DNA of 64,000 bases, taken from assembly GCA_977017645.1 (NCBI GenBank), contig OZ360226.1, forward strand, positions 55,552,001 through 55,616,000, in the 5' to 3' direction. The notes beneath the pieces are model-generated. The model was not told the DNA's origin and made no database searches. It worked only from the letters and a program-made list of their open reading frames with translations. This stretch comes from Torpedo marmorata (lineage: Eukaryota). The position numbers were made by a program, and so were the translations under genes. Of the stretch, positions 1-64,000 are shown one piece after another. The stretch's first letter is position 1. The number at the start of each line of letters is the position of its first letter.

Positions 1-3000
1 GTTGGAAAAGAAGAACATAAAATTAGTTTATTTGCAGATGATGTACTGATTTACATGACAAAACCTATTGGGAAATACCTGGATATAAGATTAATTCTGA
101 TGAAAGTGAAATTATGGCATTGACGCAAGGAGATTATAATAAATGTAAAGAAATTACTCGTTTTAAATGGTCAAATAATGGAATTAAATATTTGGGAATA
201 AAAATAGATACAAAATTAGGTAATTTAAATTACTTACCATTATTTACTAATATTAAAAAAGATTTAGAGAGTTGGAAAGATTTACCTATAACTTTAATAG
301 GAAGGGTAAATTGTATTAAAATGAATGTTTTTTCCAAGAATTCAATATATCCTTATGAAATTCCTCAAAATTTTTAAGGATTTAAATTTAATTATTAGGA
401 AATTTTTGTGGAATGGAAAGTTGGCTAGAGTAGGTATGGAGAAATTAACTTGGAATTATGAAATGGAAGGTTTACAACTTCCCAATTTTCAAAATTATTA
501 TAAGGCAGCTCAATTAAAATTTATTAATTAGATTAGATTAGATTAGATGCACTTTATTGTCATTGTACCAGTTCAAAACAACCCAATGAGATACAACTAG
601 CATCCAACCAGAAGTTAAAAAATAGTGCTATATACATTACAATAAAACATGTGCAATAAAAACCAACAATAACCTAATCAACAACGACAACCTATTCAAC
701 AACAAACTATTATAAAAGTACTGATATTACACTGTGAGTGCAGTACCACTCAACGCTGTGATTCAGTGTTCATCAGGCTCACAGCCTCATGAAAGAAACT
801 CTGCTTCAGCCTGCTGGTACGCGAGCGAAGGCTCCTGTAGCGTCTGCCCGATGGGAGAAGAGTAAAAAGTCCGTGGTTAGGGTGAGATGCATCCTTAATA
901 ATGTTCTTCGCTCTGCCCAGACACCGTTCTCTATAGATGTTCTCGATGGTGGGCAACTGCAAGCCAATAATCCGCTGGGCAGTTTTCACCACCCGCTGAA
1001 GTACTTTGCGGTCTTGTACTAGGCAGTTACCATACCATGCCGAGATACCATATGTCAATACGCTCTCAATGGTACATCTATAGAAATCCAATAATATCCT
1101 AGGACAGAGGTGTACCTTCCTCATGCTTCGCAGAAAGTAAAGACGCTGTTGTGCCTTTTTAATCAGCTTTGAAGAATTCAAGGACCAAGTAAGATCTTCA
1201 GAAATCTGGACGCCAAGAAATTTAAAACTTGACACACGTTCCACCACAACTCCATGAATGTAAATGGGGACGTGAGTGTGGCTTCCAGTACGCCTAAAGT
1301 CCACAATGATCTCCTTGGTCTTCTGAGTATTAAGTATCAGGTTATTATTGGCACACCACAAGGCCAGGTGCTGAACCTCATCCCTATAGGCCGTTTCATC
1401 ATCCCCTCTGATCAGGCCAACCACCGTGGTGTCATCTGCGAACTTGATTATGGAGTTCGTGCTATGTACAGGAACGCAGTCGGAGGTAAAAAGGGAATAC
1501 AAAAGAGGGCTCAGCACACAACCCTGAGGTACACCGGTATTGAAGGTGAGAATGGAGGAAAAAAGATTGCCTAACTTAACAGATTGGGGTCTGCTCGTTA
1601 GGAAGTCCAAAATCCAATTGCAGAGGGATGAGCTGATACCAAGCAAACGAAGTTTGGTAATCAGCTTGATGAAATATTTGATTTCGAAAAATCTTCTGCT
1701 TGGATTAGAATAGAATTAAATAATATAGGAGAAGATTCAAAAGAAGAGTTATTTATAAATGGAATTCCAAATTGCTATTAAGAGGAGGTAAACACTCTTA
1801 TTTTAAAGCATTTGTTATAAATATGGAATAAAGTGGATAGGGAGATAGGAGGGAAAGGGTTAATTTCTCGTAAAATACCTTTGTATCAAAATAACCTTAT
1901 TCCATTTACTATGGACAATCAATTGTTTAAAATTTGGTTTCAAAAAGGGATTAAAAAAGTAAGTGATTGTTTTGAAGCAAGTAAATTTATCACCTTTCAA
2001 AGAATGAAAGAGAAGTTTAATGTACTAAATAATACACTCTTTGCTTATTATCAAATGAGAGCATTTTTAGTTGAATAGTTGGGTCATAGTTTAATTTTAT
2101 CAAGGCAAAGTGAATTGGAGTTACTAGTTACTAATGGGGGTATAAATAAATTTATTTCTCAAATGTATAAATTGTTACAAAAAAAAAAGCCTAAACCAGG
2201 AATTCATAAATCAAGATTAAAATGGGAATCAGATTTGAATATAACAATAGATGAGGAACATTGGAAAGAAATATGTAAACAAAGTATGACTAAAATTATT
2301 AATGTTAGGTATGGGTTAGTACAATATAACTTTTTGCATCAATTATATTTAACACCTAAGAAATTAAAGAAATTTAACTCGAGATTATCATATTTATGTT
2401 TCAGATGTAATAGGGAAGAAGGTTCTTTTGTAAATTCTACGTGGTTTTGTCCAAAGATACATGCTTTTTGGTTGAAAGTTAAAAAGTTTTTGGACAAAGT
2501 ATTAAGTATTACACTCCCAATGAACCCTATGATATTTCTGTTTGGAGATATTAAAAGATTTAGTATTAAAATGAGATTAAATATGTACCAAGTAGAATTT
2601 TTGTAAATTGCTTTAGCTGTTTCAAGGAAATGCATTGCTATTACATGGAAATCTTATGCAGATTTAGGGTTAGAAAGATGGCATGCAGAACTTCGTTCAT
2701 GTATACCACTTGAAAAAAATTACTTATAATTTACGTAATAAATATCATTTCTTTTTGAGGGTATGGAGCCCATATATAAAAACTGTGGGTTTAAAGATTT
2801 GAAGATCTCTTGCCATCGGGTCTGACTGGCAAACCTGTGTTCCACAATAAAATTAATGTATAGTTGTTTTCTTTAAGATTGACATTTTCCACTATCTATT
2901 CTTTTTTTTTTCTTCTCTCTCTTTTTTATTAGATTAGTACGGGTGGTTGGGTTAGGGAGGGGGAAGGGAGGGAGGGGAGGGTGAAAATATATCACATGTA

Positions 3001-3077
3001 TTTTGATATTTCTGAAATTTATAAACATGTACTATCGTGTGATTAAAATTTTTAAATAAAATATATATTTTTTTAAA
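1..3077 (+). mobile_element. L1 LINE 3' part (ORF2 RT C-terminus to 3' UTR), decayed, interrupted by Rex1 at ~526-1670
   Basis: Encodes HKISLFADDV and GLQLPNFQNYY, then the zf-RVT-like CFRC..H..W.C region (His lost here). G-rich 3' UTR and AATAAA at ~3056. ORFs 114-377, 325-531, 1833-2078, 2079-2606. Confidence 0.93.
526..1670 (-). mobile_element. Rex1/Babar LINE, 5'-truncated, inserted into L1 ORF2
   Basis: ORF 750-1646 has [25 protein letters not shown] and the C-terminal [18 protein letters not shown]. (TCTAA)n tail at ~526-548. L1 sequence resumes at ~1671. Confidence 0.93.
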
Positions 3078-3409
3078 GTGCTCTTTGCGGGGTGTTTCAT
3101 GATGTAGACTCAAAAGGGAAGTTAATTTCATACTAACATGATCCTAAGGGTGCCCGTTGTTGCCTATATACCACTGTGCCTTCATGTCTGATGGGTCTGT
3201 CCTGCTCGTGTAACAAGGTGTGGCAAATGTTTTTGAAGGAGAAGTTGGACACACTGTAATTCTTTGATATGATTTTGTCAGCTCAATTGTGAGAAACTCT
3301 CCTAATTTAGACACCAGCCCCCACATGTTTGGTAGAAGGATTTTGCAAGGGGAACTGGGCTGGGAGCAACAAAAAAGAGTCTGAATTTGTTTTATGTGTC
3401 TACATCACC

Positions 3410-3840
3410 TGATAATGAGTTTCTTGTCATATACATTGTACAATATAGCAAAATAGTTACTTGCTACAGATGAACAGGTACTTAATGGAAAGAACAACTA
3501 CAATAATATACATCAAATTAAATTTAAAAAAGATAAATACAAAAGATAGATAATTAATATTCACAGTTACTATAGTGCAAGCAAAAAAGTGGTGGTGTAA
3601 TCGTGCAGACAGTGCTTTTGTTTTGTCGGAGCAGTCCATGATTATTGAAGCAAAAAGAGGTTCAAGAGCCTGATAGCTGATGAAAAGAACCTGCTCTTGA
3701 ACCTAGAGGTTCTGGTTTTCAGGCTTCTGTACCTACTACCCAAAGGTTACAATGAGAAGAGGTTGTGACCAGGGTGATGGTTGTCCTTCACTATGTTGGC
3801 TGCCTTCTTGACATGGTGCCTCACATGTCTTTAATGGATT
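3410..3840 (-). mobile_element. Old Rex1-like 3' fragment
   Basis: Degenerate similarity to the C-terminal coding region of the other Rex1 copies (gagaagaggttgtgaccagggtgatgg). Confidence 0.6.
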
Positions 3841-4412
3841 GGCGGTCTCTACTAAAGGAGGTTAGTGAGTTAGATTGTTTTTTATGACAATCCCCCATAT
3901 GAAATCTCACCTGCTATTTGATTCATCAGGGAAGAATCTTCAAGGGGACAGATTGGGCAGGAAATTTATGTTGGTCGATTCTGTTTGGAAAAGGGTAAAT
4001 AACAGGTGATCTACATTTCCATTGCAAGACAGCACTACCAATTGGACATAAAAATAGGATGCCGAACTCCCTCTCCTTGCATCTGCTGCAGCTCTAGTTT
4101 CCCTGGACTACAGCTCTGGAAAGCAGCTCCAAGAGAAACATTGTGATGTAGTTGTGGAAGAGCAGTGATGTCATCTACTTTATTTTGAATCACACCAACA
4201 CTGGAAGATTGGCATATTCCTTTAAGGCCCTCAGGTTCTTTGAGTCACCCTCAACATAACCGCCAAGAGTTATGTGATCGGGGGGCGTGGTGTGATGGCG
4301 TAGGTTGGAGTCGTGGAAATACACTCCTATCCACAGAACTAATCAAAAACTGTATTAAATCCTTATTTGGTTATTAAAAAAAAAGTTAAGAGTGTTTATT
4401 AAGGATTAAAGA

Positions 4413-5895
4413 ATGACTACAAGAAAAGGCAAGGAGCAAAAGACAAAGAAAGCAGTGTTAAAAGAAAGTTTAGTTCAAGGAGAAGATCGGACTACCTTAG
4501 CGATGGAGCCTCGGGATGAAGTTCCTCTCCCTCCTCGAAGGATGCAGACGAGAACAGGTAAGCCTGTTGTAACGCCAGCGCCGTCCTCCCGGGGAGCTGG
4601 GGAAGATGGCGCTGGTGCTCAGAGGAAGACTGGACTACAAGAAGATAACGATCTACTGTACATGCGTGAAATGACGCGCATGAGTGAAACGCAATGGGAA
4701 CTGTCAACTGAGGTTGACAGCCAAAGAAGAACCTCCCGTTCAATTCAATACATCGTTGGAGAGGAAGGATCATCGTCAACAGACTCAGAAGGTAAAGGAA
4801 GGAAGAAAGAATTGTTTGGTGGAATGGAGAGACAAGCAGACGAGATGGAGGGAGAGGAAAGAGACATAACTGGAGGAGAAGAAACTTACCTGTTTCAAGG
4901 TAAACAAGAAATTTCAACTACTTTTATTCAAGCCATAAATTATTTAACAGATCAAGTGTCTACAATGAATCAATGTATAGAACATGGATTTAAAGCTATG
5001 GATACTAACTTTACAGAATTTAAGGAAGAAATTAAAGACATTAAACATAATATGAAAAAGTATTCAATTGCTGTGGATAAAGTGACATTGAAAGTCCAGA
5101 AAGTTGAAAATGATGTTAAAGAATGTCGTGAAGACATGGTGGATTGCAAAGATATAGTGGATAAAATGGAAAATTCATTTACAGGCTGGGAATTACAAAG
5201 AAATGAACTCTCACAAAAAATAGATACATTGGAGAATCAAAGCCGGAGAAACAATGTTAAAATTGTGGGACTGCCAGAAGAATATGAAGGGACAAATTCA
5301 ACTGAATTTTTTCAAAATTGGATTCCAAAAATTCTGGGTAGTGGAAACTTCCCTAATGGACTTGAATTAGATAGAGCTCATAGAGATAACAGAAGGAAAC
5401 CATATCCTGGACAAGCGCCACGCTCAGTGTTAATTAGATGTCTTCGTTACCAGGATAAAGAGAAGATATTGAAATTAGCCGTTCAAAATGCAAGAGAGAA
5501 AAAAGCTCCATTGATGATTAATAAAAATAGAGTATTTTTATGCTGATTTAAGTGCAGCAATAATTAAAAAACGCAAAGAGTTTAACCCAGCCAAAGCAAT
5601 TTTTTGGAAAAAGGGATATAAATTTTCTTTTAGATATCCTGCGATATTGAAAGTTCAATCTCAAGACAATCAGTCTATTTTTTTCACTGACTATCAAGAA
5701 GCTTTGAAGTATGCTAATACACTTCCAAATATAAAGGAAGATCAAGATTTGTCTGGGCAATTTCAAATTAATATACCTGTTCAGGACTTGTTACATTTAA
5801 CAGAGAATCTCCAAACGCCTTCAAGACGAGATGAATTGGCCGAATTGACCGATGAGCAAGTTAACAGAGATCTGGAAGAAGCTGGATTTGGATGA
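4413..5895 (+). pseudogene. L1 ORF1 (Transposase_22-type coiled coil/RRM/CTD), frameshift near 5540
   Basis: LENQSRRNNVKIVGLPE, ELDRAHR and PRSVLIRCLRYQDKEKIL motifs. Confidence 0.9.
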
Positions 5896-6669
5896 AGAAT
5901 TGACAATAACTGTTATGTAAATTCTGTTGGGGGGGGGGTGGACCTTTTTGTCTTCTCCGTACCTAACCACACACCACTTTAGTGGCGAGGGCCACTTCCC
6001 GAACAGCAGAGGGGGGTAATACTGGTGTAATATACCAGCAATATATAGTGGGTTCTTTAGTTTTTTGTTATTTTTTTTTTCTTTCTTTCTTTCTTTCTTT
6101 ATTTTTTTTTTAAGGAGATGTCAAATTTAGTGCAAATGTGGAAGGGGGAACCGGTTGGTCTGAAGAGGAGAAAGTTATTAAATATTAGTAATGGCAGATA
6201 ATAAATCAATAAATGATGTAAGTATTAATATAAATGGGCTAAATAATCCGATTAAACGGAATAAAACTTTGGCACATATTAAAAAGTTAAAAGTTGATAT
6301 CGCTTTTTTACAAGAGACACATTTGACAGATGTAGAACATCAAAAACTGAAAAGAGAATGGGTTGGTCAAGTGGTTGCGTCTTCATTTAATTCTAAAGCA
6401 AAAGGAGTTGCTATTCTAATTAATAAAAAGTTACCTTTTAAAATACAGTCTGTGGTTTCAGATGTGTCAGGAAGATATGTCTTAATAAATTGTCAGATAT
6501 ATTCAGAAATGTGGACACTTATGAATATATATATTCCAAATACGCAAGATGAACAATTTATTCAAGATTCTTTTATGCATCTATCAGAAGCAAATGATAA
6601 TATTTTAATTGGTGGCGACTTTAATTGTTGTTTTGATCCAATAATAGATAAAACATCAAAATCAATTAT

Positions 6670-8010
6670 TCAGAATCAGAATCAGAATTTATTGTCATGA
6701 ACAAGTCATGAAATTCGGTGTTTTGCAGCAGCATCATAGTGCAATTAACATTCATATTAACCATCTAACGACATTACTATACAAAATTATAAACAATAGT
6801 GCACGAAAAGTAAGGTAGTGTCTTTGGTTCATTGATTATTCAGGAATCTGATGGCAGCGGGGAAGAAGCTGTCCTTATGCCGTTGAGTGCTCGTCTTTAG
6901 GCTCCTGTACCTTTTTCCCAATGGAAGCAGAGTGAAGAGGGCATGGCCTGGGTGGTGGGGGTCCTTGAGGATAGAGGCTGTTTTTTTAAGACACCGCCTC
7001 ATGTAGATGTCCTCGATGGAGTGAAGTTTGGTGCCTGTGATGTCACAGGCCGAGTTAACAACCTTCTGGAGTTTACTCTTGTCCTGGGAGTTGCCATACC
7101 AGGCAGTGATGCAACCAGCCAAAATGCTCTCCACGGTACACCTGTAGAAGTTTATGAGAGTCTTTGGTGACATACCGAATCTCCGCAAACACCTCACAAA
7201 GTATAGCCGCTGACGAGCCTTCTTTGTGATTGTATCCACGTGGATGCTCCAGGACAGATCCTCGGAGATGTTGACACCCAGGAATTTGAAGTTCTTGACC
7301 CTCTCCACTACTGAGCCCTCGATGAGGACTGGGTCGTGTTCCCATGACTTCCTCCGGAAGTCCACAATCATCTCCTTGGTTTTGCTGACGTTGAGCTCAA
7401 GGTTATTGTCATTACACCATTCAACGAGCTGATCTATCTCCCTCCTGTACGCTTCCTCGTTGCCGTTTGTGATTCTGCCGACAACTGTGGTGTCATCGGC
7501 AAACTTATATATGGCATTGGAATTGTGCCTGGCCACACAGTCATGAGTGTATAATGAGTAGAGCAGTGGACTAAGCACGCATCCTTGGGGTGCGCCTATG
7601 TTGATAATCAGTGAGGAGGAGACGTTGTTTCCAATTCGTACTGACTGGTCTTCCAATGAGAAAGTCAAGGATCCAGTTGCAGAGGGGGGTAAGAGGCCGA
7701 GAGTTTGTAGTTTCTTGACCAGCACTGAGGGAATAATGGTATTGAAGGCCGAGCTGTAGTCGATGAAGAGCAACCGTATGTATGAATTGCTGTTTTCGAG
7801 GTGATCCAGAGCGAGTGGAGAGCCAGCGATATTGCATCTGCTGTGGAGCGATTGTGGCGATAGGCAAATTGCAGTGGGTCCAGATCTTTGCTTAGGTATG
7901 TGTTAATTCTGGCCATGACCAGCCTCTCAAAGCACTTCATCACATTAGAAGTTAGTGCTACTGGGCGGTAGTCATTGAGGCAGCTCACACTGCTCTTCTT
8001 GGGTACCGGG
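6670..8010 (-). mobile_element. Rex1/Babar LINE, 5'-truncated, inside the L1 endonuclease region
   Basis: ORFs 7665-7988 ([17 protein letters not shown]) and 6829-7773 ([14 protein letters not shown]). (ATTCTG)n tail. Confidence 0.95.
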
Positions 8011-10048
8011 AACTAAATATTAGAACTAAAACTGCAAAAATAATCCTTTCTTTGATGAAAGATTTGAATTTAATTGATATTTGGAGGAAGTTGAATCCAA
8101 GAGAAAAAGATTATTCTTTTTATTCTTTTAGACATGATTCTTATTCTAGAATATATATGTTTTTATTGTCATCTCAATTAGAAGATAGAGTTACTCAAAT
8201 ACAATATAAAGCAAGAATAATTTCTGACCATTCGCCTTTATTAATGTCATGTATAATTCCAGAAAAAGAAAAAATTATATATAGATGGAGATTAAATTCA
8301 TCTTTATTGAAAAGACCGGATTTTTGTAATTATATAAGAGAAAATCATAAATTTTTACAGATTAACTCTAATTCGATTGACAATAAATTTATTATTTGGG
8401 AGACTTTAAAAGCTTATTTAAGAGGTCAAATAATAAGCTATTCAGCAAAGATTAAAAAGGAATAAGTTCAGGAATTAGATAATTTGGAGAAGGAGATTCA
8501 ATTTCTGGAGAAAGATTTACAAAAGAAGAGATCAGAAGAAAAGAAGAGGAATTTAATTGAAAAAAAATTGTATTATAATACATTACAAACATATAAAATG
8601 GAAAAATTAATTGAAAGAACTAAGCAAAGATATTATGAATTGGGAGAAAGAGCGCATAAAGTGTTGCCGTGGCAAGTAAAGAAAGAACAAACTTCTAGAA
8701 CTATAAATGCCATAAAAAAGAATTCAAAGAAAATAACATATAAACCTCGAGAAATAAATGATTCTTTTAGGGAATTTTATTTAAATTTATATAAATCTCA
8801 AACTGATAAAGATGATTCTAAAATTAATGCATTTTTATCTAAAATCAAATTACCTAGATTGAATATTCAAAATAAGGAACTTTTAGATTCACCATTTACG
8901 ATGAGAGAAGTGAATGAGGTTCTTAGTTCTTTAACAAGTGGAAAATCTCCGGGCGAGGATGGTTTCCCACCAGAATTTTATAAAGAATTTAAAGATTTAT
9001 TGATACCTCCATACATGGAGGTGTTAAATCAAATAACGGAAACTCATTCTCTACCGGAAACATTTTCGAATGCAATAATAACAGTTATACCAAAAAAAGA
9101 CAGAGACTTGTTGAAAACAGAATCATATAGACCAATTTCATTGTTAAATGTGGATTATAAGATTATGGCGAAAATATTAGCAAATAGAGTGGCTAAAAAT
9201 TTACCAGATTTAATTCATGTAGATCAAGCAGGTTTTATTAAGAATAGATATTCAAAAGATAATATAGCTAGGTTAATTAGTTTAATAAATGTGGCTCAAA
9301 AGAAAGAGGAATTGCAATTAGTATTAACATTAGATGCTGAAAAGGCTTTTGACAGATTAGAGTGGAATTATTTATTTAAAGTATTGGAAAAATTTGGTTT
9401 TGGAACTACATTTATTAATTGGATTAAAACTATATATAAAGAGCCTTCCGCCAGAGTGGTGACAAATGGACAAATTTCTTCAAAATTTTTGCTGACTAGG
9501 TCGAATAGAAAAGGATGTCCTTTGTCACCTGCATTATATATTTTAGCAATTGAACCTTTGGCAGAATTAATTAGACAAGATATCAAGATTGCAGGTATTA
9601 AAGTTGGAAGAGAAGAGCATAAAATTAGTTTATTTGCAGATGATGTATTGATATATATGACAAAACCTATTACTTCTTTAATACAATTGAATGTTTTATT
9701 GAAAGAATATGGGGAGATATCTGGTTATAAGATTAATTCTGATGAAAGTGAAATTATGGCACTAACACAAGGGGATTATAGTAAATATAAAGAAATTACA
9801 CAATTGAAATGGTCAAACAAAGGAATTAAATATTTGGGAATAAAGACGGACATAAATTAAATTATATACCATTATTTATAAAAATTAAAAAAGATTTAGA
9901 AAGTTGGAAGGATTTATCGATAACTTTAATAGGAAGGGTAAATTGTATTAAAATGAATGTCTTTCCAAGAATTCAATATCTTTTTCAATCAATTCCCTAT
10001 TATATTCCTCAGAAATTTTTTATAGATTTAAATTTAATTATTAGGAAC

Positions 10049-11400
10049 TTTTAAAAAAAAAAATATTTTATTTAAATTTTTAAATCACAAAATACATAAA
10101 ATAATTTTGCATATATTTCAAAAATACATGTGATATACATTTTCTCCCCCCCCTTCCCATCCTCCCCTCCCTAACCCCTATATCCCCACTACTCTAAAAA
10201 TAAAATATAGTAAAAGAGAAAAAGAAAAAGGAAAGATAGAAAAATAGTATGAGGAGACAACAAACTTCAAACTAATTTACCTTAGAGGTTATTTTCGCCA
10301 GTGGATCCGATATCTAGAGAATTTAAATTGTTAAACCCATAATCCTCATATATGGGCCCCAAAATTTCAAGAAAAAATGATATTTATTTCGCAAATTATA
10401 AGTAATTTTTTCTAATGGTATACATGAACGTAACTCTGCATGCCATCGTTCTAAACTTAAATCCACATCTGACTTCCAAGTAATAGCTATACACTTTTTC
10501 GAAACTGCTAATACTATACGTAAAAATTCTACTCGGTACATATTTAATCTATTTCTAATACTAAATTTTTTAATATCTCCAAATAAAAATAACATAGGAT
10601 CCATTATAAATCCAACATTAAAAATTCTCTCTAAAAATTTCTTAACTTTCAACCAAAAATCTTGAATTTTTGAACATAACCATGTACAATGTACAAAAGA
10701 ACCTATTTCACTTTTACATCTAAAACACATATCTGATAACGCTGGATTAAATTTCTTCAATTTTTTAGGTGTTAAATATAATTGATGGAAAAAGTTATAT
10801 TGTACTAATCTATATCTAACATTAATAACTTTAGTCATATTTAATTTACATAAATCTTTCCAATGATTTTCATCTATATTAACATTTAAGTCTAATTCCC
10901 ATTTTAATCTAGATTTATGTAACCCTACTTTAGACATCTTTCTCTGAAATAATTTATACATTTGTGATATAAACTTATTAATATTAGCTTTAGTAATTAA
11001 CAATTCCAATTCATTTTGTCTTGGTTCTATTAATTCATTCCCTAATCTCTCAATCAAAAAGGCTTTAACTTGAAAATAAACTAACATTGTATTATCTAAT
11101 ATATTAAATTTTTCTTTTAACCTTTGAAAAGTAATACATCTACCAACTTCAAAACAATCCTTTAAGGTCTTAATTCCCTTTTGAAACCATATTTTAAGTA
11201 ATTGATTGTCAATAGAAAATGGTATGAGCGGATTCTGGTATATTGGTGTATTTAAAGAAATTAATCATTTTCGACCTATCTCTTTATCTACCTGTGACCA
11301 AATTTCCAACAAATGTTTAATAATTGGTGAATTTTTCTTTTTAACTGATAACAATTTAGAATTCCACTTATAAATAATCTCTTCTTTATGTATTTCTCCT
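10049..11400 (-). mobile_element. 5'-truncated L1 inserted antisense into L1 ORF2
   Basis: ORF 10323-11087 is nearly identical to the C-terminus of the 21098-23810 L1. Its 3' tail lies at ~10049-10075. Confidence 0.93.
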
Positions 11401-13355
11401 ATAACTTTAATAGGAAGGGTAAATTGTATTAAAATGAATGTCTTTCCAAGAATTCAATATCTTTTTCAATCAATTCCTTATGAAATTCCACAAAATTTTT
11501 TAAAGATTTAAATTTAATTATTAGGAACTTTTTGTGGAAAGGAAAGTTGGCTAGAGTAGCTATGGAGAAATTAACTTGGAATTATGAATTGGGTGGTTTA
11601 CAACTTCCCAATTTTCAAAATGATTATAAAGCAGCTCAATTAAGATTTATTAATGAAATGTTTGATTCAGGAAAATCTTCTGCTTGGATTCGAATAGAAT
11701 TAAATAATATAGGAGAAGATTTGAAAGAAGAAGTTATTTATAAATGGAATTCTAAATTAGTACTAACAAGAGGGAAAAATTCTCCTATTTTTAAACATTT
11801 GTTAGGAATATGGAATAGAGTGGATAAGGAGATAGGAGGGAAAGGGTTAATTTCACGAAGAATGCCTTTATACCAAAATAAACTTATTCCATTTACTGTT
11901 GATAATCAATTATTTAAAATTTGGTTTCAAAAGGGAATTAAGAAAATAAATGATTGTTTTGAAGCTGGTAAATTTATTACTTTTCAGAGAATGAAAGAAA
12001 AGTTTAATGTATTAAATAATACATTTTTTGTTTATTATCAAATCAGAGCATTCTTAGTTGAAAGGTTGGGTTATAGTTTGACTTTACCAAGACAAAGTGA
12101 ACTGGAATTATTAGTTACTAATGGAGGTGTAAATAAATTTATCTCTCAAATGTATAAATTATTACAGAGAAAAATGCCTAAAGTAGGAATTCACAAATCA
12201 AGATTAAAATGGGAATCAGATTTGAATGTAACAATTGATGAAGAACATTGGAAAGAATTATGTATATTAAGTATGACTAAGATTATTAATGTCAGATATA
12301 GACTAGTGCAATATAATTTTTTCCATCAATTATATTTAACACCTAAAAAATTAAAGAAATTTAATCCGACATTATCTGGTTTATGTTTTAGATGCAATAA
12401 AGAGGAAGGTTCGTTTATACATTCTACATGGCTTTGTCCAAAGATACATGATTTTTGGTTGAAAGTTAAAAAGTTTTTAGATAAAGTATTAAGAATTATA
12501 CTCCCAATGGATCCTATGATATTTCTATTTGGAGATATTAAAAGAATTAGTACCAAGATTAAATTAAATATGTATCAAATAGAATTTTTGCGAATTGCTT
12601 TAGCTGTTTCTAAGAAATGTATTGCTATTACTTGGAAATCTGATGTAGATTTAGGGTTTGAAAGATGGCATGCAGAACTTAGTTCATGTATACCACATGA
12701 AAAAATTACTTACAATTTACATAATAAATATCATTTATTTTTGAAAATATGGAGCCCATATATAAAAATGGTTGGTTTAAGAATTTGAAGATCTCTGGGT
12801 ATCAGATCTGACTGGTGATCCTATTTTCCACAATAAAATTAGTTTATAGTTGTTTTTTTTCAGATTGACATTCTCCTTATATCTTTTTCTTTCTTTATTT
12901 TCTATTTTATAGATTAGTAGGGGTGGGAGGGTTAGGGTGGGGAGGGAGGCTGGGGGGGAGAAAATATTTCACATGTATTTTGATAATTTTGCATTTTATA
13001 CAGTGTATTGAGTGATTTAAAATTTTAAATAAAATATTTTAAAAAAAAAGAGTTATTTGATCACTGACTATTTTTAAGCCAGGAGTAACTTTCCATTCCA
13101 TCAAAATAAATGTGTGAGAGGATGTTCACTTCCATATCATGTTCAATATTGCGAGCAGCCAACTCCTTGGATGAATCAGTTCAGCTCCTTAAAAAAAACA
13201 TATTCTGCCACTATAGTATCTGTATTTGCCACTGCCACCACAAGCCATCTATGATACAGGTCTGCATGGTTCTTGAAATAGTCAAGTCTGCTGCCGCTGT
13301 CCTTGAATATATCAGCACTTTTACCATCTCAGTTATGCTGACTGATTTTGTCACG

Positions 13356-14085
13356 TGATCATTGGATTATCAGATGTGGAGAGGGTGAACAAATTTAAAT
13401 TCTTGGGAGTCACTATCTCGGAGGGTATTTCCTGGAGCTAACACACTAATGGCATCATGAAGAAAGCAAGTCAGTGCCTCTACTTCCTCAGGAGTTTGCA
13501 GAGGTTTGGCATGACTTCAGAAACCCTGTCAAATTTCTACAGATGTGTGGTGGAAAGTGTGCTGACCGGCTGCATCACGGACAGGTACGAAGACACCAAT
13601 ACCCCTGAGTGTAAAGCCCTCCAAAAGGTAGTGGACACAGCCCAGGACATCACAGGCAAATCCTTCCCCACCATCGAGAACATCTACAAGGAATGTTGCC
13701 ATCGGAGAGCAGCAGCAATCATCAAGGATCCACACCACCCAACACATGCACGGTTCTTGCTGCTACCATCAGAAAAGAGGTATAGGTGCCACAAGACTCA
13801 CACTGCCAGGTTCAGGAACAGCTGCTACCCCTCCACCATCAGACTTGTCAACAACAAATTCAATCAGGGACTCATTTAAGGACTCTTACTTTTCCACTTT
13901 AGGAAGTTTTTTCTTTCTGTATTGCACAGTCAGTTTGTTTACATTTTTTTGTGTATGTTGAGTAGTTTTTTTTTTTTTGCACTCCCAATAAGTGGTAATT
14001 CTGCCTCTCCCGCAGGAAAAAGAATTTCAGGGTTGTATGTGATGTCAAGTATGTACTCTGACAATAAATCTGAAATATGAATCTG
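13356..14085 (+). mobile_element. Rex1 3' fragment (TCTGAAA-tail family)
   Basis: ORF 13457-13879 (FYRCVVESVLTGCIT, KDPHHP). The 3' UTR is shared with the 35553 and 44610 copies. Confidence 0.9.
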
Positions 14086-14467
14086 ACAAAACTGAATAGA
14101 TTAAGCAGAGGTCATTGAAGCATTCAATGACAAGTCTTGCTCGAATGATTTCATTTTTTTCCCTGGGTGGTCATCATTAAATTCAGGGCACAACATTGAT
14201 TCTGATCTAACTATTTGCTAAACCATTTGTTTTATTCTCTGTTCGCACACCTCTGCTTTTCATGATGCACTTCTAGGCATAGCATGCTACCTCATCCAAT
14301 GGAGGTCTATTCAAAAAGCCAATTTTGCCAGCAGTCAATTATATAAATAGGTTGTGGTTTGTTTTAAGAGGCACTTCTTTCAAGGTTCTGTGGAAATAGC
14401 AGTGCATGCATTTCAGCACAGCTGTCAGTCTAATGGATAGCAATCATTGTTGACGTAACTGATCAAG

Positions 14468-15405
14468 TCAGAATCAGAATTTATTGTAATGAACAAGTCA
14501 TGAAATTCGGTGTTTTGTGGCAGCATCATAGTGCAAACATTCATATTATAACTATCTTACGACATTACTATAAAAATTATAAATAATAGTGCACGAAAAG
14601 TAAGGCAGTGTCTTTGGTTCACTGATTATTCAGGAATCTGATGGCAGCGGGGAAGAAGCTGTCCTTGTGCCATTGAGTGCTCGTCTTTAGGCTCCTGTAC
14701 CTTTTTCCCGATGGTAGCAGAGTGAAGAGGGCATGGCCTGGGTGGTGGGGGTCTTTGAGGATTAGAGGCTGCTTTTTTAAGACACCGCCTCATGTAGATG
14801 TCCTCGATGGAGTGACGTCTGGTGCCTGTGATGTCACAGGCCGAGTTAACAGCCCTCTGGAGTTTACTCTTGTCCTGAGAGTTGGCGCCTCCATACCAGG
14901 CAGTGATGCAACCAGCCAGAATGCTCTCCACAGTACACCTGTAGAAGTTTACGAGAGTCTTCGGTGACATACCAAATCTCCTCAGACACCTCACAAAGTA
15001 TAGCTGCTGACGAGCCTTCTTTGTGATTGCATCAACGTGGAGGCTCCAGGACAGATCCTCGGAGATGTTGACACCCAGGAATTTGAAGTTCTTGACCCTC
15101 TCCACAACTGAGCCCTCGATGAGGACTGGGTCGTGTTCCCCTGACTTCCTCCTGAAGTCCACAATCATCTCCTTGGTTTTGCTGATGTTGAGCTCAAGGT
15201 TGTTGTCGTTAGACCATTCAACGAGCTGATCTATCTCCCTCCTGTACGCTTCCTCATTGCCGTTTGTGATTCTGCCGACAACTGTGGTGTCATCGGCAAA
15301 CTTGTAGATGGCATTGGAATTGTGCCTGGCCACACAGTCATGGGTGTATAATGAGTAGAGCAATGGACTAAGCACGCATCCTTGGGTTGCGCCAGTGTTG
15401 ATAAT
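14468..15405 (-). mobile_element. Rex1 5'-truncated copy (ATTCTG-tail family)
   Basis: ORF 14626-15375 is nearly identical to 6829-7773. Confidence 0.93.
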
Positions 15406-15699
15406 TGCTGCTTTCTGTTAATCTCTCTTTGCTTCTGACATGAAGGATTATTCATTATGATGAAAAAGACTTCATAAATGCAGGATGAAAATCATAAGGA
15501 GTCAATTGTGTTATGTAAATGTTTATAAAGTAGTTTATTAAGTTTGCTGAGATGCCTGTATAACGTTGTGGCTCTCCTGAAGCCGAAAATGACTTAGCAT
15601 GATAAAGATGAACATATTTCCTCAAAGTAATTATTGGGAAGGCAGAAGCCATTTTCTTTATCACCACCTCACGCTCCATTCAATAATTACTGACACAAT

Positions 15700-15892
15700 C
15701 AAACTCCCTCGGTCTGAACCTGAAGAAGACTTTTGCATCTTAAACATTACATTTGACCCTGCATTCAACCTCTCACTTTTTTTATACTCAGTAGCACATG
15801 ATTCAGCTCATCTGCAGCTGAAGCCCTGCTGAATGCATTTGTTGCCTCCAGATTTATTTCATTGTCTATTTCAATGCTCTTTTGTTGGTCTC
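15700..15892 (+). mobile_element. Old L2/CR1-group LINE remnant
   Basis: gcagctgaagccctgctgaatgcatttgttgcctccaga translates as AAEALLNAFVASR, resembling the L2 AETLVHAFVTSRLDYCN motif. Confidence 0.45.
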
Positions 15893-16095
15893 TTTTTTTT
15901 CAGATTGATTTACAATTTCAAACCGGTTGTGCAGGAAGATCCTTGCAGATTCCTCGATTAAGACCTGCCTGCTGGACTTTGTAGATGTGACGTGGTCTTG
16001 GGTGCAAAGGAGACTACACTCTTTGACCTCTGTGTTCTTCGTCTTTCCAAAGCTCCAGGGTTGTATGTGATGTCAAGTATGTACTCTGACATAGT

Positions 16096-16524
16096 TGTAA
16101 GGGTTAAAATGCAAGTTGCAAGGAAAGTCTGCAACTAGCCAGTAGATGTTGACATAAATCATGCCATCTCCTAGTTATATCTTGCTTCACGGTTAGCTCT
16201 CTCTCTCTCTGTGCGATTTTGAGATAAGACGGTCAGTTTTGAATATTCTTTGTTCTGGGAAGATGGAGGGTCTTGGGATAGACCGAAAACTTTTATTGAC
16301 CGATTTAAGTATCGTTATAATCATCGTTTTAAGCATTGTTTAATTGTTTTATCGTAGTTTTTAATCGTATAAGAAAGTAATAGTTATGTAGTAACTGATA
16401 AGGTTTAATAAACCGTGAAAAACTCAACTGCAACTTTAGTACAGGTACGGACTTTTCTTGAACGAGTCATAAACAAGGACATTCCAGTCTCTCCAAGTGA
16501 CTATAAAGGAAGATAGTCGCGGCA
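16096..16524 (+). mobile_element. Solo LTR, probably BEL/Pao-related
   Basis: TG...CA ends. 5-bp TSD atagt (16091-16095) / atatt (16525-16529). Its 3' end ctccaagtgactat...agtcgcggca resembles the 3' end of the BEL LTRs (ctccaagcgactat...agtcgctaca). Confidence 0.65.
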
Positions 16525-17662
16525 ATATTAAAGCCAGTGTATCAAGCGTGTAATAGATGCTGTGTTTACAAATGTTGATGTATATATCAAATTTGCTACT
16601 GTGATCAGGATGTCCAACCCTTTCAGTTTGCAGCTTTAGATAGTTTCCTCCAGATTCACAATGTCTAAATTGCAATCATGCAGCTATAAAATATTCCATA
16701 CCAGCCTGGCGTATTCATCAATCAGATCAGGTTCCATTTCATTAACCTTCTGCATTCAAATGGAAGACCATTCTCGGGTCTTTGAAACTGCTGAGATTCC
16801 TGCAGTTCTTAACATTTCACCTCCTTATTGCAGTTAATTCTCTAATCAGACTTATGCTTTGGGTATTTGGGAACATTGAAAACATGGCTGATGATGTTGC
16901 CGAGGATACCTAGCAATAAGCCAAAGGAGTGTTACAGTCAAAGATATCTGGTCAGAAATGTTACTGTGCCAAGCCATCATATTGCTGAAATGTATTTGAG
17001 GTTCTCTGACATTCAGGAGGCATGAATCAGTGCACGCCAACTTGATGTCATACACAGTGCTGGTCAGAAATGATGTGCAAAAATGTATTTTTCTGAGTGC
17101 ACAATGACGATTTGACCTCTTGCAAAGTTTCAAACATCCAAATGCTTTTGCTTGTGTCACATCAAAGATTTAGCCATCCTCGGTTGTTATGACATGCACC
17201 TGTCGGGGCTGCAGCAGAGGTGAAGGCAGGTTGATCAGACCCTTGTTCCAAACATTGAGAAGATCTTGGGTGATGTCTTCTCGATTTTAGAGCTGTGAGA
17301 TCCTCTCAATAGTCGCCTCCACTTGCACAAGTGTCAGAGTAGACATGGTCATCAAAAAGCAAGTGGGTTACTGATTGATAAGAAGGAATCCCCATTTCCA
17401 TGACCAGTCTCCAGCATCGTCTTCATTGTCCTCATCGTATCTCTACCAGCAGACTTGCTGTTGAACACCTTATTCATTTCAATGATCAGCCAAAGCTGGA
17501 ATAGTTGTCATTCCATTGAACCTTGTGTCCATAATGTGCAAGCCATAGGCCAGGGTCAGAGTGGACTTGTTGGATTGCAGCATAATGCTCAAGGTTGGTA
17601 ACCACTTTTTGATTGTTGCAAAGGCCTGGTGGAGGCAGGCCTTTTGCCTAGCTTGCAAAAGT

Positions 17663-18020
17663 AGACATGTAGCACAGCTAGTAGAGCCATTATCTTACAG
17701 TGCTGGTGACCCAGGTTCAATCCTGATCTCAGTCGCTGTCTATGTGGAATTTGCATGTTCTCCCTGTGACTGCATGCGTTTCCTGTGGATGCTCTGATTT
17801 CTTCCCACATATCAAAGATGTGCAGGTTGGTACAGAATTGACTATTGTAGATTGACCTTGATGTGTTTATGAATGATAGTATGTGGGTGAAGGGGGTTGT
17901 TGATGAGAATATGGGGAGATTATTTTTTAAAAATCAGATTGATGAAAGATTGGTGTAAATGGATGGTTGAGGGTCCATACAGACAATGGTCTGAAGAGCC
18001 TGTTTCCAAACTCTATCTCT
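17663..18020 (+). mobile_element. tRNA-derived V-SINE, old copy
   Basis: B-box-like ggttcaatcc followed by the V domain tgtggaatttgcatgttctccctgtg. Confidence 0.8.
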
Positions 18021-18029
18021 TTACGAGTT

Positions 18030-18272
18030 TAATTTAGACATACAGCACGGTAACAGGCCCTTTCAGCCCATGAGCCCATGCCGCCCAATTACACTTAATT
18101 GACCTACAATCCCAGTACATTTTGAAGGGTGGAAGGAAACCGGAGCACCTGGAGGAAACCCATGCAGGCATGGAGAGAACGTACAAACTCCTTACAGACA
18201 GCGCCAGATTCGAACCCAGGTCGCTGGTGCTATAATAGCATCACGCTATCCGCTGCACTAACCGTGCTGCCC
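18030..18272 (-). mobile_element. tRNA-derived V-SINE, younger family
   Basis: Reverse complement has gggcagcacggttagtgcagcgg, ggttcgaatc and the V domain. Similar to the 46196 and 56208 copies. Confidence 0.85.
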
Positions 18273-19291
18273 TTACATCAAAGACTGGCTGAATATTCTA
18301 TCCTTTTGTTCTTGAAGTATCCACTTACTCAATAGCTCTTGGAGTTGAACTTCAGCCAGCTACAATAAAGTTGGATGATCATTTTACTTCAAAAAAGGAT
18401 GTACCACCATTCTCCCTTCTCCACAATCATGGTTAAGATGCTAAAGTCATCAGATGAAAACCTAACTATCTGTGTAATATGACTGCTTCACTCCACTGGA
18501 TGGGAGCCCAGAGCTATGTGTGGATACACTGGGATCCCCTCTAAGGAAAGTTCATCTGAAAGTTTCTTCTGGGATAGCAAAGGTCCTGTGGAAAATTAAC
18601 AGCATAGATTAGTACTTTCAAGATAAGAATGATTAACATGTAATCACTCAGCAGTCATATCCAAAAAGTGAATGTTTAGTGCAGTTTGACTGCATGTGCT
18701 AGAATTCTCTCCTTGACTAGTTGTTGGTGCCTCGCCTGAACCATTTATCATGTTGTTTTTGCACATTCTAATATCCAGATCATATCTGCGGATTTGGCTC
18801 TGCAGGAGATATCAGCTGGGTATTGGATGAAGTCCCGACTGCAGTTCTCTGACTCTCCTGATACTCTATGATCTTTTCCTCTGCAAACATGGAAAATAAT
18901 ACAAATAAGAGTAATGACATGTGTTTAATAATTGGGGGTATTGAGAACAGTTAAAGAACTTTGAAGAAGCAGGATGTTGTATAAGTGGTGGCTGGAAAGA
19001 TGGAGTTCTGGGGAAATACATTAACAGAGAAGAATGAAAGAACTTGTTGGCTGAATAGTTACAAGGAATAAACTTAGAAGGGCAGGCGAGAGGATTGGAT
19101 CAATACACGGATCAGTATGCATGTGAAAGTGACGTTGTCCTCAACTTCACTGATCATGGGGGGGCGTGGCATGATGGCGTAGGTTGAAGACGTGAGAATA
19201 CACCTCTCCCCACAGATTTAGTTAAAAAGTGTATATAAATAACTTTATACAGTTCAAAAACAGATTAAAAGTCATTATAAAATATTTAGCA

Positions 19292-20683
19292 ATGGCCTCT
19301 AGAAAAGCAAGAGAACAGAAAGCAAAGAAAGCAATGTTGCAAGCAGTTTTACTTCAAGAAGAAAAACGGCCTACCTGTCCGATGGAGCCTGAGACTCAGG
19401 TAATTCTCCCTCCGAAGTCTGCACGGTCGAGGTCACTGAGAGAGACTGTAGCGCCGACGCTGCTCTCCCAGGGAGCTGGGGAAGATGGTGCCGGCGCTCG
19501 AAGAAAAACTACAAGAATGATGACGGAACAACCGCGCATGCGCGAAAAGACGTGCATGCACGATAGACAACGCGAACTGTCAGATGAATCTGACAGCAGA
19601 AGAGACGTTCCACAGACATTACAATACGCTGTGGAACCTGAAACATTGTCAGATTCAGATGGAAAGATGAAGGAAACGAAACAAATGCTGGAACAAGAGA
19701 TGGAGGAACTGGAGGGAAACCCTGAGGACTCAGCTGATGAAGACTCGTCAATAAGGCAAACTCAACAACAAATACTTCAGGCTATTTCAAAGTTGGAATC
19801 TCATATGGAACTTAGATTTAATTTAATGGTAGAAGAAATTAAAGAGGTGAAACAAGATATGAAAGGTCTGAGAAATACTGTGAATGCAGTGAAAGTGAAA
19901 GTTCGAGAAATTGATAAAGAAGTTAAAGATAATTATGATGAATTGGTGGACCATAAGGAAAGAGTTGATAAAATAGAAGATTCATTTACAGGTTGGGAAC
20001 AACAAAGAAATCAACTTTTACAAAGATTGGATCAATTGGAAAATCAAAGCCTGAGAAATAATATTAAAATTGTGGGACTTCCTGAAATTTTTGAAAAACA
20101 AGATATAACTGAATTTTTTCAAGATTGGCTTTTGCAGGTTTTGTCTTTAGACAAGTCAGTGGAGTTGGAAAGAGCACATAGAATTGGGAGACAAAATCAA
20201 TATATGGATCAAAGACCACGTCCAGTTTTGATTAAATGTCTTCGATACCAAGACAGAGAAAGAATATTAAGAGCAGCCATTCAAAATGCGAAAATGGAAA
20301 AATCTCCACTGATGGTTAATGATAATAGAGTTTTCTTTTATCCTGATTTGAGCTCAACGGTAGTCAAAAGTCGGAAAGAATTTAATTAAACAAAAGCGCT
20401 TCTTTGGCAAAAGGGGTATAAGTTTTCTTTTAAATATCCTGCGGTTTTGAAGATTCAAACTGAAGAAAATCACTTCATTTCTTTTATGGATCCCCAACAA
20501 GCGTTACAGTATGCACAGTCTCTTTCTAATTTGAAGAAAGGTCAAGATTTGATGGTTTATCAACAAGGTCAAGAGATTTCACCACCACAAGTTTCTTTGC
20601 CAAATACTTCACGAAAAGAGGAGGAAGTTGAGGTTCAGATTGAAGTAGATCAAGATATTGTGGACATTGGAACAGTTAAATGA
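19292..20683 (+). pseudogene. L1 ORF1 with one in-frame stop (20387-20389)
   Basis: LENQSLRNNIKIVGLPE, ELERAHR and FFYPDLS. ORFs 19229-20389 and 20447-20683 are in the same frame. Confidence 0.9.
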
Positions 20684-20961
20684 AGTTATGATTATAAATG
20701 TTGTGTAAAATCTGTTGGGGGGAGGTGGACTTTTTGTTTCTTCTTCCTAGCCATACACCACCTTAGTGGCGAGAGCCACTTCTCGAGCAATGGAGGGGGG
20801 TAATACTGGGGTAACTTTACCAGTATTTTATTCATTGGGGTTTTGTTTTTTCTTTTTTTCCTTACTTTTCTTTTTTCTCTTTAAGGAGATGTCAAATAGA
20901 TTACAACTTTGGAGGAAGGAGCTGGTGGATTTGATCAAAAGAGATTTAATAAAATTTAGTA

Positions 20962-23900
20962 ATGATGGATAGCAAGAAAATAAATGTAGTAAGTATTAAT
21001 ATAAATGGGCTTAACAATCCGATTAAAAGAAAAAGAACTTTAGCGTATATTAAAAAGTTGAATGTAGATATAGCTTTTTTACAAGAGACGCATTTGACGG
21101 AAGATTAATAGATTTTTATCTAAAATTACTCTACCTAAATTGAATGTTCAGAATAAATATTCTTTGGACTTACCTTTTACGATGAGAGAAGTTACTGAGG
21201 CAATATCGACGTTGAAAAGTGGTAAATCTCCGGGTGACGATGGGTTTCCAGTAGAATTTTATAAAGAATTTAAAGACTTATTGATACCTTTATATATGGA
21301 GGTATTGAATCAAGTTACTGAAACTCATTTATTACCGAAGACATTTTTAAACGCTATCATTACAGTTATACCAAAGAAAGATAGAGATGTGTTGAAAACT
21401 GAGTCTTATGGACCTATTTCATTGTTAAATGTAGATTATAAAATAATGGCAAAAATTTTAGCAAATAGATTAGCTAAATATTTACCAAACTTGATACATT
21501 CAGATCAAGCTGGATTTATTAAGAATAGATATTCGAAAGATAATATAGCTAGATTGATAAGTTTAATTAATGTATATAAGAAGAAACAAGATTTACCATT
21601 GGTGGTAACATTGGATGCAGAGAAGGCTTTTGATAGGTTAGAGTGGAATTTTTTATTTAAGGTTTTAGAAAAATTTGGTTTTGGAAATATTTTATAAATT
21701 GGATTAAAACTATATACAAAGAGCCTACAGCTAAAGTAGTTACAAATGGACAAGTATCGTCAAAATTTTTATTATCACGATCAACAAGACAGGGATGTCC
21801 CCTGTCACCTGCTCTATTTGTTTTGGCAATAGAACCTTTCGCTGAATTGATTAGAGAAGATAGAAATATAATGGGTATAAAAGTTGGTAGGGAAGAACAT
21901 AAGATTAGCTTGTTTGCAGATGATGTATTAATATATATGACAAAATCTGTTACATCACTTCAGCAATTGGCTACTATATTGACAGAATATGGTGAGATAT
22001 CTGGATATAAAATTAATTCAGATAAAAGTGAGATTCTGGCTTTATCTCAAGGTGATTATACTCGATGTAGAGAGGTTACGGAGTTTAAATGGGCTAAAGA
22101 AAGTATTAAATATTTGGGAGTTAAAGTGGATACAAAGTTGGAAAATTTGTATAAATTAAACTATATACCTTTATTCATGAAAATAAAAAAAGATTTAGAA
22201 CTTTGGAAAGATCTACCTATAACTTTGATGGGAAGAGTAAATTGTATCAAAATGAATGTTTTTCCAAGAATTCAATATCTTTTTCAATCGATTCCTTTTG
22301 GAATCCCAAATAAATTTTTTAAGGATTTAAAATTTGTTACTAGGAAATTTTTATGGAAAGGAAAGTTGGCAAGAGTAAGTATAGATAAATTAACATGGAA
22401 TTATGAGATGGGAGGATTGCAACTTCCTAATTTTCAGTATTACTATAAAGCAGCTCAACTAAAATTTATTAATGAATTTTTTGATTCAACTAAATCTTCT
22501 GCTTGGATTAATATAGAATTGAATAATATAGGAGAAATACATAAAGAAGAGATTATTTATAAGTGGAACTCTAAACTATTATTAGCTAAAAAGAAAAATT
22601 CACCAATTATTAAACATTTGTTGGAAATTTGGTCACAAGTAGATAAAGAAATAGGTCGGAAAAGATCAATTTCTTTAAATACACCAATATACCAAAATTT
22701 GCTTATACCATTCTCTATTGATAATCAGTTACTTAAATTATGGTTTCAAAAGGGAATTAACACCTTGAAAGATTGTTTTGAAGCTGGTAGATTTGTTACT
22801 TTTCAAAGGTTAAAAGAAAAATTTAATATACTAGACAATACAATGTTAGTTTATTTTCAAGTTAAAGCCTTTTTGACTGAGATATTAGGGAATGAATTAA
22901 TAGCACCAAGACAAAATGAATTGGAATTGTTAATTACTAAAGCTAATATTAATAAGTTTATATCACAAATGTATAAATTATTTCAGAGAAAGATGTCTAA
23001 AGTAGGGTTACATAAATCTAGATTAAAATGGGAACTAGACTTAAATGTTAATATAGATGAAAATCATTGGAGAGACTTATGTAAATTAAGTATGACTAAA
23101 GTCTTGAATGTTAGATATAGACTAGTACAATATAATTTCTTTCATCAATTATATTTAACACATAAAAAAATTAAAGAAATTTAATCCAGCATTATCAGAT
23201 ATGTGTTTTAGATGTAAGAGTGAAATAGGCTCTTTTGTTCACTGTACATGGTTATGTTCAAAAATTCAAGACTTTTGGTTGAAAGTTAAGAATTTTTTAG
23301 AGAGAATTTTTAATGTTGTGTTTACGATGGATCCTATGTTATTTTTATTTGGAGATATTAGAAAATTTAGTACTAGAAATAGATTAAATATGTATCAGGT
23401 AGAATTTTTACGTATAGTTTTAGCAGTTTCGAAAAAGTGTATAGCTATTACTTGGAAGTCAGATGTAGATTTAAATTTAGAAAGATGGCATGCAGAATTA
23501 CGTTCATGTATACCATTAGAAAAAATTACCTATAATTTGCGTAATAAATATAATTTTTTCTTGAAAATTTGGGGCCCATATATGAGAATTATGGGTTTAA
23601 CAATTTAAATTCTCTGGATATCGGATCCACTGGCGAAAATAACCTCTATGGTAGAATTAGTTTGTAGCTTGTTTTCTCCTCACTCTATTTTTCTATCTTT
23701 CTTTTTTCTTTTTCTCTTTTACTATATTTTTTTAATATATTTTTTTAGAGTATGCATTTTATTCTATGTATTTTGTGATTTAAACATTTAAATAAATTTT
23801 TTTTTTTAAAAAGAGACGCATTTGATAGATTTGGAACATCAGAAACTAAAAAGAGAATGGGTTGGTCAAGTGGTGGCTTCTTCATTTAATTCTAAAGCAA

Positions 23901-26900
23901 GAGGGGTAGCTATATTAATTAATAAAAAGTTACCTTTTAAAATACAATCGGTAGTTATAGATGTGGCAGGTAGATATGTTTTTGTACATTGTCAGATATA
24001 TTCAGAATTTTGGACACTTATGAATTTGTATGTACCAAATGCAGATGATGAACAGTTTATTCAAGATTATTTTTTACATTTGTCAGAAGCTAATGAGAAT
24101 ATTTTAATTGGTAGAGATTTCAATTGTTGTTTATATCCAATAATGGATAAAACTTCAAGATCACTTGCTAAAACTAAAATTGCTAAAAGAGTTCTCACTT
24201 TGATGAAAGATTTAAATTTAATAGATATTTGGAGGAAATTGAACCCGAGAGAAAAAGATTATTCTTTTTATTCTTTTAGACGTGATTCATATTCTAGGAT
24301 AGATTTATTTTTATTGTCTTCACAGGTTCAAGACAGAATAACGCAAGCATCTTATAAAGCGAGAATAATTTCTGATCATTCACCTTTATTAATATCTTGT
24401 ATAATTCCTGAAAAAGAAAAAACTGTATATAGCTGGAGATTTAATTCTTCTTTATTAAAAAGAAAAGATTTTTGTGATTACCGGTATATGAGAAGGGAAA
24501 TTCAGGAATTTTTACAAATAAATTCTAATTCTACTGATAATAAATTTATTATTTGGGAAGCTTTAAAAGCTTATTTAAGAGGTCAAATAATAAGATATTC
24601 AGCTAAAATTAAGAAGGATTATCTTCGGGAGGTAGATAATTTAGAGAAGGAGATTGAGTGTTTGGAAAAAGATTTACAAAAAAATAGATCAGTTCAAAAA
24701 AGGAATAATTTAGTTGGGAAAAAATTACATTATAATTTATTACAAACATATAAAATGGAAAAATTAATTCAAAGAACTAAACAAAGATATTATGAGTTAG
24801 GGGAAAGAGCACATAACGTTTTGGCATGGCAATTAAAAAAAGATCAAACTTCTAGAACTATAAATGCTATAAGGAAAAAGAATTCTCGGGAAATAACTTA
24901 TAAACCTCGAGAAATAAATGATCCTTTTAAAGATTATTATTTGAATTTATATAAATCTCAGATTGATCAAGATGATTCTAAAATTATTAGATTTTTATCT
25001 AAAATTACACTACCTAAATTAAATATTCAAAGTAGAGAATCTTTAGATTCACCTTTCTCAATGAGGGAAGTTAATGAAGTTCTTACTTCTTTAACGAGTG
25101 GTAAATCTCCAGGTGAAGATGGATTTCCATCAGAATTTTATAAAGAGTTTAAAGATTTATTGGTACCTCCGTATATGGATGTATTGAACCAAATTACAGA
25201 AACTCATTCATTACCGGATACATTTTTAAATGCAATAATTACAGTTATACCTAAAAAAGTTAGAGATGTATTGAAAACTGAATCATTTCGACCTATTTCA
25301 TTGTTAAATGTAGATTATAAGATAATGGCAAAAATTTTAGCAAATAGAATGGCTAATTATTTACCAGATTTAATTCATGTAGATCAAGCTGGTTTTATTA
25401 AAAATAGATATTGAAAAGATAACATTGCTAGATTAATTAGTTTAATTAATCTACAAAAAAAGAAGGAAGATTTACCATTAGTTTTAACGCTAGATGCTGA
25501 AAAGGCTTTTGATAGATTAGAGTGGAATTTTCTATTTTAGGTATTGGAGAAATTTGGTTTTGGAACTACATTTATCAATTGGATTAAAACTATATATAAA
25601 GAACCATCCGCTAAAGTAATTACAAATGGACAAATTTCTTCAAGATTTCCCCTGACTAGATCTACTAGACAAGGATGCCCTTTGTCACCAGCGTTATTTA
25701 TTTTGGCGATAGAACCTCTGGCAGAATTAGTTAGAAAAGATCCTAAAATAGTTGGTATTAAAGTTGGAACGGAAGAACATAAAATAAGTTTATTTGCAGA
25801 TGATGTATTGATATATATGACAAAATCTATTACATCTTTAGTACAATTGTCTGCGTTATTGAGAGAATATGGGGAAATATTTGGATATAAAATTAACTCT
25901 GATAAAAGTGAAATTATGGCATTATCACAAGGGGATTATAGTAAGTGTAAAGAAATTACACAATTTAAATGGGCAAAAGAAGGAATTAAATATTTGGGAA
26001 TAAGGATTGATACAAAATTGGCTAATTTATATAAATTAAATTATTTACCATTATTTTTGAAAATAAAAAAAGGTTTTAGAAAATTGGAAATATTTACCTA
26101 TAACTTTAATGGGAAGGGTAAATTGTATTAAAATGAATGTTTTTCCAAGAATTCAATATCTTTTTCAATCAATTCCTTATGAAATTCCTCAAAAATTTTT
26201 AAAGACTTAAATTCAATTATTAGAAAATTTTTATGGAAAGGAAAGTTAGCAAGAGTAGGTTTAGAAAAATTAACTTGGAATTATGAAATGGGTGGTTTAC
26301 AACTTCCTAATTTCCAAAATTATTATAAAGCAGCTCAATTAAAATTTGTTAATGAACTTTTTGATCCAACTAAATCTTCTGCTTGGATTAAAATAGAATT
26401 AAATAATATAGGAGAAGATTCCAAAGAAGTTATTTATAAATGGGATTCTAAATTAATATCAACAAGAAAGAAAAACTCTCCTATCATTAAACATTTGTTA
26501 GAATTATGGAATAAGACGTATAAGGAAATAGGAGGAAAAGGAATGATTTCTTCAAGGATGCCTTTATATCAAAATGAACTTATTTCATTTACTATTAATA
26601 ATCAATTATTTAAAATTTGGTTTCAAAAAGGAATTAAGAAAATAAATGATTGTTTTGAAGCTGGGAAATTTATTACTTTTCAAAGAATGAAAGATAAATT
26701 CAATATATTGGATAATACACTTTTTGCTTATTATCAAATTAGAGCATTTTTGATTGATAAATTAGGTTATAGTTTGATTAGAATTATTAGTTACTAAAGG
26801 AGATGTAAATAAATTTATTTCTCAAATGTATAAATTGTTTCAGAGGAAAACTCCTAAAGTAGGAATTCATAAATCAAGATTAAAATGGGAATTAGATTTG

Positions 26901-27464
26901 AATGTAATAATAGGTGAAAATCATTGGAAAGGATTATGTAAATTAAGTATGAAGAAGATTATTAATGTTAGATATAGATGAGTACAATATAATTTTTTTC
27001 ATCAATTATATTTAACACCTAAAAAATTAAAGAAATTTAATCCGAAATTATCAGGTTTATGTTTTAGATATAATAAAGAGGAAGGTTCTTTTGTACATTC
27101 TACATGGTTTTGTCCAAAAATTTATGATTTCTGGTTGAAAGTTAAAAATTTTTTAGATAAAGTATTTAAGATTACATTTCGAATGGATCCTATGATATTT
27201 TTGTTTGGAGATATTAGAAAATTTAGTATCAAGATGAAAATAAATATGTATCAAATAGAATTTCTGCGAATTGCTTTAGCCGTTTCAAAGAAATGTATTG
27301 CTATTACTTGGAAATCTGATGTAGATTTAGGGTTAGAAAGATGGCATGCAGAACTTCGTTCATGTATACCACTTGAAAAAATTACTTATAATTTACGCAA
27401 TAAATATAATTTCTTTTTAAAAATATGGAGCCCATATATGAAAGCTGTCGGTTTAAGGATCTGA
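20962..27464 (+). pseudogene. L1 ORF2 of the outer element, split by the nested L1
   Basis: APE starts at 20962 (NINGLNNP...FLQETHL), resumes at ~23822 and continues in ORFs 25544, 26288 and 27135. Confidence 0.9.
21098..23810 (+). mobile_element. 5'-truncated L1 nested in the outer L1 endonuclease region
   Basis: Perfect 15-bp TSD aagagacgcatttga at 21083-21097 and 23811-23825. RT ORFs 21140-21697, 21823-23184 and 23201-23608. Confidence 0.95.
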
Positions 27465-29277
27465 AGATCTCTGGACATCGGATCTACTGGCAAACCTGAC
27501 CTCCATAATAGAATTAGTTTATAGATGTATTTTTTTAGATTGACACTGTCCTTACTCTATCTTTTTCTTTCTTTCATTTTTATTTTTATTTTATATTATT
27601 TTATATTTTTTTTATTTTATTAGATTAGTGGGGTTGGGAGGGGTGGGTGGGAGGGGGGGGGTGAAAATGTATCCCAAGTATTTTGATAATTTCATATTTT
27701 ATTTTATGTATTCTGTGATTTAAAATTTTAAATAAAATATTTTTTTTAAAAACTTCACTGATCATATCTCACTAGTAAGCAACTTGTGATACTGAATCAG
27801 AGGTGGAGACGACAGTCATTCTGCTGACTTCTGTGACCTCCTCCAACTTGTCCTTCTTGCTGTTCACTGAAGCATCATTCAACCATCTGTAGGGAATGCA
27901 ATCTACCTGCTGGCTTTGATAATGACCATGTAGTGAAGCTTCAGAAAACATAAAGGTTTTGTTTGCTGTGCTCCCTATTCATTTTCTCTTCTTTACAAAA
28001 CCAGGGATTCTGAAAGTAATATTTTCAATGATGCTTTTACTTACCTAAACTGAATTTGAGTTGTATGCATGGTCCTCATGTTCATTCTGCCTCACCACTG
28101 AAAAATGCCAAAACTGTTGGTAGAGCAGTTGGGTAAAGCCAGATCCGACGAATTTTCCAGCCAAACAGAAAAACATCGGACATGTTGTGATCAGAATTGC
28201 AGCATTGTACAAATTGTTCCTAGTACACGGTGAACACTCTGTCCCATAGTGTCCACCCCAGGTGCAGTAGAGCGGAGCATGGTGATGAGATACTGCAACT
28301 CAGGATTTTCTGAAGGGAATATACTCTGCAATTTGTGTTTACTATTGCTTTCTGAGAAATGGTTCGGTAGTGGTTGATCAAGACAATTAGAAAGAAATTT
28401 CTCTTGGGAAGTCATGGAAAATAGAATGCTTTCCACTGGGGACCAGTTAAGGGAAAAACCACTGCAGCTTTTAGAGAAACAATTGATCGTGACTCAAAGA
28501 AGCAGGTTAAGCAAAGTTATGGGGTGAGTATGGTCACATGGAATTGTAATGGATTGTTTAAAGGTCCCTGTGCCTGGATGAAGCACTCAAGAGGAATGGG
28601 AGAAAAGATGTAGTGATTTTTCTTATCTCTGACAGTTGAAAGTAATGTTTGCAGCATGCAGCGAAAGGAATAGCACGTGAACATGACCAGTGTTCATAAG
28701 TTACTGTATCCCATCACTATACTCTATGCTCCAATACACTATTAAACAAAATGCTCTACTTCAAATGCCAGAATGCTGACAACAGAGACAATGGATAATT
28801 TATTTTATTTTGACAATGAAAGCAGTAAAAGTTTATTTATTTCCAGCCTGCCCTGACCCTATATAAAAAAATAGTCAGATTCTGTTTTTTGTCCTTTAAT
28901 TTTCAAATAACATTGGAATTGTTTTATGTCAGTTGTACATCTCTATCAGAGAAGAGTATAGAATCTAATATGGACAACATCAATTTACATATCTGTAAGA
29001 TAGAGGCTCTTTAAATTGAGACATTTCTTTGTCCAGATGATGTCTCTACATCGATCTTTGAGAATAGTCATACTGCACTTTTGTTCTGTTTTAAATGCAA
29101 ATTGAATGTAAATATTACAATTTACTATAAATATTTAACTGTGACAAAAAACATTTTGACAGATCTTTTAGATTACAGAAAAAGTTGATATTAAATACCA
29201 TGAAACATAAGAAAGAGAGCAGATACAAAAATGAAATCTGTTTTTTGGTGTTGTTTGCTGTCTCTTCTAGTACCAAT

Positions 29278-31531
29278 TGTAGCGACTTAGTTCAATAAAA
29301 TAGTCGCTTGGAGGCTAAGTGAGGCGTTTGTCTGCGACGCGTTTCTTGAATGAATCGGTAACGAAGCCCAAATGAATTTTCTTAAACAGTCTTTATTAAC
29401 AGACACAAAAGGGTTAACGTTTGTAGTATCATTCAATATCAATAGCAAAAAACTACTGTAGAAGAAAGTAACGTTCTAGCGAAATACCGATTAATCATAA
29501 CATGTAACGTGTAACGTTCTAAGGTCCGTGTAACGGTCAACAGAAATTATCTTTCTTTTTTAAATCTCTTTATTAATTCCATAAAATCATGGATATAACA
29601 GTTCATTCACTATATACGTTTACAGGAAAAAAAAGCAAAGAAAAGCATTATCACATGTTCCATTAATCCATCCATAACAAGAGTATACATTACAGATATA
29701 TATCAATTTTTTTTTCTTTACAATTTAGTATTATAATACCAATAGGTATAAAAAGAACCAAGCCACAAAAAAAAAGATAATATAGTAATTTCATCATAAT
29801 ACATTTTTTTATAAAAGCTAAAGCAATCTAAACTAGCCTACCACCTACCCCCACCCCAGAATTGCACTGACCTGTAGAAATAATATAACTTCAAATCATG
29901 AGGAATCATAAACTCTGATAATAGTCGATAAAGGAACCCCAAATATTAGTAAATTTTAGGTTTAATTTAATATTTGAACATCTAATTTTTTCTAATGTTA
30001 AATAGGACATTAAACTTGATAGCCAATCTTCATAGATAGGAGGATTACCATCCTTCCATTTTAGCAAGATCTGTCACCTTGCAACCAGAGAAGAAAAAGC
30101 AATCACATGTTTTTGATTATTAGTAAGATCATGATTACTAGGATCATTTATACCAAATATTGCTATAAATGGATTTGGATCTAATTGAGTAGTTAAAACC
30201 AAAGAAAGAGTACAAAAAATTGTGTTCCAAAAGTCTAACTAACTTAGGGCACAACCAAAACATGTGAAATAATGTAGCTTCATGAACATTACATCTATCA
30301 CACATAGATGATATATTTGATCAAAATTTAGCCAGTAAAGATTTTGAGTAATGAGCTCTGTGAACTACTTTGAATTGAATTAATTTATGTCTTGCACATA
30401 ATGAAGAGGTATGGATAAGGTCCAAAATATTGGACCACACTGAAGGTGAAAAAATTTCTAAAAAATCTTTCCCAAGCCTCCTTTATTTTATCCACATGCT
30501 GTATCACATTTCCTTTTAAAAGGTTATAAAATACTGACAGGAGTGATAGTAAAAACCTTTTCTATGATTACTAACTTTAAATCTAAAGGAAACTCCAATC
30601 TCAAGGAATTTATAAAATTCCTAACTTGAAAGTATCTAAAATAATTGTTTCTAGATAAGTTATACTTATTAACCATCTGTTCAAAAGTAATGAAATTTGA
30701 ATCTATAAACAAGTTTTTAAATGAACATACACCGTGATCTTGCCAAATCTGGAACCCTCTATCCCCACGAGCTGAGGTAAAAAAGGTATTGAAATTTATT
30801 GTACTATCAAGCAAGAAATTAAGGAAATTATTTGCTTTTCTAAATTGGAACCATATTTTTAACGTTTGTTTAACTATCTTGTTATTAGAAATTTTGGAAT
30901 ATTTAAAGGGTGAAGGCATTCCTAATATAGATACTAACGAATGTTTACCTATAACCTTCATTTCTGATTTCATCCATTTAAATCTTTCTTGATAATTCTT
31001 AAAATGTATCCATATATTAATGTTAGCAGCCCAATAATAATTCCTGAAATTAGATAAAGCAAAACCACCCTGTGGTTTGTCATTCTGTAGTACTTCCTTT
31101 ATTACTCTTGGTCTTTTACCATTCCAAATAAAAGACGAAATTAAAGAGTCTATTTGATCAAAAAATACTTTAGGGAGAAATACTGGAAGTGCTCAGAATA
31201 CATACAATGACAGAAATTATCGACGCCTAACTCACCCTCCGATCACCCAACTGACGATGCGGGCTAACGAACTTACTTTTGAACGCGTGCAAAACCCCGC
31301 GCATGCTCATTGTAGAACGCGCTGGCCCTGGCTTCAACCGCTCGCTACCGAGCCGAGCGTGCATGCGTTAACCCAATCCATGGCGCATGTGCACCGGTGG
31401 ACATGCCGGCCCCGGCTGAAGTCGCTGCCACCGGGGATGAGCCAACCGCGCATGCGCGGCCACGGGAAGAGGCCCACAGACCCCGGAACACCGCCGACGC
31501 CCGCGGCCGAACCACAGGTAAGGCTCTTACA
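29278..31531 (-). repeat. 3' LTR of BEL copy 1, split by an L1 insertion
   Basis: Colinear with 37054-37679 once 29552-31221 is removed. Short purine tract (minus-strand agggaccgg) abuts it. Confidence 0.92.
29552..31209 (-). mobile_element. 5'-truncated L1 of a different family inserted in the LTR
   Basis: 12-bp TSD acagaaattatc at 29540-29551 and 31210-31221. ORF 30524-30973 has YFRYFQVR. AATAAA plus an A-rich tail. Confidence 0.9.
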
Positions 31532-32165
31532 CCGGTCCCTAATTATTATAATGAGACGTAATGTCTCTAATAATAATTACATAATTATACAGTCAATCAT
31601 AAATAACAATTAACCACGTAACATTTGAACATGACGCAGGTCTTCTTTCTTCATTTGTAATAAGGCCAGAGGTTACCAGCACATAGCCTTGAAAAGATAT
31701 TTACTACCACTCTGCAGTCTGTGTAGTGGGCAAAGTACAAAACGCATAACAAATAAAGTCAGTTTGGACTTCTCAAAGTTCCTCCGTCTTCTGTAGAATC
31801 CATGAGTTAAAACATCGACCAGTAAACCTCAGATCTTCCTCAGACAGAATAGACACAGCTTTCCTTTTGAGTTTCACATGAGGTACATCTTCAGCATGTC
31901 GTTTGGCTTTCTTCCTTTCTTCAGCATTCTGCTTCTCATTGTAAGAATTTTAACTTTTAGAACCAGATTTTGAAGATTAATTTGATCCTCTCGATTTTAA
32001 TAAACGAGTCTCTTTAACTCTCCCTGCAACAGGTTTGCTCATCTTTTTCTTTCTTTTCTGCAGTTGATCATAGATAAGGTAAGATTCAAATGACATTAGT
32101 TCTTCAAACTCATCAACAGCCACAGCATTTGTAGAATCCTTCTGTAAAGAAGTAGACTGGTTCCA

Positions 32166-32689
32166 CTTATAGCTCCTACAAATCTCTTTAACTAGAACTG
32201 GAGCCTTTTCAACCTCTCTGGCTTCTATTGTCTTTTTCTGCAATTGCAGATCCAATTTTGCAACTTCCAATTCAGCCTCAGTTTCTGACTGTTTATTTTG
32301 AAGCCTTTTATTAGATTCTTTCTCTGCATTCAATTCTTTCGATAGGAAAGTAATTCTCTCGTTATCTTCTGAGAAGTTACTAACTTGATCTTGAATGAAA
32401 AGGTCATGTGATGTATTGGTACTTCTGCTTTCAGCCCTGCTGTAGTAATATCTCTTTCTTTGTGCATCGTTATTAGCTGGGCCTTCAAGATACATTCTTG
32501 ATTGTTTTCTGTAGTCAGCTGTCTTGTGTTATTAACCAATGGCTTGTTCTCTTTCAAAAGGTGAATCTTCTCATCCAACTGTATGCATCTTGATAAAACT
32601 GAATCTCTTTCCTCGATAACTGTATTAATTTCTTCAGCAGTTATTCTTTTCTTCCATTCTCTGGCTTTGCGAATTCTATCTACAATTAA
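32166..32689 (-). pseudogene. MIPOL1: Captured MIPOL1-like coiled-coil segments in BEL copy 1
   Basis: LIVDRIRKAREWKKRITAEEINTVIEERDSVLSRC..NNTRQLTTENNQECILKAQL and ITFLSKELNAEKESNKRLQNK..LQLQKKTIEAREVEKAPVLVKEI resemble two regions of vertebrate MIPOL1 as I recall it. Confidence 0.8.
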
Positions 32690-32864
32690 ATCTTTCTGGT
32701 TACTGTTTTCATGATTATCCAATATTTCCAAGTCCCCTTTCAACATTTTGTTCTCTGAAGGCAGTTGCACCAGTTTTGCAGTAATTTGTTTTAGTTCTGC
32801 CTCAGATTCAATTACACAGGAATAATCACCAACAGTATTTGCAGCATCTTCTAATACATCATTT

Positions 32865-35552
32865 TCATCTATTGTTGATAAAAAATAATTTCTTCTTTAC
32901 TGGTCTAGATGCTCTTGATTTATTTTCATCAGTAAGATTTTCTAAGAACTGTTTGTATACTTTTGAAGGTTTTTGATTGTTATCAAGGCGTTCAGGAAAG
33001 TCTGTATTAAACGGTTGTTTCAATGGTTCGTTGAGTTTCACAACAGATATCATATTGACACTTCTTGTTGACTGCTTCTGAGCAATATTATTCTTTCTTT
33101 CTAATAGTCCATTGATTGTCCATCCAAGCATAATTTTAATAGCGTAAAGTCCATCTCTCACACTCGGTATTACTTTTATTGGTTCCAGAGCCTTTGGTAC
33201 ATCAAAATCAATTAGCATCTCTATCTCAGAGCTATTTTCCGGTATATAAACCTTCCTCAGATACAACCACTGATTCACATCACTTTGATGTGGGATGTTT
33301 CCTTTATGCACAGGCATAGTCTTTTGTGTATATATGCTAGGAAGATCACAAAAATCGTCGCTGTGTATTCCAGCAACCTCTAACCCTGAAACGATGTTAG
33401 TTTCAATGACCTTTTCTTGTCCCATGGTTTTCAATAGAATCCTTGACTTTTTTCCTTCAAGATTAACCCTTTTCATAAGCCCCATAATGCAAAACGACAC
33501 AGTGCTTCCTGGGTCAAGAAATGCATGTGTACGTACCGTTGCATTTCCGTTCTTGGTCTTGACTTGTACAGGCACTATTGAGAGTTTGCAGTTATCCTTA
33601 CCAGCCCCAGTAAGACCACTTGTCTGAACCGAGGCAATAACACTGTTTTCTGCTGCTTCTTTTGTTTCTGTTTGCTCCTTTTCCAGTTCCTTGTTCCTTT
33701 GGTGAATATGCAGTATTCTAGGATGCTTCAAATTGCATATGTTACAGCTAAATCACTTCTTGCAGTTTTTACTGATGTGCCCTTTACAGCCAAAACATAC
33801 TCCATTTTCCTTTAAGAAAGCGATCTTCTCATTATGTTCCTTCTTTTCCAATTGTGAACACATTTCCAAAGCATGCTCATCTTTACAGAACAAACAGTTT
33901 TTTTCTCAGCAGGCAAACTCTACTTCTCTATCTGTAATTGATACAGCAGTAGCAAAGGTGCTTCCCTTTATTTTTTGATGAGGCTGTGACTTGGACTTCT
34001 TTACGTCTTCGATCACTGTTGGAGTGTCGATATTTCCAAATACTGGTACAGTTGCGATCCGCACGTGCCATTCAAGGAACCACAATATCCTCAAAGGTAG
34101 CATCCTTTCTATATTTTGTCTGAAGTTTACGAACTCTTGTTCTCCACAAATCCTTCAGCCTGTAAGGCAATTTGCTTGTGATGATTAACATATTGGAAGG
34201 TAAGTTAAGCTCACGCATGCGGTCGATATCTTCCATGGCATTACCACGTCCTCTTAAAAAGAGGGCGTATGCTTGTAAAGCCTTTATATCCTACGATTTT
34301 ATTGATGACCATGAAATAACCTTCTCTATATAAGCCATTGCAATTTTATGCTCATTGCCAAAATGATCTTGTAGTAATGCCTTTGCCTTAGTGAATCCCC
34401 TTTCTGGGTCCATATGCAGGCAACTCCTCACCAGTTCCTGTGGCTGTTGTCCAGTGTACTGTTCCAGGTAATAAAGGCGATCTATGGCATTTTTATTCTT
34501 ACTTTCGATATTATGTTCAAAAGATTTAATGAATGCTTGATACTGAAGTAGATCTCTGTTTAAAAACTTGAATCTCCTTCTTGGTTAAGGAATAGAGACC
34601 TTGTTGCTGCACTAATAAAGCAGTAATTTCATTTTGTTTTGCCATGATTGACAATATATTGTCTTGTTCACCATGGCTTAAAGCCGGTACTGCAGCTGAA
34701 AACATCACATGTCCTTCTTCACCCTGATTTTTATTACCTGACGGAAGTGAATAGAATTCTGGCTGGATAGATTGAAATCCGCTCATATCTCTGACCACTG
34801 GGGTCATTATTGGGGTTTGAGATTTGGCACCACCTTGCCTTAACCTGGCTTGTTCGGGTCCATACACGTCTCGTAACCGTAACACTGGCTCTTCTTTGGT
34901 ATTAAATATTTTCTTTTTCTGTTGTCCTTCCTCAAAACCTGACTCCAAAACGTGAGATGCTTTAGATAATTTACTTCAAGCACCAGATACCTCTGAGCCT
35001 TCTAGTACCCTCGACTTGGACTCCTTAACAGCTATTTTTGTTTCTCAGTTCCAGTTGCTCCTTTTGCCTCCTTAGCTGCTTCCTTAGCTGCTCCTCTTTC
35101 TTCCTTAGCTGCTCCGCTTCTCTTCGTAGCTGTTCTTCCTGCTCTTCCTCTAGTTCTTCTAAGGCATATTTATCGTTAAGCCATTCTTGTTCTGCTTCAA
35201 AAGTGGCCATTTCAGCCCGAACTTTTACACGTGTAGATTCAGTACTTGAAACACTGGAGCTTGCTCTAGAACTCCTCTTGCTTCTCCTGCTACCAATATT
35301 AGATGCACTATCACCTGGTCATATATCATCCTCTATTTCAGATGTCACATTAATATCTGACTCCTTTTCAAATTTGAGTCATACATCCTCTTCTCTTTCG
35401 TCCTCTTCACCGACATTTTGTGACACATCTTTAGCCATTTCCGTACCACTGACTCGAGAATCATCTGACGTCATCTGCAGTGCTTTCGCGGAGTCTTTAC
35501 TTTCATCAACCAAAGCTGCCTCTTCTTTTTTAATTGCCAGCTTCAGTCTATC
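32865..35552 (-). pseudogene. BEL Gag (DUF1759-like), zinc knuckles and aspartic protease, degenerate
   Basis: ORFs 35025-35210, 34526-34948, 33906-34103 and 32865-33731 (LSIVPVQV, AFLDPGS, LGWTING). Confidence 0.88.
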
Positions 35553-36610
35553 GACAATCAGTGAAGATTGGTAAGAACTTCTCCTCCACAATCTCCATCA
35601 GTACCGGAGCACCACAGGGCTGTGTTCTTAGCCCCCTGCTCTACTCACTTTACACCTACTACTGGGTGGCTCGGTACGACAATAACACCATCTTCAAATT
35701 TATCGACTATACCACGGTAGTGGGTTGTATAAAGGAAGGGGATGAGTCAGCATACAGGATGGAGATTGAAAACTTGGCTGAATGGTGCACCAACAACAAC
35801 CTTGCACTCAATGTCACCAAAACTAAGGAGCTGATTGTTGACTTCAGGAAAGGAAAACCAGAGGTAGATAATCCAGTGATCATTGGGGGATCAGAGGTGG
35901 AGAGGGTGAGCAAATTTAGGTTCTTGGGAGTTACTATCTTGAAGGATCTTTCCTGGACCCAACATACCAATGGCATCGTGAAGAAAGCACGTCAGCGCCT
36001 CTACTTCCTCAGGAGTTTGCGGTTTGGCAAATTTCTACAGAGGTGTGGTGGAAAGTATGCTGACCAGCTGCATCATGATCTGGTATGGGAACACCAATAC
36101 CCCTGAGTGTAGAGCCCTCCAAAAGGTAGTGGACACAGCCCAGGACATTACAGGCAAAACCCTCCCCACTATTGAGTACATCTACAGGAAACGCTGCCGT
36201 CAGAGGGCATCAGCAATGATCAAAGACCCACACAACCCAGCACACACTCTGTTCTCACTGCTGCCATCAGGAAAGAGGTATAGGTGCCACAAGACTCGCA
36301 CCACCAGGTTCAGGAACAGCTGCTACCCCTCTACCATTAGAATCCTCAACAACAAAGTAAATCAGAGACTCATTTAAGGACTCTTACTTGTGCATTTTAT
36401 TGATTTTATTTGTTCTCTCTGTATTACACAGTCAGTTTGTTTACATTCATTATCTGTTTACAGTTCTTTTGTTTGTTTACATGTTTACGCTGTGTACAGT
36501 TTATTTTTGCACCACCAATTAGTGGTAATTCTGCCGCGCCCGAAGGAAAAAGGAATCTCAGGGTTGTATGTGATGTCATGTGTGTACTCTGACAATAAAT
36601 CTGAAATCTG
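35553..36610 (+). mobile_element. Rex1 5'-truncated copy inserted in the BEL gag N-terminus
   Basis: ORFs 35534-36106 ([15 protein letters not shown]) and 36024-36377. Tail aataaatctgaaatctg. Confidence 0.92.
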
Positions 36611-37053
36611 AGAGCGCTTTTGTCACCTTTTGTATCTAGCCCCTGTTGGCGCAGTTCTTTCATAAGATCTGCCAGGTTTCGATACGTTGTGACTTAGCGC
36701 AGACTCCTGAAGCAGTGGCAGCTATTTCGCCCGTATCCATCTCGATGCCGAGTTCCCAGCACAGAAACACAAGCAAACTGTACTGTTATCAGCAAGCAAA
36801 ACTCCACCGCAGCATCTGTAATTTATATCACTAATTTGCAAGAAATGGCTTTACCAACGTGTCAACAAAATCATCTTCTAACAGATTAGAAGTTTCAAAC
36901 TCCTTTTCTGGCCACTACTCAGGCCGATGGATATGGATTACAAACTGCAAAGCAACTCCGTATTTCTAAGATGGCCACCGTATTGCTTTCAATACAATTC
37001 AATTTCCCCTTAAAGCAGTCCAAATTTTCCAATAAAAATTTCTGTCGACTAAT

Positions 37054-37679
37054 TGTAGCGACTTTGTTCAATAAAATAGTTGCTTGGAGGCTAAGTGAGG
37101 CATTTGTCTGATGTGTTTCTTGAATGAATCGGTAACGAAGCCCAAATGAATTTTCTTAAACAGTCTTTATTAACAGACACAAAAGGGCTAAAGTCTGTAG
37201 TATCGTTCAATATCAATAGCAAAAAACGACTGTAGAAGACAGTAACGTTCTAGCGATATACCGATTAATCATAACATGTAATGTGTAACGTTCTAAGGTC
37301 CGTGTAACGTTCTAACGTCCATGTAACGGTCAACAGAAATTATCGACGCCTAACTTACCCTCCTCAGATCGCCCAACTGATGACGCGGGCTAACAAACCT
37401 ACTTTTGAACGCACGCAAACCTCCGCGCATGCTCATTGTAGAATGTGCTGGCCCTGGCACCAACCGCTCGCTGTCGGCACCAAGCCGAGCGCGCACGCGT
37501 CAACACAGTCCATGGTGCATGCGCACCGGTGAACATGCCGGCCCCGGCTGAAGTCACTGCCACCGGGGACGAGCCAACCGCGCATGCGCGGCCATGGGAA
37601 GAGGCCCACAGACCCTGGGACACCGCCGACGCCTGCGGCCAAACCACAGGTAAGGAACGACGAGCCTTTGGCTCTTACA
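37054..37679 (-). repeat. 5' LTR of BEL copy 1
   Basis: 626 bp with TG..CA ends, a CpG-rich U3 and internal ~18-bp tandem units (gtaacgttctaaggtcc). Confidence 0.92.
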
Positions 37680-38295
37680 CCCATATTTAATACAAAACAA
37701 AGAACTTGGCAATCCACCTGACGAAGATGCTGACAACCATGCCATTATAAAGGTTTGGATTTTGATTGGGTAGGGCATTTTGCAGTGCATGCTATTGCAC
37801 CATTGGAATCTTGAATCTTTCTATGCACCTGTCATCTTAATTCATTTATGTGCTGTAGGGTGCTGGAATTACTGAAATTTAGAACCTTGGTGAATGATAA
37901 GACTGAACTGCATCTCCTTAACATGATTTGAGGATCGAGAAAAAAGGACTAGAGATTCACAATAATGTGAATCTGAGTAAAATAGGGTTGAAAGAAGAAA
38001 TAAAAGATCAGATTAGATCAAGACAACGGAAGAGAGAAAAAAAGAAAATGTTCGAACAGAAAATGGTAATTTGATGTTTCTTAAGTCTGAATAACTACAA
38101 GCAGGAATAAATTAAAGTTTCAAATTGTTCAAACTTGGGTACACAAAGGATGATTGTCATCATTTTAACAAACTTCATGTTTTTAGAAATGTACAATACT
38201 CTAAAATTGAGAACATGTGAATGTAAATATGATCAGGAGTAGCCCATACACAAAGAGAAACTATTGAACAGTCATGTGAAAATTTTAAAAAAAAA

Positions 38296-38952
38296 ATACA
38301 GATGCTGAAAATCTAAAACAAAAACAAAAAAATGCTGGAAATTCTCAGTAAGTCAGGTTGCATTTGTGGGAAGAGAAGTAGGGTGAACGTTCAGTCCATG
38401 GGAGGGACCCTGGGCATCCTGTTGCCTGCCACTTTCATTCCCCATCCCACTCTGACAGATTGGTATGTGGCCTCCTGCATTGTCAGAGTGAAGCTCGTTG
38501 CAGCACCTCACCACGATGAAGCCTTCTGGACTCGGTATCAAATTCCACAATGTAAGGTCATTTGATTTCTCCTATGTGTCTCCAGTTTACTTCTCCACTG
38601 CACCCCTGTGTGCCTCCAACTTGATTTCTCTGTCTGTATCAATGATATTAGCTCAACTTGTTTCTCTTTCTATATCTGAATAGCCTGAATAGGAGGGATC
38701 GTCCTCCTGCTCTTCCTTTTGCAACTCCCATGTTATTTTGTCCATGTTCTTTTGCCTATTTTCTTCCCCTTAAACTGCTCCCATTCACACAATGACCAGA
38801 AACTACCTTTACAGATTAACCCCCAATTCACCCCTTACAGCTACCTTCTTTTGTCTCCTTCTCAGTTCTGGTAAAGGGTCTCCGACCTGAAATATTGACT
38901 CTTTCTAATCCCACAGATGCAGCCTGACCTGCTGAGCATTTTCTGCTTGTTT
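38296..38952. mobile_element. Old Penelope-type remnant with inverted terminal segments
   Basis: 38330-38365 (atgctggaaattctcagtaagtcaggttgcatttgtggga) is the approximate reverse complement of 38909-38945. Degenerate ctggtaaagggtctccgacctgaaa motif. Confidence 0.55.
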
Positions 38953-39280
38953 TAAACTGTGGACATTCCCTGGATAGTTTATAATGCATGAGTAGCCCTC
39001 CTTAACAAGGAGGCAAGACTATCCATAGAACTCCAAGTGGTCTTGTATAATTTACAAAACTTCCCCACCTCTACTCCCCTTGTAGTAAAGACCAACATTC
39101 CATTGCCTTCCAAATTCATTGATAGAGTCCCATACTATCCTTGTGTTACATACACAGAGGCACTCGCATCTGACTGCTCCACAGCCTTCTGTAATCTCTC
39201 TTCTATTCTTCCCAACAAATTAGATAAGATTACATTATAGTCTGTCTTTGAAACTTTTGGCCATTCACATATCCCATTTA

Positions 39281-41805
39281 CAGTGCCCTCAATAATGTTT
39301 GGGACAAAGTCACTTTTTTCCTTTATTTGCCCCTGTGCTCCACAGTTTTAAATTTGTAATCAAACCATTCACATGTGATTAAAGTGCACATTCCAAATTT
39401 TATTCAAGGTTATTTGTATACATTTTGGTTTGACTATGTAGAAATTACAGCACTTTTTATACATAGTTCCCCCATTTCAGGGCACCATAATGTTTGGGAC
39501 ATTTGGCTTTACAGGTGTTTGTGAATACTCAGGTATGTTCAATTGCTTCATTTGTGCAGGTGCAGTATAAGAGAGCTAGGCTTGCTTCTAAGCTTTTGAT
39601 CACCTTTGGAGTCACAATGGCGGCGCTGCCGGAGCCGCTGTAGCGGCAGCGCTGCCGCTGGTGCAGACCCGCGGGGAGCGAGGGAGTGGAGATGCAGTGC
39701 TCCCGCGGGGTCCAGCTGCCCAGTCGACTGCTGTCAGCTCCGCACGGGCTTTAAACGGCCCGTTGAGGGAGCCGACGGTGGTTTTATTTATGATCCCGTG
39801 ACTGCGGGGTCTGCGCCCAAGATGGCCGCGCCTATTATCGGCAGCAGCCACAAGGGGTTGCAGACTCCGGGGAAGTGGAGGACTGGAGCAGGGCACCAGA
39901 GGATGGGAAAATCACCCCCCCCCCACCCCGCTCTGAGAAGGAGAAACGAAAGATATGACCCACAGGACGGTGACCACGACGGCGGACCAGTGAGGGGCTC
40001 TGAGGCTGAGGGACCAGTGCACGCGGCGGGCTGCTGGCGACTCGAAGCGAGTAACCCGCGGAAACTGTGGGCTGCTGGAGACTGCTGTCGGGAGACTTGC
40101 GCCGGGCTAGAGACTGGCTCGAAGTGGCTGGAGGAATACCAGGTATCGGAACCGGGATGCGAGGGGGTGCCGAGGGCGCCGAATGGTTCCTGACCGTGTC
40201 GGAGGTTCGGATCTGGAGCTCGTGTTGCTGATGGTTTTGACTGGAATCTGTGTGGCTGCGGAGGCTGCGGAAGTGCATCTACGGACACTCAGTGACTCTG
40301 GGGGGACTCCCTTTTGCTTTTCTTTCTCTGACTGTAAGTCTGACTGTAAGGAATGTTAGAGGCATTTAGGCAATTTTTTCTGGTGGCGAATCTGTCTGCC
40401 TTGCAGCAGGAAAAAAGAAATTTCATGTAATATGACACTGTCTTATTACTATGATAATAAATTGAATCTTGAATCTTGTAGTTGCCATGTTTCAACATGA
40501 GGACCAGAGTTGAGCCAATAAAAGTCAAAGAAGCCATTTTGAGGCTGAAAAACAAGAATAAAACAGTAAGAGATATTGCCCAAACTTTAGGATTAGCAAA
40601 ATCAACTGTTTGGAACATCATTAAGAAGAAAGAGCGTACTGGTGAGCTCAGTAATCACAAAGAGAATGGTAAGCAAGGAAGACTTCCACTGCTGATGACA
40701 GAAGAATTCTCATCATAATGAAGAAAAATCCCCAAATGCCCGTCTGACAGATCAGAAACACTCTTCAAGAGGCAGATGTCGATGTGTCAATGACTACTCT
40801 TCGCAGAAGACTTCATGAACAGAAATACAGAGGCTACACTGCAAGATGCAACCACTGGTGAGCCATAAAAACAGGATGGCCAGATTACAGTTTGCCAAGA
40901 AGCATTTTAAAGAGCCTATAGAATTCTGGAAAAAATGTCTTGTGGACAGATGAGACAACGATTAACCTGTATCTGAGTGATGGCAAGAGCCAAGTGTGGA
41001 GGCGTAAAGGAACTGCTCAAGATCCAAAGCATCCCACCTCATCTGTGAAACATGGTGGTGGGGGTGTTATAGCCTCGGCATGTATGGCTGCCACAGGTAC
41101 TGGCTCACTTATCCTCATTGATTTAACTGCTGATGGCAGTAGCAAAATGAATTCTGAGGTGTATAGAAACATCTTATCTGCTCAAGTTCGAGCAAATACT
41201 TCCAAATGCATTGGACGGTACTTCATCCCACAGCAAGTCAATGATATCAAACATATTTCTAAAGCCACAAAGGAGTTTTTCAAAGCTAAAAACTCGAAAA
41301 TGCTTGAATGGCCAAGTCATTCAATTGAAAATTCAATTGAGCATGCATTCCATATGCTGAAGAGAAAACTTAAGGGGACAAGCCCCCGAAACAAGCAGTA
41401 GCTGAAGATGGCTGCAGTAGAGGCCTGGTAGAGCATCATCAGAGAAGATACTCAGCACCTGGTTATGTCAATGAATCATAGACTCAAGCAGTCATTGCAT
41501 GCAATGGATATGCAACAAAGTATTAAACATGACTACTTTAAGTTGCATACCATTGCTATTACAGATTTTCGTGTTTTACTTATATTATGGTTGAAGTATG
41601 GTTACCTGAAATGAGGGTACCATGTACCAAAAGTACTGTATTTTCTGCATGGTCAAACCAAAATGTACACATATACCCTTTAATGAAATGTGGAATGTGC
41701 ATTTTAATCACATGTGAATTGTTTGATTATAAATTTAAAACCGTGGAGGACAGGTGCAAATAAATGAAAAAAGTGTCTTTGTCCCAAATATTAAAAAGGA
41801 CACTG
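39281..41805 (+). mobile_element. Tc1/mariner transposon (long IR/DR-type TIRs), transposase decayed
   Basis: TA|CAGTG...CACTG|TA ends and ~200-bp TIRs. HTH RDIAQTLGLAKSTVWNII (40482-40718). WTDET, VKHGGG and EWPSHS motifs (40940-41401). Confidence 0.93.
39617..40477 (+). mobile_element. GC-rich non-coding retroposon with a Rex1-like 3' tail (copy 1), inserted in Tc1
   Basis: Colinear with 53821-54673 and 58027-58660. Ends with aataaa(ttgaatc)n. Confidence 0.85.
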
Positions 41806-41869
41806 TATATCCCTTCATTCTTCACCACAAGTTACTTTCTGATCTAGCTCCTTATCTGGTTCCAATACA

Positions 41870-42150
41870 CTCAGTGTCTTCATCTAAATAATTGACATTC
41901 ACTTGTTACAGCAAGCCAACCTCAGAATAACCCATTCATTCCGACCCCGTGTTTTCTGTTAGTTTGACTGTCCTCTGTCCACATGAATATTTTACTCTCA
42001 ACGCATTTTGCATGGCAACTTGTTGATACCTTTTGGAAATTTAACATACTGTGTCTACTTATTCCCCTTTATTGATCATTATTCTTCAAAGAACTCTAAC
42101 AAATGTATCAAAATGCATTTCCCTTCCTTATATCCATGTTGACCTGTTTA
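41870..42150 (-). mobile_element. Old CR1 remnant
   Basis: Degenerate minus-strand QHG...NLLEFFE...FQK RT-like sequence. Confidence 0.45.
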
Positions 42151-42878
42151 GTTTTCCTCAGATCTTATAGTGATGTTAATCGAATATTAACTTGAAAATT
42201 AAGATTTTTTTTTAAATAATAGGAATGCTAAGGACAACATGCTCTTTGTCAACGTAAATGGTGGAATTGTGTGAATCAACCATCAAGTCATATTTACAAG
42301 TTGTGATATATTTTTAATCTTCAGCTTCTCGGCCAGGTTACATTACACTAATAATACAATATTCCAATAGCATGTGCCCTAATATTGTTTGCTTCCTTAG
42401 TTATAAGATGGAAAGAAGCAAATAATGAAACAGAAACAATGACAGATGATTGATTCTGTTTTGTATTGGTCGCTGATATATTAATATATTTTAGTTACTG
42501 GATATTTAGTTAGATCATGGAATCTCTTTTATTAAAAAAGCAAACAAATATCAACCATTGGCTGGGGAAAGAAATGAGGTTGATTCTTCTATTATCTTTC
42601 ATCTGAACTGTAAAATGCAAAGTATTGCAGGTTCAAAGCAAGTACAGACACAGAGAAACAAACTAGAAAGCATGAAATAAAAATGTAGGAAGTGAAAATG
42701 AAAATACGAAGGAGAAGATAAAGAATATAATGCAGAGAAGAAAGAATTATATTGACTAATACAAAAAATTCTCTTCTTGCACCATCCATAGTCACAAAAG
42801 AGTTAAATAATTTTAAATGTTATCATTGCTGAAATTAGTAGTTGACGCCTGGCTTAAATAGGAATCGCTCATATAATA

Positions 42879-43107
42879 AAAAAACACAAATGCTGGAGAA
42901 ACTCAGCAGGTCAAACAGTGTATTTTATGTAGCAAAGGTAGAAATACATAACCGACGTTTCGGGCTTGAGCCTTTCATCAAAGCCCGAAACGTCGGTTAT
43001 GTATTTCTACCTTTGCTACATAAAAGACACTGTTTGACCTGTTGAGTTTCTCCAGCATTTGTGTTTTTTACTTCAACCACGGTGTCTACAGATTTTCGTG
43101 TTTTACT
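42879..43107. mobile_element. Palindromic Penelope 3'-end insertion
   Basis: 88-bp arms (42880-42967 and 42981-43068) with 2 mismatches. TSD tcgct(c/t)atataat at 42865-42877 and 43108-43120. Matches the 3' end of the 50372 Penelope. Confidence 0.88.
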
Positions 43108-43524
43108 TCGCTTATATAATAGGTTGGGGTTAGAATTTAGATTAGTTGCAGATTTTTAAAAAAATGTTATCATTGTTAGATAGGCAAACATGGCAGTACA
43201 ACAGTATCTGCTATGGAGAAATTGGACAAATAATCAGTTTATCTGTTCTTGTCATGTTGATTGAGAGTAGAATGTTAGCCGTTGCAGCTCCCTACATGTC
43301 TTCATATTACATCACAGATCTTTGACAGTCACCTGAAATGATGGATTGGACATCAATGTAATGTTTCCTTTGAAGGTCAGTCTCTACATGAAAGTAATAC
43401 TTTGTCTTAAAACATTGTGGCGAATCCTGGAAAAGACCTTGAATCTATAAGCTTCAGAACAAGCAAGTGTCCATTCAACAAATATATCTGAAGAATACAG
43501 TGCTTTAGCAATCCTTCCTCTTTT

Positions 43525-43778
43525 AAAGGTAAAGGTAAAAAAAAAAGGTAAAGGTTCCATTATTGTCACGTAATACTACATTTAGAATGTAACATTCATG
43601 AAATTCTTTAATTTTTGTCTACCGTAAGGCAGACAGAGGGTCGCTACTTTGTCCAGCGCCCCTCACAGAAACCTACAGCACCTGGTGTTCTTTGGTGGTC
43701 TCCCCTCCAAGTACTGACCAGTCCTGTGCCTGCTTAGCTTCTGAGATCAGACAATCCCAGTCGTATTCAGGCTATTGG
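43525..43778 (-). mobile_element. 5S rRNA-derived SINE (SINE3) with a Rex1-like tail
   Basis: 43669-43778 is 5S-like (gtctgatctcagaagctaagcagg...agtacttggaggggagacc...ggtgctgtaggttt), followed by a 3' tail and (acctt/ttacc)n repeats. Confidence 0.85.
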
Positions 43779-44609
43779 TGCTGAAGTGAAGGGAATAAGA
43801 TGAAGACATGAAAAGAAATTCAAGAACTGGAGCAAGATACAAAAAAACTGACATATAAAAGCAAAAGAAAAAAATGTCACTTTCTTGAAAAAATACAAAA
43901 ATGTTTTTTCTGACTCCACTAGGTAGTCAAAGGGAAGTTCAACTGTGGGGTTGAAGTGGGAGTTGGGTATGTTACTGACAGGAAAGTACTTCTTCAGCTG
44001 TAGAGAGGTAACAGGGAATGGGACTTACTACATCATACTGACATGAAGCCTGCATGGACATGTTGAACCACATGGTCTGTCCATGCCATAAGGTTTCTGT
44101 GGTTTTGTGAACAGCACAATAAGAACTGCATCGGATACCCCTAAAATTGAAAGGATTTAAAAATGTTTCCCAACCTGCCATACATTTCAACAAAAGCTGC
44201 CGCCTGGTGTGTCTGACAGGCTCAATTATTGCCTCAGTTTGCAACATACCTAATGGCATTACTTTGTGTAAAATCTTTAGTGCTGTAAATCAGTGGTACA
44301 CTTGACATTGTGACTTGTTAATTAATCTTGTTAGACTCTCTGATTGCTTTACTTTATTGTCTCTCATGGAAAGAGCCATGGAATAGACCTTTCACCAGTT
44401 TTGCCCTGCATTACACAACATACTTTGTATTTCGAGTTTAAGTTCAAGATTTGACAGGCTTCAGAATAAGGATATCGAACTGCTGAGTAATGTTAATTTT
44501 AACAAGATTATGCAAGTTGTAACTGTTGCCTTAGGCAAAATAAGGACATTGTTATTAGGATACCTTTGATGAATAATGCATTTTAACTCTGAGATCTACA
44601 GTGGCAGAT

Positions 44610-45805
44610 TCGGTACGACAATAACACCATCTAAAAATTTGCCGACGATACTACAGTAGTGGGTTGTATAAATGATACGCCCATCAATAACTCCAGAAGA
44701 CTGGAAGTTGCATAAGAACTGAAAGGCTTTTATTAGTTACAGAATGGAGCTACATTCGAGCTGATGATCTGTCCCGGACTGGGGGAGGAGTTGTGGCACT
44801 ATGGCCTTTATTCAAGGGGGTTTGTGGGAGAAGCCACCGGGACAGTCAGCAGGGCATGTCCAAACCTATCACCAGCCCACAATACATATACAGTGGTTTA
44901 CCACAATAAAGGAAGGGGATGAGTCAACATACAGGATGGAGATTGAAAACTTGGCTGAATGGTGCACCAACAACAACCTTGCACTCAATGTCACCAAAAC
45001 TAAGGAGCTGATTATTGACTTCAGGAAAGGAAAGCCAGAGGTATACAATCCAGTGATCATTGGGGGATCAGAGGTGGAGAGGGTGAACAAATTTAAGTTC
45101 TTGGGAATCAATATCTCGGAGGATCTTTCCTGGACCCAACACACCAATGGCATTGTGAAGAAAGCACGTCAGCACCTCTACTTCCTCAGGAGTTTGCGAA
45201 GGTTTGGTATGACACCAGAAACCCTGGCAAATTTCTACAGAGGTGTGGTGGAAAGTGTGCTGACCGGCTGCATCACGGTCTGGTATGGGAACACCAATAC
45301 CCCTTAGCGTAAAGCCCTCCAAAAGGTAGTGGACACAGCCCAGGACATCACAGGCAAAATCTTCTCCACTATTGAGTACATCTACAGGGAACGCTGCCGT
45401 CGGAGGGCAGCAGCAATCATCAAAGACCCACACCACCCAGCACACGCTCTGTTCTCACTGCTGCCATCAGGAAAGAGGTATAGGTGCCACAAGACTCGCA
45501 CCACCAGGTTCAGGAATGCTACCCCTCCACCATCAGACTCCTCAATGACAAACTCAATCAGAGACTCATTTAAGGACTCTTGTTCACTTTATTGATTTTC
45601 TTTTGTTCTCTCTGCATTGCACAGTCAGTTTGTTTACATTTGTTATCTGTTTACAGTTCTTTTATTTGTTTACATGTTCACGCTGTGTACAGTTTATTTT
45701 TTGCACTACCAATTAGTGGTAATTCTGCTGTGCCTGCAGGAAAAAGGAATCTCAGGGTTGTATGTGATGTCATGTATGTACTCTGACAATAAATCTGAAA
45801 TCTGA
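44610..45805 (+). mobile_element. Rex1 5'-truncated copy interrupted by a solo LTR
   Basis: [11 protein letters not shown] at ~44638-44670 continues as KEGDES after ~44908. Same 3' UTR as the 35553 copy. Confidence 0.9.
44673..44905 (-). mobile_element. 233-bp solo LTR (Gypsy-like)
   Basis: TG..CA ends, perfect 5-bp TSD ataaa (44668-44672 and 44906-44910) and a minus-strand AATAAA. Confidence 0.85.
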
Positions 45806-46195
45806 GATTCCTGTGGTAGTGAGGAATAAGTTTCCAGTGACCTCTGAATTTGGTAGTTGGTGAGGACTGTTGTAAAAGTGGCAGTGGACACGTTGTAAAA
45901 TGCAATCTATTGACTTCCATATTTAACCTCCGCATTATTAGGATTTGTGTGAGTAACCCCTCGGGAAGTGACAAGTTGTCAATGTTGTGATCTGTAAGTG
46001 AGTTCGGTGAGGAATAACGTGCTGAATTGGGTGCACGGGGCGTGTGAGTGAAGTATCTGCATTGTTCACTTGTATTGCTGCAAAGTTCTCCTTCAGTTAT
46101 GCAGCAGCATCACAATGCCTCATGCACATCTGTGTCTCATTTTCCTTGCAGTTGGCACTATGCCTGGTTAATAGTTAGCACAACAGTTCTTATTT

Positions 46196-46447
46196 ATTTA
46201 TTTAGACATACAGCACGATAACAGGCCATTTCAGCCCAGGAGCCCGTGCTGCCCAATTACACCCAATTGTCCTACAACCCGCAGTACATTTCGAACGGTG
46301 GGAGGAATCCGGAGCCTCTGGAGGAAACCCACGCAGACACGGGGAGCACATACAAGCGTCTTACAGACAGCATGGGATTTGAACCCCGATCCCGATCGCT
46401 GGCGCTGTAACAGCGTTGCGCTAACCGCTATGCTAATCATGCCACCC
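46196..46447 (-). mobile_element. tRNA-derived V-SINE
   Basis: Reverse complement aligns with 56208-56460. Confidence 0.85.
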
Positions 46448-47136
46448 CATAACTGACCAGAACAGCAAATAAGGGGCTTCGTACTTGGAGATCATCTGTG
46501 TCGCTGGCCCCTGACACCTCTCCAGCACACACATTTGCTGACAGAAATTAAATCCAATTCAAATCCAGGGCGACAAAAGCCATTGCTTCAGAGGTTGGAT
46601 AGCAGTCCAACGCCATGGAAAACGAGCTCAGTTTCCTGCATTGTGTGGCTTCTGTTGCAAGAATTTGCAGTGCAGCAGCAACAGAAAGTGGGCTCTGCAG
46701 TATTAATCTGACTCACTTATGTCATCGACTGATTCCCCGACCACATTGTACCACACTTCTACCACAACCCAACCTCCCAAACCCCACCCCTACCCTTGCA
46801 TTAATGGCGCTAGCCAACGTCATTACACCAGTCCTTTAATCCAAAAAAAAAGTAGATTTAATAATATTGATATGCATTCATATTTTTCCTAGAACCTTTT
46901 GGACCATCTAATGTTTATCATGGTTGAAAATAACAAATACCAACAAAAGCAGATGATCATTTTATCTGTCACTAATGTTTATGAAAGCTGGTGTATGGGA
47001 GAAGGACTTGTGAACATTCTGACAAATGAATGTAAACATTGCATATCCATTTACTTTTTCTCCATTCAAATTGAAGCAGAATTTTAATTTCAGTAATATT
47101 GGGCAATATTGCAGATAATGTCCTTGGGGAACACAA

Positions 47137-47400
47137 TGGCATAGGCAGTCGATCAGCTGTCTCTCAATGTCACAGCTGGGTTTAATTCTGACCTGCGTGC
47201 TGTCTGTTTGGAGTTTGCACGTTCTCCCTGTAACTTTTCCTCCCACATCTCAAACATGAGGGAATTGGTAGGTCATTTGGCCAGTATAAAATTGCCCATC
47301 AGGGGGAGATGAGTCGAAGAATCTGAGTGAAATTTATGAAAATTGGATTGATGGTCATGCAGACTCGATGGCCAAATGACCTCTTTCCAGCTGCATCTCT
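47137..47400 (+). mobile_element. Old V-SINE
   Basis: V domain ctgtctgtttggagtttgcacgttctccctg. Confidence 0.65.
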
Positions 47401-48589
47401 CTGTGGCTGTACAACACAATATCTTGCAATTCCTCTTTGTATTAATTGTTGCATTAATGACAATACTTACATTTAAAAAGAAGCCTCCAAGTAGGATGTT
47501 ATGTTATTTCAAAAATGCTGCATGAAATTATTGGAAAAACAGAAATCATCACACATTTTGGATTCAAACTGTACAAACAATCTTTTTAAAAGGAGATAGT
47601 TTTTTTTGTCCCAGCCACACACAATAAGATTTCAAATGCAGGATAAATGAGCTGTCATAAGACATAGATTTCTGCATATTGTTAGATATTGAGGTGTGTT
47701 TTTAACATCCATTGTTATCCCCTTTTTATCTCATACTTTTACACTTCATTCCACATTAATTGTATCCTCAGAGTCCTGATAATATTTTCCTGCATTTTTA
47801 CTTCTGTTCAGTGGTCTGTAACTTTGATATTTATACTTCTGCACTGAGCTGCACCATTTTCATTAATATGTTTTCTTATTTAGTAGTTTATAAAGCAACA
47901 ATTCAGCCCCTCCTGATTGCCCACTTTTCAGTTAAACTAAGGTTGACTTGCATCTAAACTTTACGGATCATGATCCTATAACCTTTAATGAGCTCACATA
48001 ATTGTTTACTCAGAGCTATCATTAGGCTGATAAGAAGAAATGATTGGATTGTCATTTCTGTTTCTCTGGAAGCTGTTGTTTCTGATTCCTTAATACCATA
48101 AGTTGGAAGGCAGTGGGGAAGAGATCAAAGGGCAGCTGAGTGAATTGAGCTGCCATCGAAGTTTGGTGAGTTTGATTAAGGCATGATTGGAAAATCACTG
48201 AGCCAATCACAGGAATTTAAAGGAAATTGGAGGACATCCTGGGACAGCTTAGACTAATTTCCAATATGTTGCTTCAAAACAATTGTTAGATTGAAAACAA
48301 TGTTTTCTGATGCACGTCTGACTTTTAAAAAAAAAATGCATGTGTACAACGCTCACTGGGAAATGTCCAGTCAAGTGATGGAAACAAACCAAACCATCAT
48401 ATTTCATTTCCTAGATTAGTGCATTTTCAATTGTACAGAATTGAAATAAATAGTGCCACAATGTTTATTTTCTAGGTTTATTTATTTTCTTAATTACCAA
48501 TTTCCTTGGCTATATGTGTTGGAATGTTGTTAAATTATACTTAAAATGAGTATTTCATAATCTTGACTTATAACTAACTGCACGGCTAG

Positions 48590-50363
48590 CAGGGCTGGCA
48601 CTACCATTAGGTCAACTAGGCAGCCGCCTAGGGCGCAGACCTCAGAGGGGCGCTGGCTAGGAAGGGGGAGCTGCTGACCCACCTGCAGAACCTCATCAAG
48701 GCCGAGCCCAGGAGCCGGCTGACCACCCCGTGCGCCAGCTCGCCATGACCGCCTATACCTTCCTGCTCAGGCTGGGGCCCCCACTCAACAAGTCCTACGT
48801 CACCGAGCTCATCAAGATTGCCCGGACAGCATGGTGGGTCTGCAGGCCGGGGCGAGCGGGCTGGAGGCAGCGGAGGAGAAGGCCGGGGACGCCGCATATC
48901 AGGAGACCCACTCCACTCTCCAGGGCCTGCTAAGCGAGATCCTCCTCCGAGAGCCGAGCCCTGACGAGCTCCAGGCCATCTTCAAGCACATCGAGGGCTG
49001 GGTTGTCTCCCCCAAGGAGCAGGAGTGGGCTATATAAGTCATCCGCAGGCTGCTGGCACTCTACCTGGAGAAGGCGAGCGGCCGGTGTCAGGCGGAGTTC
49101 GGACACGAGGGCCCCATGGTGGGCCGACTGGCTCCGTGCCTCGCCAACCCGGCGCCGGCTAGCATCAGCGCCCTCTTCCACATCCAGCTGCGCTGCCGGG
49201 GCGTGTCCGAGGGCCGGCCCGATGAGCTGGTGGAGCACCTGAAAGCCGCCGGCACCTGGCTCCGCCGCCCCACTCCTCCTGCAGCTCTGCTCCGAGCTGG
49301 CGAAAGCTGCGTGCAGGCACATCCCTCGCCAGCAGATCGGCCCTCTCCTCTTCACTCTCTTCGAGGGGCTGGACGACCACTACCCCGGCTGCTCCAGAGC
49401 TGCGTCCACCATCATAAACCCCGTCGTCCCGTCCTGCGGCTCCGCTCTCCGGGGCCAGGTCTTAGACATTCTCAAGGCACTGCCCGTGTACCTGCAGTGG
49501 ACGGCGGGAGAGCAGGTCAGACTCTCCATCATCCACTTCATCTCCGTGCAGGCTACACACAACACAGCCGAGGCGGTCTCCTGCCTCCTCTTCTCACCGC
49601 TGCCCTTTGACGCCAACACCCGCCACATCTGGCACTCGCTGGCTGGCGACACTGGCATGGCCACGGCCGTCATCCACCTGCTGCTCAACACCTTGGACGA
49701 GCGCTTGTGCCTGGAGCCGGAGGCCGGAGCCCCGCCACGCCGCGGTGCTGGCGTCTGCCTGGCCCTGGAGCCCCTGAGCGTTATCTGCGCCCTGAAGGAG
49801 ATGCTGTCGAACCGGGAGTGTACCGCGGCCGTCAGCAGCCTTTACCTACGGCTCTTCTGCGCTCTGCTGCTGAAGCTCGGCGCCAGCGCCAGGGCACACC
49901 CCGAGGCGTGCACGGTGTCGCCCGACGCCCGATGCTGCTTGGCAGAGGTGCTGCGGACGCTCCTGGGCACCGGCAGTGGTGGCGTCCCGCTTGCACGAAG
50001 CGGGGGGCTGGTCCGCCCTGATGGACCCCGAGCGCCACCATGAGGGGGTGGCCGCTCTGGCCGTGGCCTCACATGCCGGAGCCCACCTGACCATGATCAT
50101 CCACCTCGTTTCCTGCCTCCTGCCCCGCTTGGCTGCCGACTCCGAGCAGCCGATGCTGGCTGCCTTTCTGGCCGTGCCCCCGGGCCACCCTGTCGCCTCC
50201 GACCTCCACCTGACCGACGCACTAGTCGAGAGCCTCCTATACGGCGCACGTTGAACATCACATCAGGTATTGCACCAACCGCTCAGCCCGGTCAGCACCG
50301 CCCCCCCCCCACACCCCGTGCTCAGCCCGGCCTAGGGCGCAAAATAGTCTGGCACTGGCCCTG
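48590..50363. mobile_element. Non-autonomous hAT-type DNA transposon carrying MROH1-like cargo
   Basis: Perfect 8-bp TSD acggctag (48582-48589 and 50364-50371). Termini CAGGGC...GCCCTG. Subterminal gcctagggcgc near both ends. No transposase. Confidence 0.88.
48655..50254 (+). pseudogene. MROH1: Intronless, frameshifted MROH1 (maestro HEAT-like repeat)-like fragment
   Basis: RKGELLTHLQNLIKAEP, PVRQLAMTAYTFL, LQAIFKHIEGWVVSPKEQE, AVSCLLFSPLPFDANTRHIWHSLA, PLSVICALKEML..LYLRLFCALLL and GGWSALM..HHEGVAALA occur in the order I recall for MROH1. Confidence 0.82.
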
Positions 50364-50371
50364 ACGGCTAG

Positions 50372-51453
50372 GTCTTCCAATGCAGATCATCTGAAATGTC
50401 CGCCTTCTTCCACAAACATGACTTCCCCTCCATCACCATCAATTCAGCACACACCCACATCTCCTCAATTTCCCGCTCATCAGCCCTGGCCCCCTCTGCC
50501 CCCAGACGCAACAAACACAGGATTCCGCTTGTCCTTACCTACCACCCCACCAGCCTCCGCATCCAACACATTATCCTTCATAATTTCCAGCACTTACAAC
50601 ATAATTCCACTACCAGACACATCTTCCCCTCTATGCCTTCTGTAGGGACCGCTCCCGCTGTGACTCCCTCATGCACTCATCCCTCCCATTCAGTCGTCGT
50701 CCCCCCAGGTGGCCGCAGGAAGTGCAACACTTGCGCCCACACCTCTTCCCTCACCACAGTTCGGGGCCCCAAACAGGCCTTTCAAGTGAAGCAACACTTC
50801 ACTTGTATCCACGGGAGTGATTTACTGCATCCAATGCACCCTTTGTGGCCTTCTCTATATTGGAGAGACTGGGCGCAGACTGGGAGATCGCTTCGCTGAT
50901 TACCTTCGCTCTGTCCGCACCAGTGACAGGGATCTCCCAGTGGCCAACCATTTCAATTCTGCGTCCCACTCCAATACTCACATGTCTGTCCATGGCCTCA
51001 TGTACTATCTCACCAAGACCACCTGTAAATTGGACAAACAACACTTGATTTTCTGTCTGGGCACTCTCCAGTGGAGGGCATTAACATCGACTTCTCCAGT
51101 TTCTGCTCACCTACTCTCCATTCTCCTTCCCTTTACCTTGTCTTCTTTCCCTCAGCTCTTCACCCCCTTCCCTCTCTATTCACCGAGCCATCCCCCCCTG
51201 CTTGCTGCTGTGCCTTGCTCCCTTCTTCACCTATTACCTCCTGCCTTTGGGACCGCGCTCCTTCCCCCACCATTCCCCACCTTACCTTTTTGTTTGAACG
51301 CCTGCCAACATTTTCCCATACATTGATGAAGGGTTCAAGCCCGAAACGTTGGTTATGTATCTTTATTTTTGCTATATAAAGTACACTGTTTGACCTGCTG
51401 AGTTTCTCCAGCATTGTGTTTTTACTTTAACCACAGTGTCTGCAGATTTTGTG
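50372..51453 (+). mobile_element. Penelope-like element, 5'-truncated (RT C-terminus + GIY-YIG endonuclease + 3' end)
   Basis: RIPLVLTYHP, IYCIQCTLCGLLYIGETGRRLGDRF and PVANHFN. Hammerhead-like tgatgaagggttcaagcccgaaacg at ~51324. Confidence 0.92.
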
Positions 51454-51549
51454 CAAGGCTATTAATGGATTAGACATAGAATGGAACATAAATGTCAAAT
51501 AGTTGGATTGCCAATTTATGTATTGCTTCAGAAGGATAAGCTGCTCAGT

Positions 51550-51998
51550 TACAGTTTTGGTCACCTAACTACATGAAAGGTATCAATAAGATAGAAAGAG
51601 TGCAGAGAAGATTTACTATGATGTTGCCCAGACTTCAGGAACTGATTTACAGGGAAAGGTTAAACAGGTTAGGACTTTATTCCCTGGAGCGAAGAAGAAT
51701 GAGGGGAGAGTTGATAGAGATATTTAAAATTATGAGGAGAAACGATAGTAAATGTAGGTAGGCTTTTTCTACTGAGGGTAGGTGAGATACAAACCAGAGG
51801 ACATGGTTTAAGGGTGAAAGGGGAAAAGTTTAGGGGGAATATCAGTGGGAATTTCTTCACACAGCGAGTGGTGGGAGTGTGGAACGAGCTGCCAGCTGAA
51901 GTGGTGAATGCGTGCTCATTTTTAACATTTAAGAAGAATTTGGACAGGTGCATGGATGGGAGGGTATAGAGGGCTATGGACTGGGTGCAGGTCAGTGG
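51550..51998 (+). mobile_element. CR1 3' fragment
   Basis: IERVQRRFTMML..RLNRLGLYSLERRRMRG and TRGH motifs. Confidence 0.88.
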
Positions 51999-53820
51999 AA
52001 CACTTAGGGCAGGCTTACCAAAGCAATGCGAGAGATGAACATTCACTTAATGACCTCACATGTTGTGAAAACTTTCAACATCGTCATATTATTGAGGAAG
52101 CACCTTCATAAGCTGCCTTAGTTAAGGTTTCATCATAGGACTTCAGTCATAACTTATTTAAGCCAATTTATGCCAGCACATTGCTCAAAATTGCTAAGAT
52201 TATCTGGACCATTTCATATGACATTTCCAAAAGAGCAGTTCTCTAATGTGTGCTAGATTTGCATCCAGAAGTTTAAGGCCAGGATGAGAAAAATTATTTG
52301 ACTTGAGCATGCCTGAAATTTTGGAGTTGAGCTGTACTTTTCTTAATGTGTTTAGTTGAGGCAAGAATTTTTAGTGAGACTGCATTGTACTTAACCAAGT
52401 TTCTGTCTGTTTTTGTTTGCTTCAAATGTTGGACTGGAATGCTGGATTGTTTTTCATAAAAAAGGATAATCTTCTGCAAAATAAAATCAATGAAATAAAA
52501 GTAGCAAAGATATATAGAGCTGAGTGAGGCATCATGCGGAAACAGTAGCCTTTTTACGGTCATTGCTGATTGATTGGTGGTGTTTCCATTTATTCTATAC
52601 TGATACACGTATAGAATTATATTGATTCTAAAGAAATACAGGTAGTACCTTTCACAAGCTCAGCTTGTCACTACTGTTTTAAAGCCAGTAAAATATTTTG
52701 GAAGTGTCAGCCCTTGTAATGAAGAAATTCTGGTAGTTTGTGTGTCGTAAATCTGCACAAACGCCAGTGTGATGATGATCAGATAACCTATCTTTGTAAT
52801 GTTGATTGAAGGATAAATATGAACAAAACTCCTTTCTTAATGGGAAGGATCATTTTTGTTCACGTTACAGGTAGCACTCCCCCTGTGCTCCTCGTTAGTG
52901 TCAGCTTTTTTTTTGTAGTGAAGTGTTGCATCTTAATTTAATTTAACATTCAGGTGAAATTGCTGGCCGAGCACAGGATATTCAGCCCAATTGTTTAATG
53001 TCAACATTTATACCTCTCTCAAGTCGACCCCGTCAGCCTTCGTTGAATCACGTAAACTAATTCTGCTGTCTCTTTCACCTGAAATAATAAAGTAAAGCTT
53101 TTCTTTCAAAGCTTCCTATTTGCCTCAGTTGCTCCCTGTGATATTAACTAACATGTCGTCAGCACTTTTACATTCTATTTCAGGTAAACAGGCTTCCAAG
53201 AGTAAATTGGAAAACCAGTGTAAATTTTAATATAGCTTCTGCACAATCCAAAAAAATTGAAGCGATATGTGTCATTAATTCTATTAACACGCTGCACTTG
53301 CAGGGAGGCTAAATTCAAAAGTAATTTGTGGAAATGATACTTCAATGAGCAAATATTCAGCCTGTGAAAGAGGCTCTCTTGGGAGATGGTGGAAGCAATT
53401 AATATTGATTTATTCACGTTCAAATATGGCTTCATTCAGAAAGGAACAGAATGGGATGCAAGATATGGGTAATTTAGGATATAACATGGGATAAGGAGGG
53501 ATCAGTGATTCCCGAAGATCTCCACAATAGGACCTTCCTTGTATCACATATTGAGCCATTGAGAATTCTATATTTAGTCAAAAGCACGATATTGTTTGCA
53601 TTGTGTGACTGTGGGGAATGACAACAATTGAATTGAATGGCAACAACCTGTTAATGTCTCGTTGTTCCTGAAAATTAGTTGGTTTGATGAGAATGACCAG
53701 AAGATCCAGGATCTTTTAAAACATAAAAACAAGGCACCTCTAGACTGGAAATACAATCATCTTAAGACTGAGGTCCAAAGAAAAATATGTCACCTAAAGA
53801 TCTGAGAGTGCGTGGAAAGT

Positions 53821-54673
53821 AAGATTCAAGATCAAGATTCAATTTATTGTCATAGTAATAAAACAGTGTTATATTCCATGAATTTTTTTTTGCCTGCTGC
53901 AAGGCAGATAGATTCGCCACCGGCAGAAATTGCCTAAGCGTCACTTACATTCCTTACAGTCAGAGAAAGAGAAGCAAAAGAGAGTCCCCCCAGAGTCACC
54001 GTGTGTCCGTAGATTCGCCTCCAGCGCTTCCGCAGCCTCCACAGCCACATAGAGTCCAGTCCAAACCATGGGCAACCCGAGCTCCAGATCCAAACCTCCA
54101 ACACGGTCAGGACACCCTCGGCACCCCCTCGCATCCCGGTTCCGATACCTGGTACTCCTCCAACCAGTTCGAGCCAGCCTCCAGCAGTCCGCAGCCTGGC
54201 GTGAGTCCCCCAACAGCAGTCTCCAGCAGCCCACAGCCTCCGCGGGTTCCTCGCGTAGAGTTGCCAGAAGTCCGCCGCATGCACTGGTCCTTCAGCTTCA
54301 GAGCCTCTCACTGGTCCTCCGCCGTGCTCACCGTCCCGTGGGTCGTCTCCTCCGCTTCTCCTTCTCAGACGGGGGGGGGGGGGTGATCTTCCCGTCCTCT
54401 GGTGCCCTGCTCCAGTCCTCCGCTTCCCCGGAGTCTGCAGCCCCTCATGGCTGCTGCCGGTTAAAAGGCGCTGCCATCTTGGGCACAGACCTCGTGGTCG
54501 CGGGATCTTAAATAAAACCACCATCGGCTCCCTCAACGGGCCGTTCAAAGCCTGTGCGGAACCGATGGCAGTCGACTGGGCAGCTGGACCCCACGGGAGC
54601 GCTGCATCTCCGCTCCCCGCGGGTCCGCACCAGCGGCAGCGCTGCCGCTATAGCGGCTCCGGCAGCGCCGCCA
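53821..54673 (-). mobile_element. GC-rich non-coding retroposon (copy 2, full length)
   Basis: Reverse complement of 39617-40477 with the same 5' start (tggcggcgctgccggagccgct) and the same tail. Confidence 0.87.
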
Positions 54674-54869
54674 GTGGTTGACCTGTGTTGATTCTTCACC
54701 ATTGTTAATTGCAGCTCCAGCCCAAACACATACAGATGCACCCAGTTAAGAGGAAAGAAAAGTGGAGAGTTTAGCAAGAGCAATGGATCAGTTAGCATTT
54801 CAAAGATCTCTTCCACTGAGACTCCATTTGATGTGAGTTTGTTTGATTACATTACACAACTTCGGTGTT

Positions 54870-56060
54870 ATCCTGACCTGGCACTAAGATGAAACAGCAT
54901 CCAACGCCAGAGAAAAACAATGATCCTCGAGCAGGCAAAACGCAGTGGAAAACTTCTGGCGCAACTTCATGAGCTCATCTCCCTCATCTGGAAGCAGGAA
55001 AGATGCCATGAGATCTCAGAGATGTTGTAATGACAACCATATTCAAGAAAATAGAAAAATCTAAGTTTGGTAATTTATGAGTTGTCTTTCTGTTCTCTAC
55101 CATGGGGAATCACATTTGCATTTCAATCGCTTCATCCCATTGCAAAATAGATCCTCCCAACACTACAATGCAGATTCTCTCCATCAAAGATTCAATGTTC
55201 AGAATCTTCACTGAGCAACAAGTACATGAAAATGTTGGGGCAGCAGCAATAATTATAAATTGACTTTTTTGACTTGCAAAAGCTTTGAATTCTAAGGATT
55301 TTGGTGATTTTTTTTCTCAAGTTGTCTGTTCACAAAAAATCTTCACCAATCTGTATCAGCTTCATGATGATGTGCAAGCAGTGATCCATTCAAGATCGAA
55401 TTCTAGTGCAGATTGAGGTCAAGCAAAGCTGTGTCATTGCCCAGCCCTCTTCTCAATCTTCATTGTTGCAATATTTCACCTCGCCTCCAACAAGTAACAT
55501 GATTGGAGTTGAACTATGGGATGAGTCAGAAACTACTCAGTCTTGATTGTTTTCACACCATCACTCTGATCACTGCAACTTCAGGCATTAATTTCAGAGA
55601 ACACATAGAACTGGACGCCAAACCAAAGTTGATTTCTTTACCAAAGTATATGAAAAGATATATCTGGGAATCAAATGACCTTCATCAACCTGCGACCACC
55701 CCAACAGCAATTATGATCTATAATGAGACTCTGGTTTGTGTGGATCATCTCCAATGAAGGAAAACATCAATAACCAAGATCACCATTACCCCCACAATGA
55801 TCAAAAGAGCATTTACATCTCAAACCGAGAACCATTAGAATTTCCTGAAAAGCCATGGTTCGCACTCTTGTGTGTATTGGGGGCGTGGACTTCCTGCAGT
55901 AAACACCTCAAAACACTCATATTTGAAGATAACACCAATGACTTCACTGCAACATCCTCAAATGCACTGGTAGGACAATCAGAACAATATCAATTCCCTC
56001 TCTCAGGCAAACATCCCAGCAGTGAAGCTCTGATTGTGTTCAAACAGCTGCTAAGGATGT
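54870..56060 (+). mobile_element. Old RTE-clade LINE remnant
   Basis: Degenerate LHELISLIW, TTIFKK and VKQSCVIA..LFSIF motifs. Confidence 0.65.
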
Positions 56061-56207
56061 GCCACACGACAAGTTCAAGTTTTTATCATCTGATTGTATA
56101 AGTGCAGCTGGACGAAACAGCGTTCTTCATCCTTCGGTGCAAAAACATGCAAACATACCAAATAAAATAAATAAACACAATATTTTATTATAACAAACAA
56201 TAATATT

Positions 56208-56460
56208 AGGGTGGCACAGTTGGCGTAGCGGTTAGCGCAACGCCTTTACAGCGCCAGCGATCGGGACCAGGGTTCGAATCCTGCGCCATCTGTAAGGAGT
56301 TTGTACGTTCTCCCTGTGTCTGCGTGGGTTTTCCCTGAGGGCTCCGGTTTCCTCCCACCGTTCAAAACGTACCGGGAGTTGTAGGTTAATTGGGTGTAAA
56401 TTGGGCGGCACGGACTCATGGGCTGAAATGGCCTGTTACCATGCTGTATGTGTATGTCTA
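56208..56460 (+). mobile_element. tRNA-derived V-SINE
   Basis: A-box tggcgtagcgg, B-box ggttcgaatcc and the V domain. Confidence 0.88.
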
Positions 56461-56554
56461 ATAATAATAAAATAAATGAAATTAAATTCACAAAAAACAA
56501 ACCAGCAGATCACGTCAATGGGAGGGAGGGAGACCCAGTGATACTGGTTGCAGC

Positions 56555-56940
56555 TCTTATGGTACTATGGATTGATCTCCGATCCAATGCTGTACAATAA
56601 CTGTACCACACTGTGATGCAGCTGGCCAGGACTCTCTCAATAGAGTTCCTGTGGAAAGTTGACAAGGAAGGTGGCCGGTAGCCTTGACCACCTCAGTCTT
56701 CTCAGGAAGTGCAGTCGCTGTTGCATCTCCATGCCAAACACCTGACTCTGGAAAAAGCTCTCTTTTCAAGTTCCATCACAATGTTCACCTTCCATTGAGT
56801 CAGAGAAAATTGTTTAAAGGCATTCTGAAAGGCTCATTGGAAAAACCTGTTGCCTTCCCACTGATTGATGGGAATCCCTGGCCCCAGACTGCTGAAGCCA
56901 GCACTTTACGTCACTCCATTGGGAGAAGTGGAGGATAAGC
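56555..56940 (-). mobile_element. Old Rex1 fragment
   Basis: STGTLLRES-frame and FHRNSIERVLASCITVWY-like sequence. A related tail lies at ~56071-56150. Confidence 0.6.
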
Positions 56941-56950
56941 ACACACAAAG

Positions 56951-58026
56951 TAGAATCAGAATTTATTGTCATGAACAAGTCATGAAATTTGGTGTTTTGC
57001 GGCAGCATCATAGTGCAAACATTCATATTAAAACCATCTTACGACATTACTATAAAAAATATATATAAATAATAGTGCACGAAAAGTAAGGCAGTGTCTT
57101 TGGTTCATTGATTATTCAGGAATCTGATGGCAGCGGGGAAGAAGCTGTCCTTGTGCCATTGAGTGCTCATCTTTAGGCTCCTGTACCTTTTTCCCGATGG
57201 TAGCAGAGTGAAGAGGGCATGGCCTGGGTGGTGGGGGTCTTTGAGGATAGAGGCTGCTTTTTTAAGACATCGCCTCATGTAGATGTCCTCAATGGAGTGA
57301 CGTCTGGTGCCTGTGATGTCACAGGCCGAGTTAACAACCCTCTTTAGTTTATTCTTGTCCTGAAAGTTGGCGCCTCCATACCAGGCAGTGATGCAACCAG
57401 CCAGAATGCTCTCCACGGTACACCTGTAGAAGTTTACGAGAGAATTCGGTGAAATGCCAAATCTCCTCAGACACCTCACAAAGTATAGCCGCTGGCGAGC
57501 CTTCTTTGTGATTGCATCAAGGTGGAGGCTCCAGGACAGATCCTCGGAGATGTTGACACCAAGGAATTTGAAGTTCTTGACCCTCTCCACTACTGAGCCC
57601 TCGATGAGGACTGGGTTGTATTCCCCTGACTTCCTCCTGAAGTCCACAATCATCTCCTTGGTTTTGCTGACGTTGAGCGCAAGGTTGTTGTCGTTACACC
57701 ATTCAACGATCTGATCAATCTCCCTCCTGTATGCTTCCTCATTGCCGTTTGTGATTCTGCCGACAACTGTGGTGTCATCAGCAAACTTGTTGATGGCATT
57801 GGAATTGTGCCTGGCCACACAGTCATGGGTATATAACGAGTAGAGCAGTGGGCTAAGCACGCATCCTTGGGGTGCGTCTGTGTTGATAATCAGTGAGGAG
57901 GAGACGTTGTTTCCAATTCATACTGACTCTGGTCTTCTGATAAGAAAGTCAAGGATCCAGTTGCAGAGGGGGATACAGAGGCCTAGAGTTTGTAGCTTCT
58001 TGACCAGCACTGAGGGAATAATGGTA
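56951..58026 (-). mobile_element. Rex1 5'-truncated copy (ATTCTG-tail family)
   Basis: ORF 57105-57860 is nearly identical to 6829-7773 and 14626-15375. Confidence 0.93.
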
Positions 58027-58660
58027 ACCGCGGGGTCTGCGCCCAAGATGGCAGCGCCTATTAATCGGCAGCAGCCACGAGGGGCTGCAGACTCCAGGGA
58101 AGCGGAGGACTGGAGCAGGGCACCAGAGGACGGAAAGATCACCCCCCCCTGTCTGAGAAGGAGAAGCGGAGGAGACGGCCCACGGGACGGTGACCATGGC
58201 GTCAGACCAGTGAGGGGCTCTGAGGCTGAAGGACCAGTGCATGCGGAGGGCTGCTGGCGACTCGAGGCGAGGAACCCGCGGAGGCTGTGGGCTGCTGTAG
58301 ACTGCTGTCAGGAGACTCGCGCTGGGCTGTGGAATACTGGAGACATCAAACTGGCTGGAGGAGTACCAGGTATTGGAACCGGGATGCAAGGGGGTGCCGA
58401 GGGCACCGAAGGGTTCCTGACCGTGTTGGAGGTTCGGATCTGGAGCTCGGGTTTCCGATCGTTTGGACTGGACTCTGTGTGGCTGCGGAGGCTGCAGAAG
58501 CGCTGGAGGCAAATCTACGGACACTCGGTGACTCTGGGGGGACTCTCTCTTGCTTCTCTTTCTCTGACTGTAAGGAATTTAAGAGGCGCTTAGTCAATTT
58601 CTGCCGGTGGCGAATCTGTCTGCCTTGCAGCAGGCAAAAAATATTTCATGGAATATAACA
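58027..58660 (+). mobile_element. GC-rich non-coding retroposon (copy 3, truncated)
   Basis: Aligns to ~39801-40435. Confidence 0.83.
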
Positions 58661-58669
58661 TTTCATCAC

Positions 58670-59525
58670 AGTAGAAACATAGAAAATAGATGTAGGATTA
58701 GGCCATTTGGCCCTTCAAGCCTACACCGTCATTCGTTTTGATCATGGCTGATCATCCACTCAGTTCCCAGTACCAGCTCTCTCTCCATACCCCCTGATCC
58801 CCTAAGTCACAAGTGCCAAATCTAACTCCCTCTTAAATATAGCTAAGGAACCGGCCTCAACTACTTCCTGTGGCAGAGAATTCCACAAATTCACCACCCT
58901 CTGAGTGAATTTTTTTTTTCTCATCTCAGTCCTAAAAGACTTCCCCTTTATACTTAAACTGTGACCCCTGGTTCTAGACTTCCCCAACATCGGGAACAAC
59001 CTTCCTGCCTCTAGCTTGACCAATCCCTTAAGAATTTTGCCTGTTTCTATTAGATCTCCTCTTATCTTCTAAATTCCAGCGACAAAAAGCCTAGTCGATC
59101 CAGCCTCTCTTCATATGCAAGTCCCGCCATCCCTGGTATCAATCTAGTAAACATTTTCTGCACTCTCTCTATGGCAATGATGTCTTTCCTCAGATAAGGA
59201 GACCAAAACTGAACACAATATTCCAGGTGAGGTCTTACCAAGGCCCCATACAACTGCATCAATACCTCTCTGCTCCTGTACTCAAATCCTCTTGATATGA
59301 ACGCCAACATACCATTCGCATTTTTTTTCCTGCTTGCTGCACCTGCATGCCCACTTTCAATGACTGATGCACAGCGACACCCAGGTCTCTTTGCATCTCT
59401 CCTTTTCCTAATCGGATACCATTAAGATAATTCTCAGCCCTCCCATTCTTGCCACAAAAGTGGATAACCTCACACTCATCCACATTATATTGCATCTGCC
59501 ATGTATTTGCCCACTCACCCAATCT
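58670..59525 (-). mobile_element. CR1 3' fragment
   Basis: WQMQYNVDECEVIH, LVRPHLEYCVQFWSP and RTRGHS (ORFs 59259-59522, 59062-59310, 58802-59023). Confidence 0.92.
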
Positions 59526-59526
59526 C

Positions 59527-59690
59527 TTTACATTTGTTATCTGTTTACAGTTCTTTATTTGTTTACGTGTATACGCTGTGTACAGTTTTTTTTTGCACTA
59601 CCAATAAGTGGTAATTCTGCCTTGCCCTCAGAAAAAGCATCTCAGGGTTGTATGTGATGTCATGTATGTACTCTGTCAATAAATCTGAAA
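59527..59690 (+). mobile_element. Rex1 3' UTR fragment
   Basis: Matches 45632-45800. Confidence 0.85.
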
Positions 59691-59830
59691 GCTAAGGTGG
59701 TTGTTAGAGACCTTTTATTGGATAGTAGATAAAGTAATGGAAACCACTGCCAGGTCAAAGGGTGTGATATTGTGCCTTTGGAGTTTATTTTATCTACTTT
59801 CCTATTAGGAATAAAGCAGAAGTTCAAATA

Positions 59831-60233
59831 CAGGTGCTCCTCAACTTACGATGGGGTTGCAATCCGGCAAACCCATCATAAGTCGAAAAAATCATGTCGA
59901 AAAAGAATACCGCACCTACCATTTTTTATAATTACATTTTCAATACCTTTGAGATAGTCGATTGCGAAAGTCCTAACTCATGTGCTATAGCCATTACTGG
60001 CTTGCCGCCTTCACGCTGAGCAGGTATCTTGAGTTTTGTCTCCAGAGTAATTGCTTTCCTCTTTTTCTTCTCACCAGAAGCAGGAGACACACATGGGCGT
60101 TTAGTACACATGATGGGTTGTTTACAGTGCACTCATTCGCGTGACCGCTACAGAGACTGTGAGCGTGGTTGAGTCAGCATCGTGAGAGAGTATGCTGTAT
60201 GATACTCTCACGCGATGCTGCCATCGCCCATAT
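59831..60233 (-). mobile_element. Tigger/pogo-like DNA transposon derivative, interrupted by BEL copy 2
   Basis: TA|CAGGTGCTCCTCAACTTACG TIR. CENP-B-type N-terminal HTH KRKAITLETKLKI..IAHELGLSQSTIS (59932-60132). Confidence 0.8.
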
Positions 60234-60862
60234 TATGGTGACTTCGATCCAACAATAGTCACCTGGAGGCTAAGTGAGATACTTGTCCTTGACGCGTTTT
60301 AATTAATTTACTAACAAAGTCCAATATGTTCAAAAACTTTATTTACACACGTGACTTGCAGTAATCTTCAATGACATTAATATAAACAGTTCTTGAAAAC
60401 GATGTATGATGAATTCCTTTAAATGATTCCTTTTTTACTGTATTCAGATGTTCAATTAAACTACTTTAAACCACAAATAAACTAGTTCAAAAGCTTGATG
60501 AAATGATCTATGAAACGTCTTGAAACGATATAAAACGCTGTAAAATGGTCAATAAAGATATGGAGATCTCACTCACCCTCCTAAATCTCCATCTTTCTCC
60601 TATTCTATTTCTCTCCGATTCGCGCATGCTCCCGTCGCTCCTATACCACTGCGCACCCTACACCGCGCATACTACATTTCCCAGACTACACCGCGCACAA
60701 TGACGTCACTCCAAATTGCGCATGCGCCCGTCGGCACTCCAGCGCACGCGCAGAGCACAGAACGGGCCGGAAACGGCCCAGAGACAACGCGAGCGCTCCA
60801 TAACCCGACGAGACATCGGAGCGCCGCAGCAAAGGTAAGTTAATGAGCCTACGGCTCTTACA
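60234..60862 (-). repeat. 3' LTR of BEL copy 2
   Basis: Ends match copy 1 (ggaggctaagtgag near one end, ggctcttaca at the other). Purine tract aggggccgg abuts it. Confidence 0.85.
60671..60727. promoter_or_regulatory. Cluster of ZNF143-like, CRE and NRF1-like motifs in LTR U3
   Basis: actacatttcccag at 60671-60684, tgacgtca at 60701-60708 and tgcgcatgcgc at 60717-60727. These are motif matches only. Confidence 0.55.
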
Positions 60863-61280
60863 CCGGCCCCTAATTATTATAATTAGATGCAATGTCTTGT
60901 ATAATCATTACACTATAAATTACAAATAACAATAACCATAACATTCAAACAATACAAATCTTCTTTCTTCCTTCTTCATAAACCTAGAGTTTACCATAAC
61001 TCTGAAAAGTCTGTAACCTCTGAAATATACAACAACAAATAAAGTCAGTTTATATTTATCAAAGTTCCTCTGTCTCCAACAAAAGGCAGACCTTGTTAAT
61101 AGGTCTGTTTATAAACCCAGTCTTAGCTTTAATTCACACTTGACGCACAAGTCCCCTTTTGTCTTGAAAAGTCTCAATAATTTTTCCAAGTAACCAGGAG
61201 TTTCTTGAAGTTGAATTATCCATAATAATCACAATGTCTCTTTAAAGTTCTTTTATCTCCATAATCTTTGAGTTAAAACG

Positions 61281-63980
61281 TCAACCATTAAACCTCAAAT
61301 CTTCCTCAGACAAAATAGATACAGTTTTTCTTTTGAATTTAACACAAGGCACTTCTTCAGCATGTCGTTTCACTTTATTCCTTTCTTCAGTATTCCACTT
61401 CTCATGTGAAGAATTTAAACTCTTAGAATTAGAATTTGAATATTTATCTGATCCTTTCGATTTTAAACAGGTCTGTTTAACCACTCTGGTTTCTATGGCT
61501 CTTTCCTGCAATTCTAAATCCAATTTTGCAACTTTCAATTCAGTCTCAGTTCTTTCCGAGAAATTAATAATTTGATCTGAAGTCAAAATATCATGTGATA
61601 CATTGATATTTCCATTGTCAATCCTGTTGCGACAAACTTGAAATTTTTTAATTTCTTCATCTTGTTTGTTACATTTCTGCAATGCAATATCACATTCTTT
61701 CTGCATTGTTAATTGTTGAACATTCAATTTACATTCTTGATTGGTTTTTAAAGTCAACTGTTTTGTGTTATTAACCAATAACTTGTTCTCTTTTAAAACA
61801 TTAATCTCTTCCTCCAACCTTTTACATTTTGATAATGCTGAATCTCTTTCCTCAATAACTGTATTCATTTCTTCAGCAGTTATTCTTTTCTTCCGCTTTC
61901 TGACTTTGCGAGTTTTACTTACAATTAAATCTTTCTGTTTATTGTTTTCTTGATTATCTAATATTTCCAATTCCCCTTTCAACATTTTGTTCTCTGAATT
62001 CAATTGCATTAAATTATCATTCACATTATTCTTTATTCCATCAGCACAATTTTCTGTGTTCTCCAGTTTTACATCACATTGCAATATTTTTTCATTAGCT
62101 TAGTCTATTGTATTCTCTGAACTACAAAATCTATATTCAGATTTGTTTTCAGTCACTTGTTTTATTCCTGTATCTGATTCAATTACACATGAATGATCAA
62201 TAGTATTATTTGCAACATCTTCTAATACTTCACTTTCATCCATTTCTGATGAAATTAATTCCTTCAATGTTGTTTTAAATACCCTTGATTTATTTTCACA
62301 TTGATCAGTTTTCTTTTCTTCAAAAGTGATTTTCTTATTCACAGTATTTTGCTCTTCGCTTAACTCTTCAACTTTCACAACCGAAATTCTATTAATACTT
62401 ATCGCTAACTGTTCCTGAGCAATATCATTATTTCTTTCCATTGGTCCATTGATTGTCCAACCAAGCATGGTTTTAACAGCATAAGGTCCATTCCTTTTAC
62501 TCTCTATTACTTCTTTTGGTACCAAAACCTTTGGCACATCTGAACCAATCAGCATTTTTATTTCAGAATTAATTTCAGGTAAATAAACCTTCCACAGATA
62601 AGCTAAATGATGGATATCCCTTTGATGAGGAATATTTCCTTCATTCACAGGCATAGTCTTCTGAGTATATACACTTGGAAGATCACAAAATTTTTTGTCA
62701 TCCAATCCAGCAACCTCTAAGCCTGAAACAATGTTAGTTTCAACAACCTTTTCTTGTCCCATGGTTTTTAACATAATTCTTGATCTTTTTCCTTGAATAT
62801 TAAGTTTATTCATTAGTCCTTCCGTGCAAAAAGATGCAGTGCTGCCTGGGTCTAGAAATGCATATGTTTTTACTATTGCATCCCCTTTCTTGGTCTTGAC
62901 TTGTACAGGCACTATCGAAAGTTTGCAGTTATTCACACCGGCCCCGGTAAGACCACTTGTCTGAACCGAGGTTATAACATTATTTTCTGTTGTTTCCTTT
63001 GTTTCTGTTTGCTCTTTTTCCAATTCCTTGTTTCTGTTATGGATATGCAAAATTCTAGGATGTTTCAAATTGCATATGTTACAATTAATTTACTTCTCGC
63101 AGTTTTTACTGATGTGCCCTTTACACAGACAGCTAAAACATATTCCATTTTCCTTTAAGAAAGCGATCTTTTCCGTATGTTCCTTCTTTTCCAATCGTAA
63201 ACACATTTCCAAAGTATGTCCACATTTAAAGAACAAACAACTCTTTTCATTAGGCAAACTTTCCTTTTCCATATTTACTTTGTCCTTTTCTTTACTTATA
63301 ACTTGCACATTAGTAGCAAAAGTACTCCTTTTCACTTTCGGACTAGACTGTGTGTTAGACTTCCTTACATCTTTGCCCATTGAATTATCTCTGGTATTTC
63401 CATATAGTGGATCTGTTTCAACGTACACCCGTCGTTCAAGAAAATTTACCAAATCCTTTAAGGTAATTTTTCGACCGTAATCTACTTGTAAATCACAAGC
63501 CAAATCTCTCCATCTATCCCATAACTTGTAAGGTAATTTTTCTAAGATGATTCGCATATTACTATGCACTTCAAGCTCACGAATATTATCGATTTCTTCC
63601 ATAGCATTACAACATCCTCTTAAAAACAAAGTATATTCTTGCAGAGCCTTTACATCATTTTGATTTATTGATGTCCATTTAAGAGCTTTATCCATATAAG
63701 CTAAAGCAATTCGATGCTTGTTGCCAAAATATTGTTCCAGTAAAGCCTTAGCTTTGTCTAATCCTCTTTCTGAAGACATTTGTTTACAACTCTTTACCAG
63801 TTCTTTTGGATGTCCCTTTGTGAACATTTCCAAATAATAAAGACATTCATCACGATCTTGGCATTTATCTTCAATATTGCGTTTGAAAGATCTCATAAAT
63901 GATTGATATTGAAGTGGATCACCATCAAAAGTTTGTATCTCTTTCTTGGGTAAAGAAGAGAGAGACTGTAACTGAAACAA
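61281..63980 (-). pseudogene. Gag-protease-MIPOL1-like fusion frame with two internal stops
   Basis: ORFs 63090-63980, 62100-63068 and 61281-62084 are in the same frame, separated only by TAA at 63090-63092 and 62100-62102. Confidence 0.88.
61473..61928 (-). pseudogene. MIPOL1: Captured MIPOL1-like segments in BEL copy 2
   Basis: KKRITAEEMNTVIEERDSALSKCKRLEEEI compares with recalled MIPOL1 KMRITAEEMSALIEERDAALSKCKRLEQEL. A second segment reads KLDLELQERAIETRV. Confidence 0.83.
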
Positions 63981-64000
63981 TGATGCAGCAATTTCATTTT

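Follow-up and report, generated by a model that had tools for sequence, protein, structure and literature searches.

The 64,000-nt window of the Torpedo marmorata genome analysed here (GCA_977017645.1, OZ360226.1:55,552,001-55,616,000, forward strand) holds an LTR element in which host coding sequence replaces replicative enzymes, raising the questions of how such an element was assembled, how it spread and what its cargo does. It is considered probable that it belongs to a non-autonomous BEL/Pao family whose enzymes gave way to three host fragments captured by template switching, the MIPOL1 fragment coming from a circular RNA, and that the family is copied by a helper with which it has exchanged its ends.

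A BEL/Pao derivative without its enzymes

The first copy (29278-37679, minus strand) retains LTRs, gag and protease and lacks the RT, RNase H and integrase core; its LTRs, polypurine tract (PPT), 5-bp target site duplication (TSD) and BEL-type Gag and protease place it in BEL/Pao. The 5′ LTR (37054-37679) and the 3′ LTR, which is split into two parts (31210-31531 and 29278-29551), have TGT...ACA ends and differ by a K2P distance of 0.079 over 582 aligned bases; LTR ends are of the TG...CA type, and many young LTRs terminate in TA. A 5-bp TSD is present as the earlier note had claimed, but as an imperfect match, CCAAT on the left (29273-29277) and CCCAT on the right (37680-37684) agreeing at 4/5 positions; it is perfect in 16 of the 20 younger relatives having both LTR starts. 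A putative primer-binding site (37035-37053, minus strand) carries the conserved TAGTCGACAG motif, found likewise 3′ of the 5′ LTR in related copies, and 19 of the 20 bases of the PPT (31532-31551, minus strand) are equal to those of the helper.

All coding parts lie on the minus strand. The 5′ piece of gag (36611-36745), which joins position 35555 in uninterrupted relatives, is followed by a stretch with stops and frameshifts (34081-35555) that corresponds to helper residues 89-573; DUF1759 is recognised there in relative L044 (26.1 bits, cut-off 25.4) and falls below threshold in L018 and L026. Zinc knuckles, an aspartic protease with an LDPGS motif that we take to be the active site, and a remnant of the PR-RT linker occupy 32943-34079 (helper residues 575-954, 64% identity). 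Nested in this copy are two LINE pieces of about 2.7 kb together. The one inside gag (35556-36610, plus strand), a 3′ piece with an RT domain (RVT_1, E 7.8e-11) and presumably of the CR1/L2-like clade, is missing in relatives L002, L006 and L013-L015; the other, a 3′ piece within the 3′ LTR (29552-31209, minus strand) that we assume to be L1/Tx1-like, has a 12-bp TSD (ACAGAAATTATC) and no Pfam match. The element described earlier as complete is complete at its ends alone: the copy is decayed, with stops and frameshifts in gag and cargo.

The helper polyprotein matches this copy at residues 89-954 only (gag, zinc knuckle, protease, linker), and its RT, RNase H and integrase core find no match anywhere in the copy. 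Cryptic RT/IN homology was not found in the cargo interval; the RT match in the copy (E 8e-11) belongs to the gag-nested LINE. RT, RNase H (PF05380) and integrase are present downstream of the protease in the helper and absent from the element, which is a non-autonomous derivative and not an autonomous BEL/Pao member; the loss of these enzymes claimed from the letters alone is borne out. No env-like family was detected in helper or element. A Pfam scan of the window's broken pieces returned no MIPOL1 or BEL match, and MIPOL1 itself also gives none there.

The host cargo and the MIPOL1 junction

Three host genes, BRCA1, MIPOL1 and Elongin A, contributed spliced fragments to the cargo; every fragment continues the Gag-PR frame and is read in its native frame. 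In minus-strand order these are a BRCA1 fragment with a 132-nt in-frame deletion (32686-32942), covering two host exons here and four in the least-deleted relatives; the 3′ part of MIPOL1 exon E with exons F and G (32440-32693), a 52-nt loss in G being private to this copy; MIPOL1 exons A and B with the very beginning of C (32181-32439); an Elongin A fragment running from the end of exon 4, across a 111-nt deletion, to the start of exon 6 (31803-32159); and the stop codon of the cargo frame (31773-31775). The earlier identification of the coiled coil as MIPOL1 stands, all 10 matches in a set of 772 candidates being MIPOL1 (the best is from Narcine, 86%, E 1e-31); that reading missed BRCA1, Elongin A, the junction described below and the exchange of ends with the helper.

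The three host genes are single, intron-containing loci on three contigs, whereas the cargo is intronless for all three; both LTRs are kept, there is no poly(A), and the least-deleted copies are 90-94% identical overall to the host exons, which are joined exactly. A 100% Elongin A match at C40:104.93 Mb was rejected as the host gene, being another interrupted copy; the host gene lies on C41. Exon skipping was likewise rejected for the 111-nt Elongin A gap, which extends from one CCAAAAG-like repeat to another. A 3-nt indel in MIPOL1 exon F and a 9-nt indel in BRCA1 are host-side changes, because Narcine agrees with the cargo, and were left out of the element event counts. At the original joins microhomology is sparse, which counts against the template-switching reading: BRCA1 and MIPOL1 overlap by 2 nt, about 11 bases are unassigned between BEL and BRCA1 and about 20-25 between MIPOL1 and Elongin A, and the Elongin A/BEL join has no match to helper sequence; later cargo deletions do carry microsimilarity (8 nt AGATTTAA; the CCAAAAG repeat). 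No chimeric protein was found in a search of 1.84 billion proteins (81 matches) or in the Atlas, which is not evidence of absence. Contigs in four runs with three organism labels cover young cargo, one of them bridging the G-A junction and one spanning the PR-BRCA1-MIPOL1 joins; the kinds of run are unrecorded and the contigs are silent on transcription.

The MIPOL1 exons are permuted. At 32439-32440 (minus strand) the donor of exon G, host sequence ...TACTACAG/GT, abuts the exon A acceptor, ...TAATAG/CAGGG, which lies 206 kb upstream of that donor in the single host gene; each is the sole match in the genome, and shark MIPOL1 isoforms mark the same two boundaries. The circle implied would comprise seven exons, all flanked by AG/GT, with a total of 780 nt, and its uncaptured arc matches at the host locus only (2/2). 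According to the DNA map of the 7 least-deleted copies, the MIPOL1 piece holds nothing outside exons A-G and does not exceed a single turn of the circle; some tblastn alignments pass MIPOL1 residue 553 through over-extension.

As the tail-to-head join falls exactly at splice sites, the likely template of the MIPOL1 piece is a back-spliced circular RNA. One paper reportedly mentions a circ-MIPOL1 (PMC9888537). Trans-splicing, or transcription of a host gene in which exons A-G had once been tandemly duplicated, would yield an identical junction in linear RNA, and in this lineage the circle is deduced from DNA; this origin from linear RNA is nevertheless unlikely, as exons A, C, E, F and G are single-copy in the assembly and the piece does not go beyond one circle turn. 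An accidental change of template on linear MIPOL1 mRNA might be entertained for an element that switched templates several times, and the G-A join may include a 2-nt AG overlap. It is however highly improbable, being largely refuted by the unique host donor and acceptor matches: a backward jump would land on a donor and an acceptor with a chance of about 1e-4 to 3e-4, and an exon boundary occurs at 0/6 of the other host-side cargo ends. Under circular RNA origin, the junction is the fossil of a specific circle, which likely existed in the germline of rays around the time of the split from Narcine or earlier.

Copy number, exchange of ends and the cargo frame

Exact 19-mer counts gave 4,607 + 249 chimeric copies and 1,117 copies of the autonomous helper (controls 0), a ratio of about 4 to 1. 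At least four subfamilies carry common cargo, and young chimeric copies reach 100% LTR identity. An autonomous BEL with matching LTR ends was found in the helper, whose LTR start and PPT are common to 6/8 examined loci (LTR identity 94-100%). The counts, the four subfamilies and the helper-matching ends uphold the proposal that the chimera was amplified in trans and persisted as a lineage; copying by helper enzymes is likely, judging from these sequences.

The window holds a second copy (60231-64000, minus strand, cut at the window end), which, as the earlier note had seen, shares the part order of the first and has a different LTR. This young member of subfamily 2 has a helper-type 3′ LTR (60231-60862), cargo at 61264-62353 (BRCA1 61925-62353, MIPOL1 61482-61932, Elongin A 61264-61482) and gag-PR at 62349-64000, ending at the window edge and 94-96% identical to the helper. 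Across LTR-gag-PR, subfamily 2 and the helper are 92-95% identical. The protease tree groups subfamily 2 with helpers (100/100) whereas the cargo tree groups subfamilies 1 and 2 (99/97), and this discordance indicates that LTR-gag-PR was repeatedly exchanged with helpers while the cargo was inherited vertically. Different parts of the cargo were deleted in each subfamily, and it shrank from about 690 to about 340 codons.

The reading frame of the cargo is protected and has stayed open through long divergence, whereas its amino acid sequence is protected only weakly. Modal steps over cargo junctions and fixed indels are multiples of 3 in all four subfamilies. Fixed stops number 0 (9.7 expected in subfamily 2, P 6e-5; 4.8 expected in subfamily 1, P 0.008), the deficit being non-significant in subfamilies 0 and 3 (P 0.11, 0.16), and stops make up 0/77 of shared against 13/196 of private variants (p 0.023). 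None of the 8 shared 3′ UTR indels is in frame, and a single shared 1-nt indel lies 22 bases ahead of the subfamily 2 frame end. Median stop-to-PPT distances are 196, 253, 423 and 204 nt (helper, 200-208). Relative to the host, dN/dS is 0.47-0.72, under the private baseline of 0.72-0.89, with a shortfall that is significant in subfamily 3 only (p 0.032; others p 0.2-0.9). In subfamily 2 cargo, shared pN/pS is 0.46 vs 0.72 (p 0.17), with 0.34 for gag and 0.31 for PR. Alignment columns at truncated exon ends were trimmed by hand before the final stop, indel and dN/dS counts, the many shared frameshifts and stops in untrimmed exon alignments being read as over-extension at these ends; the copies sampled were top or first-listed matches, not a random set.

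Assembly, known systems and the role of the cargo

From the anatomy, junction, copy counts, young insertions and discordant trees, we infer the capture steps and mobilisation in trans by a co-resident helper. Starting on element RNA inside the particle, reverse transcriptase would have moved to Elongin A mRNA, then to the MIPOL1 circle, copying about 75% of its length and passing the junction, then to BRCA1 mRNA and back to the element, in one or several rounds. Acutely transforming retroviruses likewise have a defective, helper-dependent genome in which host cDNA is fused to gag and replaces pol; the present family, which is not classed among them, resembles them in the fusion and in its probable helper dependence, and differs in its lack of env, its long-term germline amplification and the absence of any sign that host protein function was kept.

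The mechanism of capture is already known. In the text available of Tan et al., 2016 (PMC5131818), spliced host mRNA pieces replace the internal ORF between LTRs, multi-gene chimeras occur, often in frame (e.g. the mouse ‘Super’ retrocopy of four genes), and LTR-mediated retrocopies can re-transpose non-autonomously, with one mosquito case involving a BEL element. The present family resembles these in its multi-gene, re-amplified host mRNA pieces in place of the internal ORF; however, those loci are young and have one or few copies, and the string ‘circ’ is absent from that main text, whereas the present family has thousands of copies in four subfamilies, ends exchanged with a helper, a selected frame and a back-splice junction. 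Maize Bs1, an LTR element whose hybrid ORF is formed from pieces of three unlinked host genes and which underwent secondary retroposition, is present in 1-5 copies per genome (PMC5131818, PMC13317346), with no circle junction mentioned in the text available; the family described here is a vertebrate BEL/Pao family outnumbering its helper. The mouse circRFWD2 pseudogenes of Dong et al., 2016 (PMC4897178, text available) have a non-colinear splice-site junction and no poly(A), derive as 33 copies from one circle and have LTR sequence enriched nearby, the mechanism being left open. Here, in contrast, the junction is in frame and flanked by other captured mRNAs within a full LTR element, at over 100 times that copy number. 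The family was not found in print in the literature searched; the earlier statement that no description is known is too strong for LTR-mediated, re-amplified multi-gene capture of host mRNA, which is published (PMC5131818; PMC13317346). Circle-junction cargo in a long-lived family outnumbering its helper was not found in the literature searched (subscription journals and Repbase/Dfam being outside its scope).

A back-splice junction between two other captured mRNAs in an LTR element suggests that particle packaging and template switching were involved, and bears on the question left open by Dong et al., the route by which circular RNAs are written back into genomes. MIPOL1 is reported as the top retrocopy parent in cartilaginous fishes, in excess, in the accessible part of a preprint that credits non-LTR machinery and selective retention (bioRxiv 10.64898/2026.06.26.734816). 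The LTR chimeric family is a different likely cause of this excess; it likely inflates MIPOL1, BRCA1 and Elongin A retrocopy counts in these fishes, and will confuse read mapping and annotation of the three genes.

The family provides thousands of replicates with which to study why a long frame whose sequence has no evident use stays open in a non-autonomous element. On the patterns of stops and indels, we lean slightly towards the cargo being translated filler that would place the stop codon close to the 3′ LTR, a position it also has in the helper; the RNA would thereby avoid decay or package well, and the protein sequence would matter little. This role is not clean, because dN/dS lies under the private baseline and shared pN/pS is reduced in subfamily 2. 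The cargo may instead function as a protein, either as a coiled-coil extension of Gag-PR or as a protease-released product, aiding the element in particle assembly, in competing for helper enzymes or in interfering with BRCA1 or Elongin partners. The dN/dS values beneath baseline in all four subfamilies (significant in one), the native frames kept in all three genes, the outnumbering of the helper and the resemblance that language-model features still show between diverged young cargo and MIPOL1 (0.83, no more than a lead) favour such a protein. It is nonetheless doubtful: subfamilies lost different parts of the cargo, 6/20 copies of subfamily 1 have in common a deletion that removes most of gag and PR, the MIPOL1 dN/dS of subfamily 2 is 0.97, and the pieces presumably lack the RING and BRCT regions of BRCA1 and the TFIIS-N and BC-box regions of Elongin A. 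Camouflage of the element by host-like cargo against small-RNA silencing, an idea suggested for plant elements in the text available (PMC13317346), would suit important donor genes. It is quite improbable here, as an open frame is unnecessary for it and subfamily 2, the youngest and most abundant, is the least host-like (76-82% identity to host DNA), which also speaks against the working protein.

It is conceivable, at low probability, that the Gag-PR-host protein, in which a circular RNA copied through its back-splice junction is fused in frame with BRCA1 and Elongin A pieces, came under selection as a component of a parasite that outlived several helper generations and is now four times as numerous as its helper. 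If true, the family would be the equivalent, in a vertebrate germline, of a gag-onc virus, and would offer direct anatomy for the entry of circular RNA into genomes.

Cargo identity and the window copies

The coiled coil of the window element at 29278-37679 (copy 1, minus strand), ascribed to MIPOL1 in the earlier note, was confirmed as such by protein search (10 of 10 matches, 772 candidates). The cargo tail, queried from the relative L007, corresponds to Elongin A (five matches among 171 candidates, four so named, best E 5e-30), and the stretch ahead of MIPOL1, queried from L013, to BRCA1 (one match among 92 candidates, E 3e-23); the BRCA1 part also matches a second protein of 1,943 aa and the host BRCA1 locus, which holds a 1,195-codon exon. 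The first 196 residues of the BRCA1 record behind the match look transposon-derived, the matching part lying beyond them. Residues 1-196 of P0016 (Narcine BRCA1 isoform X2) match other transposons in several loci, and this start is likely an annotation error. The closest protein matches of the cargo come from Narcine and other batoids; Narcine proteins differ from the host exons (Torpedo marmorata assembly), so the host is not Narcine-identical. The host genes lie on contigs C40 (MIPOL1), C61 (BRCA1) and C41 (Elongin A). Across the seven least-deleted copies, the cargo joins four BRCA1, six MIPOL1 and five Elongin A exons (not every exon in each copy), with matches to the host of mostly 90-99%. 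Because these exons are joined without introns, the cargo originated from spliced RNAs.

All three pieces map to both window copies (E in copy 1: 5e-20, 2e-36 and 1e-30, 8e-33), bearing out the second copy of common architecture (60231-64000) described previously. Copy 1 lacks an RT, RNase H and integrase core, as had been claimed, the polyprotein of the autonomous helper mapping over residues 89-954 only. Its 5′ LTR lies at 37054-37679 and its 3′ LTR at 29278-31531 (both minus strand), the latter divided by a LINE fragment that has its own 12-bp TSD, and a second LINE piece (35556-36610) interrupts gag. The element had been called complete with a 5-bp TSD; both LTRs and a TSD are present, but only four of the five TSD bases match, and gag and cargo carry stops and frameshifts, so that copy 1 is dead. 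Its LTRs diverge by K2P 0.079.

Elsewhere in the window, densely stacked L1/Tx1-like LINE copies with RT and endonuclease matches occupy 1-28000; two coiled-coil ORFs among them (4410-5546, 19226-20389) probably represent LINE ORF1. A G+C-rich stretch at 48900-50900 with a broken Maestro HEAT-repeat match (E 4e-26) is possibly a repeated MROH-like fragment, and a G+C-rich repeat in both orientations (39600-40340, 53860-54680, 57940-58660) gave no Pfam match. A MITE-like inverted repeat (42879-43069; 89 bp, 98% complementary, 13-nt loop) has a partial copy at 51323-51415.

Back-splice junction in the MIPOL1 piece

MIPOL1 residues appear in the cargo in the order 444/452-553, then 295-381, with TACTACAG joined directly to CAGGGCTG. 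At host C40:64385712, TACTACAG is followed by GTAAGC, and near C40:64591882 TTTGTAATAG directly precedes CAGGGCTG, each pattern having a single genome match; this acceptor lies 206 kb upstream of the donor in the MIPOL1 gene direction. In shark MIPOL1 isoforms, this donor is where exon skipping starts, and this acceptor shows a 3-nt shift. Exons A-G (136, 106, 130, 34, 171, 108 and 95 nt, all AG/GT) sum to 780 nt, a multiple of 3; about three quarters of this circle is present in the cargo, and the absent arc has two genome matches, both within the host locus. The chance of a backward jump matching donor and acceptor is 1e-4 to 3e-4, and the other six host-side cargo ends all fall within exons. 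Derivation of the MIPOL1 piece from a circular RNA is considered highly probable, with a smaller chance that the G-A join came from trans-splicing or an old tandem duplication in the host.

Subfamilies, age and exchange of ends

From 112 fetched stretches (~832 kb), 74 copies were sorted by common deletions into subfamilies 0 (12 copies; longest cargo, ~690 codons; 90-94% identity to host exons), 1 (20, including window copy 1; 85-89%), 2 (34, including window copy 2; 76-82%) and 3 (8, with a 400-bp LTR; 82-86%), leaving L078, L098 and the split copy L079/L080 outside. In the 6.2-Gb assembly, the host-like junction 19-mer has 249 exact matches, an undercount since the word is carried by 6/12 subfamily 0 and 12/20 subfamily 1 copies, and that of subfamily 2 has 4,607, both counts being somewhat inflated by tandem arrays and any duplicated haplotigs; neither word occurs in subfamily 3 (0/8 copies). 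Within subfamily 2, an LTR pair is visible in 22/34 copies (identity 93.5-100%) and an unbroken gag-to-cargo frame of 1,280-1,369 codons in 4/34. Capture would date near or before the host-Narcine split, because the cargo keeps the old residue at 5/5 sites changed in the host since then and agrees with the Torpedo host at 17/20 Narcine-specific sites.

L044 (G000:C1:1498500-1518374) is a tandem array of at least five subfamily 2 units spaced 4,964 bp apart, and at L012, L083, L095 and L099 young subfamily 2 copies lie within or adjoin older chimeric copies. Six of the 20 subfamily 1 copies (L001, L003, L009, L011, L016, L020) share an internal rearrangement deleting most of gag and protease; they seem to keep the frame into the cargo, and this form is a replicating variant without need for protease in cis. 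L078 lacks gag-PR; at 5044-5210, immediately ahead of its BRCA1 piece, it has 5′ exons of Elongin A (residues 54-117) in spliced form, which reflect either the order of capture or one more switch of template, onto Elongin A mRNA.

A genome search with PF05380 gave 6,618 candidates, of which 150 were scored, many in frames of >2,000 codons. The autonomous BEL with matching ends proposed for this family was found, six of eight fetched loci carrying the LTR start and polypurine tract (PPT) of the chimeras, with LTR-LTR identities of 94-100% and a common 19-mer with 1,117 matches genome-wide; one helper locus reads SAP, DUF1759, RT, PF05380, integrase, DUF5641. LTR-gag-PR identity to the helper is 92-95% for subfamily 2 and only ~73% for window copy 1. 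The protease tree (51 rows) groups subfamily 2 with helpers and unites window copy 1 and subfamily 3 (support 100/100 each), whereas the cargo tree (38 rows, L012 left out for length) groups subfamilies 1 and 2 (99/97, the bootstrap being not fully settled). Both trees are midpoint-drawn and their conflict, which is independent of the root, indicates that the LTR-gag-PR ends were swapped on at least two occasions and that the cargo passed down by inheritance. Retroviral recombination between RNAs in common particles is established, and helper and chimera RNAs would by analogy share particles and recombine in the same way.

Protection of the reading frame and published precedents

In columns trimmed to homologous parts, modal steps over cargo junctions and fixed indels are all multiples of 3 in the four subfamilies, and no fixed stops occur in the cargo, against 2.2, 4.8, 9.7 and 1.9 expected at private rates in subfamilies 0-3 (P 0.11, 0.008, 6e-5 and 0.16); frameshifts make up 132/169 private indels. 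Among 33 subfamily 2 copies, stops account for 0/77 shared and 13/196 private variants (p 0.023), and the shared cargo indels are of 24 and 45 nt plus a 1-nt indel close to the end of the frame; 0/8 shared 3′ UTR indels in subfamily 2 are in frame. dN/dS against the host, lowered by the host-side change it includes, is 0.64, 0.58, 0.72 and 0.47 (private baselines 0.72, 0.87, 0.84 and 0.89), the difference being significant in subfamily 3 only. Stop-to-PPT distances have subfamily medians of 196-423 nt (helper 200-208 nt). With the frame kept without fixed stops, dN/dS only weakly lowered and a helper-like stop-PPT distance, the reading frame is more clearly protected than the protein. Judged on these sequence patterns, a working protein is an unlikely role for the cargo; translated filler that shields the RNA or aids packaging is preferred, by a modest balance of probability.

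No account of this chimeric BEL/Pao family was found in the literature searched, in line with the earlier note, but there are published precedents for host capture via template switching, for chimeras of several genes and for their re-amplification (PMC5131818); maize Bs1 has 1-5 copies. CircRNA-derived pseudogenes with LTRs nearby have been reported, the mechanism being left open in the available text (PMC4897178), a preprint shows that HIV-1 particles package circRNAs (10.64898/2026.01.21.700838), and an electric ray is included in the VGP set (PMC13320880). The present family is unusual for its circle junction, for carrying three cargos in frame, for its copy number and for its long survival through end swapping. 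MIPOL1 ranks first among cartilaginous-fish retrocopy parents, with no LTR explanation in the available text, followed among the top parents by SUDS3, SDF2L1, SLU7 and ZNF276, with PIWIL2/DND1 in amphibians (bioRxiv 10.64898/2026.06.26.734816); these further genes, too, may be carried by amplified elements.

Follow-up and report, generated by a model that had tools for sequence, protein, structure and literature searches.

A probable circRNA-derived retrocopy of MIPOL1 within a BEL/Pao element amplified in rays

The stretch of Torpedo marmorata DNA analysed here, referred to throughout as the window (64,000 nucleotides; assembly GCA_977017645.1, contig OZ360226.1, positions 55,552,001 to 55,616,000 of the forward strand), contains the same chimeric structure at two sites, in which pieces of the host gene MIPOL1 lie inside an element with the features of the BEL/Pao group of LTR retrotransposons. 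Copy 1, in which both LTRs are retained, is made up as follows; coordinates are those of the window, and residue numbers here and below refer to isoform X1 of Narcine MIPOL1 (P0092).

37054-37679, minus strand: 5' LTR of copy 1, 626 bp, TG...CA.
35567-36613, plus strand: LINE that inserted later into the 5' part of the element, matching other LINE copies in the window.
33753-35600, minus strand: gag region, with stops and frameshifts; zinc knuckle at 33896.
32931-33752, minus strand: zinc knuckle and aspartic protease, with DPGS at 33515.
32693-32930, minus strand: linker between protease and MIPOL1, with a frame change inside.
32447-32692, minus strand: MIPOL1 segment A, residues 453-534, with two inferred exon junctions inside.
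32439-32447, minus strand: scrambled junction, codons Tyr-Tyr-Ser; inferred exon end after 32440, start of the upstream exon at 32439.
32181-32441, minus strand: MIPOL1 segment B, residues 295-381, which precedes segment A in the host gene.
31800-32117, minus strand: Elongin A-like second cargo, in the frame of segment B, with two internal stops.
29278-31531, minus strand: 3' LTR of copy 1, interrupted by a LINE fragment at about 29552-31209.

The LTR pair of copy 1 is identical at 539 of 582 aligned bases (92.6%; K2P 0.079), and its 5-bp flanks, alike at 4/5 bases, constitute a target-site duplication. The internal region amounts to about 4.5 kb when the LINE insertions are excluded. DPGS protease motifs and zinc knuckles are present in both copies; the DUF1759 match in the copy 1 gag is weak (E 0.019, below the Pfam cut-off), as is that of the DUF1758-type protease (E 0.047, likewise below the cut-off), for which the Atlas neighbours carry DUF1758 on 15-25% of their members and the protease frame of copy 2 lies nearest to DUF1758/Asp_protease clusters (0.92-0.94). 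Sequence resembling BEL elements presumably peters out near 32940 in copy 1, and from there the internal ORFs have been replaced by cargo rather than just interrupted: the motif patterns tried for reverse transcriptase, RNase H and the integrase core were found in none of three frames of either copy, and the DUF5641 tail has been deleted from copy 1. This anatomy identifies the element as a predicted non-autonomous BEL/Pao derivative, with gag and protease retained and cargo in the position of pol.

The remainder of the window is largely repetitive. The LINE fragment within the 3' LTR of copy 1 (29552-31209, minus strand) is flanked by a 12-bp target-site duplication, ends in a short A-rich tail and gave no Pfam match; we take it to be L1-like. 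One of the LINE copies that match the insertion at 35567-36613 (6832-7902) carries RVT_1 and ALKBH8_N. Positions 1-28000 and 39000-59000 consist mostly of nested LINE remains, with several RVT_1 frames, two of them accompanied by ALKBH8_N, and with AT-rich blocks that are repeated and 75-95% alike. A broken piece of MROH1 (Maestro HEAT repeats), probably a processed copy, occupies 48600-50250 on the plus strand with a 266-codon open stretch, and all five of its matches (5/5) are to cartilaginous fishes, the best to a sawfish at 53%.

Copy 2 is read in the same direction and extends past the end of the window.

62391-63998, minus strand: gag (DUF1759), zinc knuckles and protease.
61946-62390, minus strand: linker between protease and MIPOL1.
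61476-61931, minus strand: MIPOL1 cargo, segment A then segment B, in frame with gag.
61134-61470, minus strand: truncated Elongin A-like remnant followed by the C-terminal tail of a BEL integrase, with DUF5641 at 61238-61134.
60240-60862, minus strand: 3' LTR of copy 2, of a type other than that of copy 1; lower end approximate.

Here the Pfam matches exceed their cut-offs, both for DUF1759 (E 6e-7, 30 bits against 25.4) and for DUF5641 (E 4.6e-5, 24 bits against 23.1); the tail of copy 2 can be aligned to that of copy 1, and gave no match when queried alone against the PDB. Within the cargo, segment A occupies 61931-61629 and reaches the inferred exon end, and segment B occupies 61628-61476, with a 27-codon in-frame gap; the alignment to Narcine places residues 449-551 at 61943-61635 and residues 295-376 at 61628-61464. 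Silent-site difference between the two copies is 0.76 in gag, 0.58 in the protease and 0.33 in the cargo; together with the different LTRs, this higher divergence of gag and protease than of cargo suggests that the cargo cassette has passed between two element subfamilies.

Both MIPOL1 segments had been placed at 32166-32689 by an earlier, sequence-only reading of the window, and they were recovered there on the minus strand. Its assignment to MIPOL1 is borne out by word-based protein searches, in which every named match was MIPOL1, namely 5/5 among 439 candidates of length 149-476 and 6/6 among 1,769 candidates of length 477-2000 (best E 1.6e-33). In copy 1, segment A is identical to Narcine at 71/82 residues (86.6%) and segment B at 64/87 (73.6%), against 61-66 and 52-54 identities, respectively, for five other rays. 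Trees likewise group both segments with Narcine (97/97 for segment A, 99/95 for segment B), the placement of the long branches, segment A of copy 2 and segment B of copy 1, being less sure. These affinities identify the predicted donor as MIPOL1 of the electric-ray lineage. Since both segments group with Narcine and the MROH1 piece matches cartilaginous fishes only, the donor fits the host at class level, and transfer from a distant lineage is unsupported, the cargo and the second host-derived piece both pointing to cartilaginous fishes.

No annotated protein of fused or scrambled form was found, either at lengths of 149-2000 or in 35 matches among 1.84 billion representatives; ten of those 35 were checked by name, and nine proved to be MIPOL1 or hypothetical or partial MIPOL1-like proteins and one an uncharacterised lamprey protein. 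Repeats are usually masked before annotation, so this absence is weak evidence. A metagenome scan with Narcine MIPOL1 yielded 90 pattern matches and 0 confirmed relatives, and Pfam, which has no MIPOL1 model in the version used, assigned 0 families to that protein.

The order of the two segments in the element is the reverse of that in the host gene. The host order on which the sequence-only reading had relied, with the B region N-terminal to the A region in MIPOL1, proved correct for all 11 aligned MIPOL1 proteins (11/11), in which residues 295-381 precede residues 453-553; none has the order of the element, so the permutation is genuine, and copy 2 shows the same succession of A then B, as had also been claimed. 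Segment A aligns at 32692-32447, against 32689-32447 as first given, and the limits of segment B were revised: it starts at 32441, 75 nt earlier than the 32366 first proposed, and ends at 32181, the bases beyond (toward 32166) not being MIPOL1. With this earlier start, segments A and B abut. About 52 nt have been deleted directly before the junction in copy 1, and the two segments are thus in different frames there. The order is not explained by an internal repeat within MIPOL1, since self-alignment of three proteins returned the full-length self match only; the sole short repeat seen (E 0.006-0.04) sits within segment A.

That the cargo is intronless, as first described, also holds, for it crosses four inferred exon boundaries with no inserted sequence. 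All exon boundaries used here were deduced from annotated (predicted) protein isoforms and not from host gene DNA. Segment A spans boundaries after residues 487 and 522, the latter marked by isoforms that part there in 5/8 shark and ray species and the former by one catfish isoform pair that differs at residues 487-489. Segment B spans two more weakly marked boundaries, after residues 340 and 374, near which (about residues 341 and 375) partial bird models start.

The point at which the element passes from one MIPOL1 register to the other was located by scoring every codon against both registers, at a resolution of one codon. Copy 1 reads Tyr-Tyr-Ser-Arg-Ala-Glu-Ser at 32447-32427, with a CAG that starts at 32439. 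With each of the seven shark and ray proteins compared (7/7), copy 1 changes register at codon 0-1 and copy 2 between codons -1 and +1, no indel crossing the junction in copy 2; when Narcine alone is used, the best-scoring switch in copy 2 comes one codon earlier, with 1 base making the difference. On the donor side, isoforms skip or diverge directly after Tyr-Tyr (residue 553) in 5/8 multi-isoform species (Narcine, Hemitrygon, Hypanus, Mobula hypostoma and Pristiophorus), and the change from Ser to Arg after Tyr-Tyr in isoforms implies that the donor exon ends in AG, in phase 2. On the acceptor side, isoform pairs that differ solely by Ser 295 occur in 3/8 species (Narcine, Pristiophorus and Heterodontus), the remaining five (5/8) having Arg there and no one-residue pair. 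A tandem acceptor produces such a one-residue difference where the preceding exon ends in AG and the following one begins with CAG, and the pairs are read as the mark of an acceptor of this kind at Ser 295.

The inferred exon end and the inferred start of the upstream exon therefore coincide at one serine codon, both in phase 2, and the junction, as placed by these predicted boundaries, is of the back-splice type, an exon end joined to the start of an upstream exon. The sequence-only reading had suggested two alternatives, capture from a back-spliced circular RNA or two template-switch captures from mRNA, and had tied the first to a permutation point on exon boundaries; in the element, the change of register does not extend beyond the serine codon that both inferred boundaries share. 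A crude estimate puts the chance that two free breakpoints would both fall on exon boundaries at 2e-4 to 3e-3. Three further cargo ends that were examined (residue 453, residue 381 in copy 1 and the gap in copy 2) lie off the inferred boundaries. Both exon ends finish in AG, which leaves a 2-nt microhomology at the junction.

A circle closed at this junction would comprise 259 codons (777 nt), in frame and with no stop, and the cargo represents about 73% of it, both ends of the copied part lying within exons. Neither copy contains recognisable MIPOL1 sequence external to the predicted circle, in comparisons with the upstream and downstream parts of five proteins (best E 0.049, at protein level). 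There is no poly(A) tail, segment B continuing straight into the Elongin A-like cargo. A repeated copy of the circle, the rolling-circle signature that would prove circularity, is absent from the cargo.

The second host cargo, which follows directly on MIPOL1 and was missed by the sequence-only reading, resembles Elongin A at the level of predicted protein. It matches residues 426-499 of human Elongin A (PDB 8oev chain M) at E 2e-4, with a weak further match, colinear with the first, to residues 536-562 and about 35 residues absent between the two stretches; this assignment derives from one protein in one database. The linker that precedes MIPOL1 (32693-32930 in copy 1, 61946-62390 in copy 2) is about 80-150 codons long, gave no usable match in PDB, Pfam or Atlas, and could itself represent a third cargo.

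A single reading frame of 955 codons in copy 2 takes in gag, protease, linker, both cargoes and integrase tail; it is interrupted by five stops, none of them within MIPOL1. Across 321 cargo codons there are 0 stops in the face of 89 amino-acid differences from Narcine, where 5.2-7.5 stops would be expected, a test that is overstated because the copies share ancestry and Narcine stands in for the donor. The dN/dS ratio between the copies is 0.39 (0.26-0.56) for gag and 0.28 (0.19-0.41) for the protease region; for the cargo it is 0.69 (0.39-1.34), which is indistinguishable from neutral and thus does not demonstrate purifying selection on the cargo residues. It is conceivable, but unlikely, that the cargo has been kept readable for the making of a fusion of Gag, protease, scrambled MIPOL1 and Elongin A, so that a back-splice product would have become a working part of a polyprotein and been passed between two LTR subfamilies. 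An open cargo frame might also do no more than shield the RNA from decay.

Contigs of four public sequencing runs were aligned to 31700-33200 (1.5 kb) at 80% likeness, and related contigs were placed in all four (4/4): 14,849 of 36.1 million, 2,825 of 17.7 million, 203 of 0.53 million and 222 of 3.3 million, the two largest sets (14,849 and 2,825) coming from DNA runs and contig counts not being copy numbers. So many distinct contigs indicate a large element family. Part of the stretch occurs in 12 of the 15 listed runs (6 studies), none of which contains half of it or more or is catalogued as RNA. Runs X3 and X13 each hold one contig that crosses the junction, with 57 letters at the position of the copy 1 deletion, and that of X13 also extends into the Elongin A-like part; the RNA status of runs X11 and X13 is a guess, and contigs of this kind have no bearing on expression. 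No backward joint was seen among the 15 joints listed out of 255. The 196-nt deletion typical of copy 2 (window 32015-32212) recurs in run X1 as a joint and as loose ends, from which copy 2 appears to represent a deletion subfamily.

Taken together, the observations are most readily explained by a back-spliced MIPOL1 circle that entered a particle together with BEL/Pao RNA and was copied when the polymerase switched templates, an origin that we regard as likely. A MIPOL1 pre-mRNA of the electric-ray lineage would have been back-spliced, the Tyr-Tyr-(Ser) exon being joined to the upstream (Ser)-Arg-Ala-Glu exon, yielding a frame-preserving circle of some 777 nt (259 codons). This circular RNA would have been packaged into a BEL/Pao particle, where reverse transcriptase may have jumped to it partway through an exon, copied some 570 nt including the junction and then left it, the Elongin A-like piece being added through a further template switch. 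The cargo would thereby have replaced reverse transcriptase, RNase H and most of the integrase, leaving a putatively non-autonomous element that was moved by a helper and multiplied.

The same exact joining of a donor to an upstream acceptor is, however, predicted for a source that the sequence-only reading, whose back-splice option is otherwise supported, did not mention, namely a linear RNA in which an exon block is repeated, produced by tandem duplication within MIPOL1 or by trans-splicing of two pre-mRNAs; a 570-nt capture centred on the junction of such a template would also lack outside exons. We nevertheless consider a linear template of this kind quite unlikely, for no repeated block is present in the six Narcine isoforms or in those of seven further sharks and rays. 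In addition, junctions of this kind more commonly stem from back-splicing, and published tables include MIPOL1 circles of mammals. Two independent switches on linear MIPOL1 mRNA, joined via the shared AG, would make the match to splice sites coincidental. Capture by several switches is documented in the available text of Tan et al. 2016 (PMC5131818), at least one further switch, to the Elongin A-like RNA, occurred in this element, and AG is indeed common to both exon ends; the crude chance calculated above for both ends and the position of the three other examined cargo ends, none at an inferred boundary, nevertheless make this course highly improbable. Capture of two MIPOL1 pieces in exchanged order, either unspliced or genomic, followed by splicing of the element transcript, would likewise yield exact exon boundaries with the introns removed, but is very unlikely, since it calls for two captures with several introns each within a unit whose internal region is now so short, and no intron remnant was recognised at the cargo ends, although the unexplained linker may be one.

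With a back-spliced circle as the preferred template, the locus is interpreted as a probable circRNA-derived retrocopy within a BEL/Pao element that has multiplied in rays, and the element as a fossil record of a back-splice event. A junction of this type within a whole LTR element points to packaging and template switching as a route for circular RNAs that have no poly(A). In the available part of a 2026 bioRxiv catalogue of VGP genomes (10.64898/2026.06.26.734816), MIPOL1 is the first of the five most retrocopied parent genes in cartilaginous fishes; such lists are there put down to transcription bias and selective filtering, and circRNA has 0 mentions in that part. The element described here may explain why MIPOL1 heads the list, as one capture multiplied by a transposon and not as repeated retroposition or selection, and multiplication of a single capture in this way is a caution for retrocopy counts in general. 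No published account of the element, or of such a case in the lineage, was found in the open-access literature. Circles of Mipol1 appear in mouse and human tables of three published papers, which in the parts available do not give the exons; MIPOL1 is not mentioned in the text supplement files of PMC4897178, and coordinates of the mouse Mipol1 circle were not found in the supplement files of PMC8176118.

Compared with known systems, the element shares with BEL/Pao elements of fishes its TG...CA LTRs, the 5-bp target-site duplication, a DUF1759 gag, zinc knuckles, an aspartic protease and the DUF5641 tail, and differs from them in having host cargo instead of a recognised reverse transcriptase, RNase H and integrase core. 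It also resembles the LTR-mediated retroposition described by Tan et al. 2016 (PMC5131818), in which pieces of mRNA, including those of multi-gene cases, are captured inside LTR elements: in the text available, intronless mRNA pieces replace internal ORFs with both LTRs kept, the products are recopied non-autonomously, several parent genes may contribute to one element, and one case involves a BEL element (mosquito BEL18_AG). The word 'circular', by contrast, is absent from the available main text of that study; a review (PMC5408686) does, in its accessible part, connect circRNA-derived pseudogenes with LTR-mediated capture. Such pseudogenes were defined by Dong et al. 2016 (PMC4897178), who found 33 copies of circRFWD2 near LTR sequence in mouse, without settling the mechanism. 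Common to circRFWD2 and the ray element are a non-colinear exon-exon junction, the restriction to exons of the circle, the lack of a poly(A) tail, the presence in many copies and the adjoining LTR sequence, with MMERVK10C-int marked in the figure of that paper. The circRFWD2 circle was seen in RNA-seq, whereas that of the ray is predicted. For circRFWD2 the link to LTRs is an enrichment in the flanks, whereas the ray piece sits between gag-protease and integrase tail in a whole two-LTR element, and it further differs in belonging to a cartilaginous fish and to BEL/Pao, in being in frame and in being accompanied by a second cargo.

What the first reader, a model, noticed from the sequence alone, without database searches (positions are those of the whole stretch)
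48582..50371. hAT-type DNA transposon packed with an intronless MROH1-like coding sequence
Seen: a sharply bounded GC-rich island with a perfect 8-bp TSD, CAGGGC..GCCCTG termini and subterminal gcctagggcgc motifs, where about 90% of the length is frameshifted HEAT-repeat coding sequence without introns. Established: 8-bp TSDs and CAGGGC ends are typical of hAT elements, and vertebrate MROH1 has many short exons. Inference: a Pack-TIR-like element whose cargo came from cDNA or a retrogene, which is unusual because Pack elements normally capture genomic DNA. The GC contrast hints at a GC-rich source locus or horizontal origin.
Basis: partly seen in the sequence, partly recalled or inferred. Interest (0 to 1): 0.8.

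Follow-up and report, generated by a model that had tools for sequence, protein, structure and literature searches.

The report
Transposon carrying a host gene fragment
A small, decayed cut-and-paste transposon holds a 1.6-kb piece of a ray MROH1 gene; the piece has no introns most likely because the source gene in sharks and rays has none either, so this looks like an ordinary case of a transposon picking up host DNA.

Summary
A 1,774-bp element (48590-50363) has a perfect 8-bp target-site duplication, decayed 14-bp inverted ends starting CAGGGC and a repeated subterminal motif. Its inner 1,590 bp (89.6%) is collinear, intron-free MROH1 coding sequence (Pristis residues 805-1360 of 1629; 291 of 528 identical; 4 frameshifts, 1 stop).

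The cargo nests among ray sequences (100/99) in a paralogue clade found only in cartilaginous fish. Grouping it with bony vertebrates is rejected. That clade is biased towards GC-coded residues and lies on short contigs or chromosomes, which explains the GC contrast without horizontal transfer. The donor looks single-exon: the complete 1,650-aa catshark orthologue sits on a 5,608-bp contig, and 0 of 14 named cartilaginous-fish MROH1 records carry an isoform tag, against 33 of 39 in bony vertebrates. The cargo is an internal fragment without poly(A) or its own duplication, so it is not an L1 retrocopy.

Best reading: a non-autonomous hAT captured genomic DNA of an intronless host gene, making a dead Pack-TIR. 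Copy number, the empty element and the donor's exon structure could not be checked directly.

The parts
48582..48589 (.). Left copy of the 8-bp target-site duplication
48590..48603 (+). Left terminal inverted repeat, about 14 bp, CpG-decayed
   Evidence: 9 of 14 identical to the reverse complement of the right end; 4 of 5 mismatches at CpG positions
48604..48652 (+). Rest of the left arm, with gcctagggcgc (48626-48636) and a second GGGCGC (48648-48653) overlapping the cargo junction
48650..50239 (+). Captured internal fragment of an MROH1 paralogue of cartilaginous fish (Pristis residues 805-1360 of 1629); intron-free; pseudogenised by frameshifts near 48727, 48816, 49261 and 49979 and a stop at 49035; GC3 0.86
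50240..50349 (+). Right arm or filler without clear MROH1 homology; 11-bp direct repeat (50281, 50320) around a C-run; gcctagggcgc at 50330-50340; no poly(A)
50350..50363 (-). Right terminal inverted repeat
50364..50371 (.). Right copy of the 8-bp target-site duplication
50372..51100 (+). Neighbour, not part of the element: GIY-YIG-coding, Penelope-like retroelement fragment abutting the right TSD (end approximate)
   Evidence: GIY-YIG clusters, score 0.93-0.94; the label Penelope is recalled

Best explanation
A dead Pack-hAT. Step 1 (inferred): long ago an MROH1 paralogue became intronless in cartilaginous fish, probably by retroposition, and became GC-rich on a small chromosome. Step 2 (inferred): a break inside a short non-autonomous hAT element (arms about 60 and at most 124 bp) was repaired by DNA synthesis that switched to the genomic copy of this gene in a ray, copied 1.6 kb from the middle of its reading frame and returned to the element's other arm. 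Step 3 (shown by the TSD and ends): the element reached this site by cut-and-paste transposition, with a transposase supplied in trans (inferred). The order of steps 2 and 3 is open. I put about 0.55 on filling of an element already resident here (the common route in Tan et al. 2021) and 0.45 on capture followed by a jump. Step 4 (shown): the cargo then decayed without selection. It encodes no working protein, and both inverted ends have lost their CpGs.
For: Perfect 8-bp TSD at inverted ends, beyond chance at these boundaries. Intron-free, collinear cargo, internal to the gene. No other MROH1 sequence in the window at E up to 0.01. Cargo inside the ray subclade (100/99) of a clade (100/100) that holds only cartilaginous-fish sequences; grouping with bony vertebrates rejected (p-AU 2e-65) and with the shark orthologues rejected (p-AU 0.0004). 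Donor likely single-exon: complete 1,650-aa orthologue (4,953-nt CDS) on a 5,608-bp contig, while a bamboo-shark record with the same style of locus tag lies on a 603,867-bp contig; isoform tags on 0 of 14 versus 33 of 39 names (hand count). Donor clade is biased to GC-coded residues: GARP/FYMINK 1.2-4.5 against 0.8-1.05 in teleosts, cargo 2.46; contigs 0.006-53 Mb; shorter shark chromosomes are more GC-rich (PMC10620051). No poly(A), no A-run of 5 or more, no junction repeat of 7 bp or more. Decay: 29 of 169 clade-invariant columns changed (17%) against 0.6-7.5% leave-one-out in the 9 intact genes, matching roughly 5-7% neutral change in simulation. hAT carries 208 of 370 animal Pack-TIRs (PMC8277862).
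Against: The donor's exon structure was not seen directly. The 5,608-bp contig could be a transcript-like record, and isoform tags depend on annotation depth and are not independent across species. The host's own gene was not found: nothing closer than 52-55%. No second copy of either arm is in the window, so neither the empty element nor the transposase family was identified. The host species is unknown; that it is a ray rests on the cargo tree and on recalled resemblance of the surrounding repeats. The cargo has a long branch (0.6) and an unusual residue make-up, which can bias its placement.
Confidence: 0.8

Rival explanations
1. The donor is multi-exonic in the host and the hAT gap was filled from spliced RNA or cDNA, directly or through a young processed pseudogene.
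For: The cargo crosses positions where teleost isoform models show recurrent block deletions (near residues 818, 884-887 and 913, in more than one species group), so introns exist there in bony fish. The donor structure was not seen directly.
Against: Catshark orthologue complete on a 5,608-bp contig; 0 of 14 isoform tags. The cargo belongs to that clade, not to the bony-fish gene.
Confidence: 0.08
2. An L1-made retrocopy landed in a resident MITE, as with retrogenes nested in bat Helitrons, and was later trimmed.
For: L1-like elements are abundant in the window (the label is recalled). Such nesting is documented for Helitrons (PMC4224331) and suspected for ARF6 in MER20 (PMC8277862).
Against: The cargo lacks the last ~270 codons and the 3' end that this route always copies first (established knowledge). 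No poly(A) and no flanking repeat of 7 bp or more.
Confidence: 0.04
3. Horizontal origin: the element brought the gene fragment from another species.
For: GC 0.67 against 0.34 in the left flank. The host was not identified independently, and no protein closer than 55% was found.
Against: The donor clade is GC-biased in all rays sampled. The cargo sits between the skate and the sawfish plus stingrays, the place recalled for an unsampled ray order, with weak support (91/77 and 94/92). Bony-vertebrate origin rejected.
Confidence: 0.04
4. No transposon: an MROH1 fragment inserted by break repair, with ends and duplication arising by chance, or an assembly chimera.
For: The bare TSD-plus-6-bp pattern occurs 13 times in the window. 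The arms have no second copy in the window.
Against: 0 of 2000 local shuffles, CpG-type TIR mismatches and the subterminal motif on both arms. Excess change at conserved columns fits real decay better than assembly error.
Confidence: 0.04

Closest known systems
Animal Pack-TIRs, hAT class (Tan et al. 2021, PMC8277862)
   Same: Non-TE host sequence of 100-5,000 bp between the two ends of one short TIR element with TSDs; hAT is the commonest carrier (208 of 370).
   Different: Long, wholly coding cargo (1.6 kb). Older than their cases, which needed 90% identity to a parent. They discarded intronless cargo from multi-exon parents; here the parent appears single-exon, so that filter would not apply. 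A text search of their paper found no mention of sharks.
Non-autonomous hAT elements/MITEs, possibly Tip group
   Same: 8-bp TSD, short TIR within the 10-25 bp range (PMC3942097), CAGGG start as in the Tip100 TIR (PMC12511174), subterminal repeats. Vertebrate Tip100-type MITEs with similar ends and same-strand subterminal motifs are recalled, not tested.
   Different: No transposase, so assignment to the Ac, Buster or Tip group cannot be made; about 90% of the length is host gene.
Retrogenes nested in or captured by bat Helitrons (Thomas et al. 2014, PMC4224331)
   Same: Intronless host coding sequence inside a DNA transposon.
   Different: Those are rolling-circle elements, and the nested retrogenes have poly(A) and their own TSDs and are multicopy. 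This cargo has neither mark, and its copy number is unknown.
MROH1 (HEATR7A), HEAT-repeat lysosome fission factor (PMC13587356)
   Same: Cargo is homologous to the middle of the protein (Pfam PF21047, PF23210).
   Different: A broken internal third, from a fast-evolving paralogue found only in cartilaginous fish; no functional product expected.

Membership tests
hAT superfamily (non-autonomous) | 8-bp target-site duplication | tested here: met
hAT superfamily (non-autonomous) | Short terminal inverted repeats (10-25 bp) | tested here: met
   About 14 bp, 9 of 14 identical, first 6 perfect, 4 mismatches of CpG-decay type
hAT superfamily (non-autonomous) | Subterminal repeated motifs | tested here: met
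   11-mer on both arms, 0 of 100 shuffles reach the count
hAT superfamily (non-autonomous) | Ends match an autonomous hAT or a dispersed family | not testable with these tools
   No eukaryotic DNA collection available; no second copy in the window
hAT Tip group | Transposase phylogeny | not testable with these tools
   No transposase in the element; only the CAGGG start resembles Tip100
Pack-TIR | Internal non-TE host sequence of 100-5,000 bp between both ends of one TIR element | tested here: met
   1,590 bp of MROH1
Pack-TIR | Parental locus in the same genome, 90% or more identical and not itself TE-flanked | not testable with these tools
   Host genome not available; the tree points to a ray donor; the parent is not in the window
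Pack-TIR | Not an intronless copy of a multi-exon parent | tested here: inconclusive
   Indirect evidence favours a single-exon parent; exon structure not seen
Multicopy (mobilised) Pack-TIR | Several cargo-bearing copies with different TSDs | not testable with these tools
   One copy in 64 kb; no similar-length protein homologue among 3,115 candidates
L1-made processed pseudogene | 3' end of the mRNA with poly(A) | tested here: not met
   Ends at residue 1360 of 1629; no A-run of 5 or more, no poly(A) signal
L1-made processed pseudogene | Own flanking TSD | tested here: not met
   No repeat of 7 bp or more across the two junction zones
MROH1, paralogue clade of cartilaginous fish | Placement in the clade by phylogeny | tested here: met
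   100/100 clade, 100/99 ray subclade; alternatives rejected

The most novel reading that the evidence does not exclude
The donor is spliced in the host, and the hAT element filled an internal gap from MROH1 mRNA or cDNA (an internal fragment with no poly(A), so not the L1 route), then spread as a multicopy family. That would be RNA-templated gene capture by a cut-and-paste transposon in a vertebrate, the class of case that the main animal Pack-TIR survey filtered out.
Probability: 0.06. Interest if true: 0.72.

Novelty: new member of a known kind. Interest (0 to 1): 0.3.

Why it matters
Modestly. It extends Pack-TIR gene-fragment capture to cartilaginous fish, with an unusually long, all-coding cargo, but the fragment is dead and the mechanism is known. 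It is a useful warning that intronless cargo does not imply RNA capture until the exon structure of the true donor paralogue is known. The side result may deserve more attention than the element: sharks and rays have several MROH1 paralogues, at least one and perhaps all apparently single-exon. None of my searches listed a paper on this.

Tried and rejected
PDB sequence search: 0 matches. Similar-length protein search for other cargo copies: 0 of 3,115 candidates. HMMER search over 1.84 billion representatives: 99 hits, none above 52% identity; the unnamed hits were not used because some may be human. Accession and cluster look-up could not be made, so the gene records behind the 5,608-bp contig were not seen. 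The 2018 shark genome paper is not held, so the genomic nature of that contig is inferred. Paper search for the terminal motif gave 8 irrelevant papers. Pfam scan of 150 of 189 open frames in non-repeated parts of the window showed no host exon above a curated cut-off, only transposase-type domains and weak hits below cut-off; the 39 frames not scanned are 30 at 13-19 kb and 9 at 60-61 kb. Dating arms against cargo by CpG loss was inconclusive: both TIRs lost their CpGs, but the TSDs and subterminal motifs kept theirs. Junction microhomology cannot be judged without the donor DNA and the empty element. The bare TSD-plus-TIR pattern was rejected as evidence on its own (13 cases in the window). 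Supplements of PMC8277862 (species and case lists) were not opened; they could show whether a cartilaginous fish was among the 100 genomes.

Full report
Observation. The element runs from 48590 to 50363 (1,774 bp) between two identical 8-mers at 48582-48589 and 50364-50371. The ends are inverted over about 14 bp with 9 identities. Four of the five mismatches are reciprocal TpG/CpA changes at two CpG positions, as expected for a once better-matched TIR decaying by deamination (the ancestral state is inferred). An 11-bp motif lies on both arms in the same orientation (48626, 50330): 3 matches at up to one mismatch against 0.13 expected, 0 of 100 shuffles. An 8-bp repeat around a 6-bp inverted repeat is common by itself (13 in the window; 1-12 in each of 30 shuffles). 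None of those 30 shuffles gave one with CAGG ends, and 0 of 2000 local shuffles of the boundary zones gave one. The left GC boundary is sharp. The right one is blurred by a GIY-YIG-coding fragment of 0.52-0.57 GC.

Cargo. Pfam finds Maestro HEAT models in three frames, and all 5 hits of the first protein search (8,000 candidates scored) are MROH1-family proteins of cartilaginous fish at 52-55% identity. A frameshift-aware alignment maps 48650-50239 to Pristis residues 805-1360 of 1629: 291 of 528 identical, 4 frameshifts, 1 stop, no insertion above 4 codons. So 89.6% of the element is intron-free coding sequence. No other part of MROH1 is in the window. Teleost isoform models show recurrent block deletions inside this span, indirect evidence that the bony-fish gene is spliced there.

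Source. A tree of the cargo with 27 named homologues, chosen from the 108 hits (all 16 from cartilaginous fish, 10 bony vertebrates, 1 anemone), puts the cargo among ray sequences (100/99) within a nine-member clade found only in cartilaginous fish (100/100). Forcing it with bony vertebrates (p-AU 2e-65) or with the shark orthologues (p-AU 0.0004) is rejected. The cargo has a long branch and an unusual composition, so its exact place among rays is uncertain. The clade is biased to GC-coded residues (GARP/FYMINK 1.2-4.5 against 0.8-1.05 in teleosts; cargo 2.46) and lies on contigs of at most 53 Mb. Shorter shark chromosomes are more GC-rich (PMC10620051, passages). The GC contrast (cargo 0.67, GC3 0.86; left flank 0.34) therefore needs no horizontal transfer. 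That the host is a ray is inferred from this tree and from recalled resemblance of the surrounding repeats; it was not tested independently.

Why no introns. The catshark member of the donor clade is a complete 1,650-residue protein whose longest contig is 5,608 bp, leaving at most 655 bp outside the 4,953-bp CDS. A bamboo-shark record with the same style of locus tag lies on a 603,867-bp contig, which suggests these lengths are genomic (inference). By hand count, among NCBI names beginning 'maestro heat-like', 0 of 14 from cartilaginous fish carry an isoform tag against 33 of 39 from bony vertebrates; hypothetical, unnamed, UniRef-only, one misnamed and the anemone row were left out. Both lines are indirect, and the record look-up could not be made. 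I put about 0.85 on a single-exon donor. If so, copying genomic DNA gives intronless cargo and no RNA step is needed at capture.

Against a retrocopy. The cargo is an internal fragment that lacks the last ~270 codons. The element has no A-run of 5 or more, no poly(A) signal, and no repeat of 7 bp or more across the cargo junctions. Retrogenes nested in bat Helitrons have poly(A) and their own TSDs (PMC4224331, passages).

State. The cargo differs at 29 of 169 columns invariant in the nine intact clade members (17%), against 0.6-7.5% when each intact gene is left out in turn. Simulation puts the excess at roughly 5-7% neutral nucleotide change, with about 2 stops expected and 1 seen (a rough model). 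It is a pseudogene fragment. No protein closer than 52-55% was found.

Mechanism. Shown: transposition-type insertion (TSD and ends), cargo from the ray clade, no introns, no L1 marks, decay. Inferred: single-exon donor; capture by template switching during repair of a break inside a short non-autonomous hAT; transposase in trans. In Tan et al. (PMC8277862; abstract, passages and three sections on distribution, gap filling and methods), hAT carries 208 of 370 animal Pack-TIRs, only four are multicopy, most arise by filling a resident element, and intronless copies of multi-exon parents were discarded. The donor is not in this window, which fits either order of events. I give 0.55 to filling in place and 0.45 to movement after capture. 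Neither arm recurs in the window.

Family. The 8-bp TSD and TIR length fit hAT (PMC3942097, passages). The CAGGG start resembles the Tip100 TIR (PMC12511174, passages), but the group cannot be assigned without a transposase. MROH1 is described as a lysosome fission factor (PMC13587356, passages); the fragment is not expected to work. The 2018 shark genome paper was not seen.

Novelty. A new member of a known kind (Pack-TIR). Searches listed no paper on this element or on MROH1 gene structure in sharks and rays; ('maestro heat' with 'elasmobranch') returned 0 papers. For the others only the top 12-20 listings were seen, and the library lacks most subscription journals. Interest 0.3. The most novel reading left open, capture from spliced RNA followed by spread, has probability about 0.06 and would deserve about 0.7.

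Noticed in passing
named proteins P0001-P0012, P0016, P0082, P0087, P0095: Sharks and rays have at least five MROH1 paralogue lineages (three in Stegostoma, two of them listed with the same 16.8-Mb contig length). Rooted on the anemone, all group together with moderate support (88/81), and none has an isoform tag. This may be an ancient retrogene that expanded or replaced the spliced gene.
   Followed up: partly
P0008, P0009: Extreme bias to GC-coded residues in the Mobula and Hemitrygon members of the donor clade (GARP/FYMINK 4.3-4.7 over the whole protein).
   Followed up: no
window 50372-51100: A GIY-YIG-coding, Penelope-like fragment starts at or near the right TSD and has no counterpart on the left. 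Either the hAT landed at its truncated end or it inserted afterwards.
   Followed up: partly
window 50240-50330: About 90 bp between the end of MROH1 homology and the right subterminal motif, with an 11-bp direct repeat (50281, 50320) around a C-run; element interior or a second filler, origin unknown.
   Followed up: partly
window 2079-13000 and 19226-27464: Several AT-rich (25-30% GC) L1-like elements with long open ORF1/ORF2 stretches, some interrupted by other RT-coding insertions (labels recalled).
   Followed up: no
window 40482-41398 and 59935-60132: Tc1-like transposase remnants (HTH and DDE_3 hits).
   Followed up: no
window 31977-33752 and 61281-63089, - strand: Two related LTR-retrotransposon-like remnants with gag/protease-like frames (BEL-like by recall).
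   Followed up: no
window 39615-40478, 53827-54676, 58027-58660: Three related copies (84-88% identity) of a GC-rich repeat of about 640-880 bp that was not identified.
   Followed up: no
window 42880-43096 and 51323-51450: Short repeat of about 100-120 bp with an internal inverted structure, possibly another MITE.
   Followed up: no
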